Assembly: GCA_027366525.1 (NCBI GenBank) | Contig: DAHXKG010000005.1 | Span: forward strand, 2,575 to 66,574 | Reading direction: 5' to 3' | Length of the DNA: 64,000 nt | From: a candidate division FCPU426 bacterium | Lineage (GTDB): Bacteria; Oederibacteriota; Muellerivitia; Muellerivitales; DAHXKG01 | The notes under the pieces: generated by a model | Told to the model about the DNA's origin: nothing | What the model saw: the letters and a program-made list of their open reading frames with translations, nothing else | The model's database searches: none | Program-made: the position numbers and the translations under genes | Part shown: one piece after another, positions 1-64,000 of the stretch | How positions within the stretch are numbered: the first letter of the stretch is position 1 | Layout of the letters: each line of letters starts with the position of its first letter

Positions 1-194
1 TTTTTGCCCTAGTTGTACAGGCCTCTGGTTTTCTTATTGTCCTTATGGATGCGCTTCGAGGAACGTTTCATCATTCCTATATACCATCGTTTGTAGGGCT
101 TGCAGTTTTGTTGGCGGGAGCAGCTTTTTTGATGATGATGTTTCTTTCGGAGTCTCCCAAGATGACTCGATCATCTAAGTCCTCCCAAGCCTAG
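1..194 (+). CDS. partial CDS: C-terminal end of a hydrophobic (membrane) protein, 5' end outside window
   Basis: Frame 3 is open from the window edge to TAG at 192-194. Translated tail (...FVGLAVLLAGAAFLMMMFLSESPK...) is hydrophobic. Absent from ORF track because truncated. Confidence 0.3.
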   Translation, partial: FALVVQASGFLIVLMDALRGTFHHSYIPSFVGLAVLLAGAAFLMMMFLSESPKMTRSSKSSQA

Positions 195-2161
195 TTCAAG
201 TTAGGTATAGTATACAAAGGGAGCAGGATGATGTAAGTCGTTTGGATGGTAGTCTGATTTAGATCTCACTTAAATTGAACAGCATAAAATTACTTAGTTT
301 GGATTTTCATGTTGAACCTCTTTTGCTGATATAAATAAGACATCTTAGAGTCGCATAAACAAAAAAAATTAAAATGCTTGAAGCTGAAAGCGGAGACCTC
401 AATGGATGGAAGGATTTTAGATGGACTGTGAAGACTTTTAACATTGGATTCAAGATCCAATTTAGAAGTGCAAAAGTGGTTTTCGACGCAACTTAATTTC
501 CACCATGAATTTGATGAAATTTTCAGATTAGCCTAATCTATCCTACTTGATCGTCATATGGCAAGAATACATAATTTGTGATGATTTCCCTATTGTACCA
601 AGTCATCTTTAGTCGTCGGACTGGTTATGATAATGACAACGACGAAAAATGTTAATTTGAGATACCGCCATGCAAAAACAGTTGGAGAAAGAACTAAAAA
701 TCAACCAGCAGATTTAATGAACCAGATGGATATTTCAAGATAAATGTCCTTTAGATACATGAGAATTTTTTGAAAAGATGGGTATTAAAAAATCGAGTGA
801 CCAAGTTAAATTTCAGTTAACTGTTAAGACGAAGACAGGGGGTGGAAAGCAAAAGCTGCATGGATCAAGATAAACGATTGAGCGAGTGAACTTCTTGAGA
901 TTAAAGTAATCTAAGTCATGCAGTTCAATCATATTACGGGACGATGAGTCATCTCGATTGCATGTATTCCTACCCACCGTTTCAATACGCGAAAGGAATC
1001 CAAACAGGATTTAATGAAGGGGTTGAATTACCCGGAAGCAGTAGGGGATTTGAGTTCAAGGTGGAAATGAAACGAAGTATTGTTTTTTAATGGAACAGAA
1101 GCGGACGTATTTTAAAAAAGAGAACGAAGGAGTGGCGAGAAGCCAACCATGAAAGCGATGCGAAACACAAGTTGATGATGGATGGCGGTGGGTTAATGTG
1201 TGGAGGACGCGTGAAAGCACAAAGTCCAACGCTGGTTTCAACGGTGACGAATTCGGCGGATGACATGAGTGTGGGATGCTTGGGCATGGCGGTGAGTTTG
1301 GCGAGGAAACTCGAATTGAACTATGAAGTAGTGTGAGTAAGAGTCCGAGTTTGAATGGCGTTTCAGCTTTGTTGGGGATGGAATTTTACCCAACAAGTTG
1401 AGGAACATACTCGAGAGTGTCTAGATCAGTCTAGAATTGTTTTGACTTGATCTTGGGTCAATGAAAAGGATGATGACTTCTGGTCGGATAGAAATTTGCT
1501 CTATTTATTTTTGAATTTTCTCATCCACGTCTAGAAGTAGAGTGAATGTTGTTGTGAGAAGAAGAAACTAGGCTTAGGGTATTGTCATTAGAAAGAGGTG
1601 AAAGAAAATTAAAGATATTTATTGTACAGGTCGCTTCGTAATTGAAAAATCGATAGAATGCTAGCATGCGTTATTGAAATTTAGAGATGCAATAATGAAT
1701 ATATTTAAAGGCAGTAAAAACATTCAAGATTGCGTGACGGTTGCGATACATCCCAAGTTGCGTGCACGATGTATCAGATCATCCTAATAAAATGGATGAA
1801 GGAAATTGAAATTAAAAGAGATGATGTAGAACAAAGAAACCAACTTTAGTTTTTAAAATTTAAAGATCCGAGAGATGAGGACTAAGAATTATGAAATTTC
1901 ATTTTAATAGTGCATAAATTCCAGGGTGTGATTAACGATTTTAAATATGAAGAACGATTCAAGTTTGAAAATTTCATGGAATTCATATGTACTAACGAAA
2001 TAGCTATGCTATAATTTCAGGCATTTATGATCAAGCATAGCATCCGATTTCTGTTTTTGATTTTCAAAAAATAATATGGGTTTAAATGTGAGACTCAATC
2101 GAAGAACTATAAATGAATCAAACATGGATTAAAATATTTTTAAATTTTAAGGAGGAGCACT

Positions 2162-4330
2162 ATGGAGGTATTGCGTAGAAAAGTAGCATTGACCTTAGGA
2201 CAAAAACAAGGGCCGTTGGAGGAATATAAAGCAGAACCTGCTCAAGAAATTTATGGATCACTCGTTTTTAACGATGTGGCGCAAAGAAAATTTTTATCGA
2301 AAGATATTTATAAAAAACTTCGTTCAACCACTTTGAGTGGGGAACCCTTGGATGCATCGATTGCAGATCAGGTGGCCCAAGGGATGAAGGAATGGGCATT
2401 ATCACATGGTGCATCGCATTACACGCATTGGTTTATTCCAATGACGGGGTTGACGGCTGAGAAACATGATACATTTCTAGAACCAGGTTCAGATGGTGCG
2501 GCGCTAGCTGAATTTGATGGAAAGACCTTAATTAAAGGCGAACCTGACGCATCCTCGTTTCCATCAGGTGGGACGCGTTCTACTTTTGAGGCTCGCGGAT
2601 ATACGACATGGGATCCCACGTCGCCAGCTTTTATTCAAAAGGAAGTAAACGGAGCCACCTTAACAATCCCAACCGCTTTTGTTAGTTATACCGAAGAAGC
2701 ATTGGATTTCAAAATTCCACTTTTAAGATCCATTGAGGCGTTATCGACGCAAGCGATTCGTCTGCTTCGAATTTTTGGCAATAAGAGCACCAAGCGTGTT
2801 TTTACAACGATGGGTCCGGAACAGGAATATTTTTTAATTGATCGGAATTATTTCGAATTGCGTCCGGATTTGATTGCTTGTGGACGGACTCTTTTTGGGG
2901 CGCATCCCTATCGGGGTCAAGAATTGGAAGATCATTATTTTGGGGCTATTCGTGAACGTATTTTGGCTTATATGATGGATTTGGATCGGGAACTTTGGCG
3001 TTTGGGTATTCCGGCTAAAACGAGACATAATGAAGTGGCTCCCGCTCAATTTGAATTAGCACCTATTTTTGAAAAATCATCGATTGCGGCGGATCATAAT
3101 ATGATCGTGATGGAGCTTTTGCGTCGTGTAGCATTGCGCCATGGTTTGGTTTGTCTTTTGCATGAAAAGCCATTCGCTGGTATCAATGGGAATGGCAAAC
3201 ACAACAATTGGTCTATGGCTACAAATGAGGGAGAAAATCTGCTGGATCCAGGTCATACGCCGCATGAGAATGCACAATTTTTAACCTTTTTAGTGGCGGT
3301 GATTGCTGCGGTTGACAAATATGCTGAATTACTTCGAATTAGTGTTTCAGGTCCAGGCAATGATCATCGATTAGGTGCCAATGAAGCTCCACCAGCTATT
3401 ATTTCAGTATTTTTAGGCGAACAACTTGAAGATATTGTTAACCAACTTGAAAAAGGAAAAGTTTCAAGCAGTCGTAAGGGTGGCATATTAGAGTTGGAAA
3501 TTCCTACATTGCCTCCTTTGCCGAAAGATAGTACGGACAGGAATCGAACTTCACCATTTGCTTTTACTGGGAATAAGTTTGAATTTCGTGCGGTTGGATC
3601 AACTGCACCCATTTATTGGCCCAATACGGTTTTAAATACGATTGTAGCGGAATCTATTGATCGTATTGCCAGCGAACTTGAAAAGGGAAAAGGAGATTTA
3701 AAGCCACTTGCTGATATCCTGATGAAAGAGATCAAGGAGCATAAAAAAGTACTTTTTAGTGGTAATGGGTATAGTTCGGAATGGCATGAAGAGGCTCGCA
3801 AAAGAGGATTACCAAACTTGAAAACCACGGTGGATTGCTTAACGGTCATGCCTAAAAAGGAATATAGGGAATTATTTAAACGATATAAAGTTTTGAGCGG
3901 GAAGGAGTACGAAAGTCGCGAGGAAATTATGTGGGAGCGTTATGTCAAGATTTTGAATATTGAAGCTAACGCCACCGTCGATATTGCAAGGAACCAGATT
4001 TTACCCGTGGTTCTTTCCTATCAAAACAAATTAGCATCAACTATTCAAGCCACCCAATCAGTTGTTGAAGTTCATCAACGAGGACAAGTTGCCTTGCTTG
4101 AGAAATTGGTCGAGGAGGCCAGCCAGCTATATGAGGCGGTACAATCACTGGACAAATCAATTGAAAAAGCCAATCAATTCAGTTCGCTACATCAAATGGC
4201 GGCTGCATTTAAGGATGGTGTGATTCCGGAAATGGATAAGGTTCGAAAAATTGTGGATGGACTCGAAGAGCAGATTGATGATGCGCTTTGGCCACTTCCT
4301 AAATATCGAGAGATGCTTTTTCAATATTAA
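2162..4330 (+). CDS. glnN: glutamine synthetase type III (GSIII)
   Basis: 722 aa. GSIII-type N-terminus ([28 protein letters not shown]), catalytic core motifs ([32 protein letters not shown]). Length typical of GlnN. GGAGG RBS 8 nt upstream. Confidence 0.9.
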
Positions 4331-4366
4331 AAATTAACCGATTGAAATTTTCCAAATGTATGAAAG

Positions 4367-4421
4367 GGGCCCTGAAAAGAGGGTTCCTTTCAGCCTTTGG
4401 AAATCGGGTGTTTTTTTTTAA
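4367..4421 (+). terminator. probable Rho-independent terminator after glnN
   Basis: Imperfect GC hairpin (GAAAGGGGCCC...GGGTTCCTTTC) followed by a T9 run at 4412-4420. Confidence 0.45.
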
Positions 4422-4468
4422 AAAGGACTTGTAATTATTTTAGAATATTAGTATTATCTGATTAAAGG

Positions 4469-4765
4469 ATGGTTATGGAAAAGCTTGCAGCTCAAACTCA
4501 ACATACCGCTTATTGTATCAAGGCGATTGCTCATCCGGTGCGGTTGTCGATTTTAATGGCCTTATCTGAACATGAGAAAAACGTTCAGGAATTAACCCAG
4601 ACCATTGGAACCACTCAATCCAACATCTCACAACATCTTTTCCAGATGAAAGCCAGAGATGTCTTGATCGCTCGACGGGAGGGCAATATGACATATTACT
4701 CGATCCGGAACTCTAAAGTGATCAAGCTGGTTGAGTTGATGAAAGAGATTTTCTGTAATCAATAG
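4469..4765 (+). CDS. ArsR/SmtB family transcriptional regulator
   Basis: 98 aa. Winged HTH signature (IAHPVRLSILMALSEHEKNVQELTQTIGTTQSNISQHLFQMKARDVLIARREGNMTYYSI). Confidence 0.8.
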   Translation: MVMEKLAAQTQHTAYCIKAIAHPVRLSILMALSEHEKNVQELTQTIGTTQSNISQHLFQMKARDVLIARREGNMTYYSIRNSKVIKLVELMKEIFCNQ

Positions 4766-4824
4766 TTTTTTTAAAAAGTTATAATATAAGCATTTGATAA
4801 TAATCTTATATAAAGGAGAAAAAA

Positions 4825-5139
4825 ATGACAAAGGAATTTACAACGTCGAATTGGCAAACCGATGTTTTAGAATCAACGAAGCCTGTTTTGGTGGATGTGT
4901 GGGCGCCGTGGTGTGGACCTTGCCGTATGCAAGGACCGATTGTTGAAAAAATTTCTGAGGAAGTAGGTGCGGAAGCGATCGTTGGGAAGTTAAACAGCGA
5001 TGATTACCCGGAGATTGCTGCCCAATATGGGATCCGCGGTATTCCGACGTTAATGATTTTTAATAAGGGAAAACTTCAAAAAACATTTGTTGGGGTAACA
5101 GGACCCGACGTTTTGAAGTCTGCTTTGCTAAAAAAGTAA
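4825..5139 (+). CDS. trxA: thioredoxin
   Basis: 104 aa with WCGPC active site and thioredoxin fold length. AAGGAG RBS. Confidence 0.9.
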   Translation: MTKEFTTSNWQTDVLESTKPVLVDVWAPWCGPCRMQGPIVEKISEEVGAEAIVGKLNSDDYPEIAAQYGIRGIPTLMIFNKGKLQKTFVGVTGPDVLKSALLKK

Positions 5140-5163
5140 TAACGATCTATCTGGGAGAAAGGC

Positions 5164-5370
5164 ATGACCATGAAAATCAATATTCAACGATGGGAACGAG
5201 CTGGGAGAATTATTGTAGGCTTGGTGCTGATTAGTTTTGTGTTTTGGGGTCCCCACAGTAATTGGTTTTGGCTAGGCTTAATACCGCTGATGACAGGATT
5301 TGTGGGTGTGTGTCCACTCTACTCGGTTTGTCGCATGAACACGAGCAGTCGCAATCCCGCTAAAAAGTAG
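5164..5370 (+). CDS. DUF2892 (YgaP-like) small membrane protein
   Basis: 68 aa. N-terminal QRWERAGRIIVGLVLI signature and two hydrophobic segments typical of DUF2892. Confidence 0.6.
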   Translation: MTMKINIQRWERAGRIIVGLVLISFVFWGPHSNWFWLGLIPLMTGFVGVCPLYSVCRMNTSSRNPAKK

Positions 5371-5470
5371 TGCGGTCAAACACAAGACATTGGGTGACTT
5401 GCCAACGAAAAATTTGGGCGTAGTCGAAGGCGTCACTCAATGAACCTGGGGTGGCCTATTCAAAAAGTTT

Positions 5471-6325
5471 TTGAAAGATTTGAACCCACATGTGATACAA
5501 TGCCTGCCAACAGTTGGAGACTCGTCATTAAAAAAGGATGGCATGAGCAACGCACCCAATAATCCCCCGTTACACCTTGTAATTGGGACGCCTTGTTATG
5601 GCGGGCAAGTCACCACGATTTTTACACGATCGCTGTTGAAATTACAAAATGCATGTTTTCAAAAAAGAATTATTCTAAGTACAAAACTATTGTGGGGCGA
5701 TGCACTCATTACGAGAGCGCGCCAGAATATTGTGGGACATTTTTTAGAAGATGCGACGGCAACCCATCTGTTGTTTGTCGATGCCGATATCGGATTTGAG
5801 CCGGATCAGGTTTTTCGATTGATGGAATTCAATGAGCCAGTTACGGCAGCTATTTATCCAACCAAACGGATTGACTGGGATCGGTTACGCGTGCTTGCTT
5901 CAGCGGGCTATAAAGACTTAGAATCGATCTCGTTAGCTTATGTGATTGAATTTGAGGATCCTAAAAATGTGATCCGAAAAAATGGATTTGCCCAAGTTAA
6001 ATATGTGGGAACCGGGTTTTTAATGATTCAACGAAATGCCTTGATTCAGATGATTCAAAAATATCCTGAATTGCATTATACGCGGGAACATCGAGCTTTG
6101 GATGAGTTGCAGGCAAGTCCATGGCGGTCGGCTATTTTTAATTGTATGATTGATGAACACGGGTTTTACTTAAGTGAAGATTATAGTTTTTGCCGCCGCT
6201 GGACGGATATGGGCGGGAAAATTTGGGCGGATTTACACAGTCGTCTCGTTCATTTTGGATCGATGAGTTTTAAAGGCGATTTAGCAACACAAATTTCCGA
6301 TAATTCCAATCTTCCGGTATCTTGA
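5471..6325 (+). CDS. putative GT-A fold glycosyltransferase (DxD)
   Basis: 284 aa. GTPCYGG...THLLFVDADIGFEPDQV with a DAD motif after a hydrophobic beta-strand, resembling GT-A family transferases. Weak assignment. Confidence 0.4.
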   Translation: MKDLNPHVIQCLPTVGDSSLKKDGMSNAPNNPPLHLVIGTPCYGGQVTTIFTRSLLKLQNACFQKRIILSTKLLWGDALITRARQNIVGHFLEDATATHLLFVDADIGFEPDQVFRLMEFNEPVTAAIYPTKRIDWDRLRVLASAGYKDLESISLAYVIEFEDPKNVIRKNGFAQVKYVGTGFLMIQRNALIQMIQKYPELHYTREHRALDELQASPWRSAIFNCMIDEHGFYLSEDYSFCRRWTDMGGKIWADLHSRLVHFGSMSFKGDLATQISDNSNLPVS

Positions 6326-6495
6326 AATAGGGCGGACGATGATCCGCGGACGCTTGGAAAATTCAGAAAAATACAGCGAGCATGTCTATTCACTTGACAA
6401 AACTCGACCACTCTCTCTAAAATCAACCTCTTAGCTTTGATAAGGGTTTAAAGCTTTGGGCCAAGAGCCATAAATTAAATTATTATCTAAGGAGA

Positions 6496-6747
6496 ATGAG
6501 CGCGGTGTCCGTTAAAATCCGATTGAAACGCATGGGCAATAGCAAACGACCAATTTATCGAATTATTGTAATTGATTCGCGATTTTCTGGCAAGGGTCGC
6601 CGAGTGGATGATTTAGGAACCTATAATCCACGTCGATCTGATCAGCCGGTGATTAATTTCAAAAAAGAGTCCGTTCTGGAATGGATCAAAAAAGGGGCGA
6701 TCCCATCCGAATCGGTACGGACACTCTTGAAAAATTCCAAAGTTTAA
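6496..6747 (+). CDS. rpsP: 30S ribosomal protein S16
   Basis: VKIRLKRMGNSKRPIYRIIVIDSRFSGKGRRVDDLGTYNP is the canonical S16 N-terminus. Real start may be the GTG/ATG a few codons in. Confidence 0.9.
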   Translation: MSAVSVKIRLKRMGNSKRPIYRIIVIDSRFSGKGRRVDDLGTYNPRRSDQPVINFKKESVLEWIKKGAIPSESVRTLLKNSKV

Positions 6748-6774
6748 AATTTTAACAATGATCGAGGTTGGAGG

Positions 6775-7005
6775 ATGAAGTTATTAATTGAATTTGTCAC
6801 CAAATCATTGGTGGACAAACCCGAAGAAGTAGTGATTCAAGAACGCATGGAAGGGACGATGAAAATATTGGAGTTGCGTGTTGCCAAGGATGATTATGGC
6901 AAGATTATTGGGAAACAGGGACAGACGGTCAAAGCCATGCGAACACTGTTATCAGCCGCTTGCAATAAAAATGGTTTGAAATATACCTTGGAAGTCGTTG
7001 AATAA
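6775..7005 (+). CDS. KH-domain RNA-binding protein (UPF0109/YlqC-like)
   Basis: 76 aa. GKIIGKQGQTVKAMRTLL KH motif. Conserved position between rpsP and rimM. Confidence 0.8.
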   Translation: MKLLIEFVTKSLVDKPEEVVIQERMEGTMKILELRVAKDDYGKIIGKQGQTVKAMRTLLSAACNKNGLKYTLEVVE

Positions 7006-7528
7006 TTCGCTTCCCGAAGGATATGTCGCATTAGCTCAGGTGATGAGGCCTCAAGGGTTGAAAGGGGATCTCAAGATTCACTTGTTGTGTTCGGGTATTG
7101 AACGTCTTCAAGCTTGTGCGGATCTGAAAATATTTCATTCCACCCAAGGGTTGATTTCTGTGGCAATGACCACGGCGGCGGTTCGTCCGGATGGATATGG
7201 CGTGATTCATTTAAAGGAAGTCACCAATCGATCCGAGGCTGAAAAACTTCGAGAGGCTTTTCTCGTCATCCAAGCAGACCAGACAGTTTCGCTTGCAGCC
7301 GATACCTTTTTTATCCATGATTTATTGGGATTGCAAGTTGAAACGATTCAGGGCGAAGATTTAGGAATCGTAACCGAGATGCTTGAATTGCCCGCGAATT
7401 GGGTATTTCTTGTTCAAAAAGGGAATCAAGAAACACTGATCCCCAGTTTGAAATCGATGATTCGACACGTGGATTTGAAAAAAAGAAAAATGATTGTCGC
7501 ATTGCCCGAATTTTTAGAGGCTCAGTAG
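6998..7528 (+). CDS. rimM: 16S rRNA processing protein RimM
   Basis: 176 aa. GYVALAQVMRPQGLKGDLKI N-terminal RimM motif, PRC barrel C-terminus. Operon context. Confidence 0.85.
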   Translation: MNNSLPEGYVALAQVMRPQGLKGDLKIHLLCSGIERLQACADLKIFHSTQGLISVAMTTAAVRPDGYGVIHLKEVTNRSEAEKLREAFLVIQADQTVSLAADTFFIHDLLGLQVETIQGEDLGIVTEMLELPANWVFLVQKGNQETLIPSLKSMIRHVDLKKRKMIVALPEFLEAQ

Positions 7529-7538
7529 GAGCGGGAGG

Positions 7539-8258
7539 ATGGCACTTCGGATTGATATTTTGACGCTGTTTCCCGATTATTTTTCAAGCCCTTTTTCGGT
7601 CAGTTTAATTAAACGGGCGATTGAAAAAAATTTGATTGATATTCGAACCCATAATTTGCGACAATACTGTTTGGACAAGCATCAAACGGCAGATGATGTT
7701 TCTTATGGTGGCGGAGCCGGGATGGTGTTGAAACCCGAGCCAATGGCTAGGGCGATACGACAGATTATAAAAAAACGAAAAACGACCGTGATTTACTTGT
7801 CCCCGCAAGGGCAGGTTTTTAATCATGCGTGGGCGATGGAACTATCAAGGCGCCGATCGATGTTCTTGATTTGTGGGCATTATGAAGGAATCGATGAGCG
7901 GATCGTTGATAAATATGTGGATGAGGAGATAAGTTTAGGTGATTTTGTGATGACCGGAGGAGAACCTGCGGCCGCTGCTATTGTCGATGCGGTCGTTCGT
8001 TTGCGGCCGGGTGTGGTCCAATCGGTTGAATCGATCGAAAAAGACAGTTTTTATGATGGTGGGTTGGACTATCCCCATTATACGAAACCAAGACAATTTG
8101 AAAAAATGGACGTTCCGTCGGTGCTTCTTTCAGGGAACCATCTACAAATCCAACAATGGAGAAGAAAGGCAGCTTTGAAGAAGACCCAAAGTCGTCGACC
8201 AGATCTTTTTCAAAAGATGATGTTATCGGACGAAGATCGAAAATTATTAAGTGAATAG
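7539..8258 (+). CDS. trmD: tRNA (guanine37-N1)-methyltransferase
   Basis: 239 aa. MALRIDILTLFPDYF and GGGAGMV, YEGIDERI SPOUT motifs. Confidence 0.9.
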   Translation: MALRIDILTLFPDYFSSPFSVSLIKRAIEKNLIDIRTHNLRQYCLDKHQTADDVSYGGGAGMVLKPEPMARAIRQIIKKRKTTVIYLSPQGQVFNHAWAMELSRRRSMFLICGHYEGIDERIVDKYVDEEISLGDFVMTGGEPAAAAIVDAVVRLRPGVVQSVESIEKDSFYDGGLDYPHYTKPRQFEKMDVPSVLLSGNHLQIQQWRRKAALKKTQSRRPDLFQKMMLSDEDRKLLSE

Positions 8259-8300
8259 TTAGGCCAGACAGTCAACTGATATTTGAAGGGGGAATAGGTT

Positions 8301-8783
8301 ATGAATAGTGTTGTTCAGGCATTTGAGAATTCAAAAATAATTCGAGCGGAAGTTCCGTTTCGAATTGGAGATACGGTTAAAGTTTCGCTCCGAATCAAGG
8401 AAGGCGAAAAAGAACGAATTCAGATTTTCGAAGGTGTAGTCATTGCCATCAAAGGTAAAGGTGGTTCCATGCGCTTTACCGTTCGAAAAATTTCCTATGG
8501 TGTTGGAGCTGAGAAAAGCTTTTTTTATCAATCCCCCATGATTAAGGATATTAAGGTCATTCGATCGGGGAAAATTCGTCGAGCCAAATTGTTCTATTTG
8601 CGTGAAAAGACGAGTAAAAAAGATATCCGCATTGAAGAAAGTAAGAAAACCGGATTCAAATCGGCTCCGGGGGCTCCATCCAATACATCGGAATCATCAG
8701 AAGTGATTTCAACGCCTATCCCTGAAACTCCCACGGTCGACGCCACATCGGCTCCTGCTCCCTCCGATCCTCCCAAGGCTTAG
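8301..8783 (+). CDS. rplS: 50S ribosomal protein L19 with ~45-aa Ser/Thr/Pro-rich C-terminal extension
   Basis: N-terminal 115 aa is canonical L19 (IRAEVPFRIGDTVKV...RKISYGVGAEKSF...IRSGKIRRAKLFYLR). Tail is SAPGAPSNTSESSEVISTPIPETPTVDATSAPAPSDPPKA. Confidence 0.85.
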   Translation: MNSVVQAFENSKIIRAEVPFRIGDTVKVSLRIKEGEKERIQIFEGVVIAIKGKGGSMRFTVRKISYGVGAEKSFFYQSPMIKDIKVIRSGKIRRAKLFYLREKTSKKDIRIEESKKTGFKSAPGAPSNTSESSEVISTPIPETPTVDATSAPAPSDPPKA

Positions 8784-8844
8784 TTCGCATCCTGTATTGA
8801 TTAGGACTGCTGAGCAACTTGGGAAGGGTGGTTGATAAAATTTA

Positions 8845-10461
8845 GTGGGTAGGTTCAAGATGGGCTTTCAAAAGCCGTGGAGAAAATTAATCGTCAACTT
8901 TTCTATTCTTTTCATCACCCTTTTGGGCTTGGAATGGGGGTGTACAGGCTCAGGCGCCATTAACCCACTTTCGCCTCAAGCCGCCACCATTACGGCAGCC
9001 TCTTCGACATCTTCCGGCTCTGCTCAAATTCATTGGAGTTCGGTTCCGGTTTTTCCCACCACGACGCAAACATTGAATGGTGTCTTTATGTTAAGCTCGC
9101 AAGACGGGTGGGCATGTGGAAATAATGGCGTGATTTTACGATACAATGGAACCTCGTGGGCTAAACAAACATTGCCGTTCCCGGATCCGGGAAATTTATT
9201 TTCGATTTCATTTGCGGATAGTCAGGATGGATTTGCGGTGGGTTCCAATGGCGTGATTCTATATTATCATGATGGGACTTGGGCCGAAGAACAATCCCCA
9301 ACCCAAAATACCTTATATGCCATTACTGTAACGCCTGAAATGACGGCTTGGGCTGTGGGAGCGGAAGGGACTGTTTTGAATTTTAATGGCTCGACCTGGC
9401 AACAAGTGACCATTCCCAATGTAACCCAAAATTTGTATGGCGTGAGTTTATCGAGTTTAAGCAATGGATTGATTGTGGGAAGCCAGGGAACAATTTTGAG
9501 ATACAATGGCCAAGAGTGGAGTTTATTTGGATCCAATGTTTCAACAGAACGATTAAATGCAGTCTATACCACAAGTGATTCAGAGGCCTGGGCCGTCGGC
9601 GCCTTTGGAACGATTTTGGAGTTTAATGGCACCACGTGGAGTTCACAACTAACTCCTGCGACCGGCACGGATCTTTTGGATGTCTATGTGCCCAACAGTT
9701 CAGAAGGATGGGCGGTAGGAACGCAGGGTCAGTTTCTATACTTTGATGGCGATCGGTGGATTCTGGAAGAAGCCGCTAAAAATCGTCCAACACTTAATGC
9801 AATCAGTTTTACTCGGGGCAATACAGGATTTACCGTTGGCCAAACTGGGTCGGTTTTTAAATACTATAGTCATTTAACAAAACGGTATAAATTAACCTTA
9901 GTTGGAAAGGTTTTAAAAAAAGAATTAAAACCGTTTGTTGCATGGAAAATCCAATACACGATTCAAAATATTGGAAACCAAAATTCACCGGAATTTACGT
10001 ATCAGGTGAAACTGCCATTTCAATTATCTCCGTTGCAAATTCCTACTCCAACCCCGACGCCCTTGCTCAATACAACCATGAGTGAAAAGATTGTTCATTT
10101 TATTTCCAATAAATTGGATCTAAACCACCCCACCGTAACACCAACTCCTGTGGTCATGCAAGCACGTCAAAACTGGAATTATTCGAATCGCCAATTGGTT
10201 TGGCCCCTGTCTATTCTGAAGCCCGGTGGCGTAGTGCAATTAAACTTGCTGTTGAAAGATACCCGGCCTGTGACCATCAAAAAGATTGCCTCTTTAAAAG
10301 CCATATTGATGATTCACCAAAAAGCGAAGATCCAAGCGCCGATTTTGTTTTTAATTCCACCCAAAATTAAAAAGCAAGCTTTGAGACGTTCCATTCAAAT
10401 CAAAGCCTTGCGTCAACAGGAACAGGATATTTTAAATGCCATCCCATCGCCCTCTGAATGA
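8845..10461 (+). CDS. secreted Ycf48/BNR-like beta-propeller protein with Thr/Pro linker
   Basis: 538 aa. N-terminal TM/signal segment. Six repeats of GWA(V/C)G..G.IL.(Y/F)NG..W (Ycf48-like photosystem II assembly factor-type propeller blades). TPTPTP linker. C-terminal domain of unknown function. Confidence 0.6.
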   Translation: MGRFKMGFQKPWRKLIVNFSILFITLLGLEWGCTGSGAINPLSPQAATITAASSTSSGSAQIHWSSVPVFPTTTQTLNGVFMLSSQDGWACGNNGVILRYNGTSWAKQTLPFPDPGNLFSISFADSQDGFAVGSNGVILYYHDGTWAEEQSPTQNTLYAITVTPEMTAWAVGAEGTVLNFNGSTWQQVTIPNVTQNLYGVSLSSLSNGLIVGSQGTILRYNGQEWSLFGSNVSTERLNAVYTTSDSEAWAVGAFGTILEFNGTTWSSQLTPATGTDLLDVYVPNSSEGWAVGTQGQFLYFDGDRWILEEAAKNRPTLNAISFTRGNTGFTVGQTGSVFKYYSHLTKRYKLTLVGKVLKKELKPFVAWKIQYTIQNIGNQNSPEFTYQVKLPFQLSPLQIPTPTPTPLLNTTMSEKIVHFISNKLDLNHPTVTPTPVVMQARQNWNYSNRQLVWPLSILKPGGVVQLNLLLKDTRPVTIKKIASLKAILMIHQKAKIQAPILFLIPPKIKKQALRRSIQIKALRQQEQDILNAIPSPSE

Positions 10462-11233
10462 AATTCAGAAGCAAATTTTTCTGGAACCTCGAACGATGGA
10501 AAATTATCAAAAACTCGTAGATCAATTTCACAACGATCCCCGTCGGGGTGTTCAAACGAGCTTGGAACGATTTAAACGCGAAATGGATTACCAGGATCGA
10601 GAAAAACATCGAATTCAAAAAATGCTTGAAATCGAAAAAACATTGATAGCGAAGGGAGTGCAGGGCATTGCCGGAATTGATGAAGCCGGTCGCGGACCCT
10701 GGGTGGGTCCGGTGGTTGCCGCCGCGGTTGTTCTGCCCGCGGTTTTCCATTGGGACGGACTCAACGATTCCAAAAAAGTTTCTCAAGCACGGCGGGAAGA
10801 TTTGTTTTTGAAAATTACATCTCAGGCTTTAGATTTTGGTGTGGGAAGTGCCAGTGCCGCTGAAATTGATCAAGTCAATATCTATCGAGCCACTCAAATC
10901 GCTATGGAGCGGGCCGTTCAAGCCATGCATCAGCCACCCCAATATTTATTAATTGATGCCATGAACATTCCCAATCTGGCGTGGATTCCTCAAAAAAACA
11001 TCATTCATGGGGATGCTTGCTCAGCCAGTATTGCGGCAGCCTCCATTGTAGCTAAAGTGACACGCGATCATTGGATGGAACAGTTGGATCTGGTTTATCC
11101 TCAATATGCATTTAAGCAACACAAGGGCTATGGAACTACTCGCCATTGGCAGGCCATACAAAAATATGGAATTTGTCCGGAACACCGGCGTTCATTTTCT
11201 CCCATTGCCCAGTGGAGTGGAATTGAAAATTAA
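10436..11233 (+). CDS. rnhB: ribonuclease HII (start uncertain; ~75-aa N-terminal extension)
   Basis: GIAGIDEAGRGPWVGPVVAAA catalytic motif and full RNase HII fold downstream. Annotated start overlaps the upstream gene by 26 nt; internal Met codons possible. Confidence 0.8.
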   Translation: MPSHRPLNEIQKQIFLEPRTMENYQKLVDQFHNDPRRGVQTSLERFKREMDYQDREKHRIQKMLEIEKTLIAKGVQGIAGIDEAGRGPWVGPVVAAAVVLPAVFHWDGLNDSKKVSQARREDLFLKITSQALDFGVGSASAAEIDQVNIYRATQIAMERAVQAMHQPPQYLLIDAMNIPNLAWIPQKNIIHGDACSASIAAASIVAKVTRDHWMEQLDLVYPQYAFKQHKGYGTTRHWQAIQKYGICPEHRRSFSPIAQWSGIEN

Positions 11234-11354
11234 ATTCATGTCCTGAATGTGAAAACAAATTTAAAAGTACCGACATCTCAATCGATGCAAATATCGATTG
11301 AAAATACGAGGAGCCGTAGGGCATGCATAAAAAACAGGTTTTGAAAAAAACTCA

Positions 11355-12620
11355 ATGACCCCACCCAATCAGATGATCCGATATTCAATTTTGGAGTTTC
11401 CACAATCCATTGGTCATCTCATTCGAACGATTGAGAAAATTTCCAAAGAGAGAAAAGAAAACTGTTATTTGGTTGGTGGATTCGTTCGTGATTGGATTTT
11501 AAAGGTTCCCAATGCCGATTTGGATATTGCCGTTGAAGGCGATGGCAATGCCTTTGCTCGTGAGCTGGCGCTTCAAACCCAGGCCACACTTAAATGTTTT
11601 GAACGGTTTGAAACGTCGACGTTGGGCATCCAGGGAGGGGGCAAGCTAGATGTTTCAACTTGTCGAAGCGAGGTTTATGATTCCGAGGGTGAATTACCAA
11701 GAGTCACCCGGAGTAATATTCAGGGTGATTTATTTCGACGGGATTTTACCGTTAATGCGATGGCTTTGAAAATTCAGAGCAGGCATTTTTTGGAGTTGAT
11801 AGATCCGTTTCATGGGAAGCAGGATTTAAAATCTAAAATACTTCGGGCGCTTCACGCCAAAAGTTTTTTGGAGGATCCAACACGTATTTTTCGGGCATCA
11901 CGATTCCAGGCTCGATGGCATGGAAAAATTCATCCTCAAACACAACGATGGATTCTGGATGCTGTTCAAACTGGGTGTTTGACGCGCGTTTCTGCCTTTC
12001 GAATTTGGAAGGAACTGCATCTGATTTGGAACGAGCCGTACCCTTCAAAAATTCTTGATCAATTACAAGCATGGAAGACTTTCAAGCCATGGAACATTCG
12101 GTATTCAGGACAAATCTTTCCTAGCAAGGTTCGCCAGTGGGTAAAATTTTTTAATCAAAAATTCAACCAAACGATTGATCCAAGAGATTTGTATTTTCTT
12201 GATTTTTTTTCAGGGTGGACCTCGCAACAAATGATTCAATGGGAAAATCAATTTCCGCTGTCTCGGTTGGAAAAACGACTGTTAAATCAGTGGATCCGAA
12301 TTCGGGAAGACTTCCAACATGGGGCCACGATGTCCTGGAGCCAAAAAGATCGTGTTTTAAAAAAAATACATCCGGCAATGCAGGCATTTTTGTGTCTGTG
12401 TGAGTCGGAACCTTTTCAGCCTTACGTGGTCCACTATTTTCGAAAAATAACTTCGTTGACACCGTGGATTCAAATGAAGGATTTGGTTCGGGATAATCGA
12501 TTTATACCGAGTCAATATACTGAAATTTTGTCAGAAGCATTGGGAAAACAAGTCGAAAAAAAATTCCCAAATCAGGAACAACTGCTAAAATGGCTTCATC
12601 AAAGGTATGGATCGAAATAA
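11355..12620 (+). CDS. cca: CCA-adding tRNA nucleotidyltransferase / poly(A) polymerase family
   Basis: 421 aa. YLVGGFVRDWILKVPNADLDIAVEGD polymerase-beta NTase head motif, RRDFTVNAMA. Confidence 0.8.
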   Translation: MTPPNQMIRYSILEFPQSIGHLIRTIEKISKERKENCYLVGGFVRDWILKVPNADLDIAVEGDGNAFARELALQTQATLKCFERFETSTLGIQGGGKLDVSTCRSEVYDSEGELPRVTRSNIQGDLFRRDFTVNAMALKIQSRHFLELIDPFHGKQDLKSKILRALHAKSFLEDPTRIFRASRFQARWHGKIHPQTQRWILDAVQTGCLTRVSAFRIWKELHLIWNEPYPSKILDQLQAWKTFKPWNIRYSGQIFPSKVRQWVKFFNQKFNQTIDPRDLYFLDFFSGWTSQQMIQWENQFPLSRLEKRLLNQWIRIREDFQHGATMSWSQKDRVLKKIHPAMQAFLCLCESEPFQPYVVHYFRKITSLTPWIQMKDLVRDNRFIPSQYTEILSEALGKQVEKKFPNQEQLLKWLHQRYGSK

Positions 12621-12750
12621 AGCAGTTGAAATGGAATGTGAGTTTCCTTAATAATTAATTTTAAACATCGGCAAGGATGTGTGAATGAGGGATGCCTTGA
12701 AAGCATTCAAGTAAAAGGATTATTAGTTTGGTGAATAGGGGGAGTTAACG

Positions 12751-13434
12751 ATGTCGACTGCGAATATTGTGAAAATTTTTATTGAATTGGGCATATTGAT
12801 TTTTTCATTATCGTTGCATGAATTTGGCCATGCGATTGCCGCCAATCGGCTGGGCGATCCGACGGCAAAAATGTTGGGACGGATGACCTTGAATCCATTG
12901 GCACATGCTGATTTTTTTGGAACCTTTTTGTTTCCATTGATTATGTTCATGTTACCGGGATCGTATATTTTTGGATGGGCTAAACCGGTTCCTGTGACCG
13001 CACAAAATTTCAAAAATCCTCGGCGGGATATGGCTCTGGTGGCCTTGGCTGGGCCCATGATGAATTTTCTCCTGTCCTTCCTTTCCGTCGTGGTGTTAAG
13101 TGTGATGGATGGAACCACTTTTTTTCAAGTCAATCCGGTTACGGCAGGGTTAACCATCAGTTTTTTTCTTTTTTTCTTCTGGATCAATTTTTTATTGGGT
13201 GTTTTTAACTTAATTCCCATTTTTCCCTTGGATGGATCATGGATTTTAAAGGCCATTTTACCACCACGGGCATCCGCCGCAGTCAGTCGATTGGATCCCT
13301 ATGGATTCATCATTTTAATCGTTCTTTTAATTTCAAATATTCTTAATTATTGTCTTGCCCCCGCAATGTTGATCCTTTTTTTAGTATTGCATTACTTAGG
13401 GTTGGACCATGTAGCTCAGCTACTTCAAACCTGA
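12751..13434 (+). CDS. site-2 protease family (peptidase M50) zinc metalloprotease
   Basis: 227 aa polytopic membrane protein. HEFGHAIAA HExxH motif in first TM. LDG motif (NLIPIFPLDGS). Confidence 0.75.
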   Translation: MSTANIVKIFIELGILIFSLSLHEFGHAIAANRLGDPTAKMLGRMTLNPLAHADFFGTFLFPLIMFMLPGSYIFGWAKPVPVTAQNFKNPRRDMALVALAGPMMNFLLSFLSVVVLSVMDGTTFFQVNPVTAGLTISFFLFFFWINFLLGVFNLIPIFPLDGSWILKAILPPRASAAVSRLDPYGFIILIVLLISNILNYCLAPAMLILFLVLHYLGLDHVAQLLQT

Positions 13435-13443
13435 AAGGCCAGT

Positions 13444-14460
13444 ATGGCAGAATCATCAACTACAACCCGTCAACCCATGCGATATCTCTCAGGGGTGCAA
13501 TCGAGTGGCCGGCTTCATTTGGGAAATTATTTTGGAGCGGTTCAGCACCATATTAATCTCCAAACCCAGGGCGAATGTCTTTATTTTATTGCCAACTATC
13601 ATTCCTTAACGACCATTCATGATGGAGAGCAACTCAGGAAATTTACGTTTGATATTGCAGCCGACTATTTGGCACTTGGGTTGGATCCTCAACATGCGTT
13701 GTTATTTCGACAAAGTGATATTCCTGCGGTAACAGAATTATCATGGATTCTAAGTTCCGTGACCGGCATGGGATTATTAGAACGGGCGCATTCCTATAAA
13801 GATAAATTAACCAAGGGGATTGTGCCGAATGTGGGATTATTTACCTATCCGATTTTAATGGCGGCGGATATTTTAATTTATCAGAGCGACAAAGTTCCTG
13901 TGGGAATGGATCAAGTTCAGCATGTTGAAATGGCGCGGGATATTGCCGGTTACTTTAATCAGCAATTTCAAAAAACGGTTTTTAAGCTTCCGGAAACACT
14001 ATTGAGTTCTACGCCCAAGGTTGTTGGATTAACTGGCGGGAAAATGAGTAAAAGTGATGATAAAAGTGTTTTGCCGATTTTGGGTGATTCGTCGGAAATT
14101 AAGAAGAGAATTATGAGTATTGTTACGGATTCCAAAGGGGTACACGATCCTAAAGATCCAGATCAAAATCCTATTTTCTTATTATATCAGTTACTGGCGA
14201 CGCCGGTTGAAGTTCAGGAGATGCGTGCAGGGTTTGAACATGGAGGCCTGGGATATGGTGAGGCGAAACAACGTCTTTTTTTGAAAATGGAAGAGATATT
14301 TGGAGGCTCCATCCGGACTCGTCGCGCGGAACTCGAAAAGCATCCGGATTGGGTGGAAGATGTGCTTGTGGAATCAGCTAAAAAAGCGGACCTCATTGCA
14401 CGGGCAACCATGGAACAAGTTTATCAGGTCACGGGACTTCGATCCTGGAAGATCAAGTAG
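13444..14460 (+). CDS. trpS: tryptophan--tRNA ligase
   Basis: 338 aa. GVQSSGRLHLGNYFGA (HIGH-type), KMSKS present. Class I TrpRS length. Confidence 0.9.
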   Translation: MAESSTTTRQPMRYLSGVQSSGRLHLGNYFGAVQHHINLQTQGECLYFIANYHSLTTIHDGEQLRKFTFDIAADYLALGLDPQHALLFRQSDIPAVTELSWILSSVTGMGLLERAHSYKDKLTKGIVPNVGLFTYPILMAADILIYQSDKVPVGMDQVQHVEMARDIAGYFNQQFQKTVFKLPETLLSSTPKVVGLTGGKMSKSDDKSVLPILGDSSEIKKRIMSIVTDSKGVHDPKDPDQNPIFLLYQLLATPVEVQEMRAGFEHGGLGYGEAKQRLFLKMEEIFGGSIRTRRAELEKHPDWVEDVLVESAKKADLIARATMEQVYQVTGLRSWKIK

Positions 14461-14476
14461 CCCATCCCTGTAAGAA

Positions 14477-15355
14477 ATGAGAAATGATATGCTTGAAAAT
14501 TCCCAGAATGAATTAACAAAACTAGAGACGACCTATGAGTCCATATCTGTCCAGCTTCGGGAAATTCTCAATCCAGAAGATCAGCGGTGGACGTATCAAA
14601 TTACGATGCCTGCTTTTGATGGACCGATGGAATTATTATTGCTCTTGATTCGGGAACATAAGTTGGATATTTATGATATTCCAATATCCAAAATTACCCA
14701 AGAATATATCGCGATTTTGGATGCACTTCAAAAGTTCAATATGGAGGTAGCGGGTGATTTTTTAGTCATGGCGGCCACGTTGATGCAAATTAAAAGCCGG
14801 ATGATTCTTCATCAGGAAACCGAAGATGCCAATGAGGAAACTGAAGATCCACGTGCCGAATTGGTTCGACGGCTTTTAGAATATAAACGATTCAAGGAGG
14901 CGGCCGCTCAACTTTGGGAATTGGAAAAAAACACACGCTTGTTATTTCCAAGACAGGTTCCACCTGAACTCAAAGTCATTTCCAAAGAAGAACATTTAGT
15001 TGAAATAACCTTGTTTGGTCTTTTATCGGCCTTTAAGGATGTTTTGATTCACGCGCAGGAAAATTTTACGACTGAATTAATTCGTCCGGAAATTACCGTA
15101 ACGCAAAAGATCAATGATCTCATGGATCTTCTTCAAAAGGAGAATAAACTGGCCATTATGGAACTCATGAAGTCTTTTCCCAGTAAGTTGGAAAAAATTG
15201 TAACCTTCTTGGCTCTTTTGGAACTCGTTCGATTGAAATTGGTGAGGGTTTATCAAACCAATGTTTTTGAAGAATTCTATTTGGAGTTGATTCTGGTGTC
15301 GGAAGCGTCAGTAGAAAAAAGTATTGAAGCTTCCCATGATGCATTATTAAATTAG
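14477..15355 (+). CDS. scpA: segregation and condensation protein A
   Basis: 292 aa. FDGPMELLLLLIREHKLDIYDIPISKIT ScpA N-terminal signature. Followed by scpB. Confidence 0.85.
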   Translation: MRNDMLENSQNELTKLETTYESISVQLREILNPEDQRWTYQITMPAFDGPMELLLLLIREHKLDIYDIPISKITQEYIAILDALQKFNMEVAGDFLVMAATLMQIKSRMILHQETEDANEETEDPRAELVRRLLEYKRFKEAAAQLWELEKNTRLLFPRQVPPELKVISKEEHLVEITLFGLLSAFKDVLIHAQENFTTELIRPEITVTQKINDLMDLLQKENKLAIMELMKSFPSKLEKIVTFLALLELVRLKLVRVYQTNVFEEFYLELILVSEASVEKSIEASHDALLN

Positions 15356-15365
15356 GAGACCTGGT

Positions 15366-16055
15366 GTGGAAATCAATGAATTAAAAAAAATTATCGAAAG
15401 TCTTTTGTTTGTTAGCGAGGTTCCATTACCCATTAAACAAATTACATGGATTATTCATGAATCAACGCCGGACGAAGTTCATCAAGCTCTGTTGATTCTT
15501 CAAGAAGAATTGAATGGTTTGAATCGAAGTTTTCAATTGGTAGAAATCGCCGAGGGTTTTCAACTCGTGACACGGCCGGATTATCATAAATGGGCTAAGG
15601 AACTTTATAAAACGGTTACCACCACCCGGATTTCCCGGGCGGCGTTAGAGGCTTTAGCCATTATTGCCTATAAACAACCAGTTACACGGACGGAAATTGA
15701 AGCCATTCGCGGCGTGGATGTTAGTAATTTGATCCAATCCTTGTTGGAGAAAAAAATGATCAGAATCCTGGGGCGCGCGGAAGTTGTTGGGAGACCGCTG
15801 CTCTATGGTACCTCTCAAGAATTTTTAGTGCATTTTGGATTAAAAAGCCTTTTGGATCTTCCGCGGGTTTCTGAAATCCAGGAATTGGCAGGCGATAAAT
15901 TGACGCCCGAGTTAATGAAAGAGATGGAAGGCGAACTTCGACGCCGAGAAGCCAAGCTGGGGATTGCTCCAGAGCAACCCGTGACGGAATCGGCCAATCC
16001 GGAGACTTCATCTCCATCGATGGAAGCGCCATCCACATTTGAGGAGCCAACATGA
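15366..16055 (+). CDS. scpB: segregation and condensation protein B
   Basis: 229 aa. IESLLFVSEVPL and two winged-helix ScpB repeats (AALEALAIIAYKQPVTRTEIEAIRG). Confidence 0.85.
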   Translation: MEINELKKIIESLLFVSEVPLPIKQITWIIHESTPDEVHQALLILQEELNGLNRSFQLVEIAEGFQLVTRPDYHKWAKELYKTVTTTRISRAALEALAIIAYKQPVTRTEIEAIRGVDVSNLIQSLLEKKMIRILGRAEVVGRPLLYGTSQEFLVHFGLKSLLDLPRVSEIQELAGDKLTPELMKEMEGELRRREAKLGIAPEQPVTESANPETSSPSMEAPSTFEEPT

Positions 16056-16804
16056 GATTAAATCAATTTTTATCCCGGGCTGGCGTAACTTCCCGACGAG
16101 GGGCAGATCGTTTGATCCAGTCAGGACAAGTTTCAGTAAATGCCAAGACAATAACGGAATTGGGCACCCAGATTAATCCGGAAAAAGATCGAGTTAAAGT
16201 TTCTGGAAAACGTGTTCAACTGGAGGAATTTAAATATTTTATTTTTCATAAGCCGCAGGGCATGATTAGCACTCTGAAAGATCCTCAGGAACGGCAAAGT
16301 TTTGAAACCATTGTGGAATCCGTGGGAACGCGTGTAGTTCCAGTAGGACGTTTGGATTACAATACGGAAGGATTGATCCTTCTAACGAATGATGGGGAGT
16401 TGGTTCACCGTTTTTTGCATCCTAAATTTCAAGTCCCACGTAAATACCATGTTAAAGTCAAAGGAATTTTAACTCCAGAAGAATTTGAAAAAATTAAAAA
16501 GGGAATTCATTTGGAAGATGGAAAGGTTTATGCGGAAGTCAAACCGCTTCATAAACTGGAAAAAAATTCAGAATTGGAAGTAGTTGTTCGCGAGGGACGG
16601 AATCATTTGATTCGCCGATTGATGCTTGCCTTGGGACACCCGGTCATTAAATTAACTCGCATTGGATTGGGTCCTCTGGTCTTGGGAGCACTCCCGAAAG
16701 GACAGTATCGACGATTATATCCCGATGAAGTCAAATTATTAAAAGCGTGGGTCGTTAAGAATACTCAAAAATCCAAGCAAAATTCAACCTCCAAACTTAG
16801 TTGA
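16052..16804 (+). CDS. rluB: pseudouridine synthase, RsuA/RluB family
   Basis: 250 aa. S4 domain MRLNQFLSRAGVTSRRGADRLIQSGQVSVN, catalytic VGRLDYNTEGLILLTNDG. ATGA overlap with scpB. Confidence 0.8.
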   Translation: MRLNQFLSRAGVTSRRGADRLIQSGQVSVNAKTITELGTQINPEKDRVKVSGKRVQLEEFKYFIFHKPQGMISTLKDPQERQSFETIVESVGTRVVPVGRLDYNTEGLILLTNDGELVHRFLHPKFQVPRKYHVKVKGILTPEEFEKIKKGIHLEDGKVYAEVKPLHKLEKNSELEVVVREGRNHLIRRLMLALGHPVIKLTRIGLGPLVLGALPKGQYRRLYPDEVKLLKAWVVKNTQKSKQNSTSKLS

Positions 16805-17340
16805 ATTGGTTGAGTATAAAGACAAAATTGGGTGATACCCCTGTGTTGAAGGTAAAGGCTTTTTATTTTATTAAAACAGCATTTCCAAGTCGTAAACTAC
16901 CAAAAAAATATTTTAAAGAGATAGAGCAATGAAAAACAATCATGCTTAAACCAAGAAGAAAAAGAAATTATGGAAGCTATTGAACAAGAGGAGTATATGT
17001 CAGTGACTGGGTTAGAGTTAAGAAAAAAGGAGGATGCATTAACTGCCTGCAAGAAAGAAATGACATTTACGATTTGAGTTTATCACAAAGGTATTAATCG
17101 GATAAAAAATGACCCAGAAGCACAAAATTCCTTATCAAAGCTATGTTTTTGAAGTCATTCATAGAGTGCGAAAGGGCTTGAACTGCAGGATCTGAACCGA
17201 TTTGAAAAGTATTTATTACGGCTATCGGTTTATTGGCATTTTAAGGATATTATGAAAAACCATTTTTTTATTCTATAATAGTACAAGTTCGGTATTGCTG
17301 AAATTTTTAAAGTCGTAAGACGAGGAGACAATCCATCTAT

Positions 17341-18597
17341 ATGGCGAATGATGAAAAATCCACCATGGTCAAAATGGCAATGATTTATAGTCAAAATGAA
17401 GAGTGGTATAAGGCTATCGAAGAATATAAAAAATTATTGACGTTGGAGCCAGAGAATGCTCATATTTTTAATGTCATGGGTGATGCGTTTTTTAAAAAAG
17501 GCGATGACCAGGATGCCATGGACTGCTATTTAAAGTCTAAACATCTTTATACTGATCAAAGTCAGCAAGCTAAAGTAGCTTCACTCAATGCCAAAATCGC
17601 CAAACTTTCTGAATCTAAATTGGACGTCCTCCATCGTCGGCAATATAATGGGATTTGTAAAATCGCTCTAGCCGATAAGTTGGCTCGAGAGGATAAACTA
17701 TCGGAAGCCGTTGAAGTCTATCAACAATTGATTGCAGCAGAACCCATTAATTACACCTATCGAGAACAACTAGCTCATTTTTACTTGGACCATGCGCAAG
17801 TTTATGAAGCGCTGGATCAATGGAAGTTTCTTGCAAACGAATTTCTTGCCCAGCAGCAGTTCGAGCAAGCACAATACTATGCTCAAAAAATGAAAGAGAT
17901 TGATTCGGAAAGCCTTGAGGTGCTGGAAATCATGACGGGTATTCAACTTCAATCTGGAGGGTCGGTTCCGGCTTCGAGTTGGATCCAAATGGCTAAAAAG
18001 GCTTTTGAAGTTAAGCAGTTTGAAAAGTCCAAGCAGGCTTTGGATCGGTTGGCTTCCCCGCTAGAGCTAGATATCCGATTACTTCAGATTCAAGTGTTGA
18101 TGGCGTTAAAGCTCTATAGTGAAGCACGCAAATCCTTAATGCAGTTTGAAACGCTCCAGGAGCATCCAGAGTTGATACTGTTTTTAATTGAGATCGATGA
18201 AGCATTGAAAGAGTGGGCGGCGATGGTGGAACATATTAAGGAATTTCTAAAACATCATCCGGACGATATCAAGATGCGTGTCAAGGAAGCTCGAGCCCAA
18301 ATTCAATTAGGACGAAGTGATTTGGCACTTGCTATTTATTCTCAATTGGTTCAAGAAGCTTTGGCTAAAAACCAAGTGGATAGTGCCCTTTCTTATTTGG
18401 AATCCATACTGGCTTTTCAGCCCGATCATATTGAAACGTTGAAGAAGAAAGCCGAACTTTGCTTGAAACAAAACAAACATCCCCAAATGTTAGCGACGTA
18501 TAAAGAAATGATTCAAATTTTAAAAAACAAAAATATGCATGACGATGCTCGAAAAATACAAATGGTTGTTGATCGTTTGTCACGATTGGTGAAATGA
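17341..18597 (+). CDS. tetratricopeptide-repeat protein
   Basis: 418 aa, helical. Multiple TPR-like W-LG-Y-A-F repeats (WYKAIEEYKKLLTLEPENAHIFNVMGDAFFKKGD...). Confidence 0.6.
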   Translation: MANDEKSTMVKMAMIYSQNEEWYKAIEEYKKLLTLEPENAHIFNVMGDAFFKKGDDQDAMDCYLKSKHLYTDQSQQAKVASLNAKIAKLSESKLDVLHRRQYNGICKIALADKLAREDKLSEAVEVYQQLIAAEPINYTYREQLAHFYLDHAQVYEALDQWKFLANEFLAQQQFEQAQYYAQKMKEIDSESLEVLEIMTGIQLQSGGSVPASSWIQMAKKAFEVKQFEKSKQALDRLASPLELDIRLLQIQVLMALKLYSEARKSLMQFETLQEHPELILFLIEIDEALKEWAAMVEHIKEFLKHHPDDIKMRVKEARAQIQLGRSDLALAIYSQLVQEALAKNQVDSALSYLESILAFQPDHIETLKKKAELCLKQNKHPQMLATYKEMIQILKNKNMHDDARKIQMVVDRLSRLVK

Positions 18598-18598
18598 T

Positions 18599-18886
18599 AT
18601 GGAAAAAGATCCCAATACTCCTTGGCGCGGTGGCGATATACAATGTTTGCGGTGTCGATCGTGGAATATCCCGGATAATCATATTTGTGGGAACTGCGGG
18701 GCAAGCTTGCCAGTTCTATATGATGAGGAGGGTCACCCTCGCTTTTCCATGGAGCCCCGTCGGGTTGCAGCAAGATATTTGGTTCAACAATCCAATACCC
18801 GGTTTATAAAGATTCGGATTTTTTTAAGCCTTATTTTAATCGTTTTTATAATTATTTTATTGATGGTGGTTCTAGGTCATCTATAA
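18599..18886 (+). CDS. zinc-ribbon domain small membrane protein
   Basis: 95 aa. CLRC...CGNCG zinc ribbon followed by a C-terminal TM helix (IFLSLILIVFIIILLMVVLG). Confidence 0.5.
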   Translation: MEKDPNTPWRGGDIQCLRCRSWNIPDNHICGNCGASLPVLYDEEGHPRFSMEPRRVAARYLVQQSNTRFIKIRIFLSLILIVFIIILLMVVLGHL

Positions 18887-19013
18887 CGCACGGCCTATGC
18901 CAAATCTTTTGCGATATATTGCTAGGGCAGTCAGTCAAGGTTAGATAGATTGAAATCGGGGTTGAAAATGAATAAAATTAATGAACTTATTTTGAATTGA
19001 GGACGATATCAAT

Positions 19014-20372
19014 ATGAGTGGAAACAGCGATGCTCCGGAAATCTTGGCCTTGCCAGCCCAAAAGGTGTTTTTAGAAACCTTAGGATGCCAATCAAATGTT
19101 CTGGAATCCGATCATATCAAAGGCCTTTTAAAAAAAGAAAATTTTATCCTGACCAACAATCCCGATGAGGCCGACGTAATGTTATTTAATACATGTTCCA
19201 TTCGTCAACATGCTGAAGATAAAATTTTTTCAAGATTAGGGGAACTTCAAGCGTGGAAAAAATCCAACCATCGTCGACGCATTGGGGTTTTGGGATGTAT
19301 GGCTTCGAGTTATAAAGAGGTCTTGATCCAACGCATGCCGCATTTGGATATGGTTTTGGGACCCGATCAATATGCTAAGTTACCAGCACTTCTTAAAGGG
19401 AAAGCACTTCCAACTGTTTGGACTGATTTTGATCCAAGTTTTTTTGCACAAAATGATATCGAACAGTGGACCGGTTCTCATAAAGCGTTTGTAGAAATCA
19501 TGAAGGGATGCGATAAGTTTTGCACGTACTGTGTTGTTCCTTTTACTCGGGGACGAGAAATTTCTCGTCCGTGGGAAACGATTCGGGAAGAAATCCAAGC
19601 TTTAATCGATGTAGGAGTCAAGGAAATCACGTTATTAGGTCAAAATGTCAACTCGTATGGGCAAGATATGAGTAAAGATCCTATCTCTTTTGCCGCTTTA
19701 TTAGAGAAGATTGCACAACTTTCAGGATTGCATCGATTACGATTTATGACTTCGCATCCAATGGATCTTTCCGATGAGTTGATTCAGGTCATGGCCGATT
19801 ATGCTGTCATTTGTCACTTTTTACATTTACCCGTTCAGTCGGGATCGGATGTGGTTTTAAAACGCATGAACCGGAAATACACCATTCAGCATTATCGGGA
19901 ACGAGTGGCCACATTACGAAAATTAATACCCGATGTGGCTTTATCGACAGATCTCATTGTGGGATTTCCGGGTGAAACTGAACTTGAATTCAGAAAAACA
20001 TTGGAACTGCTGGATGAGATTCAGTATGATTCGGTTTTTAGCTTTAAGTACTCAGATCGCGAAGGCACGCCATCGGCACGGATGCTGGATAAAGTCACGG
20101 AAGAGATCAAGGATCAACATTTAAAACAATTGAATGAAAAGGCCTATCATTATGCTGCTCTTAAACATCAGGCTCGGATTGGACAACAGGAGGAAGTACT
20201 GATTGATGGACCGGCCGATAAAACTCCGGGTGCATGGTATGGAAAATCATATCACTATAAAACAGTTGTTTTTCATGCTCCGGAATCGTCCCGTCTTCAG
20301 GCTGGCGATTTTGCTAAAGTATTAGTTCAGTCATCAAAAATTGCAACGCTTTATGGAACAAAGGTGAATTAA
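19014..20372 (+). CDS. miaB: tRNA-i6A37 methylthiotransferase MiaB
   Basis: 452 aa. MTTase N-terminal LETLGCQSN, radical-SAM CDKFCTYC (CxxxCxxC), TRAM C-terminus. Confidence 0.9.
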   Translation: MSGNSDAPEILALPAQKVFLETLGCQSNVLESDHIKGLLKKENFILTNNPDEADVMLFNTCSIRQHAEDKIFSRLGELQAWKKSNHRRRIGVLGCMASSYKEVLIQRMPHLDMVLGPDQYAKLPALLKGKALPTVWTDFDPSFFAQNDIEQWTGSHKAFVEIMKGCDKFCTYCVVPFTRGREISRPWETIREEIQALIDVGVKEITLLGQNVNSYGQDMSKDPISFAALLEKIAQLSGLHRLRFMTSHPMDLSDELIQVMADYAVICHFLHLPVQSGSDVVLKRMNRKYTIQHYRERVATLRKLIPDVALSTDLIVGFPGETELEFRKTLELLDEIQYDSVFSFKYSDREGTPSARMLDKVTEEIKDQHLKQLNEKAYHYAALKHQARIGQQEEVLIDGPADKTPGAWYGKSYHYKTVVFHAPESSRLQAGDFAKVLVQSSKIATLYGTKVN

Positions 20373-21533
20373 ATGAAAAAAAATATTTGGAATGGATTGT
20401 TGCTGGGACTAGGACTGAGTCTTGTGGGATCCGGATTGTGGGGCGCGACGCTTTCTGGATCAATGCAAGCTCAACAATTATTTTTGAAAGGGAAAAAGGC
20501 GTTCGAATTGCGGTTTGATGATGAAGCGGGACAGTACTTAACGACCTTGATTACGAAGTATCCAAGAGCCCCTCAAGTTCCAGAAGCTCGACTGATGTTG
20601 GCAGAGTTAGAAATTAATTTGAACCAAGCAATTGGCCAGCTTAAAATATTGGCACACGAATATCAGGGTCGGCGCGTGGGAGAGCAAGCCTTGCTTCAAG
20701 TTGCAAGCCGATATTATTTATCTAAGCAATATTTTTCAGCGGCACGATCCTATCAAAAGTTTATTCGTCAGTATCCGGTTTTAGAGCGCGAAGATCGGTT
20801 GATGGAAGACTACGACTGGCTTGGAAATTGCTATTATTATTTGAAAAAATATGATCGAGCACAACAAACCTATCAGGCGATTCTTAAACAATTACCCACT
20901 TCTTCTTGGGCTCCAAGAGCTTTATGGGGCGAAGGCATGATTGCAATGACTCAAAAAAAATGGAAGCAATCGATCCGGTTGTTTTTGATGATTTTGAACC
21001 ATTACCCAGCCTATAGTCAAATGGATTTGGTTTATTGGGAGTTAGGTCAATCGTATGCCGCTAAAAATAAAATCAACCATGCCCATGCGGCTTATTTAAC
21101 TCTGGTGGATCGATATCCTCGATCTCCTTTAAAATCCAAGGCCGAAGTTCAGTTAAAGATGTTGGAACATCTGAAACCAAGTTTAAAAAATGCACCTACA
21201 CCGATTCAGGCGATCGCCACCCCTGTTCCAACAACGACGCCATCCCAAGCCTTATTGACCCAAGTTGTACCAACTCCAACAGTCTGGCCTCAGAAAGAGC
21301 ATTATTATCTTCAAGCCGGAGTATTTAAAACCCTAAGTTTTGCCCAACGACTGGTTAAAAAATTAAATCATGAAAAATTTTCGGCGGTTTTAGTTCGATT
21401 CCGAATGAAGGCTTCCAAGATACCATTTTGGAAAGTGTTAGTCGGCAACTACTCAAGTATTCGCCAAGCGAAACAAGCACTCCATCAATTTCAACGTCAA
21501 ACTCACGTCGCTGCATTTGTGATCAAAGGTTAA
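20373..21533 (+). CDS. TPR-repeat periplasmic protein with C-terminal SPOR domain (YbgF/CpoB-like)
   Basis: 386 aa. Signal peptide, TPR repeats, Pro/Thr linker. C-terminal ~80 aa (YYLQAGVFKTLSFAQRLVKKLN...WKVLVGNYSSIRQAKQA) matches SPOR peptidoglycan-binding fold pattern. Confidence 0.65.
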   Translation: MKKNIWNGLLLGLGLSLVGSGLWGATLSGSMQAQQLFLKGKKAFELRFDDEAGQYLTTLITKYPRAPQVPEARLMLAELEINLNQAIGQLKILAHEYQGRRVGEQALLQVASRYYLSKQYFSAARSYQKFIRQYPVLEREDRLMEDYDWLGNCYYYLKKYDRAQQTYQAILKQLPTSSWAPRALWGEGMIAMTQKKWKQSIRLFLMILNHYPAYSQMDLVYWELGQSYAAKNKINHAHAAYLTLVDRYPRSPLKSKAEVQLKMLEHLKPSLKNAPTPIQAIATPVPTTTPSQALLTQVVPTPTVWPQKEHYYLQAGVFKTLSFAQRLVKKLNHEKFSAVLVRFRMKASKIPFWKVLVGNYSSIRQAKQALHQFQRQTHVAAFVIKG

Positions 21534-21585
21534 TAAAGTTCTTGAAATTTCGAATGGTTCCATATTTTGATTTAAACGGTGATGC

Positions 21586-24234
21586 ATGATGTTAGATACG
21601 ACTCCCATGATGCGGCAGTATAAAGAGTTGAAAAAAGCGCATCCGAATGAAATTTTATTTTTCCGGTTGGGTGATTTTTATGAAATGTTCTTTGATGATG
21701 CTCAAACCGCTTCTCGCGTATTGCATTTAACCTTGACCTCGCGGGAGGGAGGACAAGGTCATCGGGTTCCGATGGCCGGTATTCCTTATCACATGGCCGA
21801 TAATTATATTGCGCGGTTGGTTAAAAATGGATTTTCAATTGCCATTTGTGATCAAACCGAGGATCCGGCAGTTGCCAAAGGGTTGGTCAAGCGGGAGATC
21901 GTTCGGGTAATCACGCCGGGAACGATTCTCTCGGAAACCCTGCTGGAACACAAAGTCAATAACTATTTAGTGGGATTGATTTGCTCCGAGTCGCAAATCG
22001 GAGTTGCTTGGGCCGATGTTTCGACAGGGGAATTCAAGGCTTTTGAAATATCAACCGAGAATCGCGCTTTAATCGTGACGGCAGAAATCTCCAAATTCAA
22101 TCCATCCGAAATCCTATTTCCAATGAACTCAAGCTTTCAAAAGGATTTGGAATCTATGGTGAAAACTGCTTCTAATGCTAAGCTCACGAAATGGGAAGAT
22201 TGGAAGTTTAATTTTGATGATACACAACAAGCCTTAAAAGATCATTTCCAAGTTCAAACGCTGGAGGGTATGGGATTATCCGCCCATCGATTAGCCATTC
22301 AAGCGGCTGGTGCAGTCTTGAAGTACCTTAAAGAAACTACGCATAGCGATTTGGCTCACATCAATACCTTGATACTGGATCATCCAGGGGAAGGAATGAT
22401 TTTAGATACAGCAACCCAACGCAACCTTGAAATTTTAAAAACGATGCGAGATGATGAGAAACAAGGCAGCCTTTTATCCGTGATGGATCAAACCATAACT
22501 TCCATGGGTGGAAGAGAATTGCGGCGTTGGTTGGTGAATCCACTCACCACGGTACCCCAAATTCGTGAGCGTCAAGATGCAATTGAAGAAGGCTTGATTC
22601 AGCGAGATTCCCGGGAACAAATCCGAAAAATATTCAAGGAAATTGCCGATCTTGAACGATTGATTGGACGCATTGGATGTGCATCGGCTAATGCCAGGGA
22701 TTTGATCGCATTGAGAAATACGATACGATATTTTCCCGCTCTTCAAGTGATCCAAGCTGGGTTTAAATCAGACCTTTTACGTCGGCAATTTGAAACGTGG
22801 GACAATCTCAAAGAGGTTTTACAGCTACTTGAGCAATCATTGATGGATGAACCCCCGTTAACTCTAAAGGAAGGAGGGTTGATTAAGCCGGGTTATCATG
22901 ACGAATTAGATCGTCTTCGAAAAGATGCCCATGAGGGGAAAAGCTTTATTACCACTTTGGAGGGAAAAGAACGCCAAAGAACCGGTATTCATTCTTTAAA
23001 AGTGCGTTATACGTCCGTGTTTGGGTATTATATTGAAGTTTCTAAGACCCATTTGAATAAAATTCCACCCGATTATTTCCGGAAACAAACGTTGGTCAAT
23101 GCAGACCGATTTGTTACGGCAGAACTCAAAGAGGCCGAAGGCAAAGTATTGGGGGCGCAGGATCGTGCCGATCAACTGGAATATGAAATTTTTCAGGCCA
23201 TTCGGTCACAAATTTCAAAAGATATGGCGCGTATTCAACGCATGGCGAGGCATCTTGCAGGTTTGGATGTTTATATGAGTCTGGCCGATTTGGCTGAAAA
23301 AAACCACTATAGCCGCCCGGAGATTGAAAATACGTCAGAGTTAATGATTGAAGAAGGAAAACATCCGGTTTTGAGCCAGTTGATTGCAACTGATCAATTT
23401 ATTCCCAATGATACTTGCTTAGGCTCAGAAGAGGCTCGCATCATGTTGTTAACCGGACCGAATATGGCGGGGAAAAGTACATACATTCGTCAAGTTGCGC
23501 TTTTGGTTTTGATGGCCCAAATGGGTTCCTTTGTTCCAGCCAAATATATGAAATTGGGGTTGGTGGATCGTATTTTTTCACGAGTAGGTGCTTCGGATAA
23601 TTTAGTGCAGGGTCAAAGTACTTTTATGGTCGAAATGATTGAAACTGCGAATATTTTAAACTATGCGACAAACAAAAGTTTGGTTATTCTAGATGAAATT
23701 GGTCGTGGAACATCCACCTATGATGGGATTGCGATTGCGTGGGCTGTTGTAGAATATTTATCTCAAAACATCCAGGCCCGAACGTTATTTGCTACGCACT
23801 ATCATGAGTTAACCCAACTTTCCAAGGAATTTAAAAATATTAAAAATTTCAATGTAGCCGTTCGAGAATGGAATGATCAAATTTTATTCTTGAGAAAGAT
23901 TGTTGAAGGAGGAACGGATAAGAGTTATGGGATTCATGTTGCACGATTGGCGGGCGTGCCCAAATGGGTCATTGAACGTTCTAAAAAGATATTAATATTG
24001 TTGGAATCAACGAATTCGTTAGCGAGCCAGTTAGAACAGAAAGATCGCGAGGTGACAAATCTTGAAGAACCTGAAGTGAAACGGTCGCAGCTTCCTTTAT
24101 TTGAATCTAAAATGCAACATCCGATTATCCAGGAATTAGAACGCATTCAGATTAATGAGATTACACCATTAATGGCGTTGAACTTAATTGAACAATGGAA
24201 AAGCAAAATATGGGATTTTAAAAATGATGCCTAA
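21586..24234 (+). CDS. mutS: DNA mismatch repair protein MutS
   Basis: 882 aa. Mismatch-binding N-terminus (GDFYEMFFDDA), Walker A GPNMAGKSTYIRQVAL, STFMVEM, DEIGRGTSTYDG. Confidence 0.95.
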   Translation: MMLDTTPMMRQYKELKKAHPNEILFFRLGDFYEMFFDDAQTASRVLHLTLTSREGGQGHRVPMAGIPYHMADNYIARLVKNGFSIAICDQTEDPAVAKGLVKREIVRVITPGTILSETLLEHKVNNYLVGLICSESQIGVAWADVSTGEFKAFEISTENRALIVTAEISKFNPSEILFPMNSSFQKDLESMVKTASNAKLTKWEDWKFNFDDTQQALKDHFQVQTLEGMGLSAHRLAIQAAGAVLKYLKETTHSDLAHINTLILDHPGEGMILDTATQRNLEILKTMRDDEKQGSLLSVMDQTITSMGGRELRRWLVNPLTTVPQIRERQDAIEEGLIQRDSREQIRKIFKEIADLERLIGRIGCASANARDLIALRNTIRYFPALQVIQAGFKSDLLRRQFETWDNLKEVLQLLEQSLMDEPPLTLKEGGLIKPGYHDELDRLRKDAHEGKSFITTLEGKERQRTGIHSLKVRYTSVFGYYIEVSKTHLNKIPPDYFRKQTLVNADRFVTAELKEAEGKVLGAQDRADQLEYEIFQAIRSQISKDMARIQRMARHLAGLDVYMSLADLAEKNHYSRPEIENTSELMIEEGKHPVLSQLIATDQFIPNDTCLGSEEARIMLLTGPNMAGKSTYIRQVALLVLMAQMGSFVPAKYMKLGLVDRIFSRVGASDNLVQGQSTFMVEMIETANILNYATNKSLVILDEIGRGTSTYDGIAIAWAVVEYLSQNIQARTLFATHYHELTQLSKEFKNIKNFNVAVREWNDQILFLRKIVEGGTDKSYGIHVARLAGVPKWVIERSKKILILLESTNSLASQLEQKDREVTNLEEPEVKRSQLPLFESKMQHPIIQELERIQINEITPLMALNLIEQWKSKIWDFKNDA

Positions 24235-24260
24235 ACGACAAGAATCATAAACGAGTACTC

Positions 24261-27200
24261 ATGTTACGAAAAAAAAACAAACAACAGAAAAAAAAGCTTC
24301 TGTATGACTTCCAAGTTGAACTCGAAACGATCAATACGGAAACGGTGGTTGCTCGGGCTCTGCTTTTGCCAGGGTGTCAAGCTCAGGGAAAAAATGAACG
24401 TGAAGCGCTTGATCGTTTAAAAAGTGCCATTGAACTTTATCTTTTAGAATCAAAATCGTTTAGTTTTCGAAGCATTGAAGAGTTTCAGGATATTCCCATT
24501 ATCTATGCCTTGGTGGAATTCCGGGGATTTTTATTTGCCGCAACGAATCGGGATATGATTCTTAAATCCAAAAATACGTTTTTAGGATCTTGGATTCGAG
24601 TCGAACTAACTCAATCTCCCTCTAAATTTTTTAATCCTCACCGAACCGGTAAAAGTGATGCAGAAGGGGATTATGTTACTCAAATTTATACCTTGGGTAA
24701 ATTTTCTCCAGTGGGCAAACCTTTGCATCTCTATGCTGGAACCAATTTGAATGGGACAGCTTATCAAACAGAGGATGGAGAAAAGTGGGAAGAGGCTTTT
24801 TGTACCAACGAGGACCGCATTCATTGCTTGGTTCCATTTCGAGGAAAATTATATATTGGAACCAGTTCACAAGGAAAAATTTATGCATTTGATGGTTCAG
24901 TTTTAAAGCCAGCGGGAAGTTTAAATGAAACAGCCATAACGTGTATGGCTATCTATCACCAACAACTTTATATCGGAACTTATTCAAATGGGAATATTTA
25001 TGCCTCGCCGGATGGCCATGTTTGGAAATTGGTTGCTTCAACTGAGCAAACGTTTATTCAATGTTTGAAAGAATACCAAGGGGATCTTTATGCTGGAACT
25101 TCAAGTACGAAAGGCGTGGGTATTTTTAAGACGTCGAATGGCAAGGATTGGATGAAAGTTTATGAAAATCCTCAATTTCTCAATATCTATTCCATGGAAG
25201 TCTTTGGAAATGCGCTTTATGTGGGTTTAGGAAGTTCAAGTCGAATTCTAAGAACGGAAGATGGCATGAATTGGCAAACTGTTTATGCAGCGGATGAAGA
25301 AGGTGTAAGAGCATTTTGCCAGTTTGATGATTATCTATATGCAACGACGGAATTAAAAGGGAAGATCATCCGTTCAACTTTTGATAGCGGGTCGATTCCA
25401 GAAATTCGCGATGTTCAGATCGATGTTCAATCATCCAGTGAAGTGATTATTACCTGGAATACGAATATTCCGTCGACCTCCACCATTTATTATCGCGAGA
25501 AAAAAGAAAAAGAACCCGTTTATGATTTTGAATGGAAAATCAATCAATTGGATCGTGTGGAAAAACATGAAATGCGGATTTCAAATTTGAAAGCAGATCA
25601 GGAATATGAATGTCAGCTTATCAGCGCTAATCGGGAATCATCGGTCTCTAGCAAGATGGGTTTGAATTTCAAAACGAAACCCATTTTTCCGCCTCAAATT
25701 TCATCAACCACCCACCCTTCAAACCAGTGGAGTAATCAATCAAAAGCGGTATTCCAATTGGAATTTCCAGACGGGATTCAAGAATGTTGCTATTGCTTCA
25801 ATCAAAGCCCGGATGTTCTTTGGGATCAAATTGAATCCTTAATGACATCTGAAAAAACATTGGTTTTTGACACACCCCTGCAGGGAGTTTGGTATTTGCA
25901 TGTAATGGGTGTTGATGGCATCGGAAATCGAGGAGTTCAGACAACAGCGTATCGGTTTCAAGTCGATCTGGAAGCTTGGCCCCCGAGTGATGTTTCCTCA
26001 CCCACGCATCCAAATGCTCAGCAGTGGATTTCCAATGATAAACCCGTAATTCAATGGGTGCCTCCGGAAGATTTTTCAGGTATTAAAGGGTATTATTTAA
26101 AAGTTGATCAACTTGAATATACGATTCCGACCTCTGAAACAGGCGAATGGACAGAATCCAATTGTGTATCGCTGGGCTCCTTAGCAGATGGGATTTGGTA
26201 TGCGCATGTGATTACGGAAGATCAATCAGGCAATTTGGGAAATACCGCAGCTCATTTTCAATTTAAAATTGATACCCACGTATCGGCACCTGAAATTATT
26301 TCCATGACCCATCCAAGTAGCGATGTGTGGTATGCATCAAATCAAGTACAATTTCAGTGGCTGGAACCTCAAGATTTTTCAGGCATTGCCAAATATTATT
26401 ATCAATTTGATTCTGATTCTGAAAGTGAGGTGATTCCAAACCAGGAAAACGCCATAACGAAAAACCATTTTGAAATGAAAGACATTTCAGATGGTTTTTG
26501 GTATTTTCATTTGCGATCCCAAGATCAAGCTGGGAATATTTCCAAAACGACCAGTCATTTTAAAGTTTGTATTGATACATATGCTGCATCGCCAGTCATT
26601 ACTTCTCGGTCTCATCCACAGTCTCTGCACTGGAGTAATCAACCGCAAGCTGTTTTTCAATGGGAAGCGCCAACCGATGATTCAGGCGTTAAAGGATATT
26701 TCTTTATTTTGGATCAAAATTCAAAAACTCGACCCGATGAAAAAACAGGTATATGGACTGAACAACGTGAGTTGTCGATTCAAGTCATGGAAGATGGAAT
26801 ATGGTTTTTTCACTTGGTGATGAAAGACGCGGCAGGCAATCTCAGTGAACCAGATCATTATGAACTTCGAGTGGATACGCAAATTGCTCAACCTCAAATT
26901 CAATCGACCAGTCATCCCGATGAAAATAAATGGTACACGGTAACTCAAGCTGTTTTTCAATTGATTCCGCCGCCCGATTTATCGGGTATTGTTGGATTTT
27001 ATTACCAATTGGATACATCATCTGAAAATTTTGATGTGGATCAATCTAGTTTTTCAGAAGCTCCCAAAATTCAAATTCCCATTCAAGAAGAGGGTATTTA
27101 TTTTCTAAAAGTAGTTTGTAGGGATGCAGCTGGCAATAGGGGAAGCGTTCCCGCGTTATACCGAATCCAGTCTGATTTGAGAGTTCTTACTCCAATACTC

Positions 27201-29837
27201 CATTCGCCAAGTCATCCGGATCCTCAAAAATGGTATCGGTCTAAAAGCGTTCAAATCGTGATAGATGCTCCACCCGATTTATCAGGCATTTGGGGATATT
27301 ATGTCAAATTTGATCAAAATGAAGCTTATGAGTTTAATGAGACCCAAATGGAGTTTGTTCAGAAATCGGATTTTGAAATTGAGGTTTCAGGTGAAGGGAT
27401 TGGATTTATTCATGTTGTGGCACGCGATCAAGCGGGGAATATCAGCTCTGTCATTCACTTTAAAGTTCAAATTGCAATGGAAATTCTGCCACCTCAAGTT
27501 AAAAGTCCAACCCATCCGTTAGAACACTGGTCGAATCATCAATCGCCTATTTTCCAGTGGGAACCCCAAACTTCTTTATCAGAAGTTGAAGGATATTATT
27601 TTTTTATTGATTCTCAAGAAACAACGATACCTCAACCGGATCAAGCTCAATGGACAACAGAACTGCAATACAAATCGAATCCCTTACCGGAAGGGAAACA
27701 TTATTTCCATATTATTGCGAAGGATCGTGTGGGGAATCTAAGCATAAAAGCTTCCCACTATCCTATTTGGATCGATATTACGCCCCCTCATTCTAAAATG
27801 AATCCATTATCTCTATTTTCCAATCAATCCGAAATTCAGGTTTCTTGGGAAGCTGAAGATCCCTTCAGTGGTGTTGTGAATTATGATATCCAAGTAAAAG
27901 AAGGAATGAATGGAGTATGGCGAGATTGGTTAACGACCACGACTCAAACTTCTAGTACTTATTTGGCAGAATCTGGGAAAAAAACATTTTTCCGATGTCG
28001 TGCCCGAGATGGTGTCGGCAATGTCGGTGAATTTTCAAGTCAAGAAATCATTTCAACCACAGTGGATCTGACTCCACCTCCACCAGTGATTGAATTAAAG
28101 GCCACAGCACAACCATTAGGAAAAATTTTACTTCAATTTACTCCGGTTACTGATGAAATTTCAGGTACCGCTTTTTATCGAATTTATCGCTGGACACAAG
28201 TAGAAAACGATAAAAAACTTATTTCAACAGATGGTATGAATGTGCCAGAATATCTCGATTCGGATGAACAACTTAAGGATGGAACGACTTATTTTTATTG
28301 TGTTCAACCCGTGGATCATGTCGGGAATGAACAAATACAAGGCAACGCAACGGCGTCGGCAATTTCAGATCATTATGCTTTAACACCAATTGTGACAAGC
28401 ACAACGCATGTTTTGGGGGCTTGGAGTTCTAATCCGGTGGTGACCTTAAACTGGATGCCAGTTTTGGATGCATCAGGTATTTATGGATACTACTATATTT
28501 TAGATCAAAATGCGCAGACGGTAGTAGATCCAAAGAAAGCGCAATTTACAAAAGATCTAACATTTACAATGGGACCGCTGAAAAGTGGGCAATGGTTTTT
28601 TCATTTAATCATGCAAGATCGTGCCGGAAATTTAAGTCCTATAGCTCATAGTTGTATCAAGATTGATTCAGATCAACCGCAATCTCCGACCATTGTCTGC
28701 CTGACTCATCCAAACTCAAATCAGTGGTACACCAATGCTTCAGTTGAGTTTGAAATCATTCTTCCTGAAAAGCTTTCAGGCTGGGATGGTTATTATTATG
28801 TTTGGACACAAGAGAGCCGCACAGAATTGAATTCTCAAAATTCTACACGAAGTATTGAAAAGAAGTTAACGTTGAATATGGATAAAATTGGGAAATGGTA
28901 TTTGAAAATCATGGGACGAGATTTGGCAGGGAATTTTTCTAATGCTGTTCAATATGAAGTAAGCTACTCAGGACATTTTGGATCTCCTCCATCTATTTTT
29001 TGTTCAACGCATCCTCGGGAATCTAAGATTGAAACCAATAATTCTCCAGTGTTTATTTGGGAAGATAAGAAAACGGATCATTGGGTACCTTCAGGCTATG
29101 TATATAAGTTGAGCAAAAATGAATCTGAAATATTATCTATGCAGGATTCTTTCACTAAGGAAAAAACCATTAAATTTGAATCCTTGGAAGATGGCGTCTG
29201 GTTTTTCCATTTATCAACTGTGGATCAAAATGGAACTTTAAGTCCTTTGATTGCTAAGAAAAAAATAAGCATCCAACAAGCGATTTCTATTTCTGGAAAA
29301 TTTTTGTCTAAAAATGGTGTTCAGGGTATAGCTGGCATTCGCATAGAATGGTTACAGAATGACAAAGTGATAGGTACGATTGAAACGAATGCTAACGGGG
29401 AATTTTCTATTTTATTAACCTCTTCAGGAAAGCACGATTTGAAATTTTATGAACCCAATTTTCCGGTACTATGGTTAAAGAATATATTGATCACATTGGA
29501 TTCAATTACTGATCAATGGGTATTTTCAGAAGATCTTGGAATTTTTCCTGCTGTAGTGGATTCTGGTCCGGTTCAATTTTACTATTTTCTAAAAGAAGAT
29601 TGCAATGTGGTGATTGAAGTTTTTGATTCGAAAGGTGTTTTAATTCATAAATTAGAAGAGAAAAAATCCGGTGGATGTTATAACTATTCTATTTGGGATG
29701 CGAGTCCTTATACTACAGGTGAATATCTTTATAAATTGACAGCCAAAAGTATTTTAAAGGGATCGATGTCGAGGTTTAATATTAAAAAGTTTAAAATTAA
29801 TAAAAAACAAAAAATGATGATTGAAGCAATGAAGTGA
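24261..29837 (+). CDS. giant (1,858 aa) multi-domain repeat protein: HicB-like N-terminus, beta-propeller, FN3, ~12 tandem ~100-aa repeats, CarbopepD-like domain, FlgD-Ig/T9SS-like C-terminal domain
   Basis: Single uninterrupted frame. N-terminal 70 aa match HicB/UPF0150 antitoxin fold signature (LLLPGCQAQGKNEREALDRLKSAIELYL). Blades of GKLYIGTSS.G.IY...DG..W. Repeats with consensus S.THP....W.SN....FQWE.P.D.SG..GYYY..DQ...DG.W(F/Y)FH....D.AGNLS. C-terminal domain similar to those of the 37,777-52,357 proteins. No N-terminal signal peptide. Confidence 0.7.
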   Translation: MLRKKNKQQKKKLLYDFQVELETINTETVVARALLLPGCQAQGKNEREALDRLKSAIELYLLESKSFSFRSIEEFQDIPIIYALVEFRGFLFAATNRDMILKSKNTFLGSWIRVELTQSPSKFFNPHRTGKSDAEGDYVTQIYTLGKFSPVGKPLHLYAGTNLNGTAYQTEDGEKWEEAFCTNEDRIHCLVPFRGKLYIGTSSQGKIYAFDGSVLKPAGSLNETAITCMAIYHQQLYIGTYSNGNIYASPDGHVWKLVASTEQTFIQCLKEYQGDLYAGTSSTKGVGIFKTSNGKDWMKVYENPQFLNIYSMEVFGNALYVGLGSSSRILRTEDGMNWQTVYAADEEGVRAFCQFDDYLYATTELKGKIIRSTFDSGSIPEIRDVQIDVQSSSEVIITWNTNIPSTSTIYYREKKEKEPVYDFEWKINQLDRVEKHEMRISNLKADQEYECQLISANRESSVSSKMGLNFKTKPIFPPQISSTTHPSNQWSNQSKAVFQLEFPDGIQECCYCFNQSPDVLWDQIESLMTSEKTLVFDTPLQGVWYLHVMGVDGIGNRGVQTTAYRFQVDLEAWPPSDVSSPTHPNAQQWISNDKPVIQWVPPEDFSGIKGYYLKVDQLEYTIPTSETGEWTESNCVSLGSLADGIWYAHVITEDQSGNLGNTAAHFQFKIDTHVSAPEIISMTHPSSDVWYASNQVQFQWLEPQDFSGIAKYYYQFDSDSESEVIPNQENAITKNHFEMKDISDGFWYFHLRSQDQAGNISKTTSHFKVCIDTYAASPVITSRSHPQSLHWSNQPQAVFQWEAPTDDSGVKGYFFILDQNSKTRPDEKTGIWTEQRELSIQVMEDGIWFFHLVMKDAAGNLSEPDHYELRVDTQIAQPQIQSTSHPDENKWYTVTQAVFQLIPPPDLSGIVGFYYQLDTSSENFDVDQSSFSEAPKIQIPIQEEGIYFLKVVCRDAAGNRGSVPALYRIQSDLRVLTPILHSPSHPDPQKWYRSKSVQIVIDAPPDLSGIWGYYVKFDQNEAYEFNETQMEFVQKSDFEIEVSGEGIGFIHVVARDQAGNISSVIHFKVQIAMEILPPQVKSPTHPLEHWSNHQSPIFQWEPQTSLSEVEGYYFFIDSQETTIPQPDQAQWTTELQYKSNPLPEGKHYFHIIAKDRVGNLSIKASHYPIWIDITPPHSKMNPLSLFSNQSEIQVSWEAEDPFSGVVNYDIQVKEGMNGVWRDWLTTTTQTSSTYLAESGKKTFFRCRARDGVGNVGEFSSQEIISTTVDLTPPPPVIELKATAQPLGKILLQFTPVTDEISGTAFYRIYRWTQVENDKKLISTDGMNVPEYLDSDEQLKDGTTYFYCVQPVDHVGNEQIQGNATASAISDHYALTPIVTSTTHVLGAWSSNPVVTLNWMPVLDASGIYGYYYILDQNAQTVVDPKKAQFTKDLTFTMGPLKSGQWFFHLIMQDRAGNLSPIAHSCIKIDSDQPQSPTIVCLTHPNSNQWYTNASVEFEIILPEKLSGWDGYYYVWTQESRTELNSQNSTRSIEKKLTLNMDKIGKWYLKIMGRDLAGNFSNAVQYEVSYSGHFGSPPSIFCSTHPRESKIETNNSPVFIWEDKKTDHWVPSGYVYKLSKNESEILSMQDSFTKEKTIKFESLEDGVWFFHLSTVDQNGTLSPLIAKKKISIQQAISISGKFLSKNGVQGIAGIRIEWLQNDKVIGTIETNANGEFSILLTSSGKHDLKFYEPNFPVLWLKNILITLDSITDQWVFSEDLGIFPAVVDSGPVQFYYFLKEDCNVVIEVFDSKGVLIHKLEEKKSGGCYNYSIWDASPYTTGEYLYKLTAKSILKGSMSRFNIKKFKINKKQKMMIEAMK

Positions 29838-29909
29838 TCATTTATATATAGTATATAGTAATGTTGGTTGACTAATGGTAATGTTATTTGTACTATAAGC
29901 GTCTTAAAT

Positions 29910-29987
29910 GGGGTTGTAGCTCAGCTTGGTTAGAGCGCCTGCCTGTCACGCAGGAGGTCGCGGGTTCGAGCCCCGTCAACCCCGCCA
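29910..29987 (+). tRNA. tRNA-Asp (anticodon GTC), with encoded CCA
   Basis: GGGGTTG acceptor stem pairs with CAACCCC. D-loop AGCTCAGCTTGGTTAGAGC. Anticodon stem CCTGC/GCAGG with loop CTGTCAC. T-arm GGGTTCGAGCCCC. Discriminator G + CCA. Confidence 0.9.
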
Positions 29988-30286
29988 TTACAAATTTAAG
30001 CTGTCCCCAGCAGTCTCTAAAGGTCTTTGCCTGTAAGGGTTTCGCAGCCCGGAGCAGGTAAAGGCCTTTTTTTGTTCCGGTGGTCAGCGGGGATCAAAGG
30101 GGGGAAAAGGGGGTTGGGAATGACATCATAAGACTCCTATAAGACACCGGGCCGATACCCCTGCAATCTCCTGCCATTTAGAGGCGACCTCCTCCGGTTG
30201 GGCTACCCGGTTTTGACCCCCTCCCCGGCCTCCTCCGGAATATGACACAAGCGCCATAGGCTTTTGGGGTATAAAGGGCCAGTGGT

Positions 30287-30350
30287 TGACAAAAGGCTAT
30301 ATTTGGATAAATATGTATATAGAAATGAATAACTATAGGCATATTTATCC
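30287..30350 (+). promoter_or_regulatory. candidate abiE promoter/operator: TTGACA -35 box and 11-bp perfect inverted repeat GGATAAATATG..CATATTTATCC ending 1 nt before the abiEi ATG
   Basis: TTGACA at 30287-30292. IR arms at 30305-30315 and 30340-30350 separated by 24 nt. AbiEi antitoxins are known to autoregulate via inverted repeats in their promoter. Confidence 0.45.
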
Positions 30351-30971
30351 ATGAATACGGCGACCAAAGCAAAAACCTATGAAAGGGCCATCAAGGTCTT
30401 CAAGACCCATGGAGGGCTCCTGTCCTCGACAGAGGCCATTCAGGCGGGCATCCATCCAAGGGACCTTTACGCCATGAGGGATGCCAAACTGCTCGAACAG
30501 ATGAGCCGGGGGCTTTACCGCCTTTCGGATATGCCTTCCCTCGAAAACCCAGACCTTGTGACGGTAGCCAAGCGAGTGCCAAAGGGGGTCCTTTGCCTGA
30601 TCTCGGCTCTTGCCCTTCATGAGCTGACCACCCAAATACCCCATGAGGTTTATGTGGCGCTCAAGATGGGGGCGAGAATCCACCGGCTGGAAAACCTGCC
30701 TCTTCGGATTTTTCATTTTTCCGGTAAGGCTTTTACGGAAGGGATTGAGGAACGAAAGGTGGATGGGGTGGCCTTCCGGGTTTATTCCAAGGAAAAAACC
30801 CTAGCAGATTGTTTCAAATATCGGAATGTCGTTGGGATGGATACGGCGCTGGAGGCCCTCCGTAATTATTGGAAGAGCCGGGGGAAGAATATGGATAAGC
30901 TTACCCATTTTTCGAAAATCTGCCGTGTCGAAAACGTCATGCGGCCTTATTTGGAGACCATTCAAGAATGA
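30351..30971 (+). CDS. abiEi: AbiEi-family antitoxin (type IV TA / abortive infection)
   Basis: 206 aa. N-terminal winged-HTH pattern (YERAIKVFKTHGGLLSSTEAIQAGIHPRDLYAMRDAKLLEQMSRGLYRL) typical of AbiEi. ATGA-overlapped with downstream DUF1814 NTase gene. GC-rich relative to flanks. Confidence 0.75.
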   Translation: MNTATKAKTYERAIKVFKTHGGLLSSTEAIQAGIHPRDLYAMRDAKLLEQMSRGLYRLSDMPSLENPDLVTVAKRVPKGVLCLISALALHELTTQIPHEVYVALKMGARIHRLENLPLRIFHFSGKAFTEGIEERKVDGVAFRVYSKEKTLADCFKYRNVVGMDTALEALRNYWKSRGKNMDKLTHFSKICRVENVMRPYLETIQE

Positions 30972-31894
30972 AAAAACCCATCGTCAATATGGCGGCCTCG
31001 GTCCACCAGCGGCTCCTGAACATGGCCCAAAAGACAAAGCGGCCTTTCAATGAGCTACTTCAGTATTACGCCATGGAGAGATTTCTCTATCGCCTTTCCA
31101 AGTCCAAATATTCGAATAGCTTCATCCTGAAAGGGGCCCTTCTGTTCAAAGCCTGGGAAGTAGCCGATTCCAGGGCCACCATAGACATCGATCTTCTCGG
31201 AAGGTTGAAGAATGAAACGAAACATATTGCCCAAGTCGTAAAGGAGATTTGTTCCCGTGATGATGATCATGATGATGGTCTTCGTTTTGACCCTGCCACG
31301 GTAAAGGCTTCAAGAATCGTGGAGGGCGCGGATTATCATGGCGTCAGGGTGAAGTTTCGCGGCTACTTGGGCAATGCTCAAATACCCATGCAGATCGACA
31401 TAGGATTTGGGGACCTCATAATGGCTGGACCTATTCCGTTGGTATATCCCACACTCTTGGATCTTCCGGCGCCCCATCTCAAAGGCTACAGGCCGGAAAA
31501 CACGATTGCCGAAAAATTCGAGACCATGTGCAAGAGGGGAACGGCCAATAGCCGAATGAAGGACTTTTTCGATATTTGGCTTTTGGCTAGAAGGTTTAAC
31601 TTTGATGGGACCAAGCTGTCCAGGGCCATTAAGGAAACCTTTGAGAACCGCCACATGGAAATCCCAATGGAGCCCCTAGCTTTGAGCACAGATTTTTCGC
31701 GGGACAAGACTAAAGCAACACAATGGAAAGCTTTCGTGAAAAAGAGCCGGTTACCCCATGCGCCTTCCAGCTTTACCCTGATAGTAAAGGTGCTAAGAAG
31801 TTTTTTGGGACCGATTGCAAAGACCCTGAACGTGAAGAAGAACTTCACTGGAAGGTGGAAAGCATCAGGCCCCTGGAAGGGTTTAAAGAAATGA
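30968..31894 (+). CDS. abiEii: AbiEii/AbiGii-family nucleotidyltransferase toxin (DUF1814)
   Basis: 308 aa. N-terminus ASVHQRLLNMAQKTKRPFNELLQYYAMERFLYRLSKSKYSNSFILKGALLFKAWEVADSRATIDIDLLGR matches the DUF1814 NTase signature (GS...DxD). Confidence 0.8.
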   Translation: MKKPIVNMAASVHQRLLNMAQKTKRPFNELLQYYAMERFLYRLSKSKYSNSFILKGALLFKAWEVADSRATIDIDLLGRLKNETKHIAQVVKEICSRDDDHDDGLRFDPATVKASRIVEGADYHGVRVKFRGYLGNAQIPMQIDIGFGDLIMAGPIPLVYPTLLDLPAPHLKGYRPENTIAEKFETMCKRGTANSRMKDFFDIWLLARRFNFDGTKLSRAIKETFENRHMEIPMEPLALSTDFSRDKTKATQWKAFVKKSRLPHAPSSFTLIVKVLRSFLGPIAKTLNVKKNFTGRWKASGPWKGLKK

Positions 31895-32200
31895 GAAAAT
31901 CAAAAGAGTTCAGCCAAAGCCTTAAAGAAGGTCTTAAGTTTGCTCAAGGCAAGAAGGCGAAAGTTAAGGTTGAAAGACTTCTCGTAAAGCGCAAACCCTC
32001 CAAGCTGAAAAAGTAAATCTCTGATTTTGCGGGGAAAGCCTTCCCCCTGGCCTCGGCTACCTTCGGTGATCCTCGGCACACCCCCTTCTTCTGGGGCTTT
32101 GCCCCAAGCCCTTTAAATCATCTAAACCCAATGTAGAAATGACTTAAAGTTTGAATCTTTTTGTAATTAAAAAAGTCCTTGAATTTATAGGAAATTAGTA

Positions 32201-32218
32201 ATACGCTAATCAGCGGAT
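32201..32218 (+). promoter_or_regulatory. 18-nt motif ATACGCTAATCAGCGGAT upstream of the XRE gene (copy 1 of 2)
   Basis: Identical 18-mer recurs at 33329-33346 upstream of the DUF3892-like gene. Near-palindromic core CGCTAATCAGCG. Confidence 0.45.
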
Positions 32219-32238
32219 TTATAGAATCCTAGAAATAG

Positions 32239-32559
32239 GTGATAAAAATGACATTTGGAGAATTTGTAGCCACTAAGCGGAAGGAAAGGAAACTTACCCA
32301 GAAGGATTTGGCGGCGAAGATTTTGAAAGAAGACGGCAATGCCATAACGGCCCAATATCTCAATGATATTGAGCACGATAGGCGAAATCCCCCGGCTGGC
32401 CAGTTGCTTGAACAGTTTGCGAAAATGTTAGATATCCCGGTGGATGCTTTGTACGTCTTGGCTGGCAAAATGCCAGATAATCTTTTGAAAAGTAAAGATG
32501 TTGATGTTCAAAAACTTGAAGTCGCCTTTCAAGCGTTTAGAAAAAAACTTAAGGAATAA
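32239..32559 (+). CDS. XRE-family (HTH_3) transcriptional regulator
   Basis: 106 aa. FGEFVATKRKERKLTQKDLAAKI...AITAQYLNDIEHDRRNP helix-turn-helix pattern. Confidence 0.75.
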   Translation: MIKMTFGEFVATKRKERKLTQKDLAAKILKEDGNAITAQYLNDIEHDRRNPPAGQLLEQFAKMLDIPVDALYVLAGKMPDNLLKSKDVDVQKLEVAFQAFRKKLKE

Positions 32560-32561
32560 TT

Positions 32562-33281
32562 TTGAAATACGTTCGCGACATTTCGGGAATCCTAAGAACC
32601 AGACCTCACTTGCAACCTGTCGAAATCGACAGGAAGTGCGAGCAAATCATCCGCGAATTTATGGAGCTTGAATGCGGTGGGTTTGTTGTGCCAATTCCGA
32701 CCAGTGCTTTGACGCGGTTGATTGAACGTGATGCAGATGACCTGGATTTGTACGCTGATCTTTCAAAGGACGGCCAGGGCATTGATGGTGTAACCGATTT
32801 TGTGAAAGACAAGCGGCCACGGGTTAGGATTTCAAAGGAGCTTTCGGAGGCAAAAAACGAACATCGCTTACGTACGACCTTGACCCACGAATATGGGCAT
32901 GTGAAATTTCATGCTCCGTTGGTAGCCGCCGAGGCTCTCGATCAAGACCTATTTGGTCCTGGTGCCACGAAAACCCCGCATCACTGTAACAGGGAGCGTA
33001 TTTATTCAAAAAACACTTCAAATTGGATGGAATGGCAAGCTGGTTATGTTTGCGGGTCACTATTGATGCCGTTGACGATTTTCAAGGAGTTCGTTTTGGA
33101 ATTTTTTAAACGTGAAAATACCCACGCCCCTCTGAAAATTTGTACCCCGCTGGCAGAAAAACTTTTGGCAGAAATCTCTCAAAAGTTTCATGTTTCCAGG
33201 GACGCTGCCAAAGTGCGGCTTTTCTATGTTGGAAATGGGTCTTATCTGACGGATGGGGATCCCCACCCAACCATGCTTTAA
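32562..33281 (+). CDS. ImmA/IrrE-family metallopeptidase
   Basis: 239 aa. HEYGHVKFH HExxH zinc motif in the ImmA/IrrE position immediately downstream of an XRE regulator (3-nt gap). Confidence 0.7.
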   Translation: MKYVRDISGILRTRPHLQPVEIDRKCEQIIREFMELECGGFVVPIPTSALTRLIERDADDLDLYADLSKDGQGIDGVTDFVKDKRPRVRISKELSEAKNEHRLRTTLTHEYGHVKFHAPLVAAEALDQDLFGPGATKTPHHCNRERIYSKNTSNWMEWQAGYVCGSLLMPLTIFKEFVLEFFKRENTHAPLKICTPLAEKLLAEISQKFHVSRDAAKVRLFYVGNGSYLTDGDPHPTML

Positions 33282-33328
33282 TCTCCAAAATAATCGGTTC
33301 AAAACATTGACAAGAACAACCTTTCGTG

Positions 33329-33346
33329 ATACGCTAATCAGCGGAT
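33329..33346 (+). promoter_or_regulatory. 18-nt motif ATACGCTAATCAGCGGAT (copy 2 of 2), upstream of DUF3892-like gene
   Basis: Exact repeat of 32201-32218. Preceded by TTGACA at 33306-33311. Confidence 0.45.
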
Positions 33347-33399
33347 ACTCAAATAAGCTTATTTTTGTATAAAAAAATCAGCAGTGAAAGGAAAAGACG

Positions 33400-33687
33400 A
33401 TGGCAGAGCGAGTGGAAGTAAGTTGTATCGACAAGCGGGACCGTCAGAATCCGCATGAACGGATTCAGGCCATTGGCGGTGTGCATGGTGGCCAGCGATG
33501 GAAGATGTCGGAAGAGAATGCAATCCAGAGCATTAAGGCTGGAAAATACGATTTTTACGTTACTCGAGGCGGTCGGACCGTGGACGTGATTATCGACACC
33601 CACAGCGGGCGTGAATATCTGAAAACGGAAAATGACGGGTATAGCCCGGACAACCTTCTCAGTTTAGACGCATGCAGGGTAAATTAA
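33400..33687 (+). CDS. DUF3892-like small protein
   Basis: 95 aa. C-terminal pattern FYVTRGGRTVDVIIDTHSGREYLKTENDGYSPDNLLSLDAC resembles the DUF3892 signature (fyv..gG..v.V....g.kYLrT.aDg...dNLlsLp.C) recalled from memory. Needs HMM confirmation. Confidence 0.5.
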   Translation: MAERVEVSCIDKRDRQNPHERIQAIGGVHGGQRWKMSEENAIQSIKAGKYDFYVTRGGRTVDVIIDTHSGREYLKTENDGYSPDNLLSLDACRVN

Positions 33688-33735
33688 TGGGGACGGCCTG
33701 TCGGTGACGGCGGGTCGTTTTTTCAAAAAGACATA

Positions 33736-33984
33736 ATGAGGTGCACAATGCTCGTTTACTGTACTAATTGCAAAAAAGAACATGCTGACCCAGGTATGAA
33801 CCTCCCGTGGTCATCCTGTCGGTTCTGCGGCGGAAACCTGGTTCGATCTGCAGGAGTTGGTCGTCTTGCCGGTGCTGGTGCAGGGGCGGCGCTTGGATCC
33901 CTTGGGGGACCTTTCGGCGCCGTTGTTGGTGGCGTCCTGGGATTTTTCCTTGGAAATACTGCAGAAAAAAACATCAAGAGGTGA
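33736..33984 (+). CDS. zinc-ribbon + glycine-zipper small membrane protein
   Basis: 82 aa. CTNC...CRFCGG zinc ribbon, then GAGAGAALGSLGGPFGAVVGGVLGFFLGN glycine-zipper TM helix. AGGAG-like RBS. Stop 4 nt before the next start. Confidence 0.6.
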   Translation: MRCTMLVYCTNCKKEHADPGMNLPWSSCRFCGGNLVRSAGVGRLAGAGAGAALGSLGGPFGAVVGGVLGFFLGNTAEKNIKR

Positions 33985-33988
33985 TGTA

Positions 33989-34579
33989 ATGGTACATAAG
34001 GTATTTTTTAGTTTTCATTATGAGCGGGATAACTGGCGTGCCGGACAGGTGCGTAATAGTGGAATCACCAAGTCCGACGTCGAATCCGCCGGGTTCATCG
34101 ATGCAGTTGAGTGGGAGTCCATTCAACGCGAAGGTGACAAAGCTATCGAATCGTGGATCGAGAAGCAGATGGAAGGGACGGCGGTTACGGTAGTCCTGAT
34201 TGGGGCTCAAACGGCCAATCGGCGCTGGGTCTTGCACGAGATTAAGCGGAGTGCAGAAAAAGGCAATGGATTGCTTGGCATCTATATCCACAACGTCAAG
34301 GACATGGAGGGTAAAAAGGACTCCCAAGGGAAAAACCCATTTACAGAATGCGGTATCGAGGATGTTCCCATCTATGACTGGGCTGAAGACAACGGATACG
34401 AAAATTTCGGGAAATGGGTTGAAGCGGCATATCAGAAAGCTCTTCCGAAGGCAGGAAAAGCCGTTGGTGCTGGTGCAGGTGCCGCTATCGGTGCACCCTT
34501 TGGGCTCCTCGGAGTCGTTATAGGGGCGGCGGTTGGGTACCTTTTTGGAAATGAAGTCGATAAAGAAAGTAAGGGATAA
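33989..34579 (+). CDS. ThsB-like TIR-like domain protein (DUF1863/MTH538 type) with C-terminal glycine-zipper TM helix
   Basis: 196 aa from ATG 33989 (AAGAGGTGA RBS). The ORF-track upstream extension to 33857 is frame read-through of the previous gene. KVFFSFHYERD...VRN...TAVTVVLIGAQTANRRWVLHEIKRSAEKGNGLLGIYIHNVKD...GKNPF...YDWAEDNGYENFGKWV parallels Bacillus cereus Thoeris ThsB (RVFFSFHY...TSVTCVLIGSQTFNRRWVRYEI...GIHIN..KD...GPNPFD...YDWVADDGYNKF) as recalled from memory. Tail GAGAGAAIGAPFGLLGVVIGAAVGYLFGN. Confidence 0.7.
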   Translation: MVHKVFFSFHYERDNWRAGQVRNSGITKSDVESAGFIDAVEWESIQREGDKAIESWIEKQMEGTAVTVVLIGAQTANRRWVLHEIKRSAEKGNGLLGIYIHNVKDMEGKKDSQGKNPFTECGIEDVPIYDWAEDNGYENFGKWVEAAYQKALPKAGKAVGAGAGAAIGAPFGLLGVVIGAAVGYLFGNEVDKESKG

Positions 34580-34583
34580 TTAA

Positions 34584-35009
34584 ATGGGAAAAAAATTTAA
34601 ACACCTAGAGTTTATCCAGGCAATTATCAACCGAATGGCCGGCAACTCTTTCTTAATCAAAGGTTGGTCGGTAACGGTTCTTTCCCTTGTTACTGCATTC
34701 GTGCTAAATGATGGCGACCCTCGGTTGGTTCCTGTGGCTTACTTTCTTGTTCTGATGTTCTGGTTCCTTGATGCCTACTACCTAAAAATCGAAAAGAACT
34801 ATCGGGAACTATACAAGGCTGTCTGCAAAACCGAGGAGAAGGCTATCGATTTCAACCTCGCTTCCAATGGCTACTCCAAAAAAGCGGGTAGCTATGGAGC
34901 CGTTCTATTCTCCACCACCCTGCTTTTGTTCTACGGGGCGTTGATTGTTTTTGTCGTCGTTGTTCATCTTATGACGGGAGTGTGTCATGGCACGTCGTGT
35001 ATTTTTTAG
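34584..35009 (+). CDS. small 3-TM membrane protein (candidate effector; possibly SLATT-like)
   Basis: 141 aa. TM segments [56 protein letters not shown]. 4-nt gap from upstream gene and 23-nt overlap with downstream gene. Confidence 0.55.
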   Translation: MGKKFKHLEFIQAIINRMAGNSFLIKGWSVTVLSLVTAFVLNDGDPRLVPVAYFLVLMFWFLDAYYLKIEKNYRELYKAVCKTEEKAIDFNLASNGYSKKAGSYGAVLFSTTLLLFYGALIVFVVVVHLMTGVCHGTSCIF

Positions 35010-35442
35010 TTTTGATTATGATCGGGACATTTGGCGGATTGGACAAATTCGAAATAGTGGTTTGACTAAACCGGACATTGAAACTGCTGGATTTGTTGAT
35101 TCTGCATCCTGGGAATCCGTCAAACGTCAGACCGATGAAGCAATCGCACGATGGATAAATAATCAGCTTAATGGAACTTCAGTTACTGTAATTCTTATTG
35201 AGGTGGAAACGGTTCAAAACAGGTGGGTAAAGTATGAAATAGACCAAAGTATTTTGAGGGGGAACGGATTGCTTGGAATTTATATCCACAATGTTAAGAG
35301 CGCTTTAACTGGGCAAACCGATTATCAAGGTAAAAATCCTTTCGATGCTTTTGTGCTCACTTCAACCAATTTACCCCTCTCTCGCTATTACTACACGTAT
35401 GACTGGGTTATGAATGACGGATACAACAATTTTCCTGCTTGA
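34987..35442 (+). CDS. second ThsB-like TIR-like domain protein (DUF1863/MTH538 type), soluble
   Basis: 151 aa. RVFFSFDYDRDIWRIGQIRNSGLTK...TSVTVILIEVETVQNRWVKYEIDQSILRGNGLLGIYIHNVK...GKNPFD...YDWVMNDGYNNF. Paralogous to 33989-34579 but lacks the TM tail. Confidence 0.7.
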   Translation: MARRVFFSFDYDRDIWRIGQIRNSGLTKPDIETAGFVDSASWESVKRQTDEAIARWINNQLNGTSVTVILIEVETVQNRWVKYEIDQSILRGNGLLGIYIHNVKSALTGQTDYQGKNPFDAFVLTSTNLPLSRYYYTYDWVMNDGYNNFPA

Positions 35443-35786
35443 GGGGAACTTGCGGCTCAACGAGCAGGTAAATAATAAATCGTCCCTTTAATAATTCCCC
35501 TAAGAAACATCCTGAAACTCATTTAGATGGTTTTCTTCATTTCCGAGCGGCCTTAGCCACCAGTGGATCATTGAAATCTTTCAAATTTCACAACGCCGGG
35601 TCTGTCAAGTGATGGGTTTATCGAGAAATATATATCGGTATGCGCCTCCGGGTCGCTCGGAGGAACCGTCTTTGATAGCTCGAATGATCGAACCGGCATG
35701 TCTGTATGGACGCTATGCCCCATATGTCAGGATAGATGTCGCTTTTAGAGATATACTTCTCACGGGGTCAAAAAGGAAAAGGACCG

Positions 35787-36242
35787 ATGGAACAGTTCAA
35801 ATATTCAGAAGAATTCAAAAAGACAGCCGTTCAAAAGTTGTTGAATCGAGGTTCTCGTTTAGCGGAAGAAATCAGCAAGGAGCCAGGGGTTGCTTTGAGT
35901 ACCTTGCACCGGTGGAAGACGGAGCTAGGCTACAAGGGAGAAATTAAAAGTACGAGTCCAAGGCCACAAGATAGAAATCCTGAAGAAATGCTGAGATTAT
36001 TGATTGAATTTGAAAAAACACCTGAAGAAAAGAGGGGTTAGTTTTTGCGCATGAAAGGTTTACACACGCAAGAGATCGAGAACTGGCGAAACCAAATCAA
36101 AATGGCTTTAGGTCCAGGTGGTAAGAGGGTCGTGGATCGCAATGAACAAGTTAAAAATCGACTCCGGATTAAGGAACTGGAGAGGGATTTCGTGCGCAAG
36201 GACAAAGCTTTGGCCGAGGCCACCGCGCTTTTGATTCTTTAA
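35787..36242 (+). pseudogene. IS3-family transposase OrfA, interrupted by in-frame stop at 36039-36041
   Basis: HTH N-terminus and leucine-zipper-like C-terminus (KELERDFVRKDKALAEATALL) lie in the same frame separated by TAG. Confidence 0.6.
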
Positions 36243-36370
36243 AAAAAGCCGAATTGATTTGGGGAATCGAGGAGAACGAGTGAGCGCTGCCGATAGGACT
36301 CAGACCCAAGAGTTGATCGACGAAGCGGTTCGGGGGGGCCCATCAAGACAAAGCGGCTCACTAACTGGGC

Positions 36371-37189
36371 GTGTCGGTGAGAACTTTACAACGTTGGAAA
36401 TTTCAACTGGAAAATGGGCGAAAAGGCCCCCAAACACCACCCTCCAATGCGCTGAGCTTACAAGAGCGCGCTCATGTGTTGTCAGTGGCCAATAGCGCGG
36501 AATTTGCGGATCTGTCGCCGTGGCAAATCGTGCCGCGTCTTGCCGATCGTGGAGAATATCTGGCAAGTGAATCAAGCTTTTATCGGATTCTGAAAGCTGC
36601 CAATTGTTTGGCTCCTAGGTCAAGATCCAAGCCCAAGCAGCGTCAAAAACCAGAGGCGCTGATAGCTGTCAGACCCAATCAGGTTTGGAGCTGGGATATT
36701 ACCTATTTGAAGACTCGAATCCAGGGAATGTTCTTTTATCTTTACTTGCCCATGGATATTTTTTCTCGAAAGATTGTTTATTGGGAAGTGCATGAAAGTG
36801 AAAGCGCTGAACTGGCCAGTGGAATGATGGCCAAGGCCTGTGAAGTGCAGACGATCGAACCTGGTCAAATCAAACTCCATTCGGATAATGGAGGCCCGAT
36901 GAAGGGGGCGACAATGCTGGCAACGCTTCAGCGTTTAGGGGTTGCACCGTCCTTTAGCCGCCCGAGTGTGTCAAACGACAATCCTTATTTAGAGTCGTTT
37001 TTCAAAACACTGAAGTATTGCCCGAGTTATCCGACAAATGGTTGTTTTGATAGTATCGAAGTGACACGGGAGTGGGTTGAAAAATTCGTTTATTGGTATA
37101 ACCACGTACATTTACACAGTGGCATTAACTGGGTGACACCCGATTCCCGTCACGAGAACCGTGATCAAGCCATCTTAAAAAAACCGTGA
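36371..37189 (+). pseudogene. IS3-family transposase OrfB (DDE integrase core), frameshifted at both ends
   Basis: rve core motifs present. N-terminal part lies in a different frame (36259-36495). C-terminal tail shifts frame after 37189. Confidence 0.6.
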
Positions 37190-37545
37190 AAAGGTTTACA
37201 AGACGGCCCAGAGCCAAAAGCCCAACCGATGGTCTCGATCAACGCGCGATTGGTCACGTCTAGGTGCCGTGGAATTAAATCCGGGTGGGAGTTCACAAAA
37301 AATTCAAAAAGAAGTTACTGAAGCTGCTTGAAAATTTAGGCGACATCTTTCTTGAAATTTTCGGGTAGCGTCCTATATGAACAAAGAAGATGTTGACAGA
37401 GCAATCAAGAACAGTAAAATTTTATATGGATATCTCTTCATTACTACGAAGCTGTGGGTTTAGAGTTTCGGTTACAAAAAACCAAAGTCACCCTGGAACG
37501 ATCTCTTAAGAGTTTATACTTGGAATACCTAGATCTTTATCGGAT

Positions 37546-37588
37546 TGCATGCAGGAGGTTATGGGTTCAAGCCTCGTCAATCCCGCCA
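37546..37588 (+). repeat. degenerate direct repeat of the 3' half of tRNA-Asp (candidate attR of integrated island)
   Basis: GCATGCAGGAGGTTATGGGTTCAAGCCTCGTCAATCCCGCCA vs tRNA 3' half CACGCAGGAGGTCGCGGGTTCGAGCCCCGTCAACCCCGCCA. No matching 5' half upstream. GC content drops back to ~38% beyond this point. Confidence 0.6.
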
Positions 37589-37776
37589 TTTTTTAGCATT
37601 TTTGGGTGTTACAGCTAGATTAGTTGACCCAATTTTATGATTACGACAATCAAGGAACTTTAAACAATTCTTCAGAAAATGACTTTAGAATAACAGAATA
37701 ATACCTATTTCCAGAAAGCATTTGTAAAACTTGACTATGAATTTAAAACCACTTGCAAAAAACAACAATACTTGAA

Positions 37777-40700
37777 TTATTGAAGAATAATAAGTTTAGT
37801 GATGAACCGACCGGATGAAGTATTCACGACTAAATAATAGAGTCCATTGGCTAAAGGTACATGACTTATATCCAAAGGCGTAATCCGAATGATCGACGCG
37901 CCACTTGGGAAAGAACCAAAATCTTGACTGAATATCTTTCGGAATGCGGTTGTGAATATCTGTATCGTTAAGGAATTAACAGACTGGGGTAAAGAAATTT
38001 GTACTTGAAGTGGACCATCACCAAGATATGGATTTGGAAATGGAAGTGCAGACAAATGCTGGATCACAGGTGTGGGGCTTAAGGCATTTTGGAGGATGGG
38101 AGTTGGACTTAAAATGGGTGTCGGTGTGCTGGTTGATGTAAATATGGGAGTCATTGTTTGCGTGGGTGATGTTGTTAAGGTGGGTGTGAAGGTATTTATT
38201 TTAGTAAATGTTGGAGTTGGAGTCAAAGTATAGGTTGGTGTGGAAGTAGTAGTCAAGGTTGGGCTCCATGTAGGAGTGGGTGATAAGGTCAAGGTTACAG
38301 TTGGTGTGGGGGTTGTTGTATCGGTGAATGTGGGCGTAAAGGTAGTCGTATCTGTGGGGGTTAAAGTCAAAGTGTCAGTAGGAAACGGAGTTGATGTTAA
38401 GGTAGGTGAAAATGTCGAGGTTAGGGTAGGGGTGGTTGTCCAAGTCGGTGTTGACGTTTGAGTTGGAGATGAAGTGATGGTTGGAGTTAACGTTGAAGTT
38501 ATTGTCCAAGTCGAGGTTGGGGTAGCTGTAAAAGTATTTGTGGGTGAAGAAGTCGGGGTTGAAGTAGGCGTGGAAGTGAGCGTGGGAGTATAGGTTAAGG
38601 TGGGGGTTGGAGTCTGAGTGGGAGACGGAGTGGATGTTTCGGTTGAAGTAAAAGTGGCCGTTGAAGTCGGCGTCATGGTAGAAGAAGGCGTAGTGGTAGG
38701 CGTGCACTGAATATTATCGTTGACAATTTCAATTCCAGTCACTTCCGCATTATCCTTGGTAGGAACTTCTAAGATATCAATGAGTTGATTGGTTACGGGA
38801 ACGACAAAACTTCGATTATAGGCGGCATATTGTCCAACTTCGGCATAAATATCTAAATTGGTAATGACAGTAACGCCGTTGATCATGACGCTAAAAATCC
38901 GATCATTGGAAGCCGTCCAATATTGCTCCACGAATCGAAGATTAACGGTATAGGTCCCATTGGTGGGAACGGTAAATTTATATTCAACTGGATTGCCGTA
39001 TCGTTCTGTTTGATAAATCGTTGGATTTTTGGTTCCGGAGATTGCATTGGTGATAGTGGCAGCTTGAGTATTGGTTCCTACATAGCCAAACCCACCCGTA
39101 GTATAAGCCTGATCGGGAGACCACGTTCGTCCGAGATTGTCGATATAACCAGTTGTTCCACCTAAACCACAATCAATTCGGATCATGGATTGAGCACAAG
39201 GATTTTCAGTGGGTGTAGGAGTGGGTGGAGGGGTTGGGGTGTTGGTGGGTGTAGGGGTGCACGTGTAGGGAGCACAAGGATTAGGAGCAGTATCATAAGC
39301 TTCTTTTACGGCCCATACGGTATTGGCACGCATATAATAATGTGCACGAACATTTTGAACACCTGAAGTCCAAGCTTCGGGTGTTCGAAACCAAAGTTGG
39401 GCGGTATTCCAAATGGTGTTATAAAGGCTATAGCCAATTTGAGTCGCTTGCGTATTCATGCCAAGTTGGATCATGCCAGCTACAACGCCCCAGGCGGTTC
39501 CCACCCAAGCTTCTTGTGTTTGTGAGGACGAGGTATCAATCGCACCTGCGGCGGTCATGACATTAACCACGCCGTCAGCTCCATTATCAAAAAGTTTATA
39601 GTTATTGTTATAAATCGTTTGAAAAGCACTGATGGCATCGGCGGTAGGAACAATGCTAGGGAGTCCGCAGGCTTCCGCATACCATTCGCCGCATAATTGA
39701 TCATCCATAATACGGGTATCGGCTGGTGGCGTATTCGTTGTACTGTAGTCAATATCATAATAGGTGTTGTTCCACAAGAGCGACTGATAACTGGCTTGTC
39801 CGGTATTAAACCAGCTGGTATAGGATGTGGCAGTGGTTGTATTCCCTTCGGCCGTTGCAATTTGTTCTGCCGCTTCACAGGCGGCGAGAAAGAGTCCACC
39901 ACAGTAAGCGGTATCGCCGGTGAGCGACATGTTGTCGTAGGTTTGATCAACTCCCGAGCTAATTGGAAGTCCGGTGGCATCACATTGACTATGGACTTTA
40001 TTCATAGCGACTTGAACAGCCGGCCAGCAATAATTAAGAAAAGCCGTGTCGGTTTTTCCTGTAATTTCCCAATCCCGGTAAACCATGAGGACAAATTTGG
40101 AATTCAAATCTTTCCAAGTTGTGGTATCGCGATAGGTATAAGCATTCCATTGAGTAAAGCAAGTATTGAGGTCACCCAAATCATGAGCGCAGGTTCCAAT
40201 AGCAGCCGGATAGAAACTTTGAGAGTTAATTAAGCTATTGCTAAATTCTTTTACACATTGTTTATCCAAATTAGGCCAAAGCATAATTAAGGGCCAAGAA
40301 CTATAAAATCGTACATCCGAGGTTTCATAGTAGGGATAAATATAACTTTCCAAATGAGCAAACATATCATCACTGGGATTGGTGTTGGTGGGTTGACCTG
40401 AAGCACCACCGGCTTCCCACATGGTTCCGCTGGTAAAAAGTTCATAGAGTTCATTGAATAAATCGGTTTTTAACCAATCCGGATAAAGTCCATTATTTAG
40501 AATTTGATTCTGCCAGGTTGTGATGGAGGTGTCCCAAGTGGGGTAGTTATTAAGCGCATCATTGGCAATGGCCCACGAATTGCGTCCAGTTTGTCCATAA
40601 TACCGAGTATATTCTCGGTACCATAAATCCCCGGTCCCGCCATCAGCGGCAGCAGGTTCCGCTAACGGAATATCCCAAGACAAAACGATGGGCACCACAA

Positions 40701-41568
40701 TGGATTGCCCAGCTGATAGAGTGGTGGTAAAGGCAATGCCCCCGATAGCATTATTCCCAACGGTATTGTTGAGCTGTCCGGTACTGATAAATTGACTTTG
40801 AAGAGTTTGAATTGTAGTCGCTGATTGGTATGTGATGGTTACCGAGGTACTGGATTGACTGGCTAAACAGAACTCACCTTGAGTTTGATCAGTGGCATTT
40901 CCCGTTCCAGTGCGTGTTAAGATCAGGCCCACGTTGTTATTGACTTGGGTAACGGCAGCTACGCCACCTCCAAAGGTATTGTCCCAAGTGAGCATAACGG
41001 ATACGGTAGTTGGCAGAGAGGTGGGATTGCTGATGGCCCATTTATAAATAGCAACCGGATAAGAGGAACGTTGATAATCATTGGGAATGATCGGACTAAA
41101 TTGTGTGACTGTGGCAGGACATGAAAAAAGATTGCCAGTGTAAGTAACCCATGCTTTGGGGAACAGAGCATAATAAGTGGCTTGACCTGTGCCTAGCGTA
41201 GCCCCATTAAGTTTTTCAGCTGTGGGAGTTCCTCCTTGAGGTTGTTCAAACAAATAAAAATCACAATTGGTATCAACGGTTTGATTATTACTTCCAATAT
41301 TTAATCGACCCAGATAAAAATCACCACTGTACATCCAAGTGATTGTGCCTGCTCCAAATCCACCGATGGGGGCTCCATCATCGTAACCACTGGAACCAAC
41401 ATCTCGACTCCAAGCTTGGGAGGGAATGACTTGAGCATGGAGGCGACTTGCGATTAATCCTGAAAGAATTAATAATAAAAAAATAATTTGAATACGAGCT
41501 GGAATTGAAAAAATTTTTTTTATTGTCATTATTTTAATTTTATCATAAAGCAGAAAATTCAAAGACAA
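37777..41568 (-). CDS. secreted glycoside hydrolase-like protein (GH116/GBA2-like (alpha/alpha)6 candidate) + malectin carbohydrate-binding domain + Thr/Pro linker + C-terminal sorting domain
   Basis: 1,263 aa. Signal peptide (IFLLLILSGLIASRLHAQ). Malectin signature (IRIDCGLGG...W..D..Y...IYQTERYG...YTVNLRFVEQ...RIFSVMINGVTVITNLDIYAEVG). ~210-aa TPT/STP linker. C-terminal ~90 aa similar to the C-terminal domains of neighbouring genes. GH family assignment is tentative. Confidence 0.6.
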   Translation of the reverse strand: MSLNFLLYDKIKIMTIKKIFSIPARIQIIFLLLILSGLIASRLHAQVIPSQAWSRDVGSSGYDDGAPIGGFGAGTITWMYSGDFYLGRLNIGSNNQTVDTNCDFYLFEQPQGGTPTAEKLNGATLGTGQATYYALFPKAWVTYTGNLFSCPATVTQFSPIIPNDYQRSSYPVAIYKWAISNPTSLPTTVSVMLTWDNTFGGGVAAVTQVNNNVGLILTRTGTGNATDQTQGEFCLASQSSTSVTITYQSATTIQTLQSQFISTGQLNNTVGNNAIGGIAFTTTLSAGQSIVVPIVLSWDIPLAEPAAADGGTGDLWYREYTRYYGQTGRNSWAIANDALNNYPTWDTSITTWQNQILNNGLYPDWLKTDLFNELYELFTSGTMWEAGGASGQPTNTNPSDDMFAHLESYIYPYYETSDVRFYSSWPLIMLWPNLDKQCVKEFSNSLINSQSFYPAAIGTCAHDLGDLNTCFTQWNAYTYRDTTTWKDLNSKFVLMVYRDWEITGKTDTAFLNYCWPAVQVAMNKVHSQCDATGLPISSGVDQTYDNMSLTGDTAYCGGLFLAACEAAEQIATAEGNTTTATSYTSWFNTGQASYQSLLWNNTYYDIDYSTTNTPPADTRIMDDQLCGEWYAEACGLPSIVPTADAISAFQTIYNNNYKLFDNGADGVVNVMTAAGAIDTSSSQTQEAWVGTAWGVVAGMIQLGMNTQATQIGYSLYNTIWNTAQLWFRTPEAWTSGVQNVRAHYYMRANTVWAVKEAYDTAPNPCAPYTCTPTPTNTPTPPPTPTPTENPCAQSMIRIDCGLGGTTGYIDNLGRTWSPDQAYTTGGFGYVGTNTQAATITNAISGTKNPTIYQTERYGNPVEYKFTVPTNGTYTVNLRFVEQYWTASNDRIFSVMINGVTVITNLDIYAEVGQYAAYNRSFVVPVTNQLIDILEVPTKDNAEVTGIEIVNDNIQCTPTTTPSSTMTPTSTATFTSTETSTPSPTQTPTPTLTYTPTLTSTPTSTPTSSPTNTFTATPTSTWTITSTLTPTITSSPTQTSTPTWTTTPTLTSTFSPTLTSTPFPTDTLTLTPTDTTTFTPTFTDTTTPTPTVTLTLSPTPTWSPTLTTTSTPTYTLTPTPTFTKINTFTPTLTTSPTQTMTPIFTSTSTPTPILSPTPILQNALSPTPVIQHLSALPFPNPYLGDGPLQVQISLPQSVNSLTIQIFTTAFRKIFSQDFGSFPSGASIIRITPLDISHVPLANGLYYLVVNTSSGRFITKLIILQ
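38075..38705. repeat. low-complexity Thr/Pro/Ser-codon tandem repeat (linker-coding) within 37777-41568
   Basis: Reiterated ACN-CCN codon units. Generates spurious ORFs on other frames (38240-38461, 38375-38707). Confidence 0.8.
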
Positions 41569-43122
41569 AATTGATTGAAGTGCTTTAACGATACACTAAC
41601 TTAAAATTAAAGTTGGATCAGTTTCAAAAAAAAATTTTTTGAAGTGGTCAGTTGTTCAAAATAGCAGGACGATAAAAATCAAATACTAATGAATGAAAAC
41701 GAAATCACAAAATAAAAGAAAACGAGTTCAAATAATTCATTTCAAAAATATTTTTCAGTACACGTTGAACTGGGTTTTAAAAAATCAAGTGACCAGATCC
41801 GTTCAAATGAGTACCGAAAATCAGAAAGGAATTGTTAAGGAAGTGTTGACTGAAATTTAATTCAAATATGAAATTTTGAATTAAATTTGGAGTTGGATCG
41901 TGGGTTCGGACGAGAGGATTTAATCCATTTTCAATTTATGTGAACAGGGCATGAAAATAACATGATAGGAAAATGAAGTTTCGTGATTCATTTTTAAAAA
42001 GTTGATCGGGTATGAAAAAGTGAATAATTAAGTGCAGGGAACGCATAGGAATTTATGACTTGCCGGCAGGGTTTTTTTGGTTTTTTAAACAAAGGACATC
42101 CAATACATTGATTCGTTTAGAGAAATGAGTTGTGTAAAAATCAAATTCAATTTAGAAATTTTGAACATAAGTTTGATAATAAAATCAAGGGACGAGAATT
42201 CTAAAATTAAAGTCATTGATCGTGTCTTTTTTTAAAAAATTGGACCTCTCCTGATTTGAAATTTCTGAACCCAGCGTTAAATCCGTTGTTACGCCGGGCG
42301 AGAGGATTTCCCGTGAGTTGTGACCTGAATGGGCAATGCAGTATTCGTGTAATATCCTTGCATAACTTCACTAGAATATTCGCTCGATTGGGAAAAGAGG
42401 AATCAACCCAGAGTGCCTGTATCAAGAAGGCTAGGAGTTGCAGATAGGACGTTTCATTCATAAAGGAGATCAAAATTTTGGAGGTTAAGCCAAATTTCAA
42501 ACTACCGTTCAGGGTAGGAAATCCTTCTAAAATTGATGAGTGGAATCATTGGGATGCGGGAATGGATCGAGAAATTTGATGATCGAAAAATTGTATCTTG
42601 GATGAATTTTTTTAAAAGAGGAATTAGTGGCGGGGTTGAGAGGCGTGAAGAACGGGGCCATAAAGTCAGGGGGCTTCATGAATACAATGCAAGAGTTTTT
42701 AAGGACGAATTTGATTGAACAGTTGGATAGAACTTTGTGTAACGATAAAATACTTTGATCCATAGAAAATTCAAAGATCTTATTCAGTGATGCGATGCAC
42801 GGATTCACTTCGATTTTAAAAATATCGCGGAAAGTTTTCAAAAAGAAAACCGGCAAGAAAAATTGCATTCATAAATCTTTTTGAGCACTCAAAAAAAGTC
42901 ACATGAGGTTAACGGTTTCCTTGGATTCAAGATCCACATGACGTGGTCAACGATTTCCTAATTTCACTAGTTCAGTTTATTCCAAAAACAGAGAACTATG
43001 ATAATCTTCATATTGCAGTCATTATTTTTAAAAATAAATGCTCAAAGGATGTACATATAAACACGCATAAATTTGAGCAATGAATGGATGAATTTATAGT
43101 TTGATTTTGAATTAAGGTTGCT

Positions 43123-46100
43123 ATGCAAAAATTTTCAACATGGTCTAAGTTTTTTTCTGGTCCATTTTTTATGGTGTGTGTACTCTGTTTTTTTTTTCAA
43201 CTTCGGTATAGTTATGCCCAGCAAGTTTGGCCCAATGGATGTTTCACGGATGACAATTTAACAGATTGGACATCCTCCATCAATGTCGGACCCAATGTTA
43301 TATGCAATCCAGCGGTGAATGTGGTTGTTCCCGGCATTGCTCCCAATTCCAATGGACTTTTGAATATGGTGCCACCCGGTCAGACAAATTCCGTGCAACT
43401 TTTTTCGGGTCGCGGTGATGCGAATCATGAAGATTATGCGCAAGTGTGTAGTACGACAACAGTGCCCACCAATGGCATGTGTTGCTTGCAATTCCTCGTT
43501 GCGGGTATTTTCGAAAATTACCATTATGTGAATGATCCGGGAATACCGAATGATGATGCTTACTTTTTAATTCGAGTTTTTGTGGGAGGAGGCCAGTGTG
43601 GAGCCGGGGGACAATTAGTTTACAGCATTCTCCTGAATTGGGAGTATTTGGTCGGCTCTAATTTGTTAGTGTTAGATGGATTAGTTGGAAATAATGCGGG
43701 AACCGTGGGAGCCACCCCCGGGGGGTGTCCAGTTGCCCCCTCAGACGGAACGAATTGGGGTGTTCTGCCTTGGACGCAGTACACCGTGAATATGTGTCAA
43801 TATGCGGGCCAACAATGTACGCTGGTGGCGGATGAATATGATTGTGGAGAAGGAGGACACTATGGTTGGGGATATTTGGATTGTCCAACGTGGGTGGACT
43901 GTCCGAATCCAACGATTCAATTAACGAAGACCAATAGTCCGACGGGAACCATTAGTCCCGGTCAAGCCATTACGTATACACTATCCTATAAAAATACGAG
44001 TACGTATCCCATTGATGGTGTGGTCATTAATGATACGATTCCGGCCGGAACCAATTTGCTGGGAGGATCAGTGACCAGTAGTCCCTATCAACCGGTCACC
44101 ACTTTAGTTGGACAGGATCTCAGCTGGGATATTGGGTATTTGTCACCTGGAGCGGGCGGGACGCTTTCTTTTAGTGTCACATTTGATGCCATTCGATTGC
44201 CTCCAGGAGAATGTGCGGTCCAAATCCCCAATATTGCGGAAGAAGAAAATTTTGAAACCGATCCAGCGACTTTGCTGTCTAATGCCGTAACCAATTGGAT
44301 GGGATTTACGTGTACACCTTCGCCCACGAAAACCAATACACCGACGCCGACGTATACTCCTACGGTGACGCCCACCTTTACTCCCACCAACACGCCCACG
44401 CATACCCCGACCTTTACGGTTACCAACACGCCCACGAATACCCCGACGTTTACTCCGACGTATACGCCTACGAATACGCCCACGCATACCCCGACCTTTA
44501 CGGTTACCAATACGCCCACGCATACGCCCACCTTTACTCCCACCCACACCCCAACATTTACGCCGACGCATACGCCCACGTTTACGGTTACCAATACGCC
44601 GACCTATACCTCGACGTTTACTCCAACTTACACGCCCACGAATACGCCGACTTATACCCCGACGTATACTCCCACGAACACCCGAACATATACGCCGACC
44701 TTTACGCCTACCGATACGTTTACCAATACACCCACGAATACGGAAACATGGACACCCACAAATACGTTTACCCCCACCTTGACTCCCACCAATACGTGGA
44801 CGCGAACACCAACCTGGACACCAACGAATACCCCCACCGTGACCTTAACCGATACCCCCACAGTCACTCCAACCCATACACCAACGCATACTCCCACGGC
44901 CACGCCTACACCCACCAGTACGTCAACACCGGTTCCCACCCTTCAAATCACGAAGGTCGCTTCGATTTTATCGGCGGCCTCAGGGGATACGGAAGTCTAT
45001 ACGATTCAAGCGCATGTCTTGAATGCTACGGCATTTGACACGTTAGTTTGGGATACCATGCCGTCAAATTTGACTTTTGCAGGTGGTGTTTCACCCGTGG
45101 CCACGATTGTCCCGCTTCCAACTCCGGGAAGTTCTTCAAGTGGAACATTATTAATTTGGAATTTGGGAACTACGCCACCTGGGACGTATACCTTTCGCTA
45201 TGATGCGGTTGTGAATAATTTATTGGTGGGGGGGACGGTGATTGATAATGTGGCATCGATGAACGATCAGGAAGTCTCCATTCCCATTACCGCGAGTGCT
45301 CCGGTAACGGTTCAAGGATCGTATACCATTATCATTGCTGTCTATAACGAGTCGGGAGAAATTGTTAAGCATATTGCTATTACACATTTTTCCGAACCCA
45401 TCAATAGTGCCCAAATTCAAGTCGGATCAACGATTGCAAGTTTGGAACAAACGGTTGGAATTTACTTTGATGGTGTGCTGATCGGCACGTGGAATGGAAC
45501 CAATGATCAAAATCAACCTGTAACGAATGGTCAATATTATGTTCAAATTGATAACGTGGATCCGTTAGGGGCCGTGTCGACGGTAACAAAAGATGTGACG
45601 GTAGATCGAACCATTCAAACCATTCAAGTCATGGTTTATAACGAAGCGGGCGAAGTGGTGCGCCACTTATATACCCAGATGACGGATTATAACGTTGAAA
45701 ATACCATCACAAGTGCTACCCTTTCGACTAATGTGATTTCTCCTAGTTATGTCACGACCCCAACGGGGATTAAAGTGACCTGGTTTGGAAGCCGTGGCAA
45801 TACCGTGGGCACAGCCGTTTGGAATGGTGAAAATGATAAGGGGAAAATTGTGACCAATGGACAGTATTTTATTGAAATCGTTTCGGAAGATGGATCCGGA
45901 TCGAAATTAATTGTCACGAAATCCGTTACGGTTTTAAGCCTCGTGAACTTAGGCGTTATTAATGCAGAACCTAATATTTTAAATCAAGGTCAGACACTGT
46001 TAACCTTCCGCGTGGTTCCTCCGCCGGGAAGTGGTAATTGGACGATGGACAAGGTTCGCGTCTATGATACGGCAGGAGAATTGGTGGGACAAACCAATGG

Positions 46101-46236
46101 CAATCCAGGTATGAATGCAGCAGTTTATAATGCGCAAGGACTGGCCAGCGGCTTGTATTTGGCAGTGGTTGATATTGTCGATAGTGAAGGTCATTTTATT
46201 GGAAGACAAGTTGTTAAGTTTGTGGTCATCCATTGA
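43123..46236 (+). CDS. secreted protein: Cys-rich N-terminal domain + TPT linker + DUF11-like domain + 3x FlgD-Ig-like domains (C-terminal sorting-type domain)
   Basis: 1,037 aa. Signal peptide. ~210-aa T-P-T linker. DUF11-like ([22 protein letters not shown]...[15 protein letters not shown]). Three repeats with [18 protein letters not shown] / [18 protein letters not shown] / [11 protein letters not shown] (FlgD Ig-like pattern). Confidence 0.65.
44311..44940. repeat. Thr/Pro-codon tandem repeat (linker-coding, ~24-nt periodicity TFTPTNTP)
   Basis: Repeated ACG CCC ACG / ACC CCG ACC units. Source of spurious antisense/alt-frame ORFs 44088-45038. Confidence 0.85.
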
Positions 46237-46416
46237 GGATGACGGCAGTCATCATTCATTTTGATTGGGTGACGCTGATAAATCCCAAAGATCAAACGGG
46301 TTAGAAACGATATTGAATTGCAGGGAAAAGTAAATTAAAATATTTTTCATCTTCAGAATTTTATTCCTATCAACCCTTAAATCCAACATCAGACTCTGAA
46401 TCAGGAGCTCAATTAG

Positions 46417-49400
46417 TTGAAATCAAAACTAATCATTTGGTTGATATTTTTGTACTTGGGCTTAGCGGTTGTTTTATTGAGCTTTCCCGCCTTCGGTTGG
46501 GGCCAAAGTTGTTCTCCTGCAGTAGCTCAAATCTGCGTTGCGGTAGATGATTATGCGGAAGTGTATATCAATGGAATCTATATAGGGCAGGTTAACTATT
46601 GTAACTGGAATGGAGCTGGAACTTGTCCGCCAGGATGTTTGAACGTTCCGGTTTCGCTATTAACCGGAAGTGACGTGTGTATTGCAATTGAAGATCAAAA
46701 TACAGCTCCTCAAGTGACTTATGCTTCTTGGGATTTGGATATCACCTGTTCCGGTGGATTGCATTCAGAAATTACATCCATGACGAATGATTATACGGGT
46801 TATTATGAACCCTCGGGCAATCCCGCTCCCACTCCATCCAATGATGCCAATGGAAATCCATGGTATTCTCCTAATTATACGGGAACAGGATTTACATCAA
46901 CACCTGCAACGGTGACGGGATCAACTTGGGGACAAGCTATTTTTGATCCGGTGACGGGACAAGAAATTCCTTTTATCTCCAACAATAATACCGGGGATTA
47001 TGGAAGTTCGGTTGGTGCAGTTTTTTGGAGACAATGCGTACCGATTCCGACACCACAACCACTCATTGGGGCTCCAGATATTAATATCACGAAATCACTA
47101 GCCGGGCCGGTTTCAATGTCAGGCGGCGATTTAACGGTGACTTTTAATGTCGCCGTTTGCGATTCAGGAGGTCCAGTGACAGATCCGGTAACGTTGACGG
47201 ATTTTTTCCCTGTGTCCATGGGGTTTAATTTTATCAATTGGGGATACAACGGTGAGTATCCTTATAATAGTCAATATAATGGAGAATCGCCTATTCCTAA
47301 AGCGAATACCTTGGAATTTCCATTCGGGTTAGGCAATGGATGCGTAACCGTACAAGCCGTTGCTGAAAACTATGATTGGCCAGCAAATCAATGCCAGAAT
47401 TTCGTCAATGAAGCGGCACTCGCGTATAATACCAGCGTAAGTATTCTCTCAAACGCAGTAACAGTTTTAGTCCCTTGTTTTACACCCACCGGAACGTTAA
47501 CTCCTTCAGCCACCCCTACCGTTACTAATACCTTTACACCCACCAACACGCCTACCAATACGCCAACCTTTACATCGACAAACACGCCCACCAACACGCC
47601 CACGGTGACCCCGACATTTACGCCAACATGGACTCCAACCTTTACACCGACGAATACACCGACGAATACACCCACCAACACGCCTACGATGACTCCAACC
47701 TTTACGCCAACGTGGACTCCAACGTTTTCGCCAACCTTTACACCGACGAACACGTCTACCAACACACCCACGGTGACCCCTACGTTTACGCCAACATGGA
47801 CTCCAACCTTTACGCCAACCTTTACACCCACTTATACCCCGACGAATACGCCCACGTTTACGGCAACCTCGACGCCGACCAATACATTCACGCCCATCTT
47901 TACACCAACTCAGACACCCACATTCACCGTTACGCCGACATGGACACCCTCCTTGACGCCAACGTGGACGATGTCACCGACGAATACGGCTACGCGTACG
48001 ATGACGCCTACAGTGACCAATACACCCACGCCGTCCAATACGCCGACATGGACCTCCACGACAACGCCAACGAATACATGGACTCCAACGTCTACAGCGA
48101 CGCCGACCTATACACCCACCCATACACCGACTATTACGTCAACACCCACTCCAACTCAGACTCCGACCACGACTCCAACGGCTACAGCTACACCGACTCC
48201 CATCGTGACAGTTCAATTAGCTAAAAAGGCTTCCAATCTAAACCCGTCCTCAGGAGATGTGGTTACCTATACCATCATAGCCCAGGTTTCTAATAATCAA
48301 AGCCAGGATTCAATCCTGTGGGATACAGTTCCAGCTAATTTGACTTATGTTGGAAATGCAACGCCTGTAGCCACTGTTCAAGCTTTGCCGACACCCGGAA
48401 GTACGGCAACAGGCACACTTTTGTCTTGGAACTTAGGAACGGTTTTACCAGGACAATATGTATTCCAATATCAAGCTTCGGTCAATCAATTAGTTCAAGG
48501 CGGCAGTGAAGTTATGAATCAAGCCAATTGGATCGATTTCGAACATCCGACACCTGTCGTTGCAAGTGCCCCCATTACGATTGCTGGCGAATATCAAGTA
48601 AAAATTAATGTTTATAATGAGTCCGGGGAAGTCGTCAAACATATTTTGATCGCAACCTATTCGCAGCCATTAAACAATGTGGATATTCAAATTAATAACT
48701 TGATTTCAACGCTCAATGGAAAAATTGATATTTATTACAAAGGGATTCTTATTGGAAGTTGGAATGGAACCAATGATCAAAATCAGCCGGTAACCAATGG
48801 TCAGTATTATGTTGAAATTGCGAATATTGATCCTTATGGGTCTGTAACCACCGAGACCAAGGATGTAACGGTCGATCGACTTGTTCAAACCTTAAACGTG
48901 TTAATTTATAACGAGGCCGGGGAAGTAGTTCGCCATTTATATCAACAAGCAACCAATTATAGTTTACAGAATGAAGTGGTGCAGATGATTGTTTCTTCTA
49001 ATACCTTGAATCCCAATTACAGTATTAATACTCCAACCATACAAATTCAGTGGAGTAATAGTTCTGGAAATAAGATTGGATCAACCATATGGAATGGACG
49101 AAATGATTCCGGCACGATTGTTACGAATGGGCAATATTTTATCGAAATTACTTCAAATACAACCAATGGAGCCGAAGAAGTAGTGACGCAAGAAGTAACG
49201 GTGTTGAGTAATGGACCGACGACGGGCTCCATTTATGCAGCACCCAATATTTTAAATCATGGCCAGACGAAGTTGGTCCTGAAAGTTAGTCCACCGCTAG
49301 GAGCCGGAAATTGGACCCTAAGCCAAGTTCGGCTGTATGACGTAGATGGAGAATTGGTTGCGCATTTTTCGGGATCTCCCAATACCAATTCAGCAAGCTA

Positions 49401-49509
49401 TAATGTCGCTGGTTTAGCTAGTGGATTGTATTTTGCAGTGGTCAGTCTGAAAGATGCTCAAGGAGATCAACTTGGCCGCCAGGTCGTAAAAGTGGTATTA
49501 CTCCATTAG
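46417..49509 (+). CDS. paralogous secreted protein: distinct N-terminal domain + TPT linker + DUF11-like + 3x FlgD-Ig-like domains
   Basis: 1,030 aa. Signal peptide. Same post-linker architecture and near-identical motifs ([21 protein letters not shown]-terminal [32 protein letters not shown]) as 43123-46236. Confidence 0.65.
47481..48210. repeat. Thr/Pro-codon tandem repeat (linker-coding)
   Basis: As above. Spurious ORFs 47388-47831(-), 47628-48224(+). Confidence 0.85.
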
Positions 49510-49612
49510 CCGTCATATTTAATTTTTCAAACTATGGTACAATTAACAGTTAAGGTTGTGTTTGGGAAATTTAAAACAACGTGGGATAACGAATAAGGGA
49601 TTTTTCTAAAGC

Positions 49613-52357
49613 ATGAAGCGCCAAGTGATTCCATATAATAATGCTTTTAAAATCAAAAAAGCAGAGGGGCAACATGTACATGTGATTAAACTGCTTTTGT
49701 TTTTATTTTTGATTGGAAACGGTGGGTTTATTTCGTTTGCATGGGCTAATCCTCCTCAACTGAAAATTGTGGGAAATCAAATTGAAAATGCCTCTACGGG
49801 ATGTACGGTTCGGTTAAAAGGAGTGGATGTTTCAGGTTTAGAGTACAGTCCAACGGGCGATACAGGAACAGGTTATCCTACGACGGTTATCAATGGGATC
49901 ACCATGACAAACTATGTTTCCATTATTAATGAAGCAGTGAGTGTTTGGCATGCAAACTGCATTCGCTTCCCATTAAATCAGGATTTTTGGTTTGGGTGTT
50001 CCAATTCCAAGGGAACTCCTAATGAGACCGCTTATCGTGATATGGTTCAATCAGTCGTCAACTATTGTGATCAAAATAATGTTTATATTGATTTGGATTT
50101 ACATTGGTCGGGGACCTCCAATTCAACAACCGTAGTTTCACCTTGTAGTAATTTAGGAACGGATTGGGGAACAGCTACAGGTCAACAAATAATGCCCGAT
50201 GAAGATTCGGTGACTTTTTGGCAATCGGTGGCTTCAATCTATGCCAATAATCCAGCGGTCCTTTTTGATATGTATAACGAACCCTACAATGTCACTTGGG
50301 ATGTTTGGAGAAATGGAGGATCAACGGGTGGGACTCCAGGATATACACCCGGATTACAAGGATTACTCAATGCCATTCGTGGGGTAGGGGCCAACAATAT
50401 CGTTGTTGCCGGAGGATTAAATTGGGCATTTGATTTAACTCAGATTGCAAGTAGTGGTGTAAGCTGTAATGGTGGACCTTGTGGATTAACCGATACCGCA
50501 AGTGGCAATGGTGTTCTTTATTCTGCGCATTGTTATTCCAGCAAAGGATATACAGTAGGGAGTGGATGGGATCCATACGTAACCATTGCGACACCGAATA
50601 ATGCGGTGATTATTGAAGAATTTGGAGCTCAAGCGACAGATCCCACAGGTTGGGATAATGCCGCGATTAGCTGGATTGATGGCAATAACGACAAAAATTA
50701 TGTTTATTCAGCGATGGCATGGTGTTTTAGTTCCGATGTGACGCCCTCTTTGCTAACAAGCTTTGCAACGTATGCAACAACAAGTTATCATGGAGCACCC
50801 GTATCAACGTGGTTGGCAGATTTAAATGAAACTCCCACTCCCAATTGTGGAGGAGCTGTAGCGACTTCAACGCCAACAAGTACATCAACGCCTACAGCGA
50901 CATGGACGTTTACGCCGACACGAACGGCCACATGGACTAGTACTCCAACCGATACCCCGACAGCGACTCCCACTGCAACGGGGACGTTTACACCGACACG
51001 AACGGCCACATGGACGAGTACTCCAACGGATACTTCGACAGCTACTTCTACAGCGACTTCTACGGCGACTAGGACGTTTACACCGACGCAAACCGCCACA
51101 TGGACGAGTACTCCAACCAATACTTGGACAGCCACTTCCACAGCGACGGAGACGTTTACACCGACGCAAGTAGCAGTATTGACGAGTACTCCAACCGATA
51201 CTCGGACAGCTACTCCTACAGCGACTTCAACAAGTATCAATACGTTAACACCTACGGCAACTACAACAAGCCCAGGGACACCAACGGTAACGAATACCCC
51301 CAATCCAACGGTATTGTTGACCGCTACTTCAACGAGGACGGTTACTCCGGTAAGCACAGCAACATTTACCGTTACAGCCACGATGACTTATACGCCAACA
51401 CCAACGTCAACGGTAACGCCATTAAACACTCTAACAGGGACTCCAACCGCAACCCCCACTTCAACAATGACACTGACCGCAACAGCAACTCAAACGAGCA
51501 CGGTAACACCAACACCTACGTTAACCAGCACACAAGTACCGACACAAACGATGACCGTTACAAGGACGATCACGCTCACTCCTACATGGACTCCAACGAG
51601 CACCCCTACATTTTCTCAAACACCGACTGAAACATCGACGACAACCGTAACCCCAACGCCAACGGCTTTGGTCATGCTGAATCAGCAAACATCGAGTATT
51701 TCGACTTATCCCGGTGGCACCGAAACCTATACGCTGGTTTTAACGGTTGGCGCATCATCAATTCATCAGGTTCAAATAATTGATCATGTGCCGTCTCAGG
51801 CCACGGCAGTCAGCTTGGGTTCGGATACCCTATCAGCTTCAGGTCAAATTTCTGGCAATCAGATTACTTGGAATATATCGAGTTTATTACCGGGCACATA
51901 TAATGTTACATTTTCAGTTCTGATCAATACTAATACACTGAACGACAGTCCCGTGATTAATAATGCTGGAGTAACCTACGCGGGTATGAGTCAAGGGCTC
52001 CAATCGTCAGTGACCGTTATTTCATTTGATTTAACGCCGACCCCAACACCCACTTCGAGCTTAAGTTTGATCAATCAGGCTTCTGATTCGTATCCTAATC
52101 CAACCGAATTAGGACTCGGAGTCAAGATTCAAATTCAAATCAATGCTCCTTCGGTAGTTCAATATGCCGTATTTACGACCGATTATCGTGTTATTTTTGC
52201 ATCATCCGTAGTCATGGATTCTTCAAGAGTGATTCAATGGGATCTCAGAGATGAAGAAGGACAACCCGTATCAAATGGACTTTACTATGTCCGGATTATT
52301 ATTGAGAATGCATCGGGAAAATATCAGAAAATCGATAAAGTTATTGTTTTAAATTAG
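49613..52357 (+). CDS. secreted GH5-family glycoside hydrolase (cellulase-like) + long TPT/TST linker + DUF11-like + C-terminal sorting-type domain
   Basis: 914 aa. Signal peptide. GH5 hallmarks NCIRFPL, DLHW, acid/base in MYNEPYN, nucleophile in IIEEFGA. ~280-aa T/P/S linker. C-terminal [15 protein letters not shown] domain. Confidence 0.7.
50831..51670. repeat. Thr/Pro/Ser-codon tandem repeat (linker-coding)
   Basis: Reiterated ACN CCN ACN units. Spurious ORFs 50788-51381(-), 50885-51169(-), 51100-51630(+). Confidence 0.85.
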
Positions 52358-52557
52358 TAAAATTCAATAAAATTATGACGTAAATGATTTAAAATATTTT
52401 TTAAAAATGAATAAGCTGAAATCTTAATTGCTGAGTATAATCAATCGACTAAAAAAAAATCAAAAAAAAATACTTTGAAAATTGATTTTTTTAAAAAAAA
52501 TGTATATATTTCAACTCTGTAGTTTAAATATTAGGATGAGAGCGTGGAAATACAATT

Positions 52558-53502
52558 ATGATCGAAGTTAAAGAACTAGTCAAAAATTACGGGCTAATTT
52601 CTGCGGTCGATAAAATAACTTTTTCGGTTAAAAAGGGAACTATTCTTGGGTTGCTTGGTCCCAATGGAGCGGGTAAAACAACGACGATGAGAATTCTAAC
52701 TACGGCGCTCCCTCCAACCGGAGGCAAAGCCATTGTGGCTGGATTTGACGTTGTGGATCAGTCCCTAGAGGTTCGTAAAAAAATTGGATATCTTCCAGAA
52801 ATACCTCCTATTTATTTTGAGATGACGTTAATGTCCTATCTTTCTTTTGTGGCCGATATCAAAGAAATTCCTTTATCTAAAAAAGTGAATCGAATTGGAG
52901 AAGTTTTGGAAATGTTAGCTCTGACGGATATGTCCAGACGATTGATCGGACATTTTTCATTAGGCTATCGTCAGCGGGTAGGATTGGCACAAGCATTATT
53001 GCACGACCCGGATATTTTAATTTTGGATGAGCCAACAAGGGGTCTTGATCCTAAACAAATTCTTGAGATCCGGAAATTAATTAAATCCTTGAGTGGGCAG
53101 AAAACAATTATCCTTTCTACTCATATTTTAGCTGAAGTTTCTTCAACCTGTGATGAGGTCGTGATTATTGATCAAGGGAGACTGGTGGTAGCGGATAGTG
53201 TGGAACATTTATCTCAACGATTGGCTGGTGGAAAAACCATTGAAATAGAAATAAAGGCTTCCTTTAATGAGATTGAAACCATATTTAAAAAAATTGATGG
53301 TGTTTTATCTGTAAAATCGATGGGGAAAGAAGCGCATGGCGTTTCAAAGCTAGAAGTAACAACGAATGGGGAAATTGAAGTGAGAGAAGAGCTGTTTCAA
53401 TCGATTGTTAAAAATAAATGGATGTTGCATCAATTAACTCCTGTAGGTGCCAGCTTGGAAGAGGTCTTCTTGAAGTTAACTACCAAGGAGGGGAAAGAAT
53501 GA
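52558..53502 (+). CDS. ABC transporter ATP-binding protein (GldA-like)
   Basis: 314 aa. Walker A GPNGAGKTTTMRIL, signature LSGGYRQRV variant (SLGYRQRVGLAQAL), Walker B ILILDEPT. Confidence 0.85.
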   Translation: MIEVKELVKNYGLISAVDKITFSVKKGTILGLLGPNGAGKTTTMRILTTALPPTGGKAIVAGFDVVDQSLEVRKKIGYLPEIPPIYFEMTLMSYLSFVADIKEIPLSKKVNRIGEVLEMLALTDMSRRLIGHFSLGYRQRVGLAQALLHDPDILILDEPTRGLDPKQILEIRKLIKSLSGQKTIILSTHILAEVSSTCDEVVIIDQGRLVVADSVEHLSQRLAGGKTIEIEIKASFNEIETIFKKIDGVLSVKSMGKEAHGVSKLEVTTNGEIEVREELFQSIVKNKWMLHQLTPVGASLEEVFLKLTTKEGKE

Positions 53503-54212
53503 GCTGGAGAAAAGTTTCTGCAATCGCCAAAAAGGATCTGACACATTATTTTTCATCACCCATGGGCTATGTGGTTTTAGCTGTTTTTTTTCTAGTCACG
53601 GGATTTTTTTTCTATTTGATTGCAGGCAAGGCTAGAATGGCCAGCATGACACCTGTATTTCAAAATGCAATCATTTTGCTTTTGTTTTTAACGCCTATGA
53701 TTACCATGCGACTTTGGTCTGAAGAAGAAAAATCAGGGACCGCTGAGCTTTTGAAAACTTCGCCGATCTCAACATGGGAAGTTGTACTTGGAAAATACTT
53801 GGCCGTTTGTGCTTTTGGAGGGGTTATGCTTTCCGTCACGTTGGTTTATTTGTTGATTATGGTTGAGTACGGAAATCCAGATATGGGGCCAGTTTTAACG
53901 TGCTATATCGGTTTTATTTTAGGAGTCATGGCTTATTTTTCTTTAGGATTACTGGCATCGACATTTAGTGAAAATCAAATTATTTCTGCAGTCATTGCTT
54001 ACGGCCTTTTATTGATGTTATGGGTCATTGGAGCTGCGGGCAATAATGCCAATGGACCAATTGCTAAATTACTTAAGTATCTTTCTTTTTTTAGTCATAC
54101 ATCCGATTTTTTCAATGGAGTGATCAATTCAACGCATATTGTTTATTTCGTGAGTCTGATTGTTGCAGGATTGTTTTTTTCAGTTAAAGTCTTAGAAAGC
54201 AAGCGGAGTTAA
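53499..54212 (+). CDS. ABC-2 family permease (GldF-like)
   Basis: Start at ATG 53499 (ATGA overlap with upstream stop). 6 TM segments. Typical ABC-2 N-terminus KKDLTHYFSSPMGYVVLAVFF. Confidence 0.75.
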   Translation: MSWRKVSAIAKKDLTHYFSSPMGYVVLAVFFLVTGFFFYLIAGKARMASMTPVFQNAIILLLFLTPMITMRLWSEEEKSGTAELLKTSPISTWEVVLGKYLAVCAFGGVMLSVTLVYLLIMVEYGNPDMGPVLTCYIGFILGVMAYFSLGLLASTFSENQIISAVIAYGLLLMLWVIGAAGNNANGPIAKLLKYLSFFSHTSDFFNGVINSTHIVYFVSLIVAGLFFSVKVLESKRS

Positions 54213-54214
54213 AT

Positions 54215-55828
54215 GTGAAAAAAAATTCTTTCTTATTACAGCTTCGGCAATACAATGTTGTTTGGCTCATTGGAAGCTTAGTATTGATGCTTGGTGGAAT
54301 TTTTTTAATTTTAATTTTCAACCAAACGTGGTGGAATACAATTTGTTTTAGCTTAGGAGTCTTAGGGTTAATTATATTTTTAATGATTAACCTCACCCAA
54401 GTCAAGGAAACTGGCAAACAGCGGACGACGTTGGCTCGGGCGAATTTAACGCTTGTGGCAATTGCCTTCTTGGCCATTTTATGTGCGGTTAATTATATAG
54501 CCGCTCGTCATCCAATTCGTGCTGATTTAACAGCCGATAAATTGTATACGCTTTCCAATGAAACCTTAAGGGTCCTCAAAAAATTGAAGGGACCAGTAAT
54601 TATCAGTTTTTTTGGTACCAGTAATCCCAATCATAATCCTCCGCAAGTAGCTCAAGCGAAACAGCTTTTACGTGAATATCAAGAAGCATCTAATAAAATT
54701 CATCTCGATATTATTAATGTGGATAAAAATCCATCAATGGCTCAAGAATACGGCGTAACGCAATACAATACTGTGGTTTTTGAAAGCGGGGGACATCGGC
54801 AAACCGTTCAAGAAGCGAATTATTTAACATATGCTTTCGACGGTGGTCGTCCCACTCCACAATTTAGTGGTGAAAGTGCATTTACAACGGCCTTGTTTAA
54901 ATTGGAAAATACCAAAGTAAAAACAATTTATTTTACAATTGGACATGGCGAAGAGGACATTATGAGTCCCGAGCCCAACGGCATGAATGCATTTCGTCAA
55001 GATTTACAAAATGAAAATTATGTTGTAAAAACCATTAATTTGCTAACGCAAAGCAAGATCCCTCAAAATGCGGCGGCGATTTTTATTGCCGGTCCCAGGA
55101 AGCCATTTCAATTTTCAGAGATCCAATTATTGCAAAATTATTTGAAGCAGGGCGGAAAATTAATTTTATGCTTGGCTCCCCTGGTTCCCACAGCTGATTT
55201 TGAACCCATCCTTCGGGATTTTGGAATTAAATATGGCAATAATGTTGTTGAAGATCCAACACGATTTGCTTACCCAGATATTCGGTCGATTATTCCTCAA
55301 TATGAATACTCAAAAATTGTTAATAAGCTTTCAAATGGAAATATTTTTTCCATTTTACCTTTCACTCGGAGTGTCCAAACAGTGAAAGCCGCATGGCCAG
55401 GAGTGGTTCAAACTGTGTTTTTAGAGTCGACGATTCACGGCTGGGGTGATTCAACGCCAACCCATCCTACGGCAACATTCAGACCGGGGATTGATTTGAA
55501 GGGCCCGGTGCCAGTTGCGGTTTCTTGTAATTGGACGTCTCCTAAAAACGCGAAGATCAAAAGTCGTGTTGTTTTTTATGGTGGTTCTGATTTTTTAACG
55601 AATCAACTGTCACAGGCTCCCGGGAATTTGAATTTAGCGATGAATACAGTTGATTGGGTAACGTTAAATCAAAGCAATATTTCGATTCGACCTAAAACCG
55701 AACAACCTCGAATGATGATGTTATCGAATCACGCCGAAAATGTTATTTATTATCTTTCAGTTTGGATTTTACCATTGTTGGTTTTGGCGTTCGGTGGTTG
55801 GGTATGGTATAAACGCAGGGCCATATGA
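54215..55828 (+). CDS. GldG-like ABC-transporter auxiliary protein
   Basis: 537 aa. N- and C-terminal TM helices flanking a large periplasmic domain. AARHPIRADLTADKLYTLSNETLRVLKKLKGPVIISFF matches GldG-family N-terminal region. GTG start. Confidence 0.7.
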   Translation: MKKNSFLLQLRQYNVVWLIGSLVLMLGGIFLILIFNQTWWNTICFSLGVLGLIIFLMINLTQVKETGKQRTTLARANLTLVAIAFLAILCAVNYIAARHPIRADLTADKLYTLSNETLRVLKKLKGPVIISFFGTSNPNHNPPQVAQAKQLLREYQEASNKIHLDIINVDKNPSMAQEYGVTQYNTVVFESGGHRQTVQEANYLTYAFDGGRPTPQFSGESAFTTALFKLENTKVKTIYFTIGHGEEDIMSPEPNGMNAFRQDLQNENYVVKTINLLTQSKIPQNAAAIFIAGPRKPFQFSEIQLLQNYLKQGGKLILCLAPLVPTADFEPILRDFGIKYGNNVVEDPTRFAYPDIRSIIPQYEYSKIVNKLSNGNIFSILPFTRSVQTVKAAWPGVVQTVFLESTIHGWGDSTPTHPTATFRPGIDLKGPVPVAVSCNWTSPKNAKIKSRVVFYGGSDFLTNQLSQAPGNLNLAMNTVDWVTLNQSNISIRPKTEQPRMMMLSNHAENVIYYLSVWILPLLVLAFGGWVWYKRRAI

Positions 55829-57207
55829 AAAATTTTCGGTCAGCCTTCATCTATATAATTATTGCGTTGGTTTTAGGAGGTTATATTTATTTTTTTGAGC
55901 AAGGTCCTACGGCGCAACAAAAAAGCAAGACATATAAAATTTTTCATTTTGTGGCCGCTCAGGTGAATGGTCTAACCATCCAGCAGTTCCACCAGAAAAA
56001 GAAAATCAATAATCTTCCAATTGAAATTACGGAAGTGCCGCCGGATCACTGGAAAATTATATCACCACGCAAACACAATGCTGATACGATAACGGTTCGT
56101 TCCATTTTAGGCCAATTGGGAAGTATGCATCCGGACCTGAAAATTAAATTGATTAACCCCGCTTTGTTGGTGGAGGCAGGATTAAACTCTCCGACTGCCC
56201 GAATTAGCTATCACTTGGTCAATGGAACCACTCAGGTTTTAACGATTGGGAATAAAAGTATTTCAGGATCGGATTACTATGTTGAAACCTCCGCCCAGAA
56301 AAAATTTATCTATTTAATGCCGACTTTTGTGATTCAAGATTCACTAAAAACCTTGAATAAACTTCGCAACCGTCATCTGATTAAGACCGATGCAGCATCT
56401 GCACGAAAATTTTTATTGGTTTATGCACATCGACGCATTTTGATTTCCAAAAATCCCCAATTGCGTTCATGGGAAATTCTTGAACCGCATGAGTATCAGG
56501 CCGATGCGTCGAGTGTGAAAAGTATGTTGGATCAAGTGAATTTGCTTCGTGCCATCAGTATTGTCGCCGGTCATCCTGCCAATTTAGCAAGCTATGGCTT
56601 CAATCATCCCAAGGTTGAGTTTACCGTTTGGCCGTTACAGGGCAATGTAACGCAAGAAATTTTGATTGGAAGCAAAGTAAAAGGTGGAACAGATTATTAT
56701 GCCAAGTTAAAGCATAAAAAAGCGGTCTATTTAATATCAAATTACTTTGTGAATGTTGTTTTGAACAAGACAGTTGATCATTTTCGAAATAAAAATATGA
56801 TGCAATTCAACAGTGCCGATGCCCTTCGACTGACGATTCATTATCATCATAAAATTTTTGTTTATTCCAAAAATAAAAAAGGAAACTGGATTTGTATTCC
56901 CGGCCGTCCGAATTCAAATGAAGAAGCGGTGGCCCTGATTAGTGAGTTGTCCCAAACAACGGTAACGGGGTTTCCTGTTGTTTCAAAAGCAAGTTCGGAT
57001 TTGGTACATCCACCGATGGTGGCTGATGTGACTTTGATTGGGAATACCATGCGCAATTTTGAATTTGGAAAGGTCGTCGCCAATAATGTATATACGACTT
57101 CGTATGCGTTGAAACGGATATATTTGGTTTCAAATCGTCCCGTGAATTTGATGAACAGCTACTTTAAAACTCCTGTACCGACGCCTACGGTGCCTCCTAA
57201 AAAATAA
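55825..57207 (+). CDS. DUF4340 domain protein (commonly encoded after gldG-like genes)
   Basis: 460 aa. N-terminal TM helix then periplasmic domain. ATGA overlap with upstream gene. Confidence 0.55.
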   Translation: MKNFRSAFIYIIIALVLGGYIYFFEQGPTAQQKSKTYKIFHFVAAQVNGLTIQQFHQKKKINNLPIEITEVPPDHWKIISPRKHNADTITVRSILGQLGSMHPDLKIKLINPALLVEAGLNSPTARISYHLVNGTTQVLTIGNKSISGSDYYVETSAQKKFIYLMPTFVIQDSLKTLNKLRNRHLIKTDAASARKFLLVYAHRRILISKNPQLRSWEILEPHEYQADASSVKSMLDQVNLLRAISIVAGHPANLASYGFNHPKVEFTVWPLQGNVTQEILIGSKVKGGTDYYAKLKHKKAVYLISNYFVNVVLNKTVDHFRNKNMMQFNSADALRLTIHYHHKIFVYSKNKKGNWICIPGRPNSNEEAVALISELSQTTVTGFPVVSKASSDLVHPPMVADVTLIGNTMRNFEFGKVVANNVYTTSYALKRIYLVSNRPVNLMNSYFKTPVPTPTVPPKK

Positions 57208-57264
57208 ATTCACTCATTTCTGTTCGATATGTTACATGGGTTAATATTCTGATATGGAAATTAG

Positions 57265-58068
57265 GTGAACATCATGTCTGATTCCAAAGAAACCTCCGCT
57301 TCATCCGATCATGTGCCGGTGGCATCTTTTTCGGAGCATCTCATGGAGCTTCGAAAGGGATTAATTCGAAGCTTATTAGCTTGTTTAGTAGGATGGATTA
57401 TTGCCTATTGGAAATCGGCCGATTTTTTTAAAGTTTTAATTCATCCGGTTCAACAAGCGTATGCTTATTTTCCTCAATTTAGCTCCCAACATGTTTTTTT
57501 GCAAACATTAGAACCTATTGAGGTTTTCATGATTAATTTGCGATTGATTTTTTTAGTTGGGATTCTTCTTGCTTCTCCGGTTTGGATTCGGGAAATATGG
57601 GTGTTTGCTTCTCCTGGTTTGAAATCCCATGAACGGGGTGTTGTATTTTGGATTTTTACAGCGGGAATGTTTTTTTTCCTTTTGGGAGCCAGTGGAGCTT
57701 ATTTTTTTATTATTCCGGTCGCACTGCGATTTTTAATTCAATATAACATTGGGTATCATTTACTGCCACGATGGAGTTTGGGGAAATATTTTGATTTCTT
57801 AATTTCATTTCTCTTGGCGTTTGGATGCGTATGCGAGCTTCCGCTTATTATGGCGGCACTTTCATTTTTTGGGTTAGTGCCTCCCACGTTTTATTCTTCC
57901 AAACGCAAGATTGCAATTTTAGGCATTTTTATTTTAGCTGCTTTTTTAACGCCAACCGGCGATCCAGTCACCCAAACCATTCTTGCAATTCCTCTTTTGA
58001 TTTTGTTTGAGTTGGGCATTCAGTTATCTTTTTTGGCATTTCGACATCGCAAAACGATGGTCGGGTAG
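57265..58068 (+). CDS. tatC: twin-arginine translocase subunit TatC
   Basis: 267 aa. 6 TM. HLMELRKGLIRSLLACLVGWIIAY and FLTPTGDPVTQTILAIP TatC motifs. Confidence 0.85.
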   Translation: MNIMSDSKETSASSDHVPVASFSEHLMELRKGLIRSLLACLVGWIIAYWKSADFFKVLIHPVQQAYAYFPQFSSQHVFLQTLEPIEVFMINLRLIFLVGILLASPVWIREIWVFASPGLKSHERGVVFWIFTAGMFFFLLGASGAYFFIIPVALRFLIQYNIGYHLLPRWSLGKYFDFLISFLLAFGCVCELPLIMAALSFFGLVPPTFYSSKRKIAILGIFILAAFLTPTGDPVTQTILAIPLLILFELGIQLSFLAFRHRKTMVG

Positions 58069-58069
58069 G

Positions 58070-58852
58070 TCAAGTTCCAGTACTCTGATAATTTTTTAAT
58101 CCCCAAGTCCATAATTGTTTTGCAATCCATATCGAAAGAGCCGCAAAAACGGGAGCGATCCAAGCTCCAAAGAGTCCAAAGAGTTTGTGGAAGATAAAAT
58201 TACCTGGTAAAAAATTAAATGCTCCAAATGGAATGAGGAATAACAGTAAATATTTCAACCAATTGGGATAAATACTAAGCGGATAACGACTTGCTTGTAA
58301 TAAGCTATGAACAAAGTTTAAATTATAGGTATAGGGACCAATAAACTTGAACGAGAGGCTGCAAATACAAACAAGCATTGAGGTGTAAATGATAGTTCCA
58401 CAAAAACTCCACAGTGGCACCATCATCCAGATATACCACGGTTCATGAAAATGGGATAGGCAATAAATGAGGAGCACCATTCCCGTTAAAAGATTGCCGA
58501 ATGAATGGAGGACCGGGCTAGAGATTAATAAAAATGGCAACGGGGGCGTAGGGTAGATGAGTAAACGATCTAAATCACCCATGACGATATAGTAGGGTAA
58601 CATCCAAATGTGATTAAATAAGAGTTCCGCAGTGCCAAGCGCAGTTGCTGAAATGCCAAAGAGGAACAACACTTCTTTTCCAGTCCATCCACCTAATAAC
58701 GGCGATTGATGAATCACGACCCAAAGCAAGCCTAAGGCGGCTAATTGCAGCATAATGGAGGTAATCATGCCGATAAGAAAATCTAGCTTATATTCCATCT
58801 TAGCTTGTAAGGATGATTTAAAAACACTCCAGTAAATTTTCAGTTCATTCAT
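58070..58852 (-). CDS. ABC-2 family transporter permease
   Basis: 260 aa polytopic membrane protein immediately downstream of a second permease and ATPase on the minus strand. Confidence 0.6.
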   Translation of the reverse strand: MNELKIYWSVFKSSLQAKMEYKLDFLIGMITSIMLQLAALGLLWVVIHQSPLLGGWTGKEVLFLFGISATALGTAELLFNHIWMLPYYIVMGDLDRLLIYPTPPLPFLLISSPVLHSFGNLLTGMVLLIYCLSHFHEPWYIWMMVPLWSFCGTIIYTSMLVCICSLSFKFIGPYTYNLNFVHSLLQASRYPLSIYPNWLKYLLLFLIPFGAFNFLPGNFIFHKLFGLFGAWIAPVFAALSIWIAKQLWTWGLKNYQSTGT

Positions 58853-58854
58853 AG

Positions 58855-59688
58855 TTATCCACCCTGAATTTCAATCGATCGAAGAGTCCATTTGAACACC
58901 CAGTAACCGAGTAGATACATTCCAAGAGCCCAAAGCATTTGGTGGACTAGTGCGGCTATAAGCGCAAGTCCATGATATTTCCCCATATAAATCGAGATGG
59001 GAACATAAATGATATTTTGAAATGGAAGCCATTCACCAATGTGCCGCAGAATTAAAGGATAAAGCGTCAAAGGGGCGGAAATACCTGAAAAAGTTAAATG
59101 AAGCGAAAGTCTGGAAGCACTAATTCCATAACTGCTATTCGTGTAGAAAATGCCCTGAATGAATAAAAATAAAACGGAAAATTGAATAATAAAAGCTAAA
59201 AAAACACTGACGAGAAAGGCCAAAAAGTCTTCCACACTTGCAGGGAATAGATTTCCTTTCAAAAGTAACACGGCAACGATAAAGACGCCTAAACTTAAAA
59301 AAAAATTAAAAAATGCGTCGCTAAGTGCTTGCATCATTTGTAAAAATTGAAAATCCAGTGGTTTTAAAAGGTCAGTGGCAATTAATCCAAGACGAATGCG
59401 TTGACCAATTCGAATATCAATATTAGTTGTGAGCGCGAAGTTTAAGCAAAAGGCAAGTGGAAGATAAACAAACATTGCGGTTCGTGAAATCGTAAGCCGT
59501 GGAGAGGGATGCGCATAAACATATCTCCAAATTAAAATAGTAAAACAATAACTGATAATGGAGGTGAGAAGTGCTAAAAATGCAGAAGAACGATAGGTGA
59601 AATTAGCCTGTAAAGCCCGATAAAGGAAGGAACAGTATCCCTTGAATCGATCCATCGGGGTCAGTGTTTGAAACACAGAATCACGCAT
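58855..59688 (-). CDS. ABC-2 family transporter permease (start placed at Met26 of track ORF)
   Basis: ATG at 59688 gives an ATGCGTGA overlap with the ATPase stop (59681). Longer in-frame extension to 59763 is less likely. 6 TM. Confidence 0.55.
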   Translation of the reverse strand: MRDSVFQTLTPMDRFKGYCSFLYRALQANFTYRSSAFLALLTSIISYCFTILIWRYVYAHPSPRLTISRTAMFVYLPLAFCLNFALTTNIDIRIGQRIRLGLIATDLLKPLDFQFLQMMQALSDAFFNFFLSLGVFIVAVLLLKGNLFPASVEDFLAFLVSVFLAFIIQFSVLFLFIQGIFYTNSSYGISASRLSLHLTFSGISAPLTLYPLILRHIGEWLPFQNIIYVPISIYMGKYHGLALIAALVHQMLWALGMYLLGYWVFKWTLRSIEIQGG

Positions 59689-60700
59689 GGGGAATTTCTT
59701 TTTTCTTGTAAATTTGTGTGACAAGATTTTCAATATCCGGTTTTTCGAGGCTGAGGTCAACAACCGGTAATTTTTTTAAAAGCAGCTTAGTCAGTTCCGG
59801 AGTGCATTTAGCACTGAGATATTCAAAAACAAGCCGTTTCCCTTCGATTTCTAATAATTGGGCATTTAATTTTGCCAAGGCGGGTTTTAATTGTTGAATT
59901 TTGGCTGGAGCAGTCGGAGCTTTGGTTTCAATAATAATTCTTTTCTTTTGAGCAAATTGATTTTCAAACTGTTTCAGGGATCCATCAAAGAGCAGTGTTC
60001 CATGATCGAGTACAATTAAACGTTTACAAATTTGAGTAATATCTTTGAGATCATGGGTCGTAATAATTAAGGTCGAATTGAATTTTTTATTAATCTCTTG
60101 AATAAATTCCCGAACTTGTTCTTTGATGGAAACATCAAGACCAATGGTGGGTTCATCTAAAAATGCAATAGAGGGAGCATGCAGCAGTGCCGCAGCTAAA
60201 TCACACCGCATACGCTGTCCTAACGAAAGAAGACGAACGGGAGTACTGAGCAAAGGTTCCAGATGTAACCGATGAAGCGCTTCATGAAGGACATAGTTAA
60301 AAGTCGAATCGGGAATACGATACATTGTTTTTAAAAGTTGAAAGGTTTCTCGAACGGGAATGTCCCATAACAATTGAGGACGTTGTCCAAAAACAACCCC
60401 AATGTTCAAAGCTAACTGTTGTCGCTCTTTCCAGGGAATCCTTCCAAGAACATTAATTTTTCCACTTTGAGGGACTAAAATGCCAGTCAGCATTTTCAAT
60501 GTGGTTGATTTACCTGCTCCATTTTCGCCAATTAACCCTACGCGTTCTCCAGAGTTTATTTTAAAAGAGATATCTTTCACAGCGAAAACTTCGTTGGATT
60601 GACTAGAAACGAATGCAAGCAGCGATCCCCACAGCCCTGGTTTTTTGATACGAATTTTGTAAGTTTTACATAAATGGTCAACATCAATTGCGGGGTTCAT
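59681..60700 (-). CDS. ABC transporter ATP-binding protein
   Basis: 339 aa. Walker A GENGAGKSTTLKML, LSLGQRMRCDLAAAL signature, Walker B IAFLDEPT. Confidence 0.85.
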   Translation of the reverse strand: MNPAIDVDHLCKTYKIRIKKPGLWGSLLAFVSSQSNEVFAVKDISFKINSGERVGLIGENGAGKSTTLKMLTGILVPQSGKINVLGRIPWKERQQLALNIGVVFGQRPQLLWDIPVRETFQLLKTMYRIPDSTFNYVLHEALHRLHLEPLLSTPVRLLSLGQRMRCDLAAALLHAPSIAFLDEPTIGLDVSIKEQVREFIQEINKKFNSTLIITTHDLKDITQICKRLIVLDHGTLLFDGSLKQFENQFAQKKRIIIETKAPTAPAKIQQLKPALAKLNAQLLEIEGKRLVFEYLSAKCTPELTKLLLKKLPVVDLSLEKPDIENLVTQIYKKKEIPHA

Positions 60701-61179
60701 GAGGACTTATAATAAATCTAATTTAATGTACTGTCAAACTTTTTGGAAAAAGCTTTGTTATATTTATGAAAACGATCTCATGATTATGCGATAAAACTGC
60801 AAATAAAGTTTGTTTTCAAGATCAGAAGCGAAGGCCAAAGAACGACGAAACTTGGAGTCGATGGAGTCGGTTAAAAAAATAGACGCACGATTTCCAGAAA
60901 TTAGTTTCTTCATTTTTAAGATGCGAATAATGGAGTTAATCCATCAGTTTAAATGGTTTTGAAAATGCGGGTTGAATCGCATTGTAAATCCAGTCGATTT
61001 TTCAATGCGGGATTTACCGCGTGAAATCGTGAAACTTCAAATAACTGTTTTTTTTATCGAAGTTTGAGGCTATTTCTTGGATAATAGCCCCATCCCTAAA
61101 GTGTTTGAATAGTTATCGTGAATGGATGTTTTTAAAACTGGGCACTGTTGAAAATGTATCAAACAAATGGAGGACGAGG

Positions 61180-61614
61180 ATGAAACATATGTTCTTTTGG
61201 ATTATGGTGGGCGTGATAGGTTTAGTGGGGTTGGGCTGTTCAACTAAATTAAAATCAACGGGAAAATGGATCAAGATATCGACCGGGCTCCATTATCAGA
61301 TTCTTCAACATGGATCCGGAGCGATAGCGGCAAATGGTGATTTAGTAACCGTGAATTATACCGGCTGGCTCCCGAATGGGACTCAATTTGACAGTTCAGC
61401 CGATCATGGCAAACCTTTTCAATTTGTATTAGGGGCAGGCGAAGTTATTCCCGGATGGGATAGGGGCGTAGTTGGAATGCATGTCGGTGAGATTCGCAAA
61501 TTGATGATTGCACCCGCATTAGCCTATGGATCGGCGGGAGTTCCCGGAACCATCCCTCCCAATTCCACGTTAACATTTCGGATTCATCTTTTGAACATTT
61601 CCAATTCAAATTGA
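61180..61614 (+). CDS. FKBP-type peptidyl-prolyl cis-trans isomerase lipoprotein
   Basis: Start at ATG 61180 after GGAGGA RBS. Lipobox LVGLGC. FKBP core (DLVTVNYTGWLPNGTQFDSS...FQFVLGAGEVIPGWDRGVVGMHVGEIRKLMI...LTFRIHLL). Confidence 0.85.
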   Translation: MKHMFFWIMVGVIGLVGLGCSTKLKSTGKWIKISTGLHYQILQHGSGAIAANGDLVTVNYTGWLPNGTQFDSSADHGKPFQFVLGAGEVIPGWDRGVVGMHVGEIRKLMIAPALAYGSAGVPGTIPPNSTLTFRIHLLNISNSN

Positions 61615-61615
61615 G

Positions 61616-62086
61616 ATGACCTCAGATCAAATCATCAGGATTTTAGATTTAAAACCCTACTTAAATGGAGGATTCTTTCGCGAAACCCATCGGAGTGAAC
61701 TGCATTCACTGGGAACCATGAATTTAATTGCGACCTCAGTGTATTATCTGCTCACGCCAGCCGCGGTTTCAAAATTTTATAAGTTTTCTGTCGATATGAG
61801 TTTTCATTTTTATTGTGGCGATCCAATAACTTGGATTTTTTTAAAAGAATCTGGCGAGGTTGAAAAATTTGTTATGGGCTCACTGTTGGAGCATCATCAG
61901 GTTCCTCAATTGCATGTTGCAGCATCGACTTGGGTGGGCGGGTTTGTCAATCCAGGTGGTTCTTTTTCTCTTTTAGGAATCATACTATCGCCGGGAATGG
62001 ATTTTCAAAATATAACAGTGGCCGATCGCGAACAGCTGATGACCCAGTATGCCATTGCGGAAAAATATATTAATCAATTATCTTGA
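61616..62086 (+). CDS. cupin-fold protein (DUF985-like)
   Basis: 156 aa. LKPYLNGGFFRETHRS N-terminus and beta-rich cupin pattern. Confidence 0.55.
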   Translation: MTSDQIIRILDLKPYLNGGFFRETHRSELHSLGTMNLIATSVYYLLTPAAVSKFYKFSVDMSFHFYCGDPITWIFLKESGEVEKFVMGSLLEHHQVPQLHVAASTWVGGFVNPGGSFSLLGIILSPGMDFQNITVADREQLMTQYAIAEKYINQLS

Positions 62087-62510
62087 AATTAAATCATGGA
62101 CTTCACCATTTTTAAAGTTTGAAAGTCCGATGTGCATAGTCGAGGTCAATCAGACTACCGATCTTAATATCAAATAATCGATCGTCGGGTGGATGAATTT
62201 TAAAGTTCAGGGGGTCAATCAAAAATAGACCAAAAATTCGTTTAACCCTAAAACGTTTGAAGTGTTTTAAACGAGTTAATTTCACAAATGGGTATTGCCC
62301 GTGTACTAGTTAATAGGGATATTTTAAAATGATTTTATACAGTCCAAAATTGTTTAAAAAATATTTCAATTAAAATAGCTGGTGGAGTTGTTTTTTTCTC
62401 TCGAGGTAGTTTAAATTAATTCTTTCAATCAGTTATTTAGTTATTTTAAGATTCTCAAAACTTCGAATTTTAGAATTGACGATAACGATAATATAATTAA
62501 GGAAACGAAA

Positions 62511-62900
62511 ATGAAAAAATATATTTGGGGATTGCTGACAGTTGTTTTTTTTATTTCGATGAGAACGTTGGTTTATGCCAAGGGGGCTCAAGTCACCGTG
62601 CGCGGCAAGCTGGTGGATGCGGCTTGTTATCTGAAGTTTGGATATACCAATAATAATCATATGGGAACAATGGCTTGTGGTACGAGGTGTTTGGTCCAGG
62701 GATCCCCGGCAGGCCTTCTCAAGGGTCACCATATATATATTCTGATTTTTCCAGCCCGTTTTTTTTCCAATGACATCGGAAAGACTTTTCAAATTAGCGG
62801 AAAGATTATTCAAGGTGATCTCTTAATTCCACATATAGTTAAAATTCTTGAAAATGGAAAAATGCAAAAAGTGAGTATTGCGGGCGTAACCATGATGTAG
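62511..62900 (+). CDS. hypothetical secreted protein
   Basis: 129 aa with signal peptide (LLTVVFFISMRTLVYA). AAGGAAACGAAAATG RBS-like. The overlapping minus-strand ORF 62433-62813 is considered spurious. Confidence 0.5.
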   Translation: MKKYIWGLLTVVFFISMRTLVYAKGAQVTVRGKLVDAACYLKFGYTNNNHMGTMACGTRCLVQGSPAGLLKGHHIYILIFPARFFSNDIGKTFQISGKIIQGDLLIPHIVKILENGKMQKVSIAGVTMM

Positions 62901-62946
62901 TATTAATAATATCTTACGAATAATGTATAGTTTATAAAGGCTACCC

Positions 62947-63750
62947 ATGTCACAAAAAAAATTTAAACCCATGCTTTCTCAGTATCTTCAAGTTGGGAAG
63001 AAAGCCGCTGAAGTCGGCGGCACCCTGGCTTTAAAATATTTTTCAAAACAAGCCGTTAAGGTTTTTTATAAAAAAGATTTGTCGCCGGTGACGCAAGCCG
63101 ATAAAGAGACCGAATATGCCATTCGAAAAGTTCTTAAACAACACTGCCGACAGCATCAAATTTGTGGTGAAGAATTAGAGGATTGGAGCATTCAACAGTC
63201 TGAATTTCGATGGTGGATTGATCCAATTGATGGAACTCGTTTGTTTATCCGTGGCATTCCATTTTGGGGAACTTTACTCGGCCTTGAATATCAACAAGAA
63301 GTAGTGTTGGGAGTGATTTATCATCCCGCGCTCAATCTCATGATTTGGGCCACGAAAGACCAGGGATGTTTTGTGAACGGTAAACGGACGCGTGTTTCAT
63401 CCATACGAAAAATTGAGAAGGGGACTTTGGGATATGGCAGCATCCGACTTTTTAAAACGTCCATTCAAGCCCGATTGGTAAAACTGGTATCGCATGTTTA
63501 TGATGAACGAGGCTTTGGCGATTGTTTAGCGCAGTCTTTTGTAATTCAAGGAAATATGGAAGCTGTGATTGAACCAGTCGTCAAACCGTATGATGTTGCT
63601 GCGGTAAAAATTTGTGTCGAAGAATCCGGCGGAAAATTTACCGATTGGAATGGGAAGCCAACGATTTATTCGGGACATGCACTATCGTCTAACGGATGGG
63701 TCCATCAGCAAATTTTAAATGGATTAAGAGGATCAAGCCCCAACGCATGA
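62947..63750 (+). CDS. inositol monophosphatase family protein (SuhB/HisN-like)
   Basis: 267 aa. WWIDPIDGTRLFIRGIPFWGTLLG metal-binding motif and DPIDGT. C-terminal WDVAA motif. Confidence 0.8.
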   Translation: MSQKKFKPMLSQYLQVGKKAAEVGGTLALKYFSKQAVKVFYKKDLSPVTQADKETEYAIRKVLKQHCRQHQICGEELEDWSIQQSEFRWWIDPIDGTRLFIRGIPFWGTLLGLEYQQEVVLGVIYHPALNLMIWATKDQGCFVNGKRTRVSSIRKIEKGTLGYGSIRLFKTSIQARLVKLVSHVYDERGFGDCLAQSFVIQGNMEAVIEPVVKPYDVAAVKICVEESGGKFTDWNGKPTIYSGHALSSNGWVHQQILNGLRGSSPNA

Positions 63751-64000
63751 AACCACATTCAATCAAATTATTTAATTATCTTTACTTAGTTATTGCGTTG
63801 CTGGCATTTATTCTTCTATTGAGAAGCAGTTGGTTTGTTTTTGATGGTTTAATTGTTGTTTTGGCATGGTTTCACATCCGGATTACGACTTCGATTTTAA
63901 GCCATCCAGATAAACCTATCGAACAACGTTTCTATATCATGCTTTATTTGATTCGATTTTTTTTTATCAGTCTATTGATTTTAGGTGCGGAGAAATATTT
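63747..64000 (+). CDS. partial CDS (N-terminus) of a small-TM membrane protein, 3' end outside window
   Basis: ATG 63747 forms an ATGA overlap with the IMPase stop. 84 codons open to the window end. Hydrophobic (LVIALLAFILLL, LIVVLAWF). Confidence 0.4.
   Translation, partial: MKPHSIKLFNYLYLVIALLAFILLLRSSWFVFDGLIVVLAWFHIRITTSILSHPDKPIEQRFYIMLYLIRFFFISLLILGAEKY

Follow-up and report, generated by a model that had tools for sequence, protein, structure and literature searches.

A HicB-fold domain heads a giant, leaderless repeat protein conserved in candidate division FCPU426

HicB antitoxins are small proteins with a partial RNase H-like beta-beta-beta-alpha core, which carries the motif LPGC-x3-G-x4-EAL-x2-L-x2-AI, and a C-terminal RHH- or HTH-type DNA-binding domain, which serves autoregulation. 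To our knowledge, all HicB/UPF0150 proteins described so far are cytoplasmic; Acb4, a phage protein with the HicB fold, binds cyclic dinucleotides. FN3, Big, CarboxypepD_reg and FlgD_ig-type beta domains are overwhelmingly extracytoplasmic in bacteria. Cargo proteins of the T9SS are large multidomain beta proteins, which end in a beta-sandwich of ~90 amino acids and require a Sec signal peptide, while the adhesins of type I secretion systems (T1SS) such as LapA, MpIBP, SiiE and MhLap are leaderless and combine a folded N-terminal module with a long series of ~100-aa Ig/FN3-type extenders and a C-terminal end that is conserved. Literature searches on fusions of HicB and on T9SS cargo without a leader retrieved nothing relevant.

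The protein described here is encoded in a window of 64,000 nucleotides, which is the whole stretch of DNA that was analysed. A HicB cap, a propeller, an FN3 array and a CTD-like end are predicted to follow each other in a single polypeptide, which constitutes a new domain architecture. The features of the locus are as follows:

24225..24227, + strand: in-frame TGA closing the upstream frame, read from the sequence
24261..29837, + strand: target gene, 1858 codons plus stop, ATG start
24261..24308, + strand: Lys-rich N-terminal tail MLRKKNKQQKKKLLYD, residues 1-16, predicted disordered
24309..24458, + strand: predicted HicB/UPF0150-fold domain, residues ~17-66 (Pfam, profile, AF2/Foldseek)
24465..25385, + strand: predicted seven-blade beta-propeller, residues ~69-375, motif xLYxGTxxxGxIY (AF2, Foldseek)
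25404..25646, + strand: FN3/purple-acid-phosphatase-N type domain, residues 382-462 (Pfam)
25695..27791, + strand: seven tandem ~100-aa FN3-like repeats, residues 479-1177 (self-HMM, alignment A7)
27792..28388, + strand: divergent repeat (Big_3_3-like) and putative FN3-like domain, residues ~1182-1267 and ~1275-1376
28389..29291, + strand: three further canonical THP/FN3-like repeats, residues 1377-1677 (self-HMM 1.8e-36 to 6.5e-39)
29286..29501, + strand: candidate CarboxypepD_reg-like beta-sandwich, residues 1676-1747 (Pfam PF13620, E=0.015, sub-threshold)
29523..29798, + strand: FlgD_ig/T9SS-CTD-like beta-sandwich, residues ~1755-1846
29799..29837, + strand: 12-residue Lys-rich tail and stop, 3' of the CTD
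37777-41568, - strand: leader-bearing neighbour protein
43123-46236, 46417-49509 and 49613-52357: further leader-bearing neighbour proteins

The open reading frame at 24261..29837 is one genuine, lineage-conserved gene, and the identical 1858-aa protein is present in public collections under the title 'hypothetical protein'. Its ATG is the first start codon after the upstream TGA in the list of open reading frames and is located 26 nt downstream of mutS, which ends at 24234; thus, there is no space for a signal peptide 5' of the annotated start. In several orthologues, Shine-Dalgarno-like motifs are found 5' of the conserved N-terminal start. A tRNA-Asp gene follows 73 nt downstream of the target gene, and promoter and terminator scans yielded nothing exceeding shuffle expectation. 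At least 20 orthologues in MAGs (about 20 species-level), mostly labelled candidate division FCPU426, keep the frame, the N-terminus and the CTD, and 26 genome loci match the target at 47-56% identity. Orthologue length is almost fixed at 1844-1880 aa: P0124, P0125, P0127 and P0128 comprise 1844-1875 aa, and a genome scan revealed 16 complete orthologues of 1847-1944 aa, 13 of them between 1847 and 1880 aa, in addition to two others of ~2465 aa. The distant relatives P0127 and P0159, which are found in other gene neighbourhoods, retain the HicB-like start and the CTD-like end and are likewise leaderless.

The first-pass annotation had offered three explanations for the unusual N-terminus, namely a HicB-like domain fused to a giant surface protein, the loss of a stop codon, by which a small hicB-like gene became joined to its downstream neighbour, or an unannotated internal start. 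The first of these is borne out as far as the fusion is concerned, as the HicB domain is found in frame in ~20 species-level orthologues and in the two distant relatives. An artefact of the second or third kind, whether caused by a sequencing error, a lost stop codon or a misplaced start, is exceedingly improbable. The frame is uninterrupted in at least 20 assemblies that were produced independently, in different studies and with different technologies, and none of the orthologues has a separate hicB gene. Split copies are restricted to L020, L024 and L022/L001 and look like assembly artefacts: the frame changes after 78 aa in L020, the copies in L020 and L024 differ in length by one base or switch frame, and the truncations of 249 aa in L024 and 343 aa in L022/L001 are accompanied in L001/L022 by a poly-A chimeric junction. 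Residues 61-80, which form the linker, are conserved and contain no leader-like stretch, and the codon-position differences of 0.22/0.13/0.52 indicate that the N-terminal region is under purifying selection. Furthermore, no leader-like segment follows any ATG, GTG or TTG within the first 500 codons, which speaks against an internal start.

The HicB/UPF0150 signature that had been noticed at the N-terminus is present at residues 34-61 and is backed by orthologue profiles and the predicted structure. Residues ~17-66 are predicted to form a HicB/UPF0150 fold, which is joined directly to the seven-blade propeller and is arranged in the order beta1 (19-25), beta2 (28-33), LPGC turn, beta3 (40-43) and alpha1 (46-66). 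The target alone matches PF21748 with E=5.7e-4 and 20.2 bits, which is below the gathering score (GA) of 27.3. PF21748 is matched by 12 and PF15919 by 11 of the 17 orthologues, all of them sub-threshold, and the relative P0127 passes the gathering score of PF15919 (32.5 bits, GA 27). Beyond the orthologues themselves, a profile search of 5.8 billion proteins retrieved nothing but small HicB antitoxins, with E-values between 1.6e-5 and 5.6e-3. The domain reaches a pLDDT of ~90 in an AF2 model of the core and only 48-61 in a 380-residue AF2 model, in which residues 1-16 remain below 50. Foldseek matched the core to TTHA0281 (2dsy; probability 1.00, rmsd 1.6-2.3 A, 31-33% identity) and to the HicB structures 6g1c, 6u0i and 6hpb, with probabilities of 0.99-1.00 to 2dsy and 6g1c, and Acb4 and dsRBD folds are also among the matches. 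Within the N-terminal tail, K4 and K11 are invariant among close relatives (alignment A1); the tail itself is not kept in P0127 or P0159. P0129 (1029 aa, '9 stretches') was considered as a tandem HicB array and rejected as a coiled-coil/low-complexity false match.

Although it shares the core and the motif of HicB antitoxins, the target protein is not a working HicAB antitoxin, since it has neither an adjacent hicA gene nor an RHH or HTH DNA-binding domain in Pfam and NCBIfam. Instead, the propeller starts at residue 69, and the HicB domain accounts for the first 4% of 1,858 amino acids rather than for a small protein. There is no space for hicA because mutS ends 26 nt upstream and the tRNA-Asp gene lies downstream, and a survey of gene neighbourhoods in three lineages (~25 orthologous loci) revealed no conserved small partner gene. 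The domain could still act in trans and neutralise a HicA toxin whose gene lies at another site in the genome; it has kept its fold and the LPGC...G...EAL motif, and the N-terminal domain of HicB alone is enough to inhibit HicA in the systems studied (summarised in PMC13621843). However, hicA is adjacent at none of the loci, the DNA-binding domain is missing, and the HicB domain has been kept fused to 1,780 further residues across lineages and evolves like a structural module, so that a role as antitoxin in trans is very unlikely.

The propeller, which had been described with five to six blades, has seven in the AF2 model. The model, whose pLDDT exceeds 90 across most of the propeller, contains 27 strands between residues 81 and 372 and an additional strand at 69-74, which probably closes the last blade, giving seven four-strand blades. 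Foldseek identified generic 7/8-blade propellers, including Ycf48 and BamB, and the best target TM-score was 0.84 (virginiamycin B lyase). The seven blades and the GxLYxGT-type motif are shared with DUF6242, Ycf48-like and Reg_prop propellers; relatives carry PF25852 (DUF6242_C, a precomputed assignment) or PF07494. In contrast to the target, which starts with the HicB-like domain, the nearest non-orthologous propeller relative that was read with its start kept, P0007 (406 aa), has a leader-like N-terminus and a Cys-rich segment.

The FN3 domain reported downstream of the propeller was recovered with Pfam (Pur_ac_phosph_N, E=4.9e-7, 30.7 bits, GA 30; fn3, E=5.8e-5). The array behind it had been counted as ~12 divergent repeats of ~100 aa and is better described as ten canonical repeats, one divergent unit and one FN3-like domain recognised by eye. 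In the seven-repeat block, the self-HMM domain E-values range from 1e-35 to 1e-43, and the consensus reads 'S-x-T-H-P...W...SGI-GYYY...DG-WYFH...D-AGN'. The repeat profile matched titin FN3 arrays, the FN3 domain of chitinase A1 and entry 2yn3, which we take to be Salmonella SiiE, in the PDB, and the repeats are classed as FN3-like. The divergent repeat is matched weakly by the self-HMM (E=5e-7) and by Big_3_3 (E=5e-4), residues 1178-1261 match the chitinase A1 FN3 domain in the PDB with E=0.12, and residues ~1275-1376 appear by eye to be an FN3-like domain. The repeat scores 76.8 bits against a cutoff of 27 for Big_13 and passes the domain model NF047446 of Leptospira OmpL47 with 51 bits versus 40; however, the target reaches only 27.8 bits with the full-length OmpL47 equivalog NF047441, for which the cutoff is 250, and differs from OmpL47 and Big_13 proteins by the additional HicB cap, propeller and CTD. 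A PDB sequence search with the whole protein gave nothing significant. A phage origin was also considered and rejected, as tblastn against 50,697 phage records yielded solely repeat matches of 22% identity to Salmonella sequences titled 'BNR/Asp-box repeat protein'.

Two further beta-sandwiches are predicted at the C-terminus. The first had been described as CarbopepD-like, and this assignment is carried by the close relatives P0138 and P0139, for which PF13620 is precomputed, whereas the match of the target itself is sub-threshold; one orthologue bears the NCBI title 'carboxypeptidase regulatory-like domain-containing protein'. The second is the CTD-like domain. Among 11 orthologues, the CTD is matched by FlgD_ig (PF13860) in 11 (best E 4.8e-5), by Por_Secre_tail (PF18962) in seven (8.2e-5) and by CHU_C in four, with every match below the Pfam gathering score; the target's own CTD yields E=0.028 with FlgD_ig and E=0.068 with Por_Secre_tail, and an NCBIfam scan of it gave no match. 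The best PDB match of the CTD profile is an Ig-like region of the 'Large adhesion protein (Lap)' 6xi3, and the C-terminal region of PorU (6za2, residues 1057-1136 of 1156) is matched with E=0.024. A search with the C-terminal 199 aa against the set of 5.8 billion proteins retrieved just two orthologue fragments. The labels 'surface protein' and 'sorting-type CTD' derive from this domain content and should be read as putative. Like T9SS cargo, the target would be a large multidomain beta protein ending in a ~90-aa sandwich. However, it cannot be a standard T9SS cargo because it lacks a Sec signal peptide. All scores of its CTD are sub-threshold, and in the FCPU426-type orthologues the last strand is succeeded by a tail of 12 residues. 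This Lys-rich tail is absent from P0127 and P0159.

According to the first-pass annotation, four neighbouring proteins combine the same CTD with a signal peptide. Leaders are indeed present in all four proteins at 37777-52357, which include GH116, GH5 and DUF11 proteins, and three of them have C-terminal FlgD_ig, Por_Secre_tail or CHU_C matches. The GH5 protein, however, has none at E<=0.01 and is grouped with the others solely via its tail, which is 36% identical to that of the GH116 protein. The CTD of the target falls into the same Pfam neighbourhood as those of the neighbours, but the relationship is not a close one (probability of 8.8% in hhalign).

By a Kyte-Doolittle (KD) hydrophobicity heuristic, the claim that the target lacks a signal peptide holds. 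Among the 11-residue KD windows of the first 60 aa, the maximum of 1.76 lies within the HicB motif VVARALLLPGC, compared to 2.8-3.1 for the leaders of the four CTD-type neighbours. The top 19-residue KD value of the whole protein is 1.24, so no TM-like window was detected, and no Sec, Tat or lipoprotein signal was found at the N-terminus or after any internal start codon. The sequence 'LLPGC' was examined as a potential lipobox; this reading was rejected, since the 25 preceding residues include D, E and R and lack a hydrophobic core and LPGC is a family motif of cytoplasmic HicB proteins. Without a Sec or Tat signal, the route inferred for the neighbours with signal peptide and CTD is closed to the target.

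One alternative reading is a cytoplasmic location. The protein could be a giant scaffold or ruler, in which the HicB cap binds a protein, RNA or nucleotide and the CTD is one more Ig-like domain. By the KD heuristic, none of the orthologues has a Sec, Tat or lipoprotein signal or a TM segment; the only known setting of HicB/UPF0150 domains is cytoplasmic, and a nucleotide ligand would fit the fold match to Acb4. The gene lies amid housekeeping genes, the synteny miaB - TPR/SPOR - mutS - target is conserved with a variable downstream side, and the target gene is usually located directly 3' of mutS and, in L028, beside mutL. The nearly constant length would suit a ruler, and the conserved cysteines are isolated singles without conserved disulfide pairs. 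Cysteine content as such, however, was discarded as a localisation clue, because the secreted neighbours contain as many. Nevertheless, nearly the whole protein consists of beta domains of the overwhelmingly extracytoplasmic type, the propeller relative P0007 starts leader-like, and the repeat body is acidic (pI 4.9), as is typical for surface arrays. The cytoplasmic scaffold is therefore regarded as rather unlikely.

Leaderless giants can also be exported by type I secretion, and the protein was compared to adhesins such as LapA, MpIBP and SiiE, which leave the cell C-terminus first. The HicB domain and propeller would then be a fast-folding plug that retains the protein in the outer-membrane channel, with the FN3 array as the extender. 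The tandem ~100-aa Ig/FN3-type repeats, the conserved folded modules at both ends and the weak profile matches to Lap (6xi3, the top PDB match of the CTD profile) and 2yn3 are consistent with this model. However, the GG.G.D motif of RTX nonapeptides (GGxGxD) has 0 matches in the target protein, no ABC/MFP/OMP genes are conserved beside the target in ~25 loci, the protein contains 20 cysteines and has a pI of 5.2 instead of the expected ~4, and the loss of the Lys-rich tail in P0127 and P0159 implies that there is no conserved extreme C-terminal signal, which makes a type I adhesin unlikely. Flagellar or other type III export has been considered as well, with the disordered N-terminal tail as the signal and the FlgD_ig end as a trace of hook or cap ancestry. 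The protein is leaderless, its CTD matches FlgD_ig best, and P0159 is encoded directly 3' of a flgG-flgA-flgH-flgI-flgJ...flgK cluster. This flagellar context is limited to one locus, however, as all FCPU426-type loci have the gene 3' of mutS and L028 has it next to mutL; furthermore, a folded HicB domain with a seven-blade propeller would be an implausible passenger, the tail is unconserved in the two distant relatives, and domains of the FlgD_ig type are widespread among CTD proteins unrelated to flagella, the neighbours included. A type III substrate is thus highly improbable.

Residues 1-50 match the remaining conserved modules in their level of conservation. Identity amounts to 56-59% in the terminal modules, of which the CTD is the best-conserved segment (57-59%), and to 27-48% in the repeats. 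Over the same genomes, MutS shows 61%, MiaB 57% and the TPR-SPOR protein 29% identity. By this measure, the HicB domain with the propeller and the CTD-like sandwich are about as conserved as MutS or MiaB, and the ten FN3-type repeats evolve faster, yet their number is kept.

The reading that is preferred here, with a probability of about 0.5, is that of an extracytoplasmic adhesin- or strut-like protein, whose HicB cap serves as a docking or oligomerisation module and which is exported or displayed independently of Sec, or released. It is the domain content that suggests such a structural role outside the cytoplasm; the pointers are the FN3, Big_13, OmpL47-type and CarboxypepD_reg domains and the leader-like N-terminus of P0007. 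The HicB fold may have been exapted to serve as a cap for protein docking or oligomerisation, which together with the propeller would form a conserved binding 'head'. The FN3 array could act as a rigid stalk of set length, and the CTD-like sandwich might provide a second conserved contact at the envelope-attachment end. Display would require a Sec-independent path, unless the protein is released, and export is the unproven step. It has also been speculated that the HicB cap and the propeller themselves are the recognition or retention module of a hitherto undescribed, Sec-independent export or anchoring process for a giant CTD-bearing envelope protein in FCPU426 and at least two other lineages; this more specific proposal is improbable at present. 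If it were true, a toxin-antitoxin fold would have taken the place of the signal peptide as an N-terminal device for targeting or anchoring.

If this holds, the uses of the HicB/UPF0150 fold would extend beyond antitoxins to a module that permanently heads a giant structural protein and is under housekeeping-level constraint across the many available species-level genomes of an uncultured phylum. The protein would also be a clean, artefact-free case of 'outside-the-cell' domains and a sorting-type sandwich without an export signal, which would point either to a large intracellular beta-scaffold or to an export or anchoring route missed by current predictors. Either outcome matters for how surface proteomes of uncultured bacteria are read. 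The titles of family members in public records disagree with each other, ranging from 'hypothetical' and 'carboxypeptidase regulatory-like' to 'HicB family nuclease', and could be corrected.

A few observations concern the wider gene context. With regard to T9SS machinery (SprA, PorV, PorU, GldK-N), L028 contains a PorV-like gene at a distance of 13 kb from the distant relative, and the window itself contains a GldG-like ABC_transp_aux cluster at 52558-57207; neither of the two is decisive. In L032 only, an RND/OEP set, which is not conserved, is found 3 kb from the target orthologue.

The target ORF (24261..29837, +, 1858 codons, ATG start) is present as the first-pass annotation described it. 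The giant protein that it encodes begins with a HicB fold, carries no known export signal, continues through a propeller and an FN3 array and ends in a CTD-like beta-sandwich (CTD, C-terminal sorting-type domain), all within one conserved gene. This is a new domain architecture combining known kinds, of which no description was found in the literature searched; public records name the family 'hypothetical', 'carboxypeptidase regulatory-like' or 'HicB family nuclease'. By residue number, the protein consists of:

1-16, +, Lys-rich disordered tail (predicted model)
17-66, +, HicB fold (AlphaFold2, Foldseek, profiles)
about 69-375, +, seven-blade propeller (predicted model, motif xLYxGTxxxGxIY)
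382-462, +, FN3 / Pur_ac_phosph_N domain (Pfam)
479-1177, +, seven ~100-aa repeats (self-HMM E 1e-35 to 1e-43 each)
1182-1267, +, divergent unit between the two repeat blocks
after the divergent unit, +, FN3-like domain between the repeat blocks (judged by eye)
1377-1677, +, three further ~100-aa repeats (self-HMM E 1e-35 to 1e-43 each)
1676-1747, +, CarboxypepD_reg-like domain, weakly matching (Pfam, relatives)
about 1755-1846, +, CTD (orthologue Pfam matches, profile)

The HicB-like assignment of the N-terminus is firm and has several independent lines of support. The target alone matches Pfam UPF0150 (PF21748, residues 23-62) below the gathering score (E=5.7e-4, 20 bits against 27.3). Of 17 orthologous N-termini, 12 match UPF0150 (best 7.7e-5) and 11 match HicB_lk_antitox, likewise below threshold; P0127, a more distant member of the giant family, passes the gathering score for HicB_lk_antitox (32.5 bits against 27). 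A phmmer search of 1.84 billion representative proteins with residues 1-95 retrieved orthologues and the small proteins P0130-P0137, seven of which match both Pfam families, with a gathering score reached by five of them. Among 5.8 billion proteins, the only non-orthologous matches of a profile of the 17 N-termini were 54-73-aa proteins with PF15919 (E 1.6e-5 to 5.6e-3), two of them named 'type II toxin-antitoxin system HicB family antitoxin'; the alignment of target N-termini and small HicB matches revealed the common motif LPGC-x3-G-x4-EAL-x2-L-x2-AI-x-LY. The best match of this profile to PDB sequences was TTHA0281 (2dsy), the structural prototype of UPF0150, with a weak E=0.2. AlphaFold2 modelling of residues 1-80 with the N-termini alignment reached a pLDDT of about 90 over residues 20-60 and predicted the element order beta(19-25), beta(28-33), beta(40-43), alpha(46-66). 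Using Foldseek against the PDB, the predicted domain matched TTHA0281 with a probability of 1.00 (rmsd 1.6-2.3 A, 31-33% identity) and likewise the HicB N-domains 6g1c, 6u0i, 6hpb and 6g26; dsRBDs and the phage sponge Acb4 are more distant fold neighbours. The first four matches in a viral structure library include a HicB-family antitoxin and a 'HicB family' nuclease, and two family members are labelled 'predicted RNase H-like HicB family nuclease' by the JGI pipeline.

The first-pass annotation had considered a true fusion, a lost stop codon merging a hicB-like gene with the downstream gene, and an internal start. Comparison with relatives supports the fusion, as the same frame is found in 16 complete orthologues and two distant relatives. 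In genomes scanned at one per GTDB species, residues 1-380 matched 26 loci at 47-56% identity; many bear the label candidate division FCPU426 (a taxon with phylum rank at NCBI), one bears that of Candidatus Firestonebacteria, and the labels of several are evidently loose. With frames read through, the 16 complete orthologues measure 1847-1944 aa (13 of them 1847-1880 aa), the outliers resulting from upstream start calls (1944 aa at locus L002); relatives from the representative search and their encoding contigs have 1844-1875 aa, and two further orthologues about 2465 aa. The family length is almost fixed. Directly after the upstream stop, all orthologues start with M-(K/R)-K-D-x-K-x-Q-K-K-x-F-P-Y-(D/E)-F-x-V-E-L-E-T...LPGCQAQG, preceded in several by Shine-Dalgarno-like motifs at 6-12 nt; every one is without a hydrophobic leader, and the same CTD terminates each. 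Over 58 codons of the HicB-like region in 171 orthologue pairs, differences at codon positions 1/2/3 are 0.22/0.13/0.52, which at the sequence level is the signature of translated, constrained sequence. The only split copies found look like assembly artefacts: in L001/L022, a poly-A chimeric junction (1640-1680, contig_20586) cuts the gene at 343 aa, and in L020 (10004-10240, 78-aa first piece) and L024 (10001-10750, 249-aa first piece), from MFD-labelled bins, the frame changes part-way, although residues 1-380 still align in tblastn. One of these two frame-split copies imitates a 'separate hicB gene'. Both the lost stop and the internal start were rejected on the basis of the continuous orthologue frames, the conserved start, the codon pattern and the artefact-like split copies.

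The distant relatives P0127 (1844 aa) and P0159 (2158 aa) lie in gene neighbourhoods that differ from those of the orthologues and keep the HicB-like start, the leader absence, the propeller, the repeats and the CTD-like end, which runs to the very last residue and includes a WPNP motif in P0159. Judging from these sequences, the architecture is old. The two longer orthologues (L012, 9971-17380; L019, 10001-17398) have 2465-2469 aa, and the ~600 aa over the otherwise fixed ~1857 aa presumably represent extra repeats; their HicB-like motif is altered to EAWCPLLPGCKAQG.

The following features surround the target:

2162-4330, type III glutamine synthetase
8845-10461, Ycf48/PSII_BNR-like propeller protein of 538 aa, non-photosynthetic setting
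21586..24234, complete five-domain mutS upstream of the target, ending 26 nt before its ATG
24225-24227, +, in-frame TGA closing the target frame upstream (read from the sequence)
29910-29987, tRNA-Asp(GTC), directly after the target
30351-31894, AbiEi/AbiEii toxin-antitoxin pair, after the tRNA
37777-41568, -, GH116+malectin protein, leader and CTD
43123-46236, ~1030-aa paralogue 1, leader and CTD
46417-49509, ~1030-aa paralogue 2, leader and CTD
49613-52357, GH5 cellulase, leader and CTD
52558-58068, ABC_tran, ABC-2 permease, ABC_transp_aux (GldG-like), DUF4340, then tatC, directly after the CTD-protein cluster

Because of the TGA and the mutS end at 24234, there is no upstream coding space for a hidden leader. 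By Kyte-Doolittle hydropathy, a heuristic rather than a dedicated signal-peptide predictor, the top 11-residue window in the first 60 residues scores 1.76 and falls on the HicB motif VVARALLLPGC, whereas the four CTD-bearing neighbours reach 2.8-3.1 with long uncharged runs, in agreement with the earlier claim that they begin with a leader and the target does not. None of the 27 ATG/GTG/TTG codons in the first 500 codons precedes a leader-like segment, which argues against an internal start with a hidden leader. The target is also without a TM helix, since the top 19-residue window over the whole protein is 1.24.

The propeller (pLDDT above 90) had been described as 5-6-bladed; 27 strands (81-372) and strand 69-74 give seven four-strand blades, and the motif recurs seven-fold. 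Going by the strand count, strand 69-74, right after the HicB helix, probably completes the last blade as its fourth strand. Structural matches to the propeller are of a generic kind (virginiamycin B lyase, TM 0.84; Ycf48, BamB, WD40). The proposed FN3 domain was recovered at residues 382-462, the CarbopepD-like domain only weakly. An array of ~100-aa repeats is present, but the ~12 divergent units reported are 7+3 canonical repeats, one divergent unit and one FN3-like domain. In the PDB, the repeat profile finds titin FN3 arrays, the FN3 of chitinase A1 and 2yn3, and among family models it finds Big_13 (Pfam) and the OmpL47-type barrel domain (NCBIfam). The repeats are FN3-type domains extended at the N-terminus by S-x-T-H-P...W. 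A sorting-type character of the CTD is suggested by orthologue matches to FlgD_ig (11/11, best 4.8e-5), Por_Secre_tail (7/11, best 8.2e-5) and CHU_C (4/11), but all are below the gathering score, and in profile-profile comparison with the four neighbours' CTDs the expected strands align with a probability of only 8.8%. The CTD profile also finds PorU of P. gingivalis, at its C-terminal region (E=0.024), and the Ig-like domains in a record titled 'Large adhesion protein (Lap)'.

Among 14 complete orthologues, identity to the target is 56% over residues 1-50, 46-58% in the propeller, 57-59% in the CTD and 27-48% in the repeats, whose number is constant. Both ends are constrained like housekeeping enzymes, given that MutS and MiaB of the same genomes show 61% and 57% identity (TPR-SPOR protein, 29%). 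Constrained ends and a constant repeat number are more in keeping with a structural part of set geometry than with an adhesin that evolves fast. UPF0150 proteins form small oligomers, and the N-domains of HicB bind proteins. The N-terminal domain, homologous to that of HicB antitoxins and working in a similar way, has no antitoxin context around it, and the protein lacks three of the four defining features of a HicB antitoxin (DNA-binding domain, hicA partner, small size); the domain may have been co-opted as a cap for docking or oligomerisation. Cap and propeller would form one conserved head, the FN3 array a stalk of fixed length and the CTD-like sandwich a second conserved contact. We give the combined statement of structure, localisation and role a probability of about 0.5; its structural part is near certain, and localisation and role are tentative.

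The target resembles T9SS (type IX secretion) cargo at its C-terminus but has no signal peptide, which rules out for it the Sec-then-T9SS route expected for the signal-peptide-plus-CTD neighbours. The domains that it contains speak for a location outside the cytoplasm; a cytoplasmic scaffold is a serious, if unlikely, rival. Like the giant adhesins of type I secretion (T1SS), the target is leaderless and has an Ig/FN3 extender, but a T1SS route is disfavoured: RTX repeats and nearby transporter genes or a corresponding operon are absent, the protein has 20 cysteines and a pI of 5.2, and its extreme C-terminal tail is not conserved. That the HicB-plus-propeller head serves as a Sec-independent targeting or retention device is quite improbable.

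The upstream gene order (TPR protein, 95-aa protein, miaB, TPR/SPOR protein, mutS, target) is conserved, and the downstream side is variable between loci, with tyrosine integrases and other cargo after the target; that region looks like a hot spot for tRNA-linked integration rather than one of functional partners. Neither side of the target has room for a hicA-sized gene. The cluster at 37777-52357 suggests a CTD-dependent surface polysaccharide-degrading set, and a link of the four-gene ABC set to CTD-protein export is possible. Both ~1030-aa paralogues have internal and terminal FlgD_ig/Por_Secre_tail-like matches, one also a DUF11 match.

At locus L028, the relative is divergent to a metallo-beta-lactamase-fold (Lactamase_B) gene, mutL and miaA (7337-15535), and a PorV-like gene lies at a distance of 13 kb. 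P0159 (L029, 679-7155; JGI 3300050821 contig) lies directly downstream of a flagellar rod/ring/hook-associated cluster: flgG-like, flgA, flgH, flgI, a Rod-binding (flgJ-like) gene, two small ORFs, flgK and unknowns of 536 and 467 aa, the latter ending in an FN3 domain. Both settings are leads only. Mismatch-repair genes adjoin the family in two arrangements, after mutS (FCPU426-type loci; 21586-24234 in the window) and divergent to mutL (L028), which may be coincidence or old synteny. In the non-orthologous propeller relatives P0007 and P0010, a Cys-rich (CxxCH-like) segment precedes the propeller, in P0007 behind a leader-like N-terminus, and in P0012 the propeller occurs together with a phage baseplate-wedge domain (PF11041).

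Follow-up and report, generated by a model that had tools for sequence, protein, structure and literature searches.

A probable tRNA-Asp genomic island of phage-defense genes that has lost its integrase in an uncultured bacterium

The window analyzed here is a 64-kb stretch of DNA from a bacterium of candidate division FCPU426. In it, an intact tRNA-Asp gene is followed by an AbiE pair, an XRE/M78 pair, a cluster with two TIR proteins, and a broken IS3 element, and then by a displaced copy of the tRNA's own 3' part. The features are as follows.

29910-29987, plus strand: tRNA-Asp(GTC), intact, CCA encoded (ARAGORN; Rfam RF00005, 70.1 bits)
29947-29989, plus: attL copy of a 43-nt identity block, from the last anticodon-loop bases to CCA, plus TT
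29988-30150, plus: conserved, element-derived arm adjoining the tRNA, alignable across loci despite their differing cargo
30304-30351, plus: putative AbiEi operator, a 19-nt inverted repeat (89% complementary) immediately ahead of abiEi
30351-30971, plus: abiEi, antitoxin/regulator, 206 aa (Pfam AbiEi_4, 5.9e-10; PADLOC AbiEi, 2.4e-73, full length)
30968-31894, plus: abiEii, DUF1814 nucleotidyltransferase toxin, 308 aa (Pfam AbiEii, 3.9e-45; PADLOC, 9.3e-100)
32201-32218, plus: ATACGCTAATCAGCGGAT, an 18-nt repeat (first copy) that precedes the XRE gene and is a putative operator for XRE
32239-32559, plus: XRE-family HTH regulator (Pfam HTH_3, 8.3e-8; PADLOC HTH_VI, 1.4e-10, and capH, 2e-3); public gene calls start it at 32248
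32562-33281, plus: M78/ImmA-like metallopeptidase, 239 aa (Pfam Peptidase_M78, 2.1e-6; PADLOC capP, 3.4e-8)
33329-33346, plus: second copy of this repeat; a TTGACA lies upstream of it, and the start codon of DUF3892 follows after 54 nt
33400-33687, plus: DUF3892 protein, 95 aa (Pfam, 1.5e-16)
33736-33984, plus: small protein with a Cys-rich N terminus and a glycine-zipper C terminus (Pfam Gly-zipper_Omp, 3.5e-5, below the curated cutoff); 33748-33984 in the public call
33989-34579, plus: TIR1, a ThsB-like TIR protein with a C-terminal glycine-zipper tail, 196 aa (Pfam ThsB_TIR, 4.6e-26; PADLOC ThsB, 6.9e-62, and PDC-M50B, 3.5e-61)
34584-35009, plus: membrane protein, 141 aa (PADLOC PDC-M50A, 1.2e-44)
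34987-35442, plus: TIR2, ThsB-like, 151 aa (Pfam ThsB_TIR, 6.5e-22; PADLOC PDC-M50B, 3e-56)
35665-37415, plus: inactivated IS3-family element, ends imprecise, read in three frames (Pfam HTH_Tnp_1, rve, rve_3)
37548-37590, plus: displaced copy of the tRNA-Asp 3' part, 36/43 identical, read here as a decayed attR
37591-37776, no strand: AT-rich host flank (28.5% GC) that separates attR from the GH116 gene's 3' end
37777-41529, minus: GH116 gene

ARAGORN called the tRNA gene on the plus strand at the position given in an earlier note on this sequence, and the Rfam tRNA match agrees. A sigma-70-like promoter lies upstream (29868-29896), and the gene is identical at 78/78 positions to the tRNA-Asp of locus L089 and of 11 JGI metagenome loci. 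Its final 41 nt, together with TT, make up the 43-nt block that recurs downstream. The earlier note had placed this direct repeat at 37546-37588 with about nine mismatches, and over that span 34 of the 43 positions do agree; the best register, 29947-29989 versus 37548-37590, raises identity to 36/43. Because the next best match to the 43-mer in the window (ungapped, both strands) reaches just 26/43, the similarity is far above chance.

Base composition also sets the interval apart. The stretch 29988-37547 averages 46.6% GC versus 40.7% to its left and 41.3% to its right. While the repeat, the tRNA, the cargo, and the lack of an integrase described in the earlier note have all held up, the reported GC rise to about 55% has not, since 500-bp windows in the interval peak at 0.51-0.53. 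Likewise, the reported fall in GC after the repeat exists but begins at about 37250, some 300 bp before it, and genes of the right flank climb again to 0.45-0.48; raw GC alone therefore cannot delimit the island. That right-flank excess sits in codon position 2, i.e., in amino acid composition. Third codon positions separate the island cleanly from both flanks, with a mean GC3 of 0.49 in island genes versus 0.38 ± 0.04 in 32 flanking genes (Mann-Whitney p = 2.7e-5). Within the island, GC3 is uneven, at 0.60 in AbiEi, 0.58 in AbiEii, 0.43 in XRE, and 0.34 in TIR2.

The tRNA-Asp site hosts other integrated elements in relatives of this uncultured bacterium. The relatives keep the gene order mutS, a protein of ~1850 aa with Ig-like character, and tRNA-Asp (MutS about 62% identical), and their DNA differs from the first nucleotide past CCA despite an identical 78-nt tRNA. 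A tyrosine integrase lies beside the tRNA in L089, L092, L095, and L101, a large serine recombinase lies downstream of it in L093, and AbiE pairs stand behind the same arm as in the window in L094 and L105. L107, L108, and L109 have the 43-nt block itself a second time (42/43 identical), 6.56 kb past the tRNA, with the same start position in the tRNA and the same end as the repeat in the window. In these loci, the repeated block delimits a unit that lacks an integrase, and the neighboring unit in the tandem carries one; behind each copy of the block comes the same arm. For GH116 and MutS, identity to the nearest relatives is only about 58-63%, and their right flanks differ. No empty site was found, as every contig with the exact GH116 neighbor also bears the island and the databases searched contain no close relative. 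Several relatives may have AbiE at tRNA-Asp in part through ancient shared descent and not through independent integrations.

These comparisons bear on whether any integration took place. The 43-nt sequence might instead be left over from a duplicated or rearranged tRNA-Asp, with the intervening genes forming a native variable region, and the lack of both an integrase in the window and an empty site would fit such an origin. Yet the block starts and ends exactly as the att repeat of L107-L109 does, composition changes where the repeats lie, the relatives' DNA is replaced right after CCA, often by integrase-encoding sequence, and the fragment is in direct orientation relative to the tRNA, as integration requires. 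We consider an origin by tRNA duplication highly improbable.

All seven differences between attR and the attL copy are C-to-T or G-to-A, that is, GC-to-AT transitions. Over its 5' half, the tRNA matches that of relatives at 37/37 positions, whereas attR differs at 7/41, a split with a hypergeometric p of ~0.009 for a uniformly drifted native tRNA. Both observations favor the earlier note's view of the island as old and immobilized. Alternatively, attR may not have decayed at all, in which case the seven differences would be the host's original 3' half, the present tRNA a host/element hybrid, and the island perhaps young; GGTTATGGGTTCAAGCCTCGTCAATCCCGCCA would then be expected in the tRNA-Asp of an island-free relative. 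It is true that all seven differences are compatible with the cloverleaf (G-C to G-U, G-U to A-U, with the R57 and Y48 classes preserved), an outcome that strict criteria grant to only 1.7-2.7% of random seven-transition sets, and ARAGORN still calls the reconstructed hybrid of host 5' half and attR a tRNA-Asp. Moreover, recent exchange is suggested by 1,053 bp of the island that match another assembly with 100% identity. Under pairing-only criteria, however, the same test gives 29%, and neither JGI metagenomes nor viral contigs yielded an exact match to the predicted ancestral tRNA. In addition to the improbable confinement of changes to the 3' 41 nt, only 3/7 anticodon-loop positions left of the attR block match, and the IS3 element likewise bears multiple lesions. 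An undecayed attR thus appears unlikely, and we continue to read attR as decayed.

At the other end, attL comprises the tRNA together with the left arm of the island. This arm (~165 nt) can be aligned among the window, L094, L105, L097, L100, and the sequence that follows the internal att copy in L107. It holds a long hairpin with a T-run (about 30019-30075), kept in 6/6 sequences with two compensatory pairs and likely to act as terminator of the tRNA transcript. The arm also has direct repeats, three in number and phased: ATGACATC (30120), AAGACTCC (30130), and AAGACACC (30141). They may serve as arm-type sites for integrase or Xis. Sequence to the left of attR does not significantly resemble the L107 arm that corresponds to it.

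The first cargo behind the arm is the AbiE pair. Type IV toxin-antitoxin or abortive-infection pairs of the AbiEi/AbiEii kind also tend to stabilize the DNA that carries them. Like the AbiE system of Dy et al. (2014, PMC3985639), the genes in the window are bicistronic with overlapping stop and start (4 nt), match the models over their full length, have a promoter inverted repeat, and are carried on an integrated mobile element; unlike it, they come from an uncultured lineage, and their activity is putative. AbiEi represses its own promoter via inverted repeats (PMC3985639), and the arms of the repeat upstream of abiEi are conserved in L094. Homologs of abiEii, 63-77% identical, adjoin the same tRNA-Asp in L094 and L105. 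Across loci, AbiE GC3 stays at 0.52-0.69, whether host GC3 is 0.30-0.40 or 0.70-0.77. This independence from the host, along with the relatives' elements at the same tRNA and the block in L107-L109, supports the attL/attR reading of the earlier note.

The remaining cargo named there was also recovered with Pfam and PADLOC: the XRE HTH, M78/ImmA-like, and DUF3892 proteins were all matched, the TIR-like module consists of two ThsB_TIR proteins, and the IS3 remnant of HTH_Tnp_1 plus rve. The exact 18-nt repeat has just two matches in 64 kb at ≤2 mismatches, with 0 expected. Because this identical operator-like motif precedes both operons, the cluster of DUF3892, glycine-zipper protein, TIR1, membrane protein, and TIR2 is probably under XRE/M78 control. 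The island resembles Thoeris (ThsA/ThsB) in encoding two ThsB-type TIR proteins, but the cluster is not Thoeris because a ThsA-type effector is absent. The membrane protein and TIR2 match both components of PDC-M50, a PADLOC candidate system of which we found no mention in the literature searched, and they may represent that system here. Unlike either system, the island adds a glycine-zipper-tailed TIR, a small glycine-zipper protein, DUF3892, and the upstream XRE/M78 pair. Judged by these matches, both the AbiE pair and the TIR cluster would act in defense.

The IS3 remnant retains hallmarks of its family, namely an HTH orfA (beginning at 35787), an A7G -1 frameshift motif (36241-36248), a DDE rve orfB (core 36371-37189), and gapped terminal inverted repeats (35665-35742 and 37340-37415; score 46 versus a shuffle maximum of 37). 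Unlike functional members, the copy is broken by two stops (an in-frame TAG at 36039-36041 and TAA at 36362-36364) and at least two frame changes in the orfB N terminus (near 36277 and in the G-run 36332-36338), in keeping with the degeneracy claimed earlier. It is single-copy in the window. Since no target-site duplication is visible, neither its exact ends nor any link to integrase loss can be demonstrated. The integrase itself is gone: Pfam found none among the ORFs or in a six-frame scan of intergenic gaps at E ≤ 1, and tblastn with the relatives' integrase as query matched nothing in the 64 kb.

The island is a mosaic, as the left arm and AbiE recur at the site and a 1,053-bp stretch is shared with L086, a contig of another assembly. 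That stretch (34578-35630, 0/1053 mismatches) covers the membrane protein and TIR2 and extends to the edge of the IS; on its left, L086 and the window differ. Such patterns raise the possibility of a stepwise history in which the arm and AbiE are old residents, while XRE/M78-DUF3892-TIR and membrane protein-TIR2-IS3 were added by IS-mediated or homologous exchange. Relatives share only the arm and AbiE with the window (genes past abiEii differ in L094, L103, and L105), the uneven GC3 would fit, and DUF3892 has an 87% nucleotide-identical copy in an unrelated defense cluster, L087, with DruA, SMODS, and SLATT neighbors, directly upstream of a weak TIR-like protein. Nevertheless, no internal att remnant is detectable within the island, and an assembly chimera could account for the L086 junction, which has poly-G and poly-C runs of 17 nt. 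We find this history possible, if somewhat doubtful; it would refine the main explanation and not replace it.

Our main explanation, to which we assign a probability of roughly 0.85, is that about 29988-37590 was acquired horizontally at tRNA-Asp via a tyrosine integrase that was later lost, with subsequent decay of attR. It would essentially be an ordinary genomic island of phage-defense genes. The element may have entered by site-specific recombination in the anticodon-loop region, bringing its own tRNA 3' part followed by the terminator hairpin and arm sites. Its copy would have restored a functional tRNA (attL) and moved the 3' part that the host had carried before to attR, 7.6 kb downstream. 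The integrase would have been lost later, plausibly at the attR-proximal end, where the dead IS3 sits, and attR would have decayed through the host's AT-biased mutation, so that the island could no longer excise. The proposed outcome is a fixed two-part defense island, with an AbiE pair and an XRE/M78-governed DUF3892/TIR cluster.

Williams reportedly distinguished, in 2002, sublocation classes of attachment sites in tRNA genes. The anticodon-centered class accounts for 2083/3919 Islander islands (Hudson, Lau & Williams 2015, PMC4383910). Like these, the island in the window has an intact tRNA at one end and a displaced, directly oriented 3' fragment at the other, an identity block from the anticodon loop (class A) to CCA, element sequence that regenerates the tRNA, and compositionally foreign content. 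Unlike them, it has a tRNA fragment that is only 84% identical and no integrase gene, for which reason the Islander filters would reject it. It also resembles a remnant of the cis-mobilizable-element (CIME) type, and its descent would be from an ICE or IME. Pavlovic is said to have described CIMEs and tandem accretion in ICESt1-related elements in 2004. Both are known from that group (reviewed in PMC5704250), and the island, like CIMEs, is a unit between att sites that has neither integration nor transfer genes. It differs from them in its decayed attR and in having no adjacent partner element, and cis-mobilization is therefore no longer plausible. The accretion itself has a counterpart in L107-L109, where such a unit and one that carries an integrase lie in tandem at this tRNA.

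Our results support the interpretation of the DNA 3' of tRNA-Asp as a decayed, integrase-less, tRNA-linked defense island, of a well-known kind, at a lineage-wide integration hotspot. The tRNA-Asp(GTC) gene at 29910-29987, which is the sole tRNA that ARAGORN finds in the window, is intact (70 bits with Rfam) and lies at one island boundary; Rfam gave no other match in the island. A 43-nt block at 29947-29989, which runs from the final three bases of the anticodon loop to CCA and on into TT, is repeated at 37548-37590 with 36/43 identity, as found with both a repeat finder and a direct scan. An earlier note had counted about nine mismatches, and over its own coordinates the identity is indeed 34/43. 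The runner-up ungapped match to the 43-mer was 26/43 (128 kb, both strands), so that the repeat is better than chance. Furthermore, the distal fragment is a cognate 3' tRNA part in the same orientation as tRNA-Asp, which is what Islander looks for, and the start of the block at the anticodon loop is a known crossover sublocation (class A as defined in PMC4383910). Anticodon-centered attachment sites are the commonest class in Islander (PMC4383910). In L107, a relative with a tandem array at the same tRNA, the block takes in the entire anticodon loop, CTGTCAC.

The island accounts for the compositional break in the window. The rise in GC that the earlier note described is real, but its size, given as about 55%, was overstated: the interval averages 46.6% versus about 41% on both sides, with 500-bp peaks of 0.51-0.53. 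The drop begins some 300 bp ahead of the distal repeat. Genes of the right flank (37777-52357), which encode a GH116-malectin protein, two proteins of about 1030 amino acids, and a GH5 cellulase, have 0.44-0.47 GC overall. Their excess is in codon position 2 (GC2, 0.50-0.56) while GC3 is host-like (0.36-0.45), and thus codon-position analysis resolves the ambiguity of raw GC. By that measure, island genes have a mean GC3 of 0.49 (up to 0.60) versus 0.38 in 32 flanking genes (Mann-Whitney p=2.7e-5). The host itself is strongly AT-shifted within its clade, with about 41% GC (GC3, ~0.38) versus 50-58% (GC3, 0.63-0.77) in its nearest relatives (L089, L097, L103, and L105; MutS ~62% identical, synteny conserved).

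The distal repeat, attR, could have acquired its differences in two ways. Each of the seven is a C-to-T or G-to-A change in the distal copy, and none disturbs the cloverleaf; ARAGORN still recognizes tRNA-Asp when the host 5' half is joined to attR, which could mean that the differences pre-date integration and reflect a pre-existing host variant. Random sets of seven transitions were compatible with the cloverleaf in 2-3% of cases under strict criteria and in 29% when only pairing was considered. As evidence for a pre-existing variant, this structure-preserving test was ambiguous, and we rejected it given the identical tRNA of relatives and the unchanged 5' half. The tRNA of relatives is exactly that of the window today, and the host-derived 5' half matches theirs at 37/37 positions, whereas the displaced 3' part differs at 7/41 (hypergeometric p ~0.009). 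In addition, the ancestral tRNA predicted from the host 5' half and the attR 3' half had 0 matches in JGI metagenomes; searches of IMG/VR for both tRNA 3' halves likewise gave 0 matches. The AT shift of the host (41% GC versus 50-58% in relatives) fits one-way GC-to-AT decay of a nonfunctional remnant. On the strength of the relatives' identical tRNA, the split between 5' and 3' parts, the absent ancestral tRNA, and the host AT shift, we favor decay of attR after integration, in line with the decayed repeat proposed earlier.

The cargo consists of the following genes.

Defense and regulatory genes of the island
30351-31894: abiEi and abiEii, an overlapping bicistron with a 4-nt overlap at 30968-30971 (Pfam and PADLOC)
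32239-33281: XRE HTH gene and M78/ImmA-like peptidase gene (Pfam and PADLOC)
33400-33687: DUF3892 gene (Pfam)
Between the DUF3892 gene and the first TIR gene: gene for a small glycine-zipper protein (Pfam/PADLOC survey)
33989-34579: gene for a ThsB-type TIR protein with a glycine-zipper tail (Pfam and PADLOC)
34584-35442: overlapping genes for a membrane protein and a second ThsB-type TIR protein (PADLOC; PDC-M50A, 1.2e-44, and PDC-M50B, 3e-56)

As in the known type IV toxin-antitoxin and abortive infection system, the AbiE pair has an AbiEi with a wHTH and a C-terminal domain and an AbiEii with a DUF1814 nucleotidyltransferase domain. A 19-nt inverted repeat at 30304-30351, just 5' of abiEi and also found in L094, a relative with AbiE at the same tRNA, is a putative operator (cf. 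PMC3985639). AbiE systems abort phage infection and stabilize mobile DNA (PMC3985639), a dual role that would favor retention. The AbiE and TIR genes are full length, unlike attR and the insertion sequence, and the window AbiE is a candidate toxin-antitoxin or phage resistance system.

The TIR genes resemble two described or proposed systems. PDC-M50, a candidate system in PADLOC, has a membrane component (A) and a TIR component (B), and the island encodes the two side by side; a literature search for PDC-M50 gave no paper. The two ThsB_TIR proteins recall Thoeris, but a ThsA effector domain (SIR2, or TM/Macro with SLOG) was absent from all island ORFs by Pfam and PADLOC, which rules out Thoeris as the identity of the cluster. 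The XRE/M78 pair 5' of the TIR operon has weak PADLOC matches to capH (2e-3) and capP (3.4e-8). An exact 18-nt repeat, ATACGCTAATCAGCGGAT (core CGCT-N4-AGCG), occurs at 32201-32218, just 5' of the XRE/M78 operon, and at 33329-33346, between a TTGACA and the DUF3892 start; these are the only two copies in 64 kb, with 0 expected. The repeat looks like a shared operator that would tie the TIR cluster to the XRE regulator, and its position ahead of both operons fits, but does not prove, regulation of the CapH/CapP type. Taken together, AbiE and the TIR/PDC-M50-like cluster with its candidate operator provide a well-delimited set of defense genes for anti-phage testing.

Parts of this cluster recur elsewhere. 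The DUF3892 gene is 87% identical at the nucleotide level in an unrelated defense cluster (L087, 6545-7586), where it directly precedes a gene for a protein with a weak ThsB-like TIR match, among neighbors that include DruA, DUF87, SMODS/AGS_C, and SLATT. The pairing of DUF3892 and TIR may be recurrent; the L087 protein had no BLASTP similarity to the first TIR protein and only a weak match to the ThsB HMM. A second locus, L086, on a contig from a different assembly (9944-11082 of JAJYYS010000001.1, GCA_021800745.1, compared with window 34578-35717), has 0/1053 mismatches to the window over 34578-35630, which covers the membrane protein and second TIR genes up to the IS3 edge, and differs in its left flank. 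Three origins are conceivable for this match: the segment may exist twice in the genome, it may have been transferred very recently, or the assembly may be chimeric there. The L086 copy adjoins cd1 nitrite reductase genes with host-like GC3 (0.36-0.47), and its junction has a 17-nt poly-G run and a poly-C run.

The earlier note also described the IS3 element as degenerate and the integrase as missing, and both descriptions stand. The IS3-family element has orfA/orfB, a DDE rve domain, and a retained A7G -1 frameshift motif, and it is dead: orfA has an in-frame TAG (36039), the beginning of orfB has a TAA (36362) and two or more frame changes, the terminal inverted repeats contain gaps, and a target-site duplication is lacking. 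Neither Phage_integrase nor another recombinase was found in island ORFs, in six-frame Pfam translations of the gaps (E<=1), or by tblastn of the whole window with a relative's integrase. Islander islands carry an integrase gene inside, whereas this one is without.

We propose that tyrosine recombination inserted a member of the class A family of elements into the anticodon-loop region of tRNA-Asp. The element's own tRNA 3' copy and terminator would have rebuilt the gene and displaced the native 3' part to 37548-37590. The integrase, which sits distal to the tRNA in the family member L107, would have been lost later, possibly in connection with the IS3 element now at that end, an insertion sequence without target-site duplication. 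Subsequently, attR and the insertion sequence would have decayed while the AbiE and TIR genes were kept at full length.

Relatives place this event in a wider setting. The databases contain no close relative of the organism: identity is 58% for the next GH116 protein and 59-63% for the nearest MutS clade. A MutS scan of genome contigs gave, among the matches listed, identities of 50% or less and no useful relatives. Every contig with an exact GH116 is the same species and has the island, so that no same-species empty site can be shown. At the site, more distant relatives differ in content, and none has the right flank of the window. Nevertheless, the order mutS, Ig-like protein of about 1850 amino acids, and tRNA-Asp is kept in the MutS clade (L089, L097, L105, and L107), and L089 has an identical 78-nt tRNA, as do 11 JGI loci that were retrieved by exact sequence. 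From the first base past CCA, the sequences diverge into several classes. Four loci (L089, L092, L095, and L101) have a tyrosine integrase directly beside the tRNA (mutually 90-100% identical), one (L093) has a large serine recombinase 3' of it, and two (L096 and L098) have apparently host-like genes with uniform GC. Together with a repeat beyond chance and foreign GC3, the integrases at the same tRNA uphold the attL/attR island interpretation. The tRNA-Asp 3' of the giant Ig-like protein gene is thus a hotspot at which elements have integrated repeatedly in a poorly sampled lineage.

One class, class A, is defined by an arm directly 3' of the tRNA (29988-30150 in the window) and is common to the window, L094, L105, L097, L100, and L107. 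The arm has a 16-bp hairpin with a T-run, a structure that 6/6 sequences retain, two compensatory pairs included, and then three direct repeats, A(T/A)GAC(A/T)(T/C)C, 10-11 bp apart (30120-30148 in the window), which are possible arm-type sites for integrase or Xis. Past the arm, L094 and L105 encode AbiEi/AbiEii with 63-77% identity to the window pair. Across all hosts, AbiE has a GC3 of 0.52-0.69, whereas the hosts themselves range from 0.30-0.40 (window) to 0.70-0.77 (L103 and L105). AbiE is therefore compositionally foreign in both directions, which argues for horizontal spread over inheritance. We regard the island as a mosaic, in which only the arm and AbiE are common to relatives; DUF3892 recurs in L087, and 34578-35630 in L086 (with a possibly chimeric junction). 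By itself, it is a textbook tRNA-linked remnant whose value is local.

The most informative locus is the array in L107, also seen in L108 and L109. The 43-nt block occurs again 6.56 kb 3' of the tRNA (42/43), and each copy is followed by the class A arm. The first unit is without an integrase; the second has one of the tyrosine type, which shares 54% identity with the L089 integrase. This arrangement is a tandem accretion in which att sites enclose a unit that has no integrase, a situation described for CIMEs (PMC5704250), and it offers a clean natural case of such units persisting. Within L107 9649-20465, the opening gene of each unit, located past the att copy and arm, is FliG_C-like (154/155 amino acids); the first unit also encodes a 1486-aa autotransporter, and the second an AAA_14/DUF4143 ATPase and the tyrosine integrase, split over two ORFs. 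[quoted passage not shown] The similarity score of the DNA left of attR to the equivalent L107 arm was not above that of shuffles. By analogy with the L107-L109 array, the island may descend from an ICE or IME and may once have been mobilizable in cis after accretion.

A broader reading is that the ~165-nt arm (tRNA 3' copy, terminator hairpin, and three repeats in helical phase), with AbiE usually behind it, is the minimal cis-acting docking module of small integrase-less cassettes that hitchhike on integrase-bearing neighbors via tandem accretion. The hotspot would then be a swap-shop for defense genes, including an XRE/M78-controlled DUF3892-TIR-membrane-TIR system without a ThsA-type effector. 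We consider this unlikely, at roughly one chance in five. If true, the tRNA-Asp site of this lineage exchanges defense genes among cassettes that have no integrase.

AbiE and Rv2179c-like loci in L110-L113 are not beside tRNA-Asp, and AbiE thus moves by other routes as well. Variable genes also gather on the 5' side of the tRNA, given that L105 has a HepT/MNT toxin-antitoxin pair (7985-8616) between the giant Ig-like protein gene and tRNA-Asp. On the right flank of the window, both ~1030-aa proteins have weak matches to FlgD_ig and to C-terminal sorting domains of the Por_Secre_tail/CHU_C type, most of them under Pfam curated cutoffs, and a strongly G-skewed, repeat-rich stretch (38096-38499) lies inside the C-terminal part of the GH116 gene.

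Follow-up and report, generated by a model that had tools for sequence, protein, structure and literature searches.

Type V Thoeris systems, which combine a ThsB protein with the membrane effector ThsF, are the closest described relatives of the locus presented here. Type V has been verified in Bacillus thuringiensis DAR 81934 and Bacillus sp. 1NLA3E (bioRxiv 10.64898/2025.12.03.692087). The same preprint reports phage-induced 3′cADPR, signal-triggered toxicity and anti-phage protection for the B. thuringiensis system, with 3′cADPR as its signal, and describes one verified type V system that is not triggered by 3′cADPR; the model of ThsF given there is a ring-shaped homo-oligomer whose inter-protomer pockets are basic (Yirmiya et al., bioRxiv 10.64898/2025.12.03.692087). 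In type V systems, an effector of about 140 aa with three transmembrane (TM) helices adjoins one or more TIR genes in one operon within a defence island, and several ThsBs per effector are common. A second relative is the PADLOC-DB v2 entry PDC-M50, a two-gene bioinformatic candidate made of a membrane protein (A) and a TIR-like protein (B) and with no assigned mechanism; the PDC candidate systems come from Payne et al. (bioRxiv 10.1101/2024.01.29.577857). In type I Thoeris (B. cereus MSX-D12) the effector is ThsA, a NAD-depleting SIR2-SLOG protein, and in types II (Macro plus TM, ThsC) and VII (SLATT, ThsH) the effector spans the membrane and responds to a nucleotide signal made by the TIR protein.

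The present locus occupies positions 33736-35442 of the window (the whole stretch of 64,000 nt that was analysed). It combines homology to a verified ThsF, adjoining ThsB genes, the active-site Glu and three membrane helices, and PDC-M50A and PDC-M50B HMM matches are co-located there. We consider it, with a probability of about 80%, to be a two-sensor type V Thoeris anti-phage system to which the lineage has added a glycine zipper on the first sensor (g2), a small protein (g1), and an upstream CapH/CapP-like gene pair with a DUF3892 gene; these additions are known here from sequence. The main value of the analysis is a correction, as what was suspected to be a new defence architecture belongs to type V Thoeris (PADLOC PDC-M50).

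The ORF check of the window reproduced the organization given in the initial annotation, i.e., four tightly packed ORFs (g1 to g4), all on the + strand, with gaps of 4 nt between g1 and g2 and 4 nt between g2 and g3, and a 23-nt overlap between g3 and g4. The two 4-nt spacings suggest translational coupling. The ends of g2, g3 and g4 were retained; g1, first read at 33736-33984, most likely starts at 33748 (78 aa) and not at the alternative ATG at 33736 (82 aa), because an AGGTG Shine-Dalgarno lies upstream of 33748 and this start is shared by homologues and gene callers.

The surroundings have the features of an island. The flanks have a GC content of roughly 0.34-0.42 and the island one of 0.45-0.51, a tRNA-Asp gene lies just upstream, AbiEi and AbiEii are present and an IS3-type element lies downstream; a direct-repeat search gave no tRNA-derived repeat of at least 16 nt marking the island end. 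These features, together with the PF08937 matches and the ThsF homology given below, agree with the proposal that a TIR-based defence module of Thoeris type sits in an island next to AbiE. The other ORFs between 29.9 and 37.8 kb are the AbiE, HTH, M78 and DUF3892 genes and the IS3 element. Also, ORFs, Pfam and PADLOC revealed no SIR2, SLOG or Macro protein between the tRNA-Asp (29910) and the GH116 gene (37777), in agreement with the claim that ThsA is absent.

This absence, and the membrane nature of the partner proteins, had led to the reading of the locus as a non-canonical, hitherto undescribed Thoeris whose ThsA is replaced by tiny membrane proteins. However, by its sequence, the 141-aa three-TM-helix protein g3 (34584-35009, +) is a clear ThsF homologue, so that the locus does have an effector, ThsF in place of ThsA. 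In BLASTP, g3 is 37% identical over 132 aa (E 3e-33) to ThsF of B. thuringiensis DAR 81934, whose system has been verified. This reference ThsF is the 141-aa gene adjoining the exact ThsB of that system, and was reached by searching for that ThsB sequence as an exact match; three plasmid loci with relatives of this ThsB showed no adjoining small TM gene. Aligned by hhalign to the g3 family profile, the reference ThsF gave a probability of 100% (E 1e-48), and both proteins match all four PADLOC PDC-M50A models (best value for g3, 1.2e-44). In Winogradskyella (L014), the TIR protein beside a g3 homologue is, by eye, near-identical to a TIR protein labelled "DUF2270 - Type V" in Table S1 of Yirmiya et al.

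The g3 protein matches no Pfam or NCBIfam family at threshold, and neither g1 nor g3 has a Macro or SLATT Pfam match at E ≤ 1. DUF3278, DUF2270 and 8xMP were considered as the family of g3, and rejected because the matches were too weak to be usable. For DUF2270 (PF10028), g3 gave no match at E ≤ 1, with sub-threshold matches in 7 of 48 g3 family members (best 4.9e-4). The verified B. thuringiensis ThsF likewise has no PF10028 match in the Pfam release used, so the DUF2270 label does not discriminate type V effectors. The AF2 monomer model of g3 (pLDDT 90.6) presents three long helices (residues 2-43, 46-82 and 111-134), and three hydrophobic stretches appear by hydropathy, in line with the predicted 3-TM protein. 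All 13 invariant residues of the family are kept, the N-terminal basic residues K4, K6, H7, R17 and K26 are conserved, and dN/dS is 0.065.

The "small membrane proteins" of the initial annotation are thus rightly described as to their membrane nature, but they do not form a single group, g3 being a widespread effector and g1 a rare lineage accessory. The PADLOC match, the type V paper and the homology to ThsF refute the earlier reading as to novelty, since the gene pair is PDC-M50, which has been verified as type V Thoeris. A TIR signal read out by a small membrane protein, as had been proposed, is essentially the type V mechanism and, by analogy with ThsF, most probably operates here. An undescribed architecture at this locus is, in our opinion, hardly credible any more.

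The ThsF family, invisible to Pfam, is very large (thousands of sequence clusters) and spreads across many phyla and plasmids, with 5641 representatives at E ≤ 1e-3 and homologues on 137 plasmids. Among 80 GTDB loci with a g3 homologue, 68 have an adjoining same-strand gene matching a TIR-type seed and 22 have at least two TIR-type genes. At 18 of the 80 loci a TIR-type gene is found on both sides of the g3 homologue, as at the present locus, and an effector flanked by two TIR genes is thus a common type V layout. With a ThsF homologue and adjoining TIR genes, g2-g3-g4 therefore corresponds to an ordinary two-sensor type V Thoeris, that is, to the PADLOC candidate PDC-M50.

Both sensors are ThsB-type TIR proteins, as was claimed from the outset. 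The first one, g2 (33989-34579, +, 196 aa), comprises a TIR domain (residues 1-150) and a predicted C-terminal glycine-zipper anchor (about 155-190), which agrees with the suggestion of a TIR fused to its own membrane anchor. The second one, g4 (34987-35442, +, 151 aa), is soluble. Matches for g2 and g4, respectively, were obtained with PF08937 (ThsB_TIR; E 2.7e-26 and 6.5e-22, both above the gathering score), PADLOC ThsB (6.9e-62 and 4e-55) and PADLOC PDC-M50B (3.5e-61 and 3e-56). The supposed resemblance to B. cereus ThsB was found again in the structures 6LHY and 9B7D, matched at about 3e-30 (6LHY: g2 3.6e-30, g4 3.7e-30). The two proteins are 52% identical to each other, and nearly all conserved ThsB positions are present in them. 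In the alignments with B. cereus ThsB, Glu84 of both falls on the Glu of VRYEIMKS, the residue that we take to be catalytic, and this position shows 100% conservation across 47 relatives.

As close homologues of the type I ThsB with the catalytic Glu kept, g2 and g4 probably use, by analogy, the same chemistry, from NAD+ to 3′cADPR. The effector side differs, with the SIR2-SLOG ThsA of type I being absent here and g3 predicted to be membrane-disrupting rather than NAD-depleting. Compared with the effectors of types II and VII, g3 lacks Macro and SLATT domains; it is a much smaller protein, from another family. Within type V, the ThsBs of the present locus fall in the DUF1863 / B. cereus ThsB clade; the verified B. 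thuringiensis ThsB comes from a different clade of TIR proteins. With respect to PDC-M50, g3 matches the A models and g2 and g4 the B models; the candidate system includes neither g1 nor the zipper tail.

The g4 protein may be impaired. It carries G72E at a Gly conserved in 98%, which an 82%-identical relative keeps, and its TGA stop coincides exactly with the codon of a conserved Trp, beyond which the former C-terminus (GELAAQRAGK) can still be read in frame. An alternative code with TGA as Trp was ruled out, since g1 ends with TGA. Also, dN/dS is higher in g4 (0.18) than in g3 or in the TIR domain of g2 (0.05), and an IS3-type element with fragmented transposase ORFs starts about 290 nt downstream of g4. 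Such features would fit a decaying remnant, in which g4 at a minimum, and possibly all of the module, became non-functional after the adjacent IS insertion. Nevertheless, g1, g2 and g3 are intact, purifying selection on them is strong, every invariant family residue is kept in g3, and the same sequence is present on 7 contigs from several samples. As for the stop itself, B. cereus ThsB ends two residues past the equivalent Trp, so the loss of 11 residues from g4 may be harmless. We therefore judge decay of the module to be quite improbable and keep the two-sensor type V assignment.

What distinguishes the present locus lies at its upstream end. The g1 gene (33748-33984, +, 78 aa) encodes a zinc-ribbon followed by a C-terminal glycine-zipper membrane segment, as recognized by Pfam (Gly-zipper_Omp 3.5e-5; zinc-ribbon matches weak) and in the alignment of relatives. 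The CxxC-x15-CxxC motif is conserved, and all four Cys are kept in the related loci L092 and L095. The zipper of g1 is homologous to the g2 tails (41-53% identity, with an invariant Gly pattern); the anchor at this locus is thus common to a ThsB and a small zinc-ribbon protein. Both g1 (dN/dS 0.11-0.19 at dS 0.65-1.27) and the g2 tail (dN/dS 0.06-0.17) are under purifying selection. In the AF2 model of g2, the TIR domain was well modelled and the tail had pLDDT < 50, which gives no structural evidence on the zipper.

The g1 gene and the zipper tail were met in close relatives only, the tail-bearing g2 relatives being P0242-P0245. Relatives of g1 are absent from all 80 other GTDB ThsF loci and from plasmids; back-translated peptide patterns retrieved none from JGI metagenome contigs, where a degenerate zinc-ribbon pattern gave 75 stretches with no true g1 match. 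In the searchable literature, we found no description of g1 or of a zipper anchor on g2. Thus, only the glycine-zipper anchor of g2 and its small zinc-ribbon partner look undescribed. Other membrane-anchored ThsBs exist, with a classical TM helix, and a ThsF-like gene follows these too, so that ThsB is anchored beside a membrane effector in at least two independent ways, by a glycine zipper here and by a classical TM helix elsewhere.

The restricted distribution of g1 could also mean that two systems lie side by side, g3 and g4 being a minimal type V Thoeris and g1 and g2 an independent membrane-assembled TIR module, whose zipper proteins would act independently of ThsF, either as the lethal pore itself or as sensors of membrane damage. 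Channels can indeed be formed by glycine zippers. An identical g3-g4 pair without g1-g2, within a block (window 34578-35717) of 99.2% overall identity, is present in GCA_021800745.1 (L081), where the homology stops exactly at the g2 stop, and relatives with an extra TIR_2 gene between g2 and g3 show modularity. However, the L081 junction lies in poly-C/poly-G, AT-rich sequence and resembles an assembly artefact, and tail-bearing g2 precedes more Thoeris genes in every contig long enough to tell: a g3 homologue follows g2 in L082, L088 and L089, and TIR_2 with a partial g3 homologue in L092, the L095 contig ending too soon past g2 to show downstream genes. The translational coupling suggested by the 4-nt spacing and the ThsF-like gene that follows other anchored ThsBs also speak against two separate systems, and we found no known TIR system acting through a 40-aa zipper without a dedicated effector. 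This two-system explanation is accordingly unlikely, and a single type V operon with additions is preferred.

In such a type V operon, g2 and g4 would sense the phage and convert NAD+ to a cyclic ADP-ribose isomer. From type V of B. thuringiensis and from type I systems using the closely related ThsB of B. cereus, we infer this signal to be 3′cADPR, with some uncertainty because one type V system does not respond to it. The ThsF protein g3, a predicted three-helix inner-membrane protein, would bind the signal and breach the membrane, leading to abortive infection or growth arrest. A pair of different ThsB paralogues around one effector is a frequent means of broadening the set of phages that a system senses. 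The g1 and g2 proteins probably co-assemble in the membrane via their homologous zippers, an assembly that would bring signal synthesis close to ThsF and/or add a sensing or restraining input. More tentatively, and with the odds still clearly against it, g1 and the g2 tail may constitute a hetero-oligomeric membrane complex forming a new input or control layer for Thoeris. This complex could hold the TIR at the inner membrane next to ThsF and cluster it there, and TIR activation might then answer a membrane-proximal event (phage DNA injection, holin action) or a phage factor bound by the zinc ribbon. If so, the TIR sensor would be localised to the membrane, a feature as yet undescribed in all Thoeris types; and if the g1/g2 pair controls where or when the TIR fires, it bears on how ThsB senses infection, an open question for Thoeris.

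Upstream of g1, three genes on the same strand recall the CapH/CapP regulators of CBASS and other defence operons, in which an XRE-HTH and IrrE/M78 pair also adjoins the defence operon; DUF3892 operons with CapH/CapP-like regulators have been reported (Lau et al. 2022, bioRxiv 10.1101/2022.04.27.489752). An XRE-type HTH regulator (32239-32559, +, 106 aa; Pfam HTH_3 8.3e-8, PADLOC HTH_VI 1.4e-10) is followed by an M78/IrrE-type metallopeptidase (32562-33281, +, 239 aa; Peptidase_M78 2.1e-6, above the gathering score) and by a DUF3892 accessory protein (33400-33687, +, 95 aa; PF13031 1.5e-16). The PADLOC matches to capH (0.002) and capP (3.4e-8) are weak, and the pair runs in the direction of the operon, unlike the divergent pairs that have been described (Lau et al. 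2022).

What points to regulation here is a 24-nt promoter element, TTAGTAATACGCTAATCAGCGGAT, present as a direct repeat (D2). Copy 1 (32195-32218, +) covers the -10 region of a promoter-like site TTGAAT-N17-TACGCT upstream of the HTH gene, and copy 2 (33323-33346, +) lies within TTGACA-N17-TACGCT upstream of the DUF3892 gene. The copies are identical at 22 of 24 positions, with an estimated chance expectation in 8.1 kb of about 3e-4, and we regard the element as a putative operator. Both sites carry a non-consensus -10 (TACGCT), and a consensus sigma-70 scan of 31.8-35.8 kb gave no site. As the element is common to both promoters, the HTH protein may keep its own operon, together with the defence operon, repressed until activation of the M78 peptidase.

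A terminator-like hairpin with a 15-bp stem followed by U6 lies between the DUF3892 gene and g1 (33689-33723, +; RNA fold -21.5 kcal/mol, z -4.87, 0 of 200 shuffles equally stable), so co-transcription of g1 with the upstream genes is not assured. In L092 the DUF3892-g1 gap is only 32 nt, and the hairpin is thus probably not conserved there. Conservation of the gene neighbourhood, put forward as a check at the start, was seen for this part of the locus as well as for ThsF beside TIR genes. The HTH gene is syntenic in L092, the M78 gene in L088 and L092, and the DUF3892 gene lies directly upstream of g1 in L088, L089, L092 and L095; the cassette HTH-M78-DUF3892-g1-g2 is kept in relatives whose g2 is 85-89% identical.

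The four genes lie closely packed on the + strand, and both the ORF list and the sequence place g1 (zinc-ribbon and glycine-zipper protein) at 33736/33748-33984, g2 (tailed ThsB-type TIR protein) at 33989-34579, g3 (141-aa three-TM protein) at 34584-35009 and g4 (soluble ThsB-type TIR protein) at 34987-35442. The spacing given in the initial annotation (two gaps of 4 nt and a g3/g4 overlap of 23 nt) was matched exactly. The start of g1 is most probably 33748, based on the upstream AGGTG and on the start in homologues and gene calls. Its product presents four conserved Cys, arranged as CxxC-x15-CxxC, together with a glycine zipper, and g2 bears a glycine-zipper tail. The presence of two ThsB-type TIR proteins, also proposed in that annotation, was confirmed by Pfam ThsB_TIR PF08937 (g2, 2.7e-26; g4, 6.5e-22) and by the PADLOC ThsB models (7e-62 and 4e-55, respectively). 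Both proteins, which are 52% identical to each other, matched the solved ThsB of B. cereus MSX-D12 (6LHY/9B7D) at about 3e-30. Glu84 of g2 and g4 aligned with the Glu of the B. cereus ThsB motif VRYEIMKS, which we take to be the catalytic glutamate, and this column was unchanged across 47 relatives.

Neither Pfam nor NCBIfam assigned g3 to a family. The PADLOC search, which had been suggested as a check, matched g3 to PDC-M50A (1.2e-44), and g2 and g4 to the partner model PDC-M50B in addition to ThsB. The PDC systems entered PADLOC as "phage defence candidates" of bioinformatic origin (Payne et al., bioRxiv 10.1101/2024.01.29.577857). Seven new Thoeris types have been verified (Yirmiya et al., 2025, bioRxiv 10.64898/2025.12.03.692087). 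According to this preprint, the type V ThsB TIR produces 3'cADPR, which leads to activation of ThsF; the latter has three TM segments, carries the DUF2270 annotation and forms a heptameric channel in the authors' model. In its Table S1, the TIRs closest to g2 and g4 carry the label "DUF2270 - Type V", and IMG gene 2623395588 (labelled Type V) is near-identical by eye to the TIR directly after the Winogradskyella undariae g3 homologue. The full ThsB of B. thuringiensis DAR 81934 from this table was traced to the exact protein P0121, and then to its contig. The gene immediately 3' of this verified ThsB encodes a 141-aa protein sharing 37% identity with g3 over 132 residues (E 3e-33); hhalign of this protein against the g3 family profile gave a probability of 100% (E 1e-48), and four PDC-M50A models matched both proteins. 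Together, these three results identify g3, at the sequence level, as a ThsF, and PDC-M50 and type V Thoeris are one and the same. The score of g3 is below the Pfam DUF2270 threshold, which is no argument against its membership, as the verified ThsF is also unmatched by PF10028 in this Pfam release.

The initial annotation regarded the architecture as undescribed. This does not hold for the core, since PDC-M50, that is type V Thoeris, was already described, and g2-g3-g4 is, as judged from its sequence, a further member. The idea that a membrane protein reads out the TIR signal was retained, with a correction as to which membrane protein matters: the effector would be g3.

The AF2 model of g3 was confident (pLDDT 90.6) and showed three long helices, coinciding with the three hydrophobic stretches. 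Homologues of g3 of about 133 aa, without any Pfam domain, made up 460 sequence clusters in a database search, an exhaustive profile search gave 5641 representatives at E<=1e-3 (775 at E<=1e-30), and tblastn revealed homologues on 137 plasmids. Domain fusions SLOG(LD_cluster2)-ThsF and 8xMP-ThsF were also observed (P0393, 378 aa; P0390, 351 aa), the former being compatible with ThsF as a nucleotide-signal-gated membrane module.

In one-genome-per-species GTDB contigs, at least 543 stretches among the 600 candidates listed encode a g3 relative. The 80 loci that were kept span many phyla, CPR bacteria and archaea among them. A DUF1863-type TIR gene was present in 49/80 ThsF loci; in the others, the 26 neighbour proteins scanned matched TIR_2 (16), ThsB_TIR (7), SEFIR (2) and SLOG families. 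With seeds of all TIR classes, a directly adjacent same-strand gene matched in 68 of the 80 loci. That a single small membrane protein pairs with many TIR clades would be expected of a common effector. TIR-type matches flanked ThsF on both sides in 18/80 loci, and two or more were found in 22/80; thus, the TIR-ThsF-TIR order of the window is a standard layout.

The g2 tail is homologous to the g1 C-terminus (41-53% identity, invariant Gly pattern) and is retained in relatives whose g2 is 79-89% identical. Where their contigs show it, these relatives also retain g1, the DUF3892 gene and the HTH + M78 pair in unchanged order, and in two relatives an additional TIR_2-type ThsB sits ahead of ThsF. 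The dN/dS values were 0.11-0.19 for g1 (dS 0.65-1.27), 0.06-0.17 for the g2 tail and 0.065 for g3, all of which evolve under purifying selection. No g1 homologue was found outside close relatives in the 80 ThsF loci, metagenome contigs and plasmids, and no mention of a glycine zipper together with Thoeris was found in the searchable literature. The zipper-anchored ThsB with its zinc-ribbon partner thus appears to be an undescribed variant of narrow distribution.

Same-clade ThsBs P0253, P0254 and P0325 have a classical TM helix at the C-terminus, and the gene after them is distantly ThsF-like (hhalign 99.7%). Considering the glycine zipper here, ThsB membrane anchoring beside ThsF therefore arose more than once. 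One such pair (L093, 90-5087, JBLFKZ010176599.1) lies directly 3' of a ubiquitin-like operon (Multi_ubiq, Prok-E2_E, ThiF, BubE) and a fused HTH-M78 regulator. In other same-clade ThsBs, which share operons with ThiF/E1 and JAB genes, the conserved tail is not a membrane segment. This tail, ...SFPNRPITPNKPSGFANVVF, is common to P0246, P0249, P0250 and P0259, and could be a substrate of Cap2/Cap3-like conjugation enzymes. An Omnitrophica MAG operon (L090, 3183-6757, JAQUQH010000017.1) presents the order TIR, ThsF-like, DUF1863 ThsB, ThiF/E1, JAB. In GCA_021800745.1 (L081, JAJYYS010000001.1, 2780-2935), respiratory genes adjoin a g3-g4 block identical to that of the window; the junction is AT-rich with poly-C and poly-G runs, and homology begins exactly past the stop codon of g2. 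The join is either a chimera of the assembly or the genuine boundary of a two-gene cassette.

Residue 72 of g4 is Glu (G72E, codon 35200-35202), a position occupied by Gly in 98% of relatives, among them the 82%-identical relative of g4 itself. In g4, the TGA stop takes the exact place of the conserved Trp in the ...DWVEEAAQRAGR ending, and the old in-frame C-terminus GELAAQRAGK remains readable after this stop (35440-35478). TGA is a real stop in this genome, because g1 terminates with it. These two changes may represent early decay of the second ThsB. The truncation itself may be tolerated, as B. cereus ThsB ends two residues past the equivalent Trp.

Upstream, a 24-nt direct repeat (22/24 identical; 32195-32218 and 33323-33346) precedes the HTH gene of the HTH-M78 pair and the DUF3892 gene, respectively. 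Each copy spans the -10 of a promoter-like site, TTGAAT/TTGACA-N17-TACGCT (TTGAnn), and is likely a putative operator common to both promoters. CapH/CapP (HTH + M78) pairs derepress defence operons upon DNA damage, and have been observed with DUF3892 operons (Lau et al., 2022, bioRxiv 10.1101/2022.04.27.489752). We infer that g1-g4 would be regulated by HTH + M78 via the 24-nt element. The DUF3892-g1 gap contains a strong terminator-like hairpin (33689-33723; 15-bp stem, -21.5 kcal/mol, z -4.9, then U6), therefore g1-g4 expression may rely on read-through. The hairpin is probably not kept in the close relative L092, where this gap is just 32 nt.

The defence-island setting described earlier was borne out: a tRNA-Asp (29910-29987) is followed by AbiEi/AbiEii, GC is elevated from 30 to 37 kb, and an IS3-type element (35736-37189) comprises HTH_Tnp_1 and rve ORFs. 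Additional short ORFs separate these two, and the transposase looks more broken up than the usual programmed frameshift explains. The AbiEi start codon is the end of a 19-nt inverted repeat (30304-30351, 89% complementary, 10-nt spacer), which may be the operator through which the AbiE toxin-antitoxin pair regulates itself. On the - strand, a GH116 beta-glucosidase of 1263 aa (37777-41568) presents a Malectin domain and, at its C-terminus, a sorting-type domain resembling FlgD_ig; its linkers are long and rich in Pro/Thr. This architecture points to a diderm host that may belong to the FCB group.

Follow-up and report, generated by a model that had tools for sequence, protein, structure and literature searches.

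A 43-residue glycine-zipper module closes two proteins encoded side by side in the window, i.e., the complete 64-kb stretch of DNA that was analysed: a small Zn-ribbon protein and a TIR protein of the ThsB type. The sequence comparisons described below show the two tails to be homologous modules, and the operon that encodes them is, judged by its gene content, a Thoeris-like anti-phage operon with TIR signalling (PADLOC candidate PDC-M50) resembling type V Thoeris. With a probability of roughly 0.55, the zipper would serve as membrane tether and hetero-oligomerisation module for the TIR signal generator of this Thoeris-kind operon; within this reading we infer membrane insertion, hetero-oligomerisation, the identity of the signal, and the action of the effector. 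In the literature consulted, Thoeris TIR proteins are soluble cytoplasmic sensors.

The operon comprises the HTH and M78 regulator genes followed by the genes for a DUF3892 protein, the Zn-ribbon-glycine-zipper (Zn-ribbon-Gzip) protein, the zipper-tailed ThsB (ThsB-Gzip), the 3-TM protein M50A, and a second ThsB. All genes are located on the + strand, and the individual features are as follows.

32201..32218, + strand: copy 1 of the 18-nt imperfect palindrome ATACGCTAATCAGCGGAT, 5' of the HTH gene; the exact copy occurs only twice in 64 kb
32239..32559, + strand: HTH_3 transcription regulator, CapH-like (Pfam HTH_3, E 8e-8; PADLOC HTH_VI, 1e-10, and capH, 2e-3)
32562..33281, + strand: M78/IrrE-type metallopeptidase, CapP-like (Pfam Peptidase_M78, E 2e-6, over threshold; PADLOC capP, 3e-8)
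33329..33346, + strand: copy 2 of the 18-nt palindrome, 5' of the DUF3892 gene, with TTGACA + 17 nt + TACGCT
33400..33687, + strand: DUF3892 protein, 95 aa (Pfam PF13031, E 1.5e-16)
33748..33984, + strand: small protein of 78 aa with Zn-ribbon (residues 5-27) and glycine zipper (residues 36-78)
33989..34579, + strand: ThsB-type TIR protein 1, 196 aa (Pfam ThsB_TIR, E 2.7e-26; PADLOC ThsB, 7e-62)
34584..35009, + strand: 3-TM membrane protein, PDC-M50A (PADLOC PDLC04686, E 1.2e-44)
34987..35442, + strand: ThsB-type TIR protein 2, PDC-M50B (Pfam ThsB_TIR, 6.5e-22; PADLOC PDLC04688, 3e-56)

The open reading frame of the Zn-ribbon protein spans positions 33736-33984 (82 aa); gene callers begin at 33748 (M5), which results in 78 aa. 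ThsB 1 is composed of a TIR core (residues 1-152) and the C-terminal glycine-zipper module (residues 154-196; nt 34448-34576). The M50A and M50B genes overlap by 23 nt. Comparison with the ortholog from locus L006 and read-through translation revealed that ThsB 2 stops early, at an in-frame TGA in place of an invariant Trp, with the ancestral frame continuing intact to position 35475; shortening of the protein by an IS3 insertion was ruled out on these grounds.

Over their C-terminal 43 residues, the Zn-ribbon protein (33853-33981) and ThsB 1 (34448-34576) align without a gap as far as both stops, with 17 of 38 core residues identical and all 10 glycines in register. The two peptides are present as the earlier note had described them, and their likeness is greater than it had stated. 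The homology it had claimed is corroborated by hhalign, which for the ortholog sets of the two tails gave a probability of 97.5% and an E value of 6e-12 over 43 ungapped columns, and by shuffle tests, in which the module score was matched neither by any of 20,000 full shuffles nor by any of 20,000 shuffles with the glycines held fixed. The latter result implies that the likeness exceeds a common GxxxG register. Likewise, an HMM of the Zn-ribbon-Gzip family picks up ThsB tails with E values of 1e-8 to 4e-12. The shuffle test is weaker for the hydrophobic core only, where 477 of 20,000 shuffles attain the observed score, and BLASTP with composition correction yields a weak match between the two proteins (E 0.009). 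At the DNA level, the 14-mer GGTGCTGGTGCAGG, which the earlier note had seen in both genes, exists in exactly two copies in the window (at 33871 and 34466; 0 expected) and corresponds to four identical Gly/Ala codons (GAGAG). Yet the module DNA displays only 55% nucleotide identity, and third codon positions are equal in 11 of 38 cases, which is about random. The duplication is therefore not recent, and a recent duplication or gene conversion was ruled out as the source of the 14-mer.

The core of ThsB 1 displays the fold of a ThsB-type TIR domain and a conserved, predicted catalytic glutamate, as shown by sequence comparison and modelling. Both TIR proteins of the window exceed the ThsB_TIR (PF08937) cutoff of 21.2 bits, with 92.3 bits for ThsB 1 and 78.3 bits for ThsB 2. 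The AlphaFold2 model of the ThsB 1 core has pLDDT values of 86 to 95 and matches E. coli ThsB (PDB 8wcf) in Foldseek with E 1.2e-12 and a TM score of 0.81; 6lhy and 9b7d are matched as well. Residue E84 is invariant among 32 homologs; in B. cereus ThsB, the catalytic glutamate in the W..E helix is E85. The ThsB 1 motif RRWVLHEI corresponds to RRWVRYEI of ThsB from B. cereus MSX-D12 (Table S1, bioRxiv 10.64898/2025.12.03.692087). ThsB 1 thus shares with the type I Thoeris ThsB proteins of B. cereus MSX-D12 and E. coli (8wcf, 6lhy) the TIR-like fold (Foldseek E 1e-12 to 3e-10, 30-33% identity) and the RRWV.YEI motif with the catalytic Glu. It differs from them in its C-terminal glycine zipper, and the operon differs from type I Thoeris in lacking a SIR2-SLOG ThsA and in having a membrane protein as its candidate effector.

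With respect to the identity of the system, two adjacent window genes (34584-35009 and 34987-35442) give strong matches to the HMMs of the two PADLOC PDC-M50 components and stand in the canonical order, M50A and then ThsB. Unlike canonical PDC-M50, the window adds the upstream trio of DUF3892, Zn-ribbon-Gzip, and ThsB-Gzip genes, and its canonical ThsB has a premature stop. In a sample of 80 metagenomic M50A loci, a ThsB of the same family was called downstream on the same strand in 51; a hydrophobic extension was found in none of these 51 ThsB proteins, and the trio in none of the 80 loci. In type V Thoeris, ThsB is paired with the effector ThsF, a 3-TM 'DUF2270' protein that 3'cADPR activates (Yirmiya et al., bioRxiv 10.64898/2025.12.03.692087), and the window similarly pairs a TIR signal generator with a small 3-TM effector candidate. 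In Table S1 of that preprint, TIRs of the window family carry the label 'DUF2270 - Type V', and on plasmids, M50A-family genes adjoin genes for proteins homologous to the validated type V ThsB (39-49% identity). M50A is a candidate for a signal-activated, ThsF-like effector; its family alignment features three hydrophobic helices and conserved residues K6, H7, R17, N21, S22, K26, W28, D63, and E70. A Pfam scan of the window M50A gave no match to PF10028 (DUF2270) up to E 10, and only 4 of 34 family members matched this profile, weakly (best E 1e-3). One member that was inspected reached 12.6 bits versus a cutoff of 25, with only TM1-TM2 covered. Since M50A lies under the Pfam DUF2270 threshold, its equation with ThsF stays a candidate identity. 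The main text of the type V preprint differs from the window in that zinc and DUF3892 are absent from it; glycine appears there only for the Cap2-conjugation tail, and the transmembrane passages are never about the TIR protein. A literature search returned nothing for PDC-M50 and, at the level of titles and abstracts, no membrane-anchored ThsB; for glycine zippers in an anti-phage context, PMC11090510 contains nothing on a TIR fusion.

The earlier note had grouped the free-standing and the TIR-fused copies of the module together, and gene neighbourhoods agree with this. Six loci were recovered, and in each of them the Zn-ribbon-Gzip gene follows a DUF3892 gene and precedes a ThsB gene by 4 to 12 nt, so that the module does co-occur with TIR genes elsewhere; the DUF3892 gene always precedes it within the clade (L003, L007, L008, and L010 alike). 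Close homologs of the small protein form only four clusters among 5.8 billion proteins, all encoded between DUF3892 and ThsB genes. A genome scan provided a single true extra locus (L017, the same as L007), and a further match (L018) was discarded because its Zn-ribbon belongs to a DUF1080-like protein and is irrelevant here. In more distant relatives (L021, L022), the small protein adjoins another membrane protein and no TIR, indicating that the family is not TIR-specific. The ~80-residue Zn-ribbon and glycine-zipper proteins constitute a newly defined, previously unnamed family of roughly 50 clusters at 50% identity. In another lineage (P0252/P0355, 6 contigs), Zn-ribbon, zipper, and ThsB are joined in one chain, whose gene is directly upstream of and overlaps the M50A gene. 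Such a fusion is, on genomic grounds, a classic signature of physical cooperation, and the position of its zipper between Zn-ribbon and TIR suits a hairpin whose two ends lie on one side of the membrane. A third lineage (P0013, P0014, P0085) has a ThsB directly upstream of M50A that ends in a plain TM helix (-2.9 kcal/mol) instead of a zipper. This exchange favours an anchoring role over that of a specific pore, and it is the one indirect pointer to membrane insertion of the zipper. The cores of the three tethered ThsB types share 42 to 58% identity with one another versus 56 to 61% with untethered ThsB; being no closer mutually than to untethered proteins, they indicate that the tethers arose independently.

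In the alignment of 25 Zn-ribbon family members, the four cysteines of the CxxC...CxxC ribbon, the GGP turn, eight glycines, and the central proline of the zipper are invariant or nearly so, and conservation of the zipper is stronger in the small protein than in ThsB. Both tails find their best Pfam matches among glycine-zipper families, with weak precomputed matches in orthologs too. The window sequences score slightly under the curated cutoffs: the small protein reaches 24.1 bits against Gly-zipper_Omp (E 3.5e-5; cutoff 25), the YMGG match stands at 21.2 (cutoff 28.9), and the ThsB tail scores 18.1 for Rick_17kDa (cutoff 24.2), all of them near misses. With this clan (Gly-zipper_Omp PF13488, YMGG PF13441, and 'Glycine zipper 2TM' PF05433), the module shares a GxxxG-periodic helix-turn-helix of ~40 residues. 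The Pfam families are mainly envelope lipoproteins, whereas the module is found here at the C terminus of cytoplasmic proteins without signal peptides or between two cytoplasmic domains. A crAss-like phage cargo protein and a tape measure protein also contain segments like the zipper. Disorder or solubility of the segment, which the earlier note had named as evidence against a membrane role, is indicated in part. Specifically, AlphaFold2 assigns pLDDT values of 32 to 39 and no secondary structure to the ThsB tail, and for the Zn-ribbon protein it suggests, with low confidence (pLDDT 44-54), a helix-turn-helix with helices at residues 41-51 and 54-75; given low confidence in both proteins, these models were set aside as a means of deciding between a TM and a disordered tail. 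The zipper is only marginally hydrophobic (KD 1.5-2.0), and its insertion is unfavourable on the Hessa scale, where dG sums to +2.8 to +4.8 kcal/mol for each 19-mer; the hydrophobic helices of M50A reach -2 to -3 kcal/mol. The zipper helices of ~13 to 15 residues each are too short to cross the bilayer alone.

The canonical core of the system consists of M50A and a soluble ThsB; upstream of it, the present lineage has in addition the DUF3892 protein, the small Zn-ribbon protein, and another ThsB. In the tether model, the 43-residue C-terminal hairpin, with two short Gly/Ala-rich helices, a conserved GGP turn, and Lys/Arg-rich flanks, would anchor the TIR domain, which is cytoplasmic, to the inner membrane face, and the hairpin of the Zn-ribbon protein may pack against that of ThsB via the GxxxG faces, resulting in a hetero-oligomer. 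The cytoplasmic Zn-ribbon, perhaps together with DUF3892, would provide sensing or control. The tethered TIR would then make an ADP-ribose-derived signal beside M50A, which, on receiving it, would damage the membrane. That ThsB is tethered in three independent ways next to a single family of 3-TM effectors, in one case through a matched zipper on the Zn-ribbon protein, a link that the natural fusion confirms, points to a step of sensing or signalling localised at the membrane; if the tail is dispensable, it would just be a further accessory to a known system.

The earlier note had gone further and envisaged a VacA-like channel coupling the TIR domain to membrane permeabilisation. In this reading, the zippers themselves are the killing device, with the Zn-ribbon protein and the ThsB tail co-assembling upon activation into a VacA- or bacteriocin-like channel, which would make the TIR protein sensor and membrane effector at once. 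GxxxG repeats, the likeness to Pfam glycine-zipper families, a marginal hydrophobicity as is typical where insertion has to await oligomerisation, similar segments in the phage cargo and tape measure proteins, and the pairing of the small protein only with another membrane protein in L021 and L022 would all suit such a channel. However, the operon has a dedicated membrane effector of its own, which leaves a channel role unsupported: M50A is present in every TIR-linked locus that is long enough (the window, L003, L019/L020, and L103-L105), untethered ThsB stands beside M50A in 51 of the 80 sampled loci, a plain TM helix replaces the zipper in another lineage, and the low-confidence tails of the AlphaFold2 models lend a channel no support. 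We thus regard it as quite improbable. The same low odds apply to the small protein being a negative regulator or decoy, whose zipper pairing keeps the TIR monomeric and inactive until a phage cue on the Zn-ribbon or DUF3892 releases it; this reading varies the tether model by reversing the effect of the partner. TIR enzymes are activated by self-association; the strict pairing and the 4-nt gene spacing suggest co-translation and a defined stoichiometry, and the stronger conservation of the small-protein zipper would also fit, but the natural single chain of Zn-ribbon, zipper, and ThsB is hard to square with a releasable inhibitor.

That the same short motif ends two adjacent gene products also recalls bacterial amyloid signalling pairs, in which case a soluble, prion-like self-association motif would template clustering of the TIR. 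The treatment of the tail as disordered by AlphaFold2 and the unfavourable insertion energy on the translocon scale agree with this idea, which nevertheless appears very unlikely, as a bona fide hydrophobic TM helix stands in for the motif in the parallel lineage, the best family matches are membrane glycine zippers, the motif is internal rather than terminal in the fusion protein, and the locus has no NLR/Bell-type partner. Convergence of low-complexity sequences in functionally unconnected genes is scarcely credible: the weak composition-corrected BLASTP match and the randomised third codon positions would favour it, but it is at odds with the gap-free alignment to both stops, the outcome of the glycine-fixed shuffles, the invariable adjacency of the two genes, and the natural fusion.

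Beyond tethering, it is conceivable, though we consider it unlikely, that the Zn-ribbon-Gzip/ThsB-Gzip pair is a membrane-resident phage sensor and represents a recurrent, undescribed branch of Thoeris. The two hairpins would then constitute a metastable hetero-oligomer within the inner membrane. Events that phages cause at this membrane, e.g., injection of the genome, the action of holins or pinholins, or depolarisation, would rearrange it so that the TIR is switched on and feeds its signal straight to the neighbouring 3-TM effector. The recurrence would lie in the three independent lineages, i.e., one with a partnered C-terminal zipper, one with a plain TM helix, and one with a Zn-ribbon-zipper fused to the N terminus.

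The operon appears, from its gene order and promoter sequences, to be regulated by the CapH/CapP-like pair of HTH protein and M78 peptidase. The same 18-nt palindrome is present at both promoters, those of the HTH gene and of the DUF3892 gene. Copy 1 overlaps a -10-like hexamer (TTGAAT + 17 nt + TACGCT as read from the sequence), and we infer that it is a putative operator. DUF3892 has been noted earlier with HTH/metallopeptidase operons (Lau et al., bioRxiv 10.1101/2022.04.27.489752, citing Burroughs & Aravind 2020), and the window resembles these CapH/CapP operons in having the HTH and M78 pair ahead of an operon that begins with DUF3892 and a repeated palindromic site at both promoters. While the regulators are described there as divergent, those of the window are co-directional, all on the + strand, and the cargo of the window (Zn-ribbon-Gzip and tethered ThsB) is not described in that preprint. 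The HTH and M78 pair is also found in L003, and a fused form of it in L004 and L007.

The C-terminal glycine-zipper modules (Gzip) of the small Zn-ribbon protein (nt 33853-33981) and of the adjacent TIR protein ThsB1 (nt 34448-34576) can be aligned over their last 43 residues without a gap, up to both stop codons, with 17 identical residues in a 38-residue core and ten of ten glycines in register. Comparing the ortholog profiles of the two proteins gave a probability of 97.5% (hhalign E 6e-12), and an HMM built from the broader Zn-ribbon-Gzip family retrieved the ThsB tails at E values of 1e-8 to 4e-12. When the glycines were kept fixed and the other residues shuffled, the observed score was reached in 0 of 20,000 trials; for the hydrophobic core only, it was reached in 477 of 20,000. 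Because of the gapless alignment, the profile comparison, the glycine-fixed shuffles, and the family HMM matches, the segments are homologous modules and more than two glycine-rich stretches, which bears out the earlier note. The 14-mer that it had also seen at the DNA level does occur, solely at 33871 and 34466 of the window, but adds no weight to the case for homology. With 55% nucleotide identity over the module and agreement at 11 of 38 third codon positions, the two copies must be old. The nearest sequence matches of the zipper among solved structures (E 0.03-0.2) were the cargo protein gp45 of a crAss-like phage (7qog chain M) and a tape measure protein of a phage (9ki1 chain g), so similar GGP-centered glycine zippers are found in phage proteins that penetrate or traverse the host envelope.

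All genes around the zipper pair are located on the plus strand, and the region is arranged as follows.

29910-29987, upstream of the operon: tRNA-Asp
32239-32559, +: HTH regulator
32562-33281, +: M78/IrrE-type peptidase
33400-33687, +: DUF3892 protein
33736/33748-33984, +: small CxxC...CxxC Zn-ribbon protein
33989-34579, +: ThsB-type TIR protein of 196 aa (ThsB1)
34584-35009, +: 141-aa protein with three hydrophobic helices (M50A)
34987-35442, +: second ThsB-type TIR protein (ThsB2)
35736-37189, downstream of the operon: IS3-family element

ThsB1 and ThsB2 matched Pfam ThsB_TIR (2.7e-26 and 6.5e-22, respectively) and PADLOC ThsB/PDC-M50B (1e-55 to 1e-62). The core of the ThsB1 AlphaFold2 model (pLDDT about 90) superposes on the crystal structures of E. 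coli and Bacillus ThsB (E 1e-12 to 3e-10), and the RRWVLHEI glutamate is conserved without exception in 32 ThsB homologs. We consider it highly probable that this is a Thoeris-like TIR defense operon. An AbiEi/AbiEii pair follows tRNA-Asp upstream of it, and the stretch 29910-37189 (tRNA-Asp, AbiEi/AbiEii, HTH/M78, TIR operon, IS3) resembles a small defense island sited at a tRNA; a search of 29880-37800 revealed no direct repeat of att type. The 18-nt imperfect palindrome ATACGCTAATCAGCGGAT is present in exactly two copies in the 64 kb, one upstream of the HTH gene (32201-32218) and one upstream of the DUF3892 gene (33329-33346). A TTGAAT or TTGACA hexamer and a further 17 nt precede each copy, which overlaps the -10-like hexamer TACGCT; the palindrome is likely the operator of the CapH-like repressor, which would yield two co-regulated promoters.

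The Zn-ribbon-Gzip protein has few close homologs (4 clusters among 5.8 billion proteins). At each recovered locus (the window, L003, L007, L008, L009, and L010), the gene is positioned right after DUF3892 and 4 to 12 nt before a ThsB gene, and every completely sequenced ThsB of this set carries the zipper tail. When 1.84 billion representatives were searched with a sensitive method, the hits included about 50 more small Zn-ribbon-plus-zipper proteins with four invariant cysteines and an invariant or nearly invariant central GGP, as well as P0252, a 248-aa fusion in the order Zn-ribbon, zipper, ThsB, whose gene lies directly upstream of, and overlaps, an M50A gene. The zipper module thus does occur beside TIR genes elsewhere (L003, L007 to L010, and the P0252 fusion), as the earlier note had expected. 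Gene adjacency and the natural fusion exclude chance resemblance as the source of the shared motif and are evidence that the two zipper proteins may work together. At the P0252-type locus (L103, 818-2593), an extra small ThsB is encoded upstream, and an OLD/Gabija-like AAA_15-TOPRIM gene follows. Three sister loci have an extra canonical TIR gene between ThsB-Gzip and M50A (L003, 3216-3782; L009, 763-1236; L010, 1434-1721), which encodes a 188-aa protein (DIFLSH...WMPWELGYFDG; PADLOC ThsB PDLC00422) and is absent from the window. The genes of two distant Zn-ribbon and glycine-zipper proteins, P0245 and P0249 (L021, 346-929; L022, 66-562), are followed by one for a conserved multi-TM protein (…FFWRCYWVKKWPD…) and no TIR, which gives this family of small proteins at least one additional membrane partner.

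The candidate effector M50A matched PADLOC PDC-M50A (1.2e-44), and no Pfam family was found for it; the TIR/M50A core is already known as a candidate system (PDC-M50). Conserved across the family alignment are a basic/polar N-terminal helix and an LD.YYL..ER..R motif. Among 80 metagenomic M50A loci, M50A is typically followed by a single soluble ThsB; a ThsB of the same family was called downstream on the same strand in 51, none of which bore a hydrophobic extension. A 135-aa M50A-family protein adjoins other TIR types on plasmids of Klebsiella, Priestia, Terribacillus, and Clostridium. Type V Thoeris combines ThsB with a three-TM effector, ThsF, annotated as DUF2270, activated by 3'cADPR, and modeled as a ring (Yirmiya et al., bioRxiv 10.64898/2025.12.03.692087). 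Entries in Table S1 of that preprint tag TIRs very like the window ThsB as "DUF2270 - Type V", and plasmid homologs (39-49% identity) of the validated B. thuringiensis ThsB adjoin M50A-family genes, whereas PF10028 matched only 4 of 34 M50A members, weakly (best E 1e-3; 12.6 bits against a cutoff of 25 in one inspected member). The TIR/M50A core is probably type V Thoeris; since the PF10028 matches are weak, we call the system PDC-M50, "type V-like", and do not equate M50A with ThsF.

Of 3,589 ThsB1 homologs retrieved, the majority lack a tail and measure 150 to 165 aa. In the lineage of P0013, P0014, and P0085, a ThsB encoded immediately upstream of M50A ends in a strongly hydrophobic helix (-2.9 kcal/mol, Hessa scale). 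The TIR cores of the three tethered lineages share 42-58% identity with one another versus 56-61% with untethered ThsB2 genes; because they are no closer mutually, the tethers were acquired independently, and three different solutions at one operon position point to membrane localization as the selected property. At L004 (494-5491), a TM-tethered ThsB/M50A pair comes right after a Multi_ubiq/Prok-E2_E/ThiF(E1)/BubE cassette, whose regulator is an HTH-M78 fusion.

For the zipper, we infer a hairpin with both ends on the cytoplasmic side, since in P0252 it is flanked by two domains, neither with an export signal; the Lys/Arg residues flanking it on either side are consistent with this topology. 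AlphaFold2 left the ThsB1 tail unstructured (pLDDT 32-39) and gave the Zn-ribbon protein a helix at 41-51, a break, and a helix at 54-75 (pLDDT 44-54). Hydrophobicity is marginal (KD 1.5-2.0; +2.8 to +4.8 kcal/mol per 19 residues, against -2 to -3 kcal/mol for genuine TM helices of the same operon), a single zipper helix is too short to cross the bilayer, and Pfam glycine-zipper models were missed by about one bit. We consider membrane insertion likely, probably in an oligomerization-dependent or re-entrant form. Disorder or solubility, which would have spoken against the earlier note, is partly suggested by the unstructured ThsB1 tail, the low confidence of the helix-break-helix in the Zn-ribbon protein, and the unfavorable insertion scores. 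We assign a probability of roughly 0.55 to the zippers acting as tether and hetero-oligomerization element. That they themselves form a membrane-permeabilizing channel, as the earlier note had suggested for the TIR fusion, seems improbable: a channel is unnecessary with M50A in the operon and hard to reconcile with the plain helix that replaces the zipper in the P0013/P0014/P0085 lineage. The same substitution is a misfit for a soluble or amyloid-like templating motif, which we regard as very unlikely even though it fits the AlphaFold2 result.

The literature that could be searched yielded no glycine-zipper-tethered ThsB, no matched Zn-ribbon partner of it, no Rosetta-stone fusion of Zn-ribbon, zipper, and ThsB, and no convergent ThsB tethers. 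In the proposed mechanism, the HTH/M78 pair would control the two promoters bearing ATACGCTAATCAGCGGAT and hence production of DUF3892 (for which a sensor role and a dsRNA-binding-like fold were proposed earlier; bioRxiv 10.1101/2025.01.14.632903), the Zn-ribbon-Gzip protein, tethered ThsB, and M50A. Packing of the GxxxG faces of the two zippers against each other would build a membrane-located hetero-oligomer, concentrating TIR domains beside an M50A ring. TIR domains need to self-associate for activity. Infection would provide a cue that starts production of a cADPR-type signal, upon which M50A would disrupt the membrane; the Zn-ribbon protein might act on the TIR as an activator or a brake.

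ThsB2, the canonical PDC-M50 TIR of this genome, ends at an in-frame TGA at the position of a Trp invariant in all homologs (L006, ...GYNNFGSWVELAAQAAGRY); beyond this stop, the original frame runs on through GELAAQRAGK and reaches a TAA at 35473-35475 (whole stretch, window 35440-35475). The protein is therefore truncated by a nonsense mutation. The nearby IS element was ruled out as the cause. A 39-nt direct repeat (85% identical; 34262-34300 and 35260-35298) is shared between the ThsB genes at the conserved GNGLLGIYIHNVK motif and could serve as a recombination substrate for the two paralogs. Other close ThsB homologs end in either of two additional conserved tails, which may serve in conjugation or docking: RP(E/K)LEPPxxRSxxxSxCIR in P0062, P0072, P0076, P0078, and P0084, and SGSLLKSAxxxSASFPNRPIxPNKPSGFA in P0006, P0009, P0010, and P0019.
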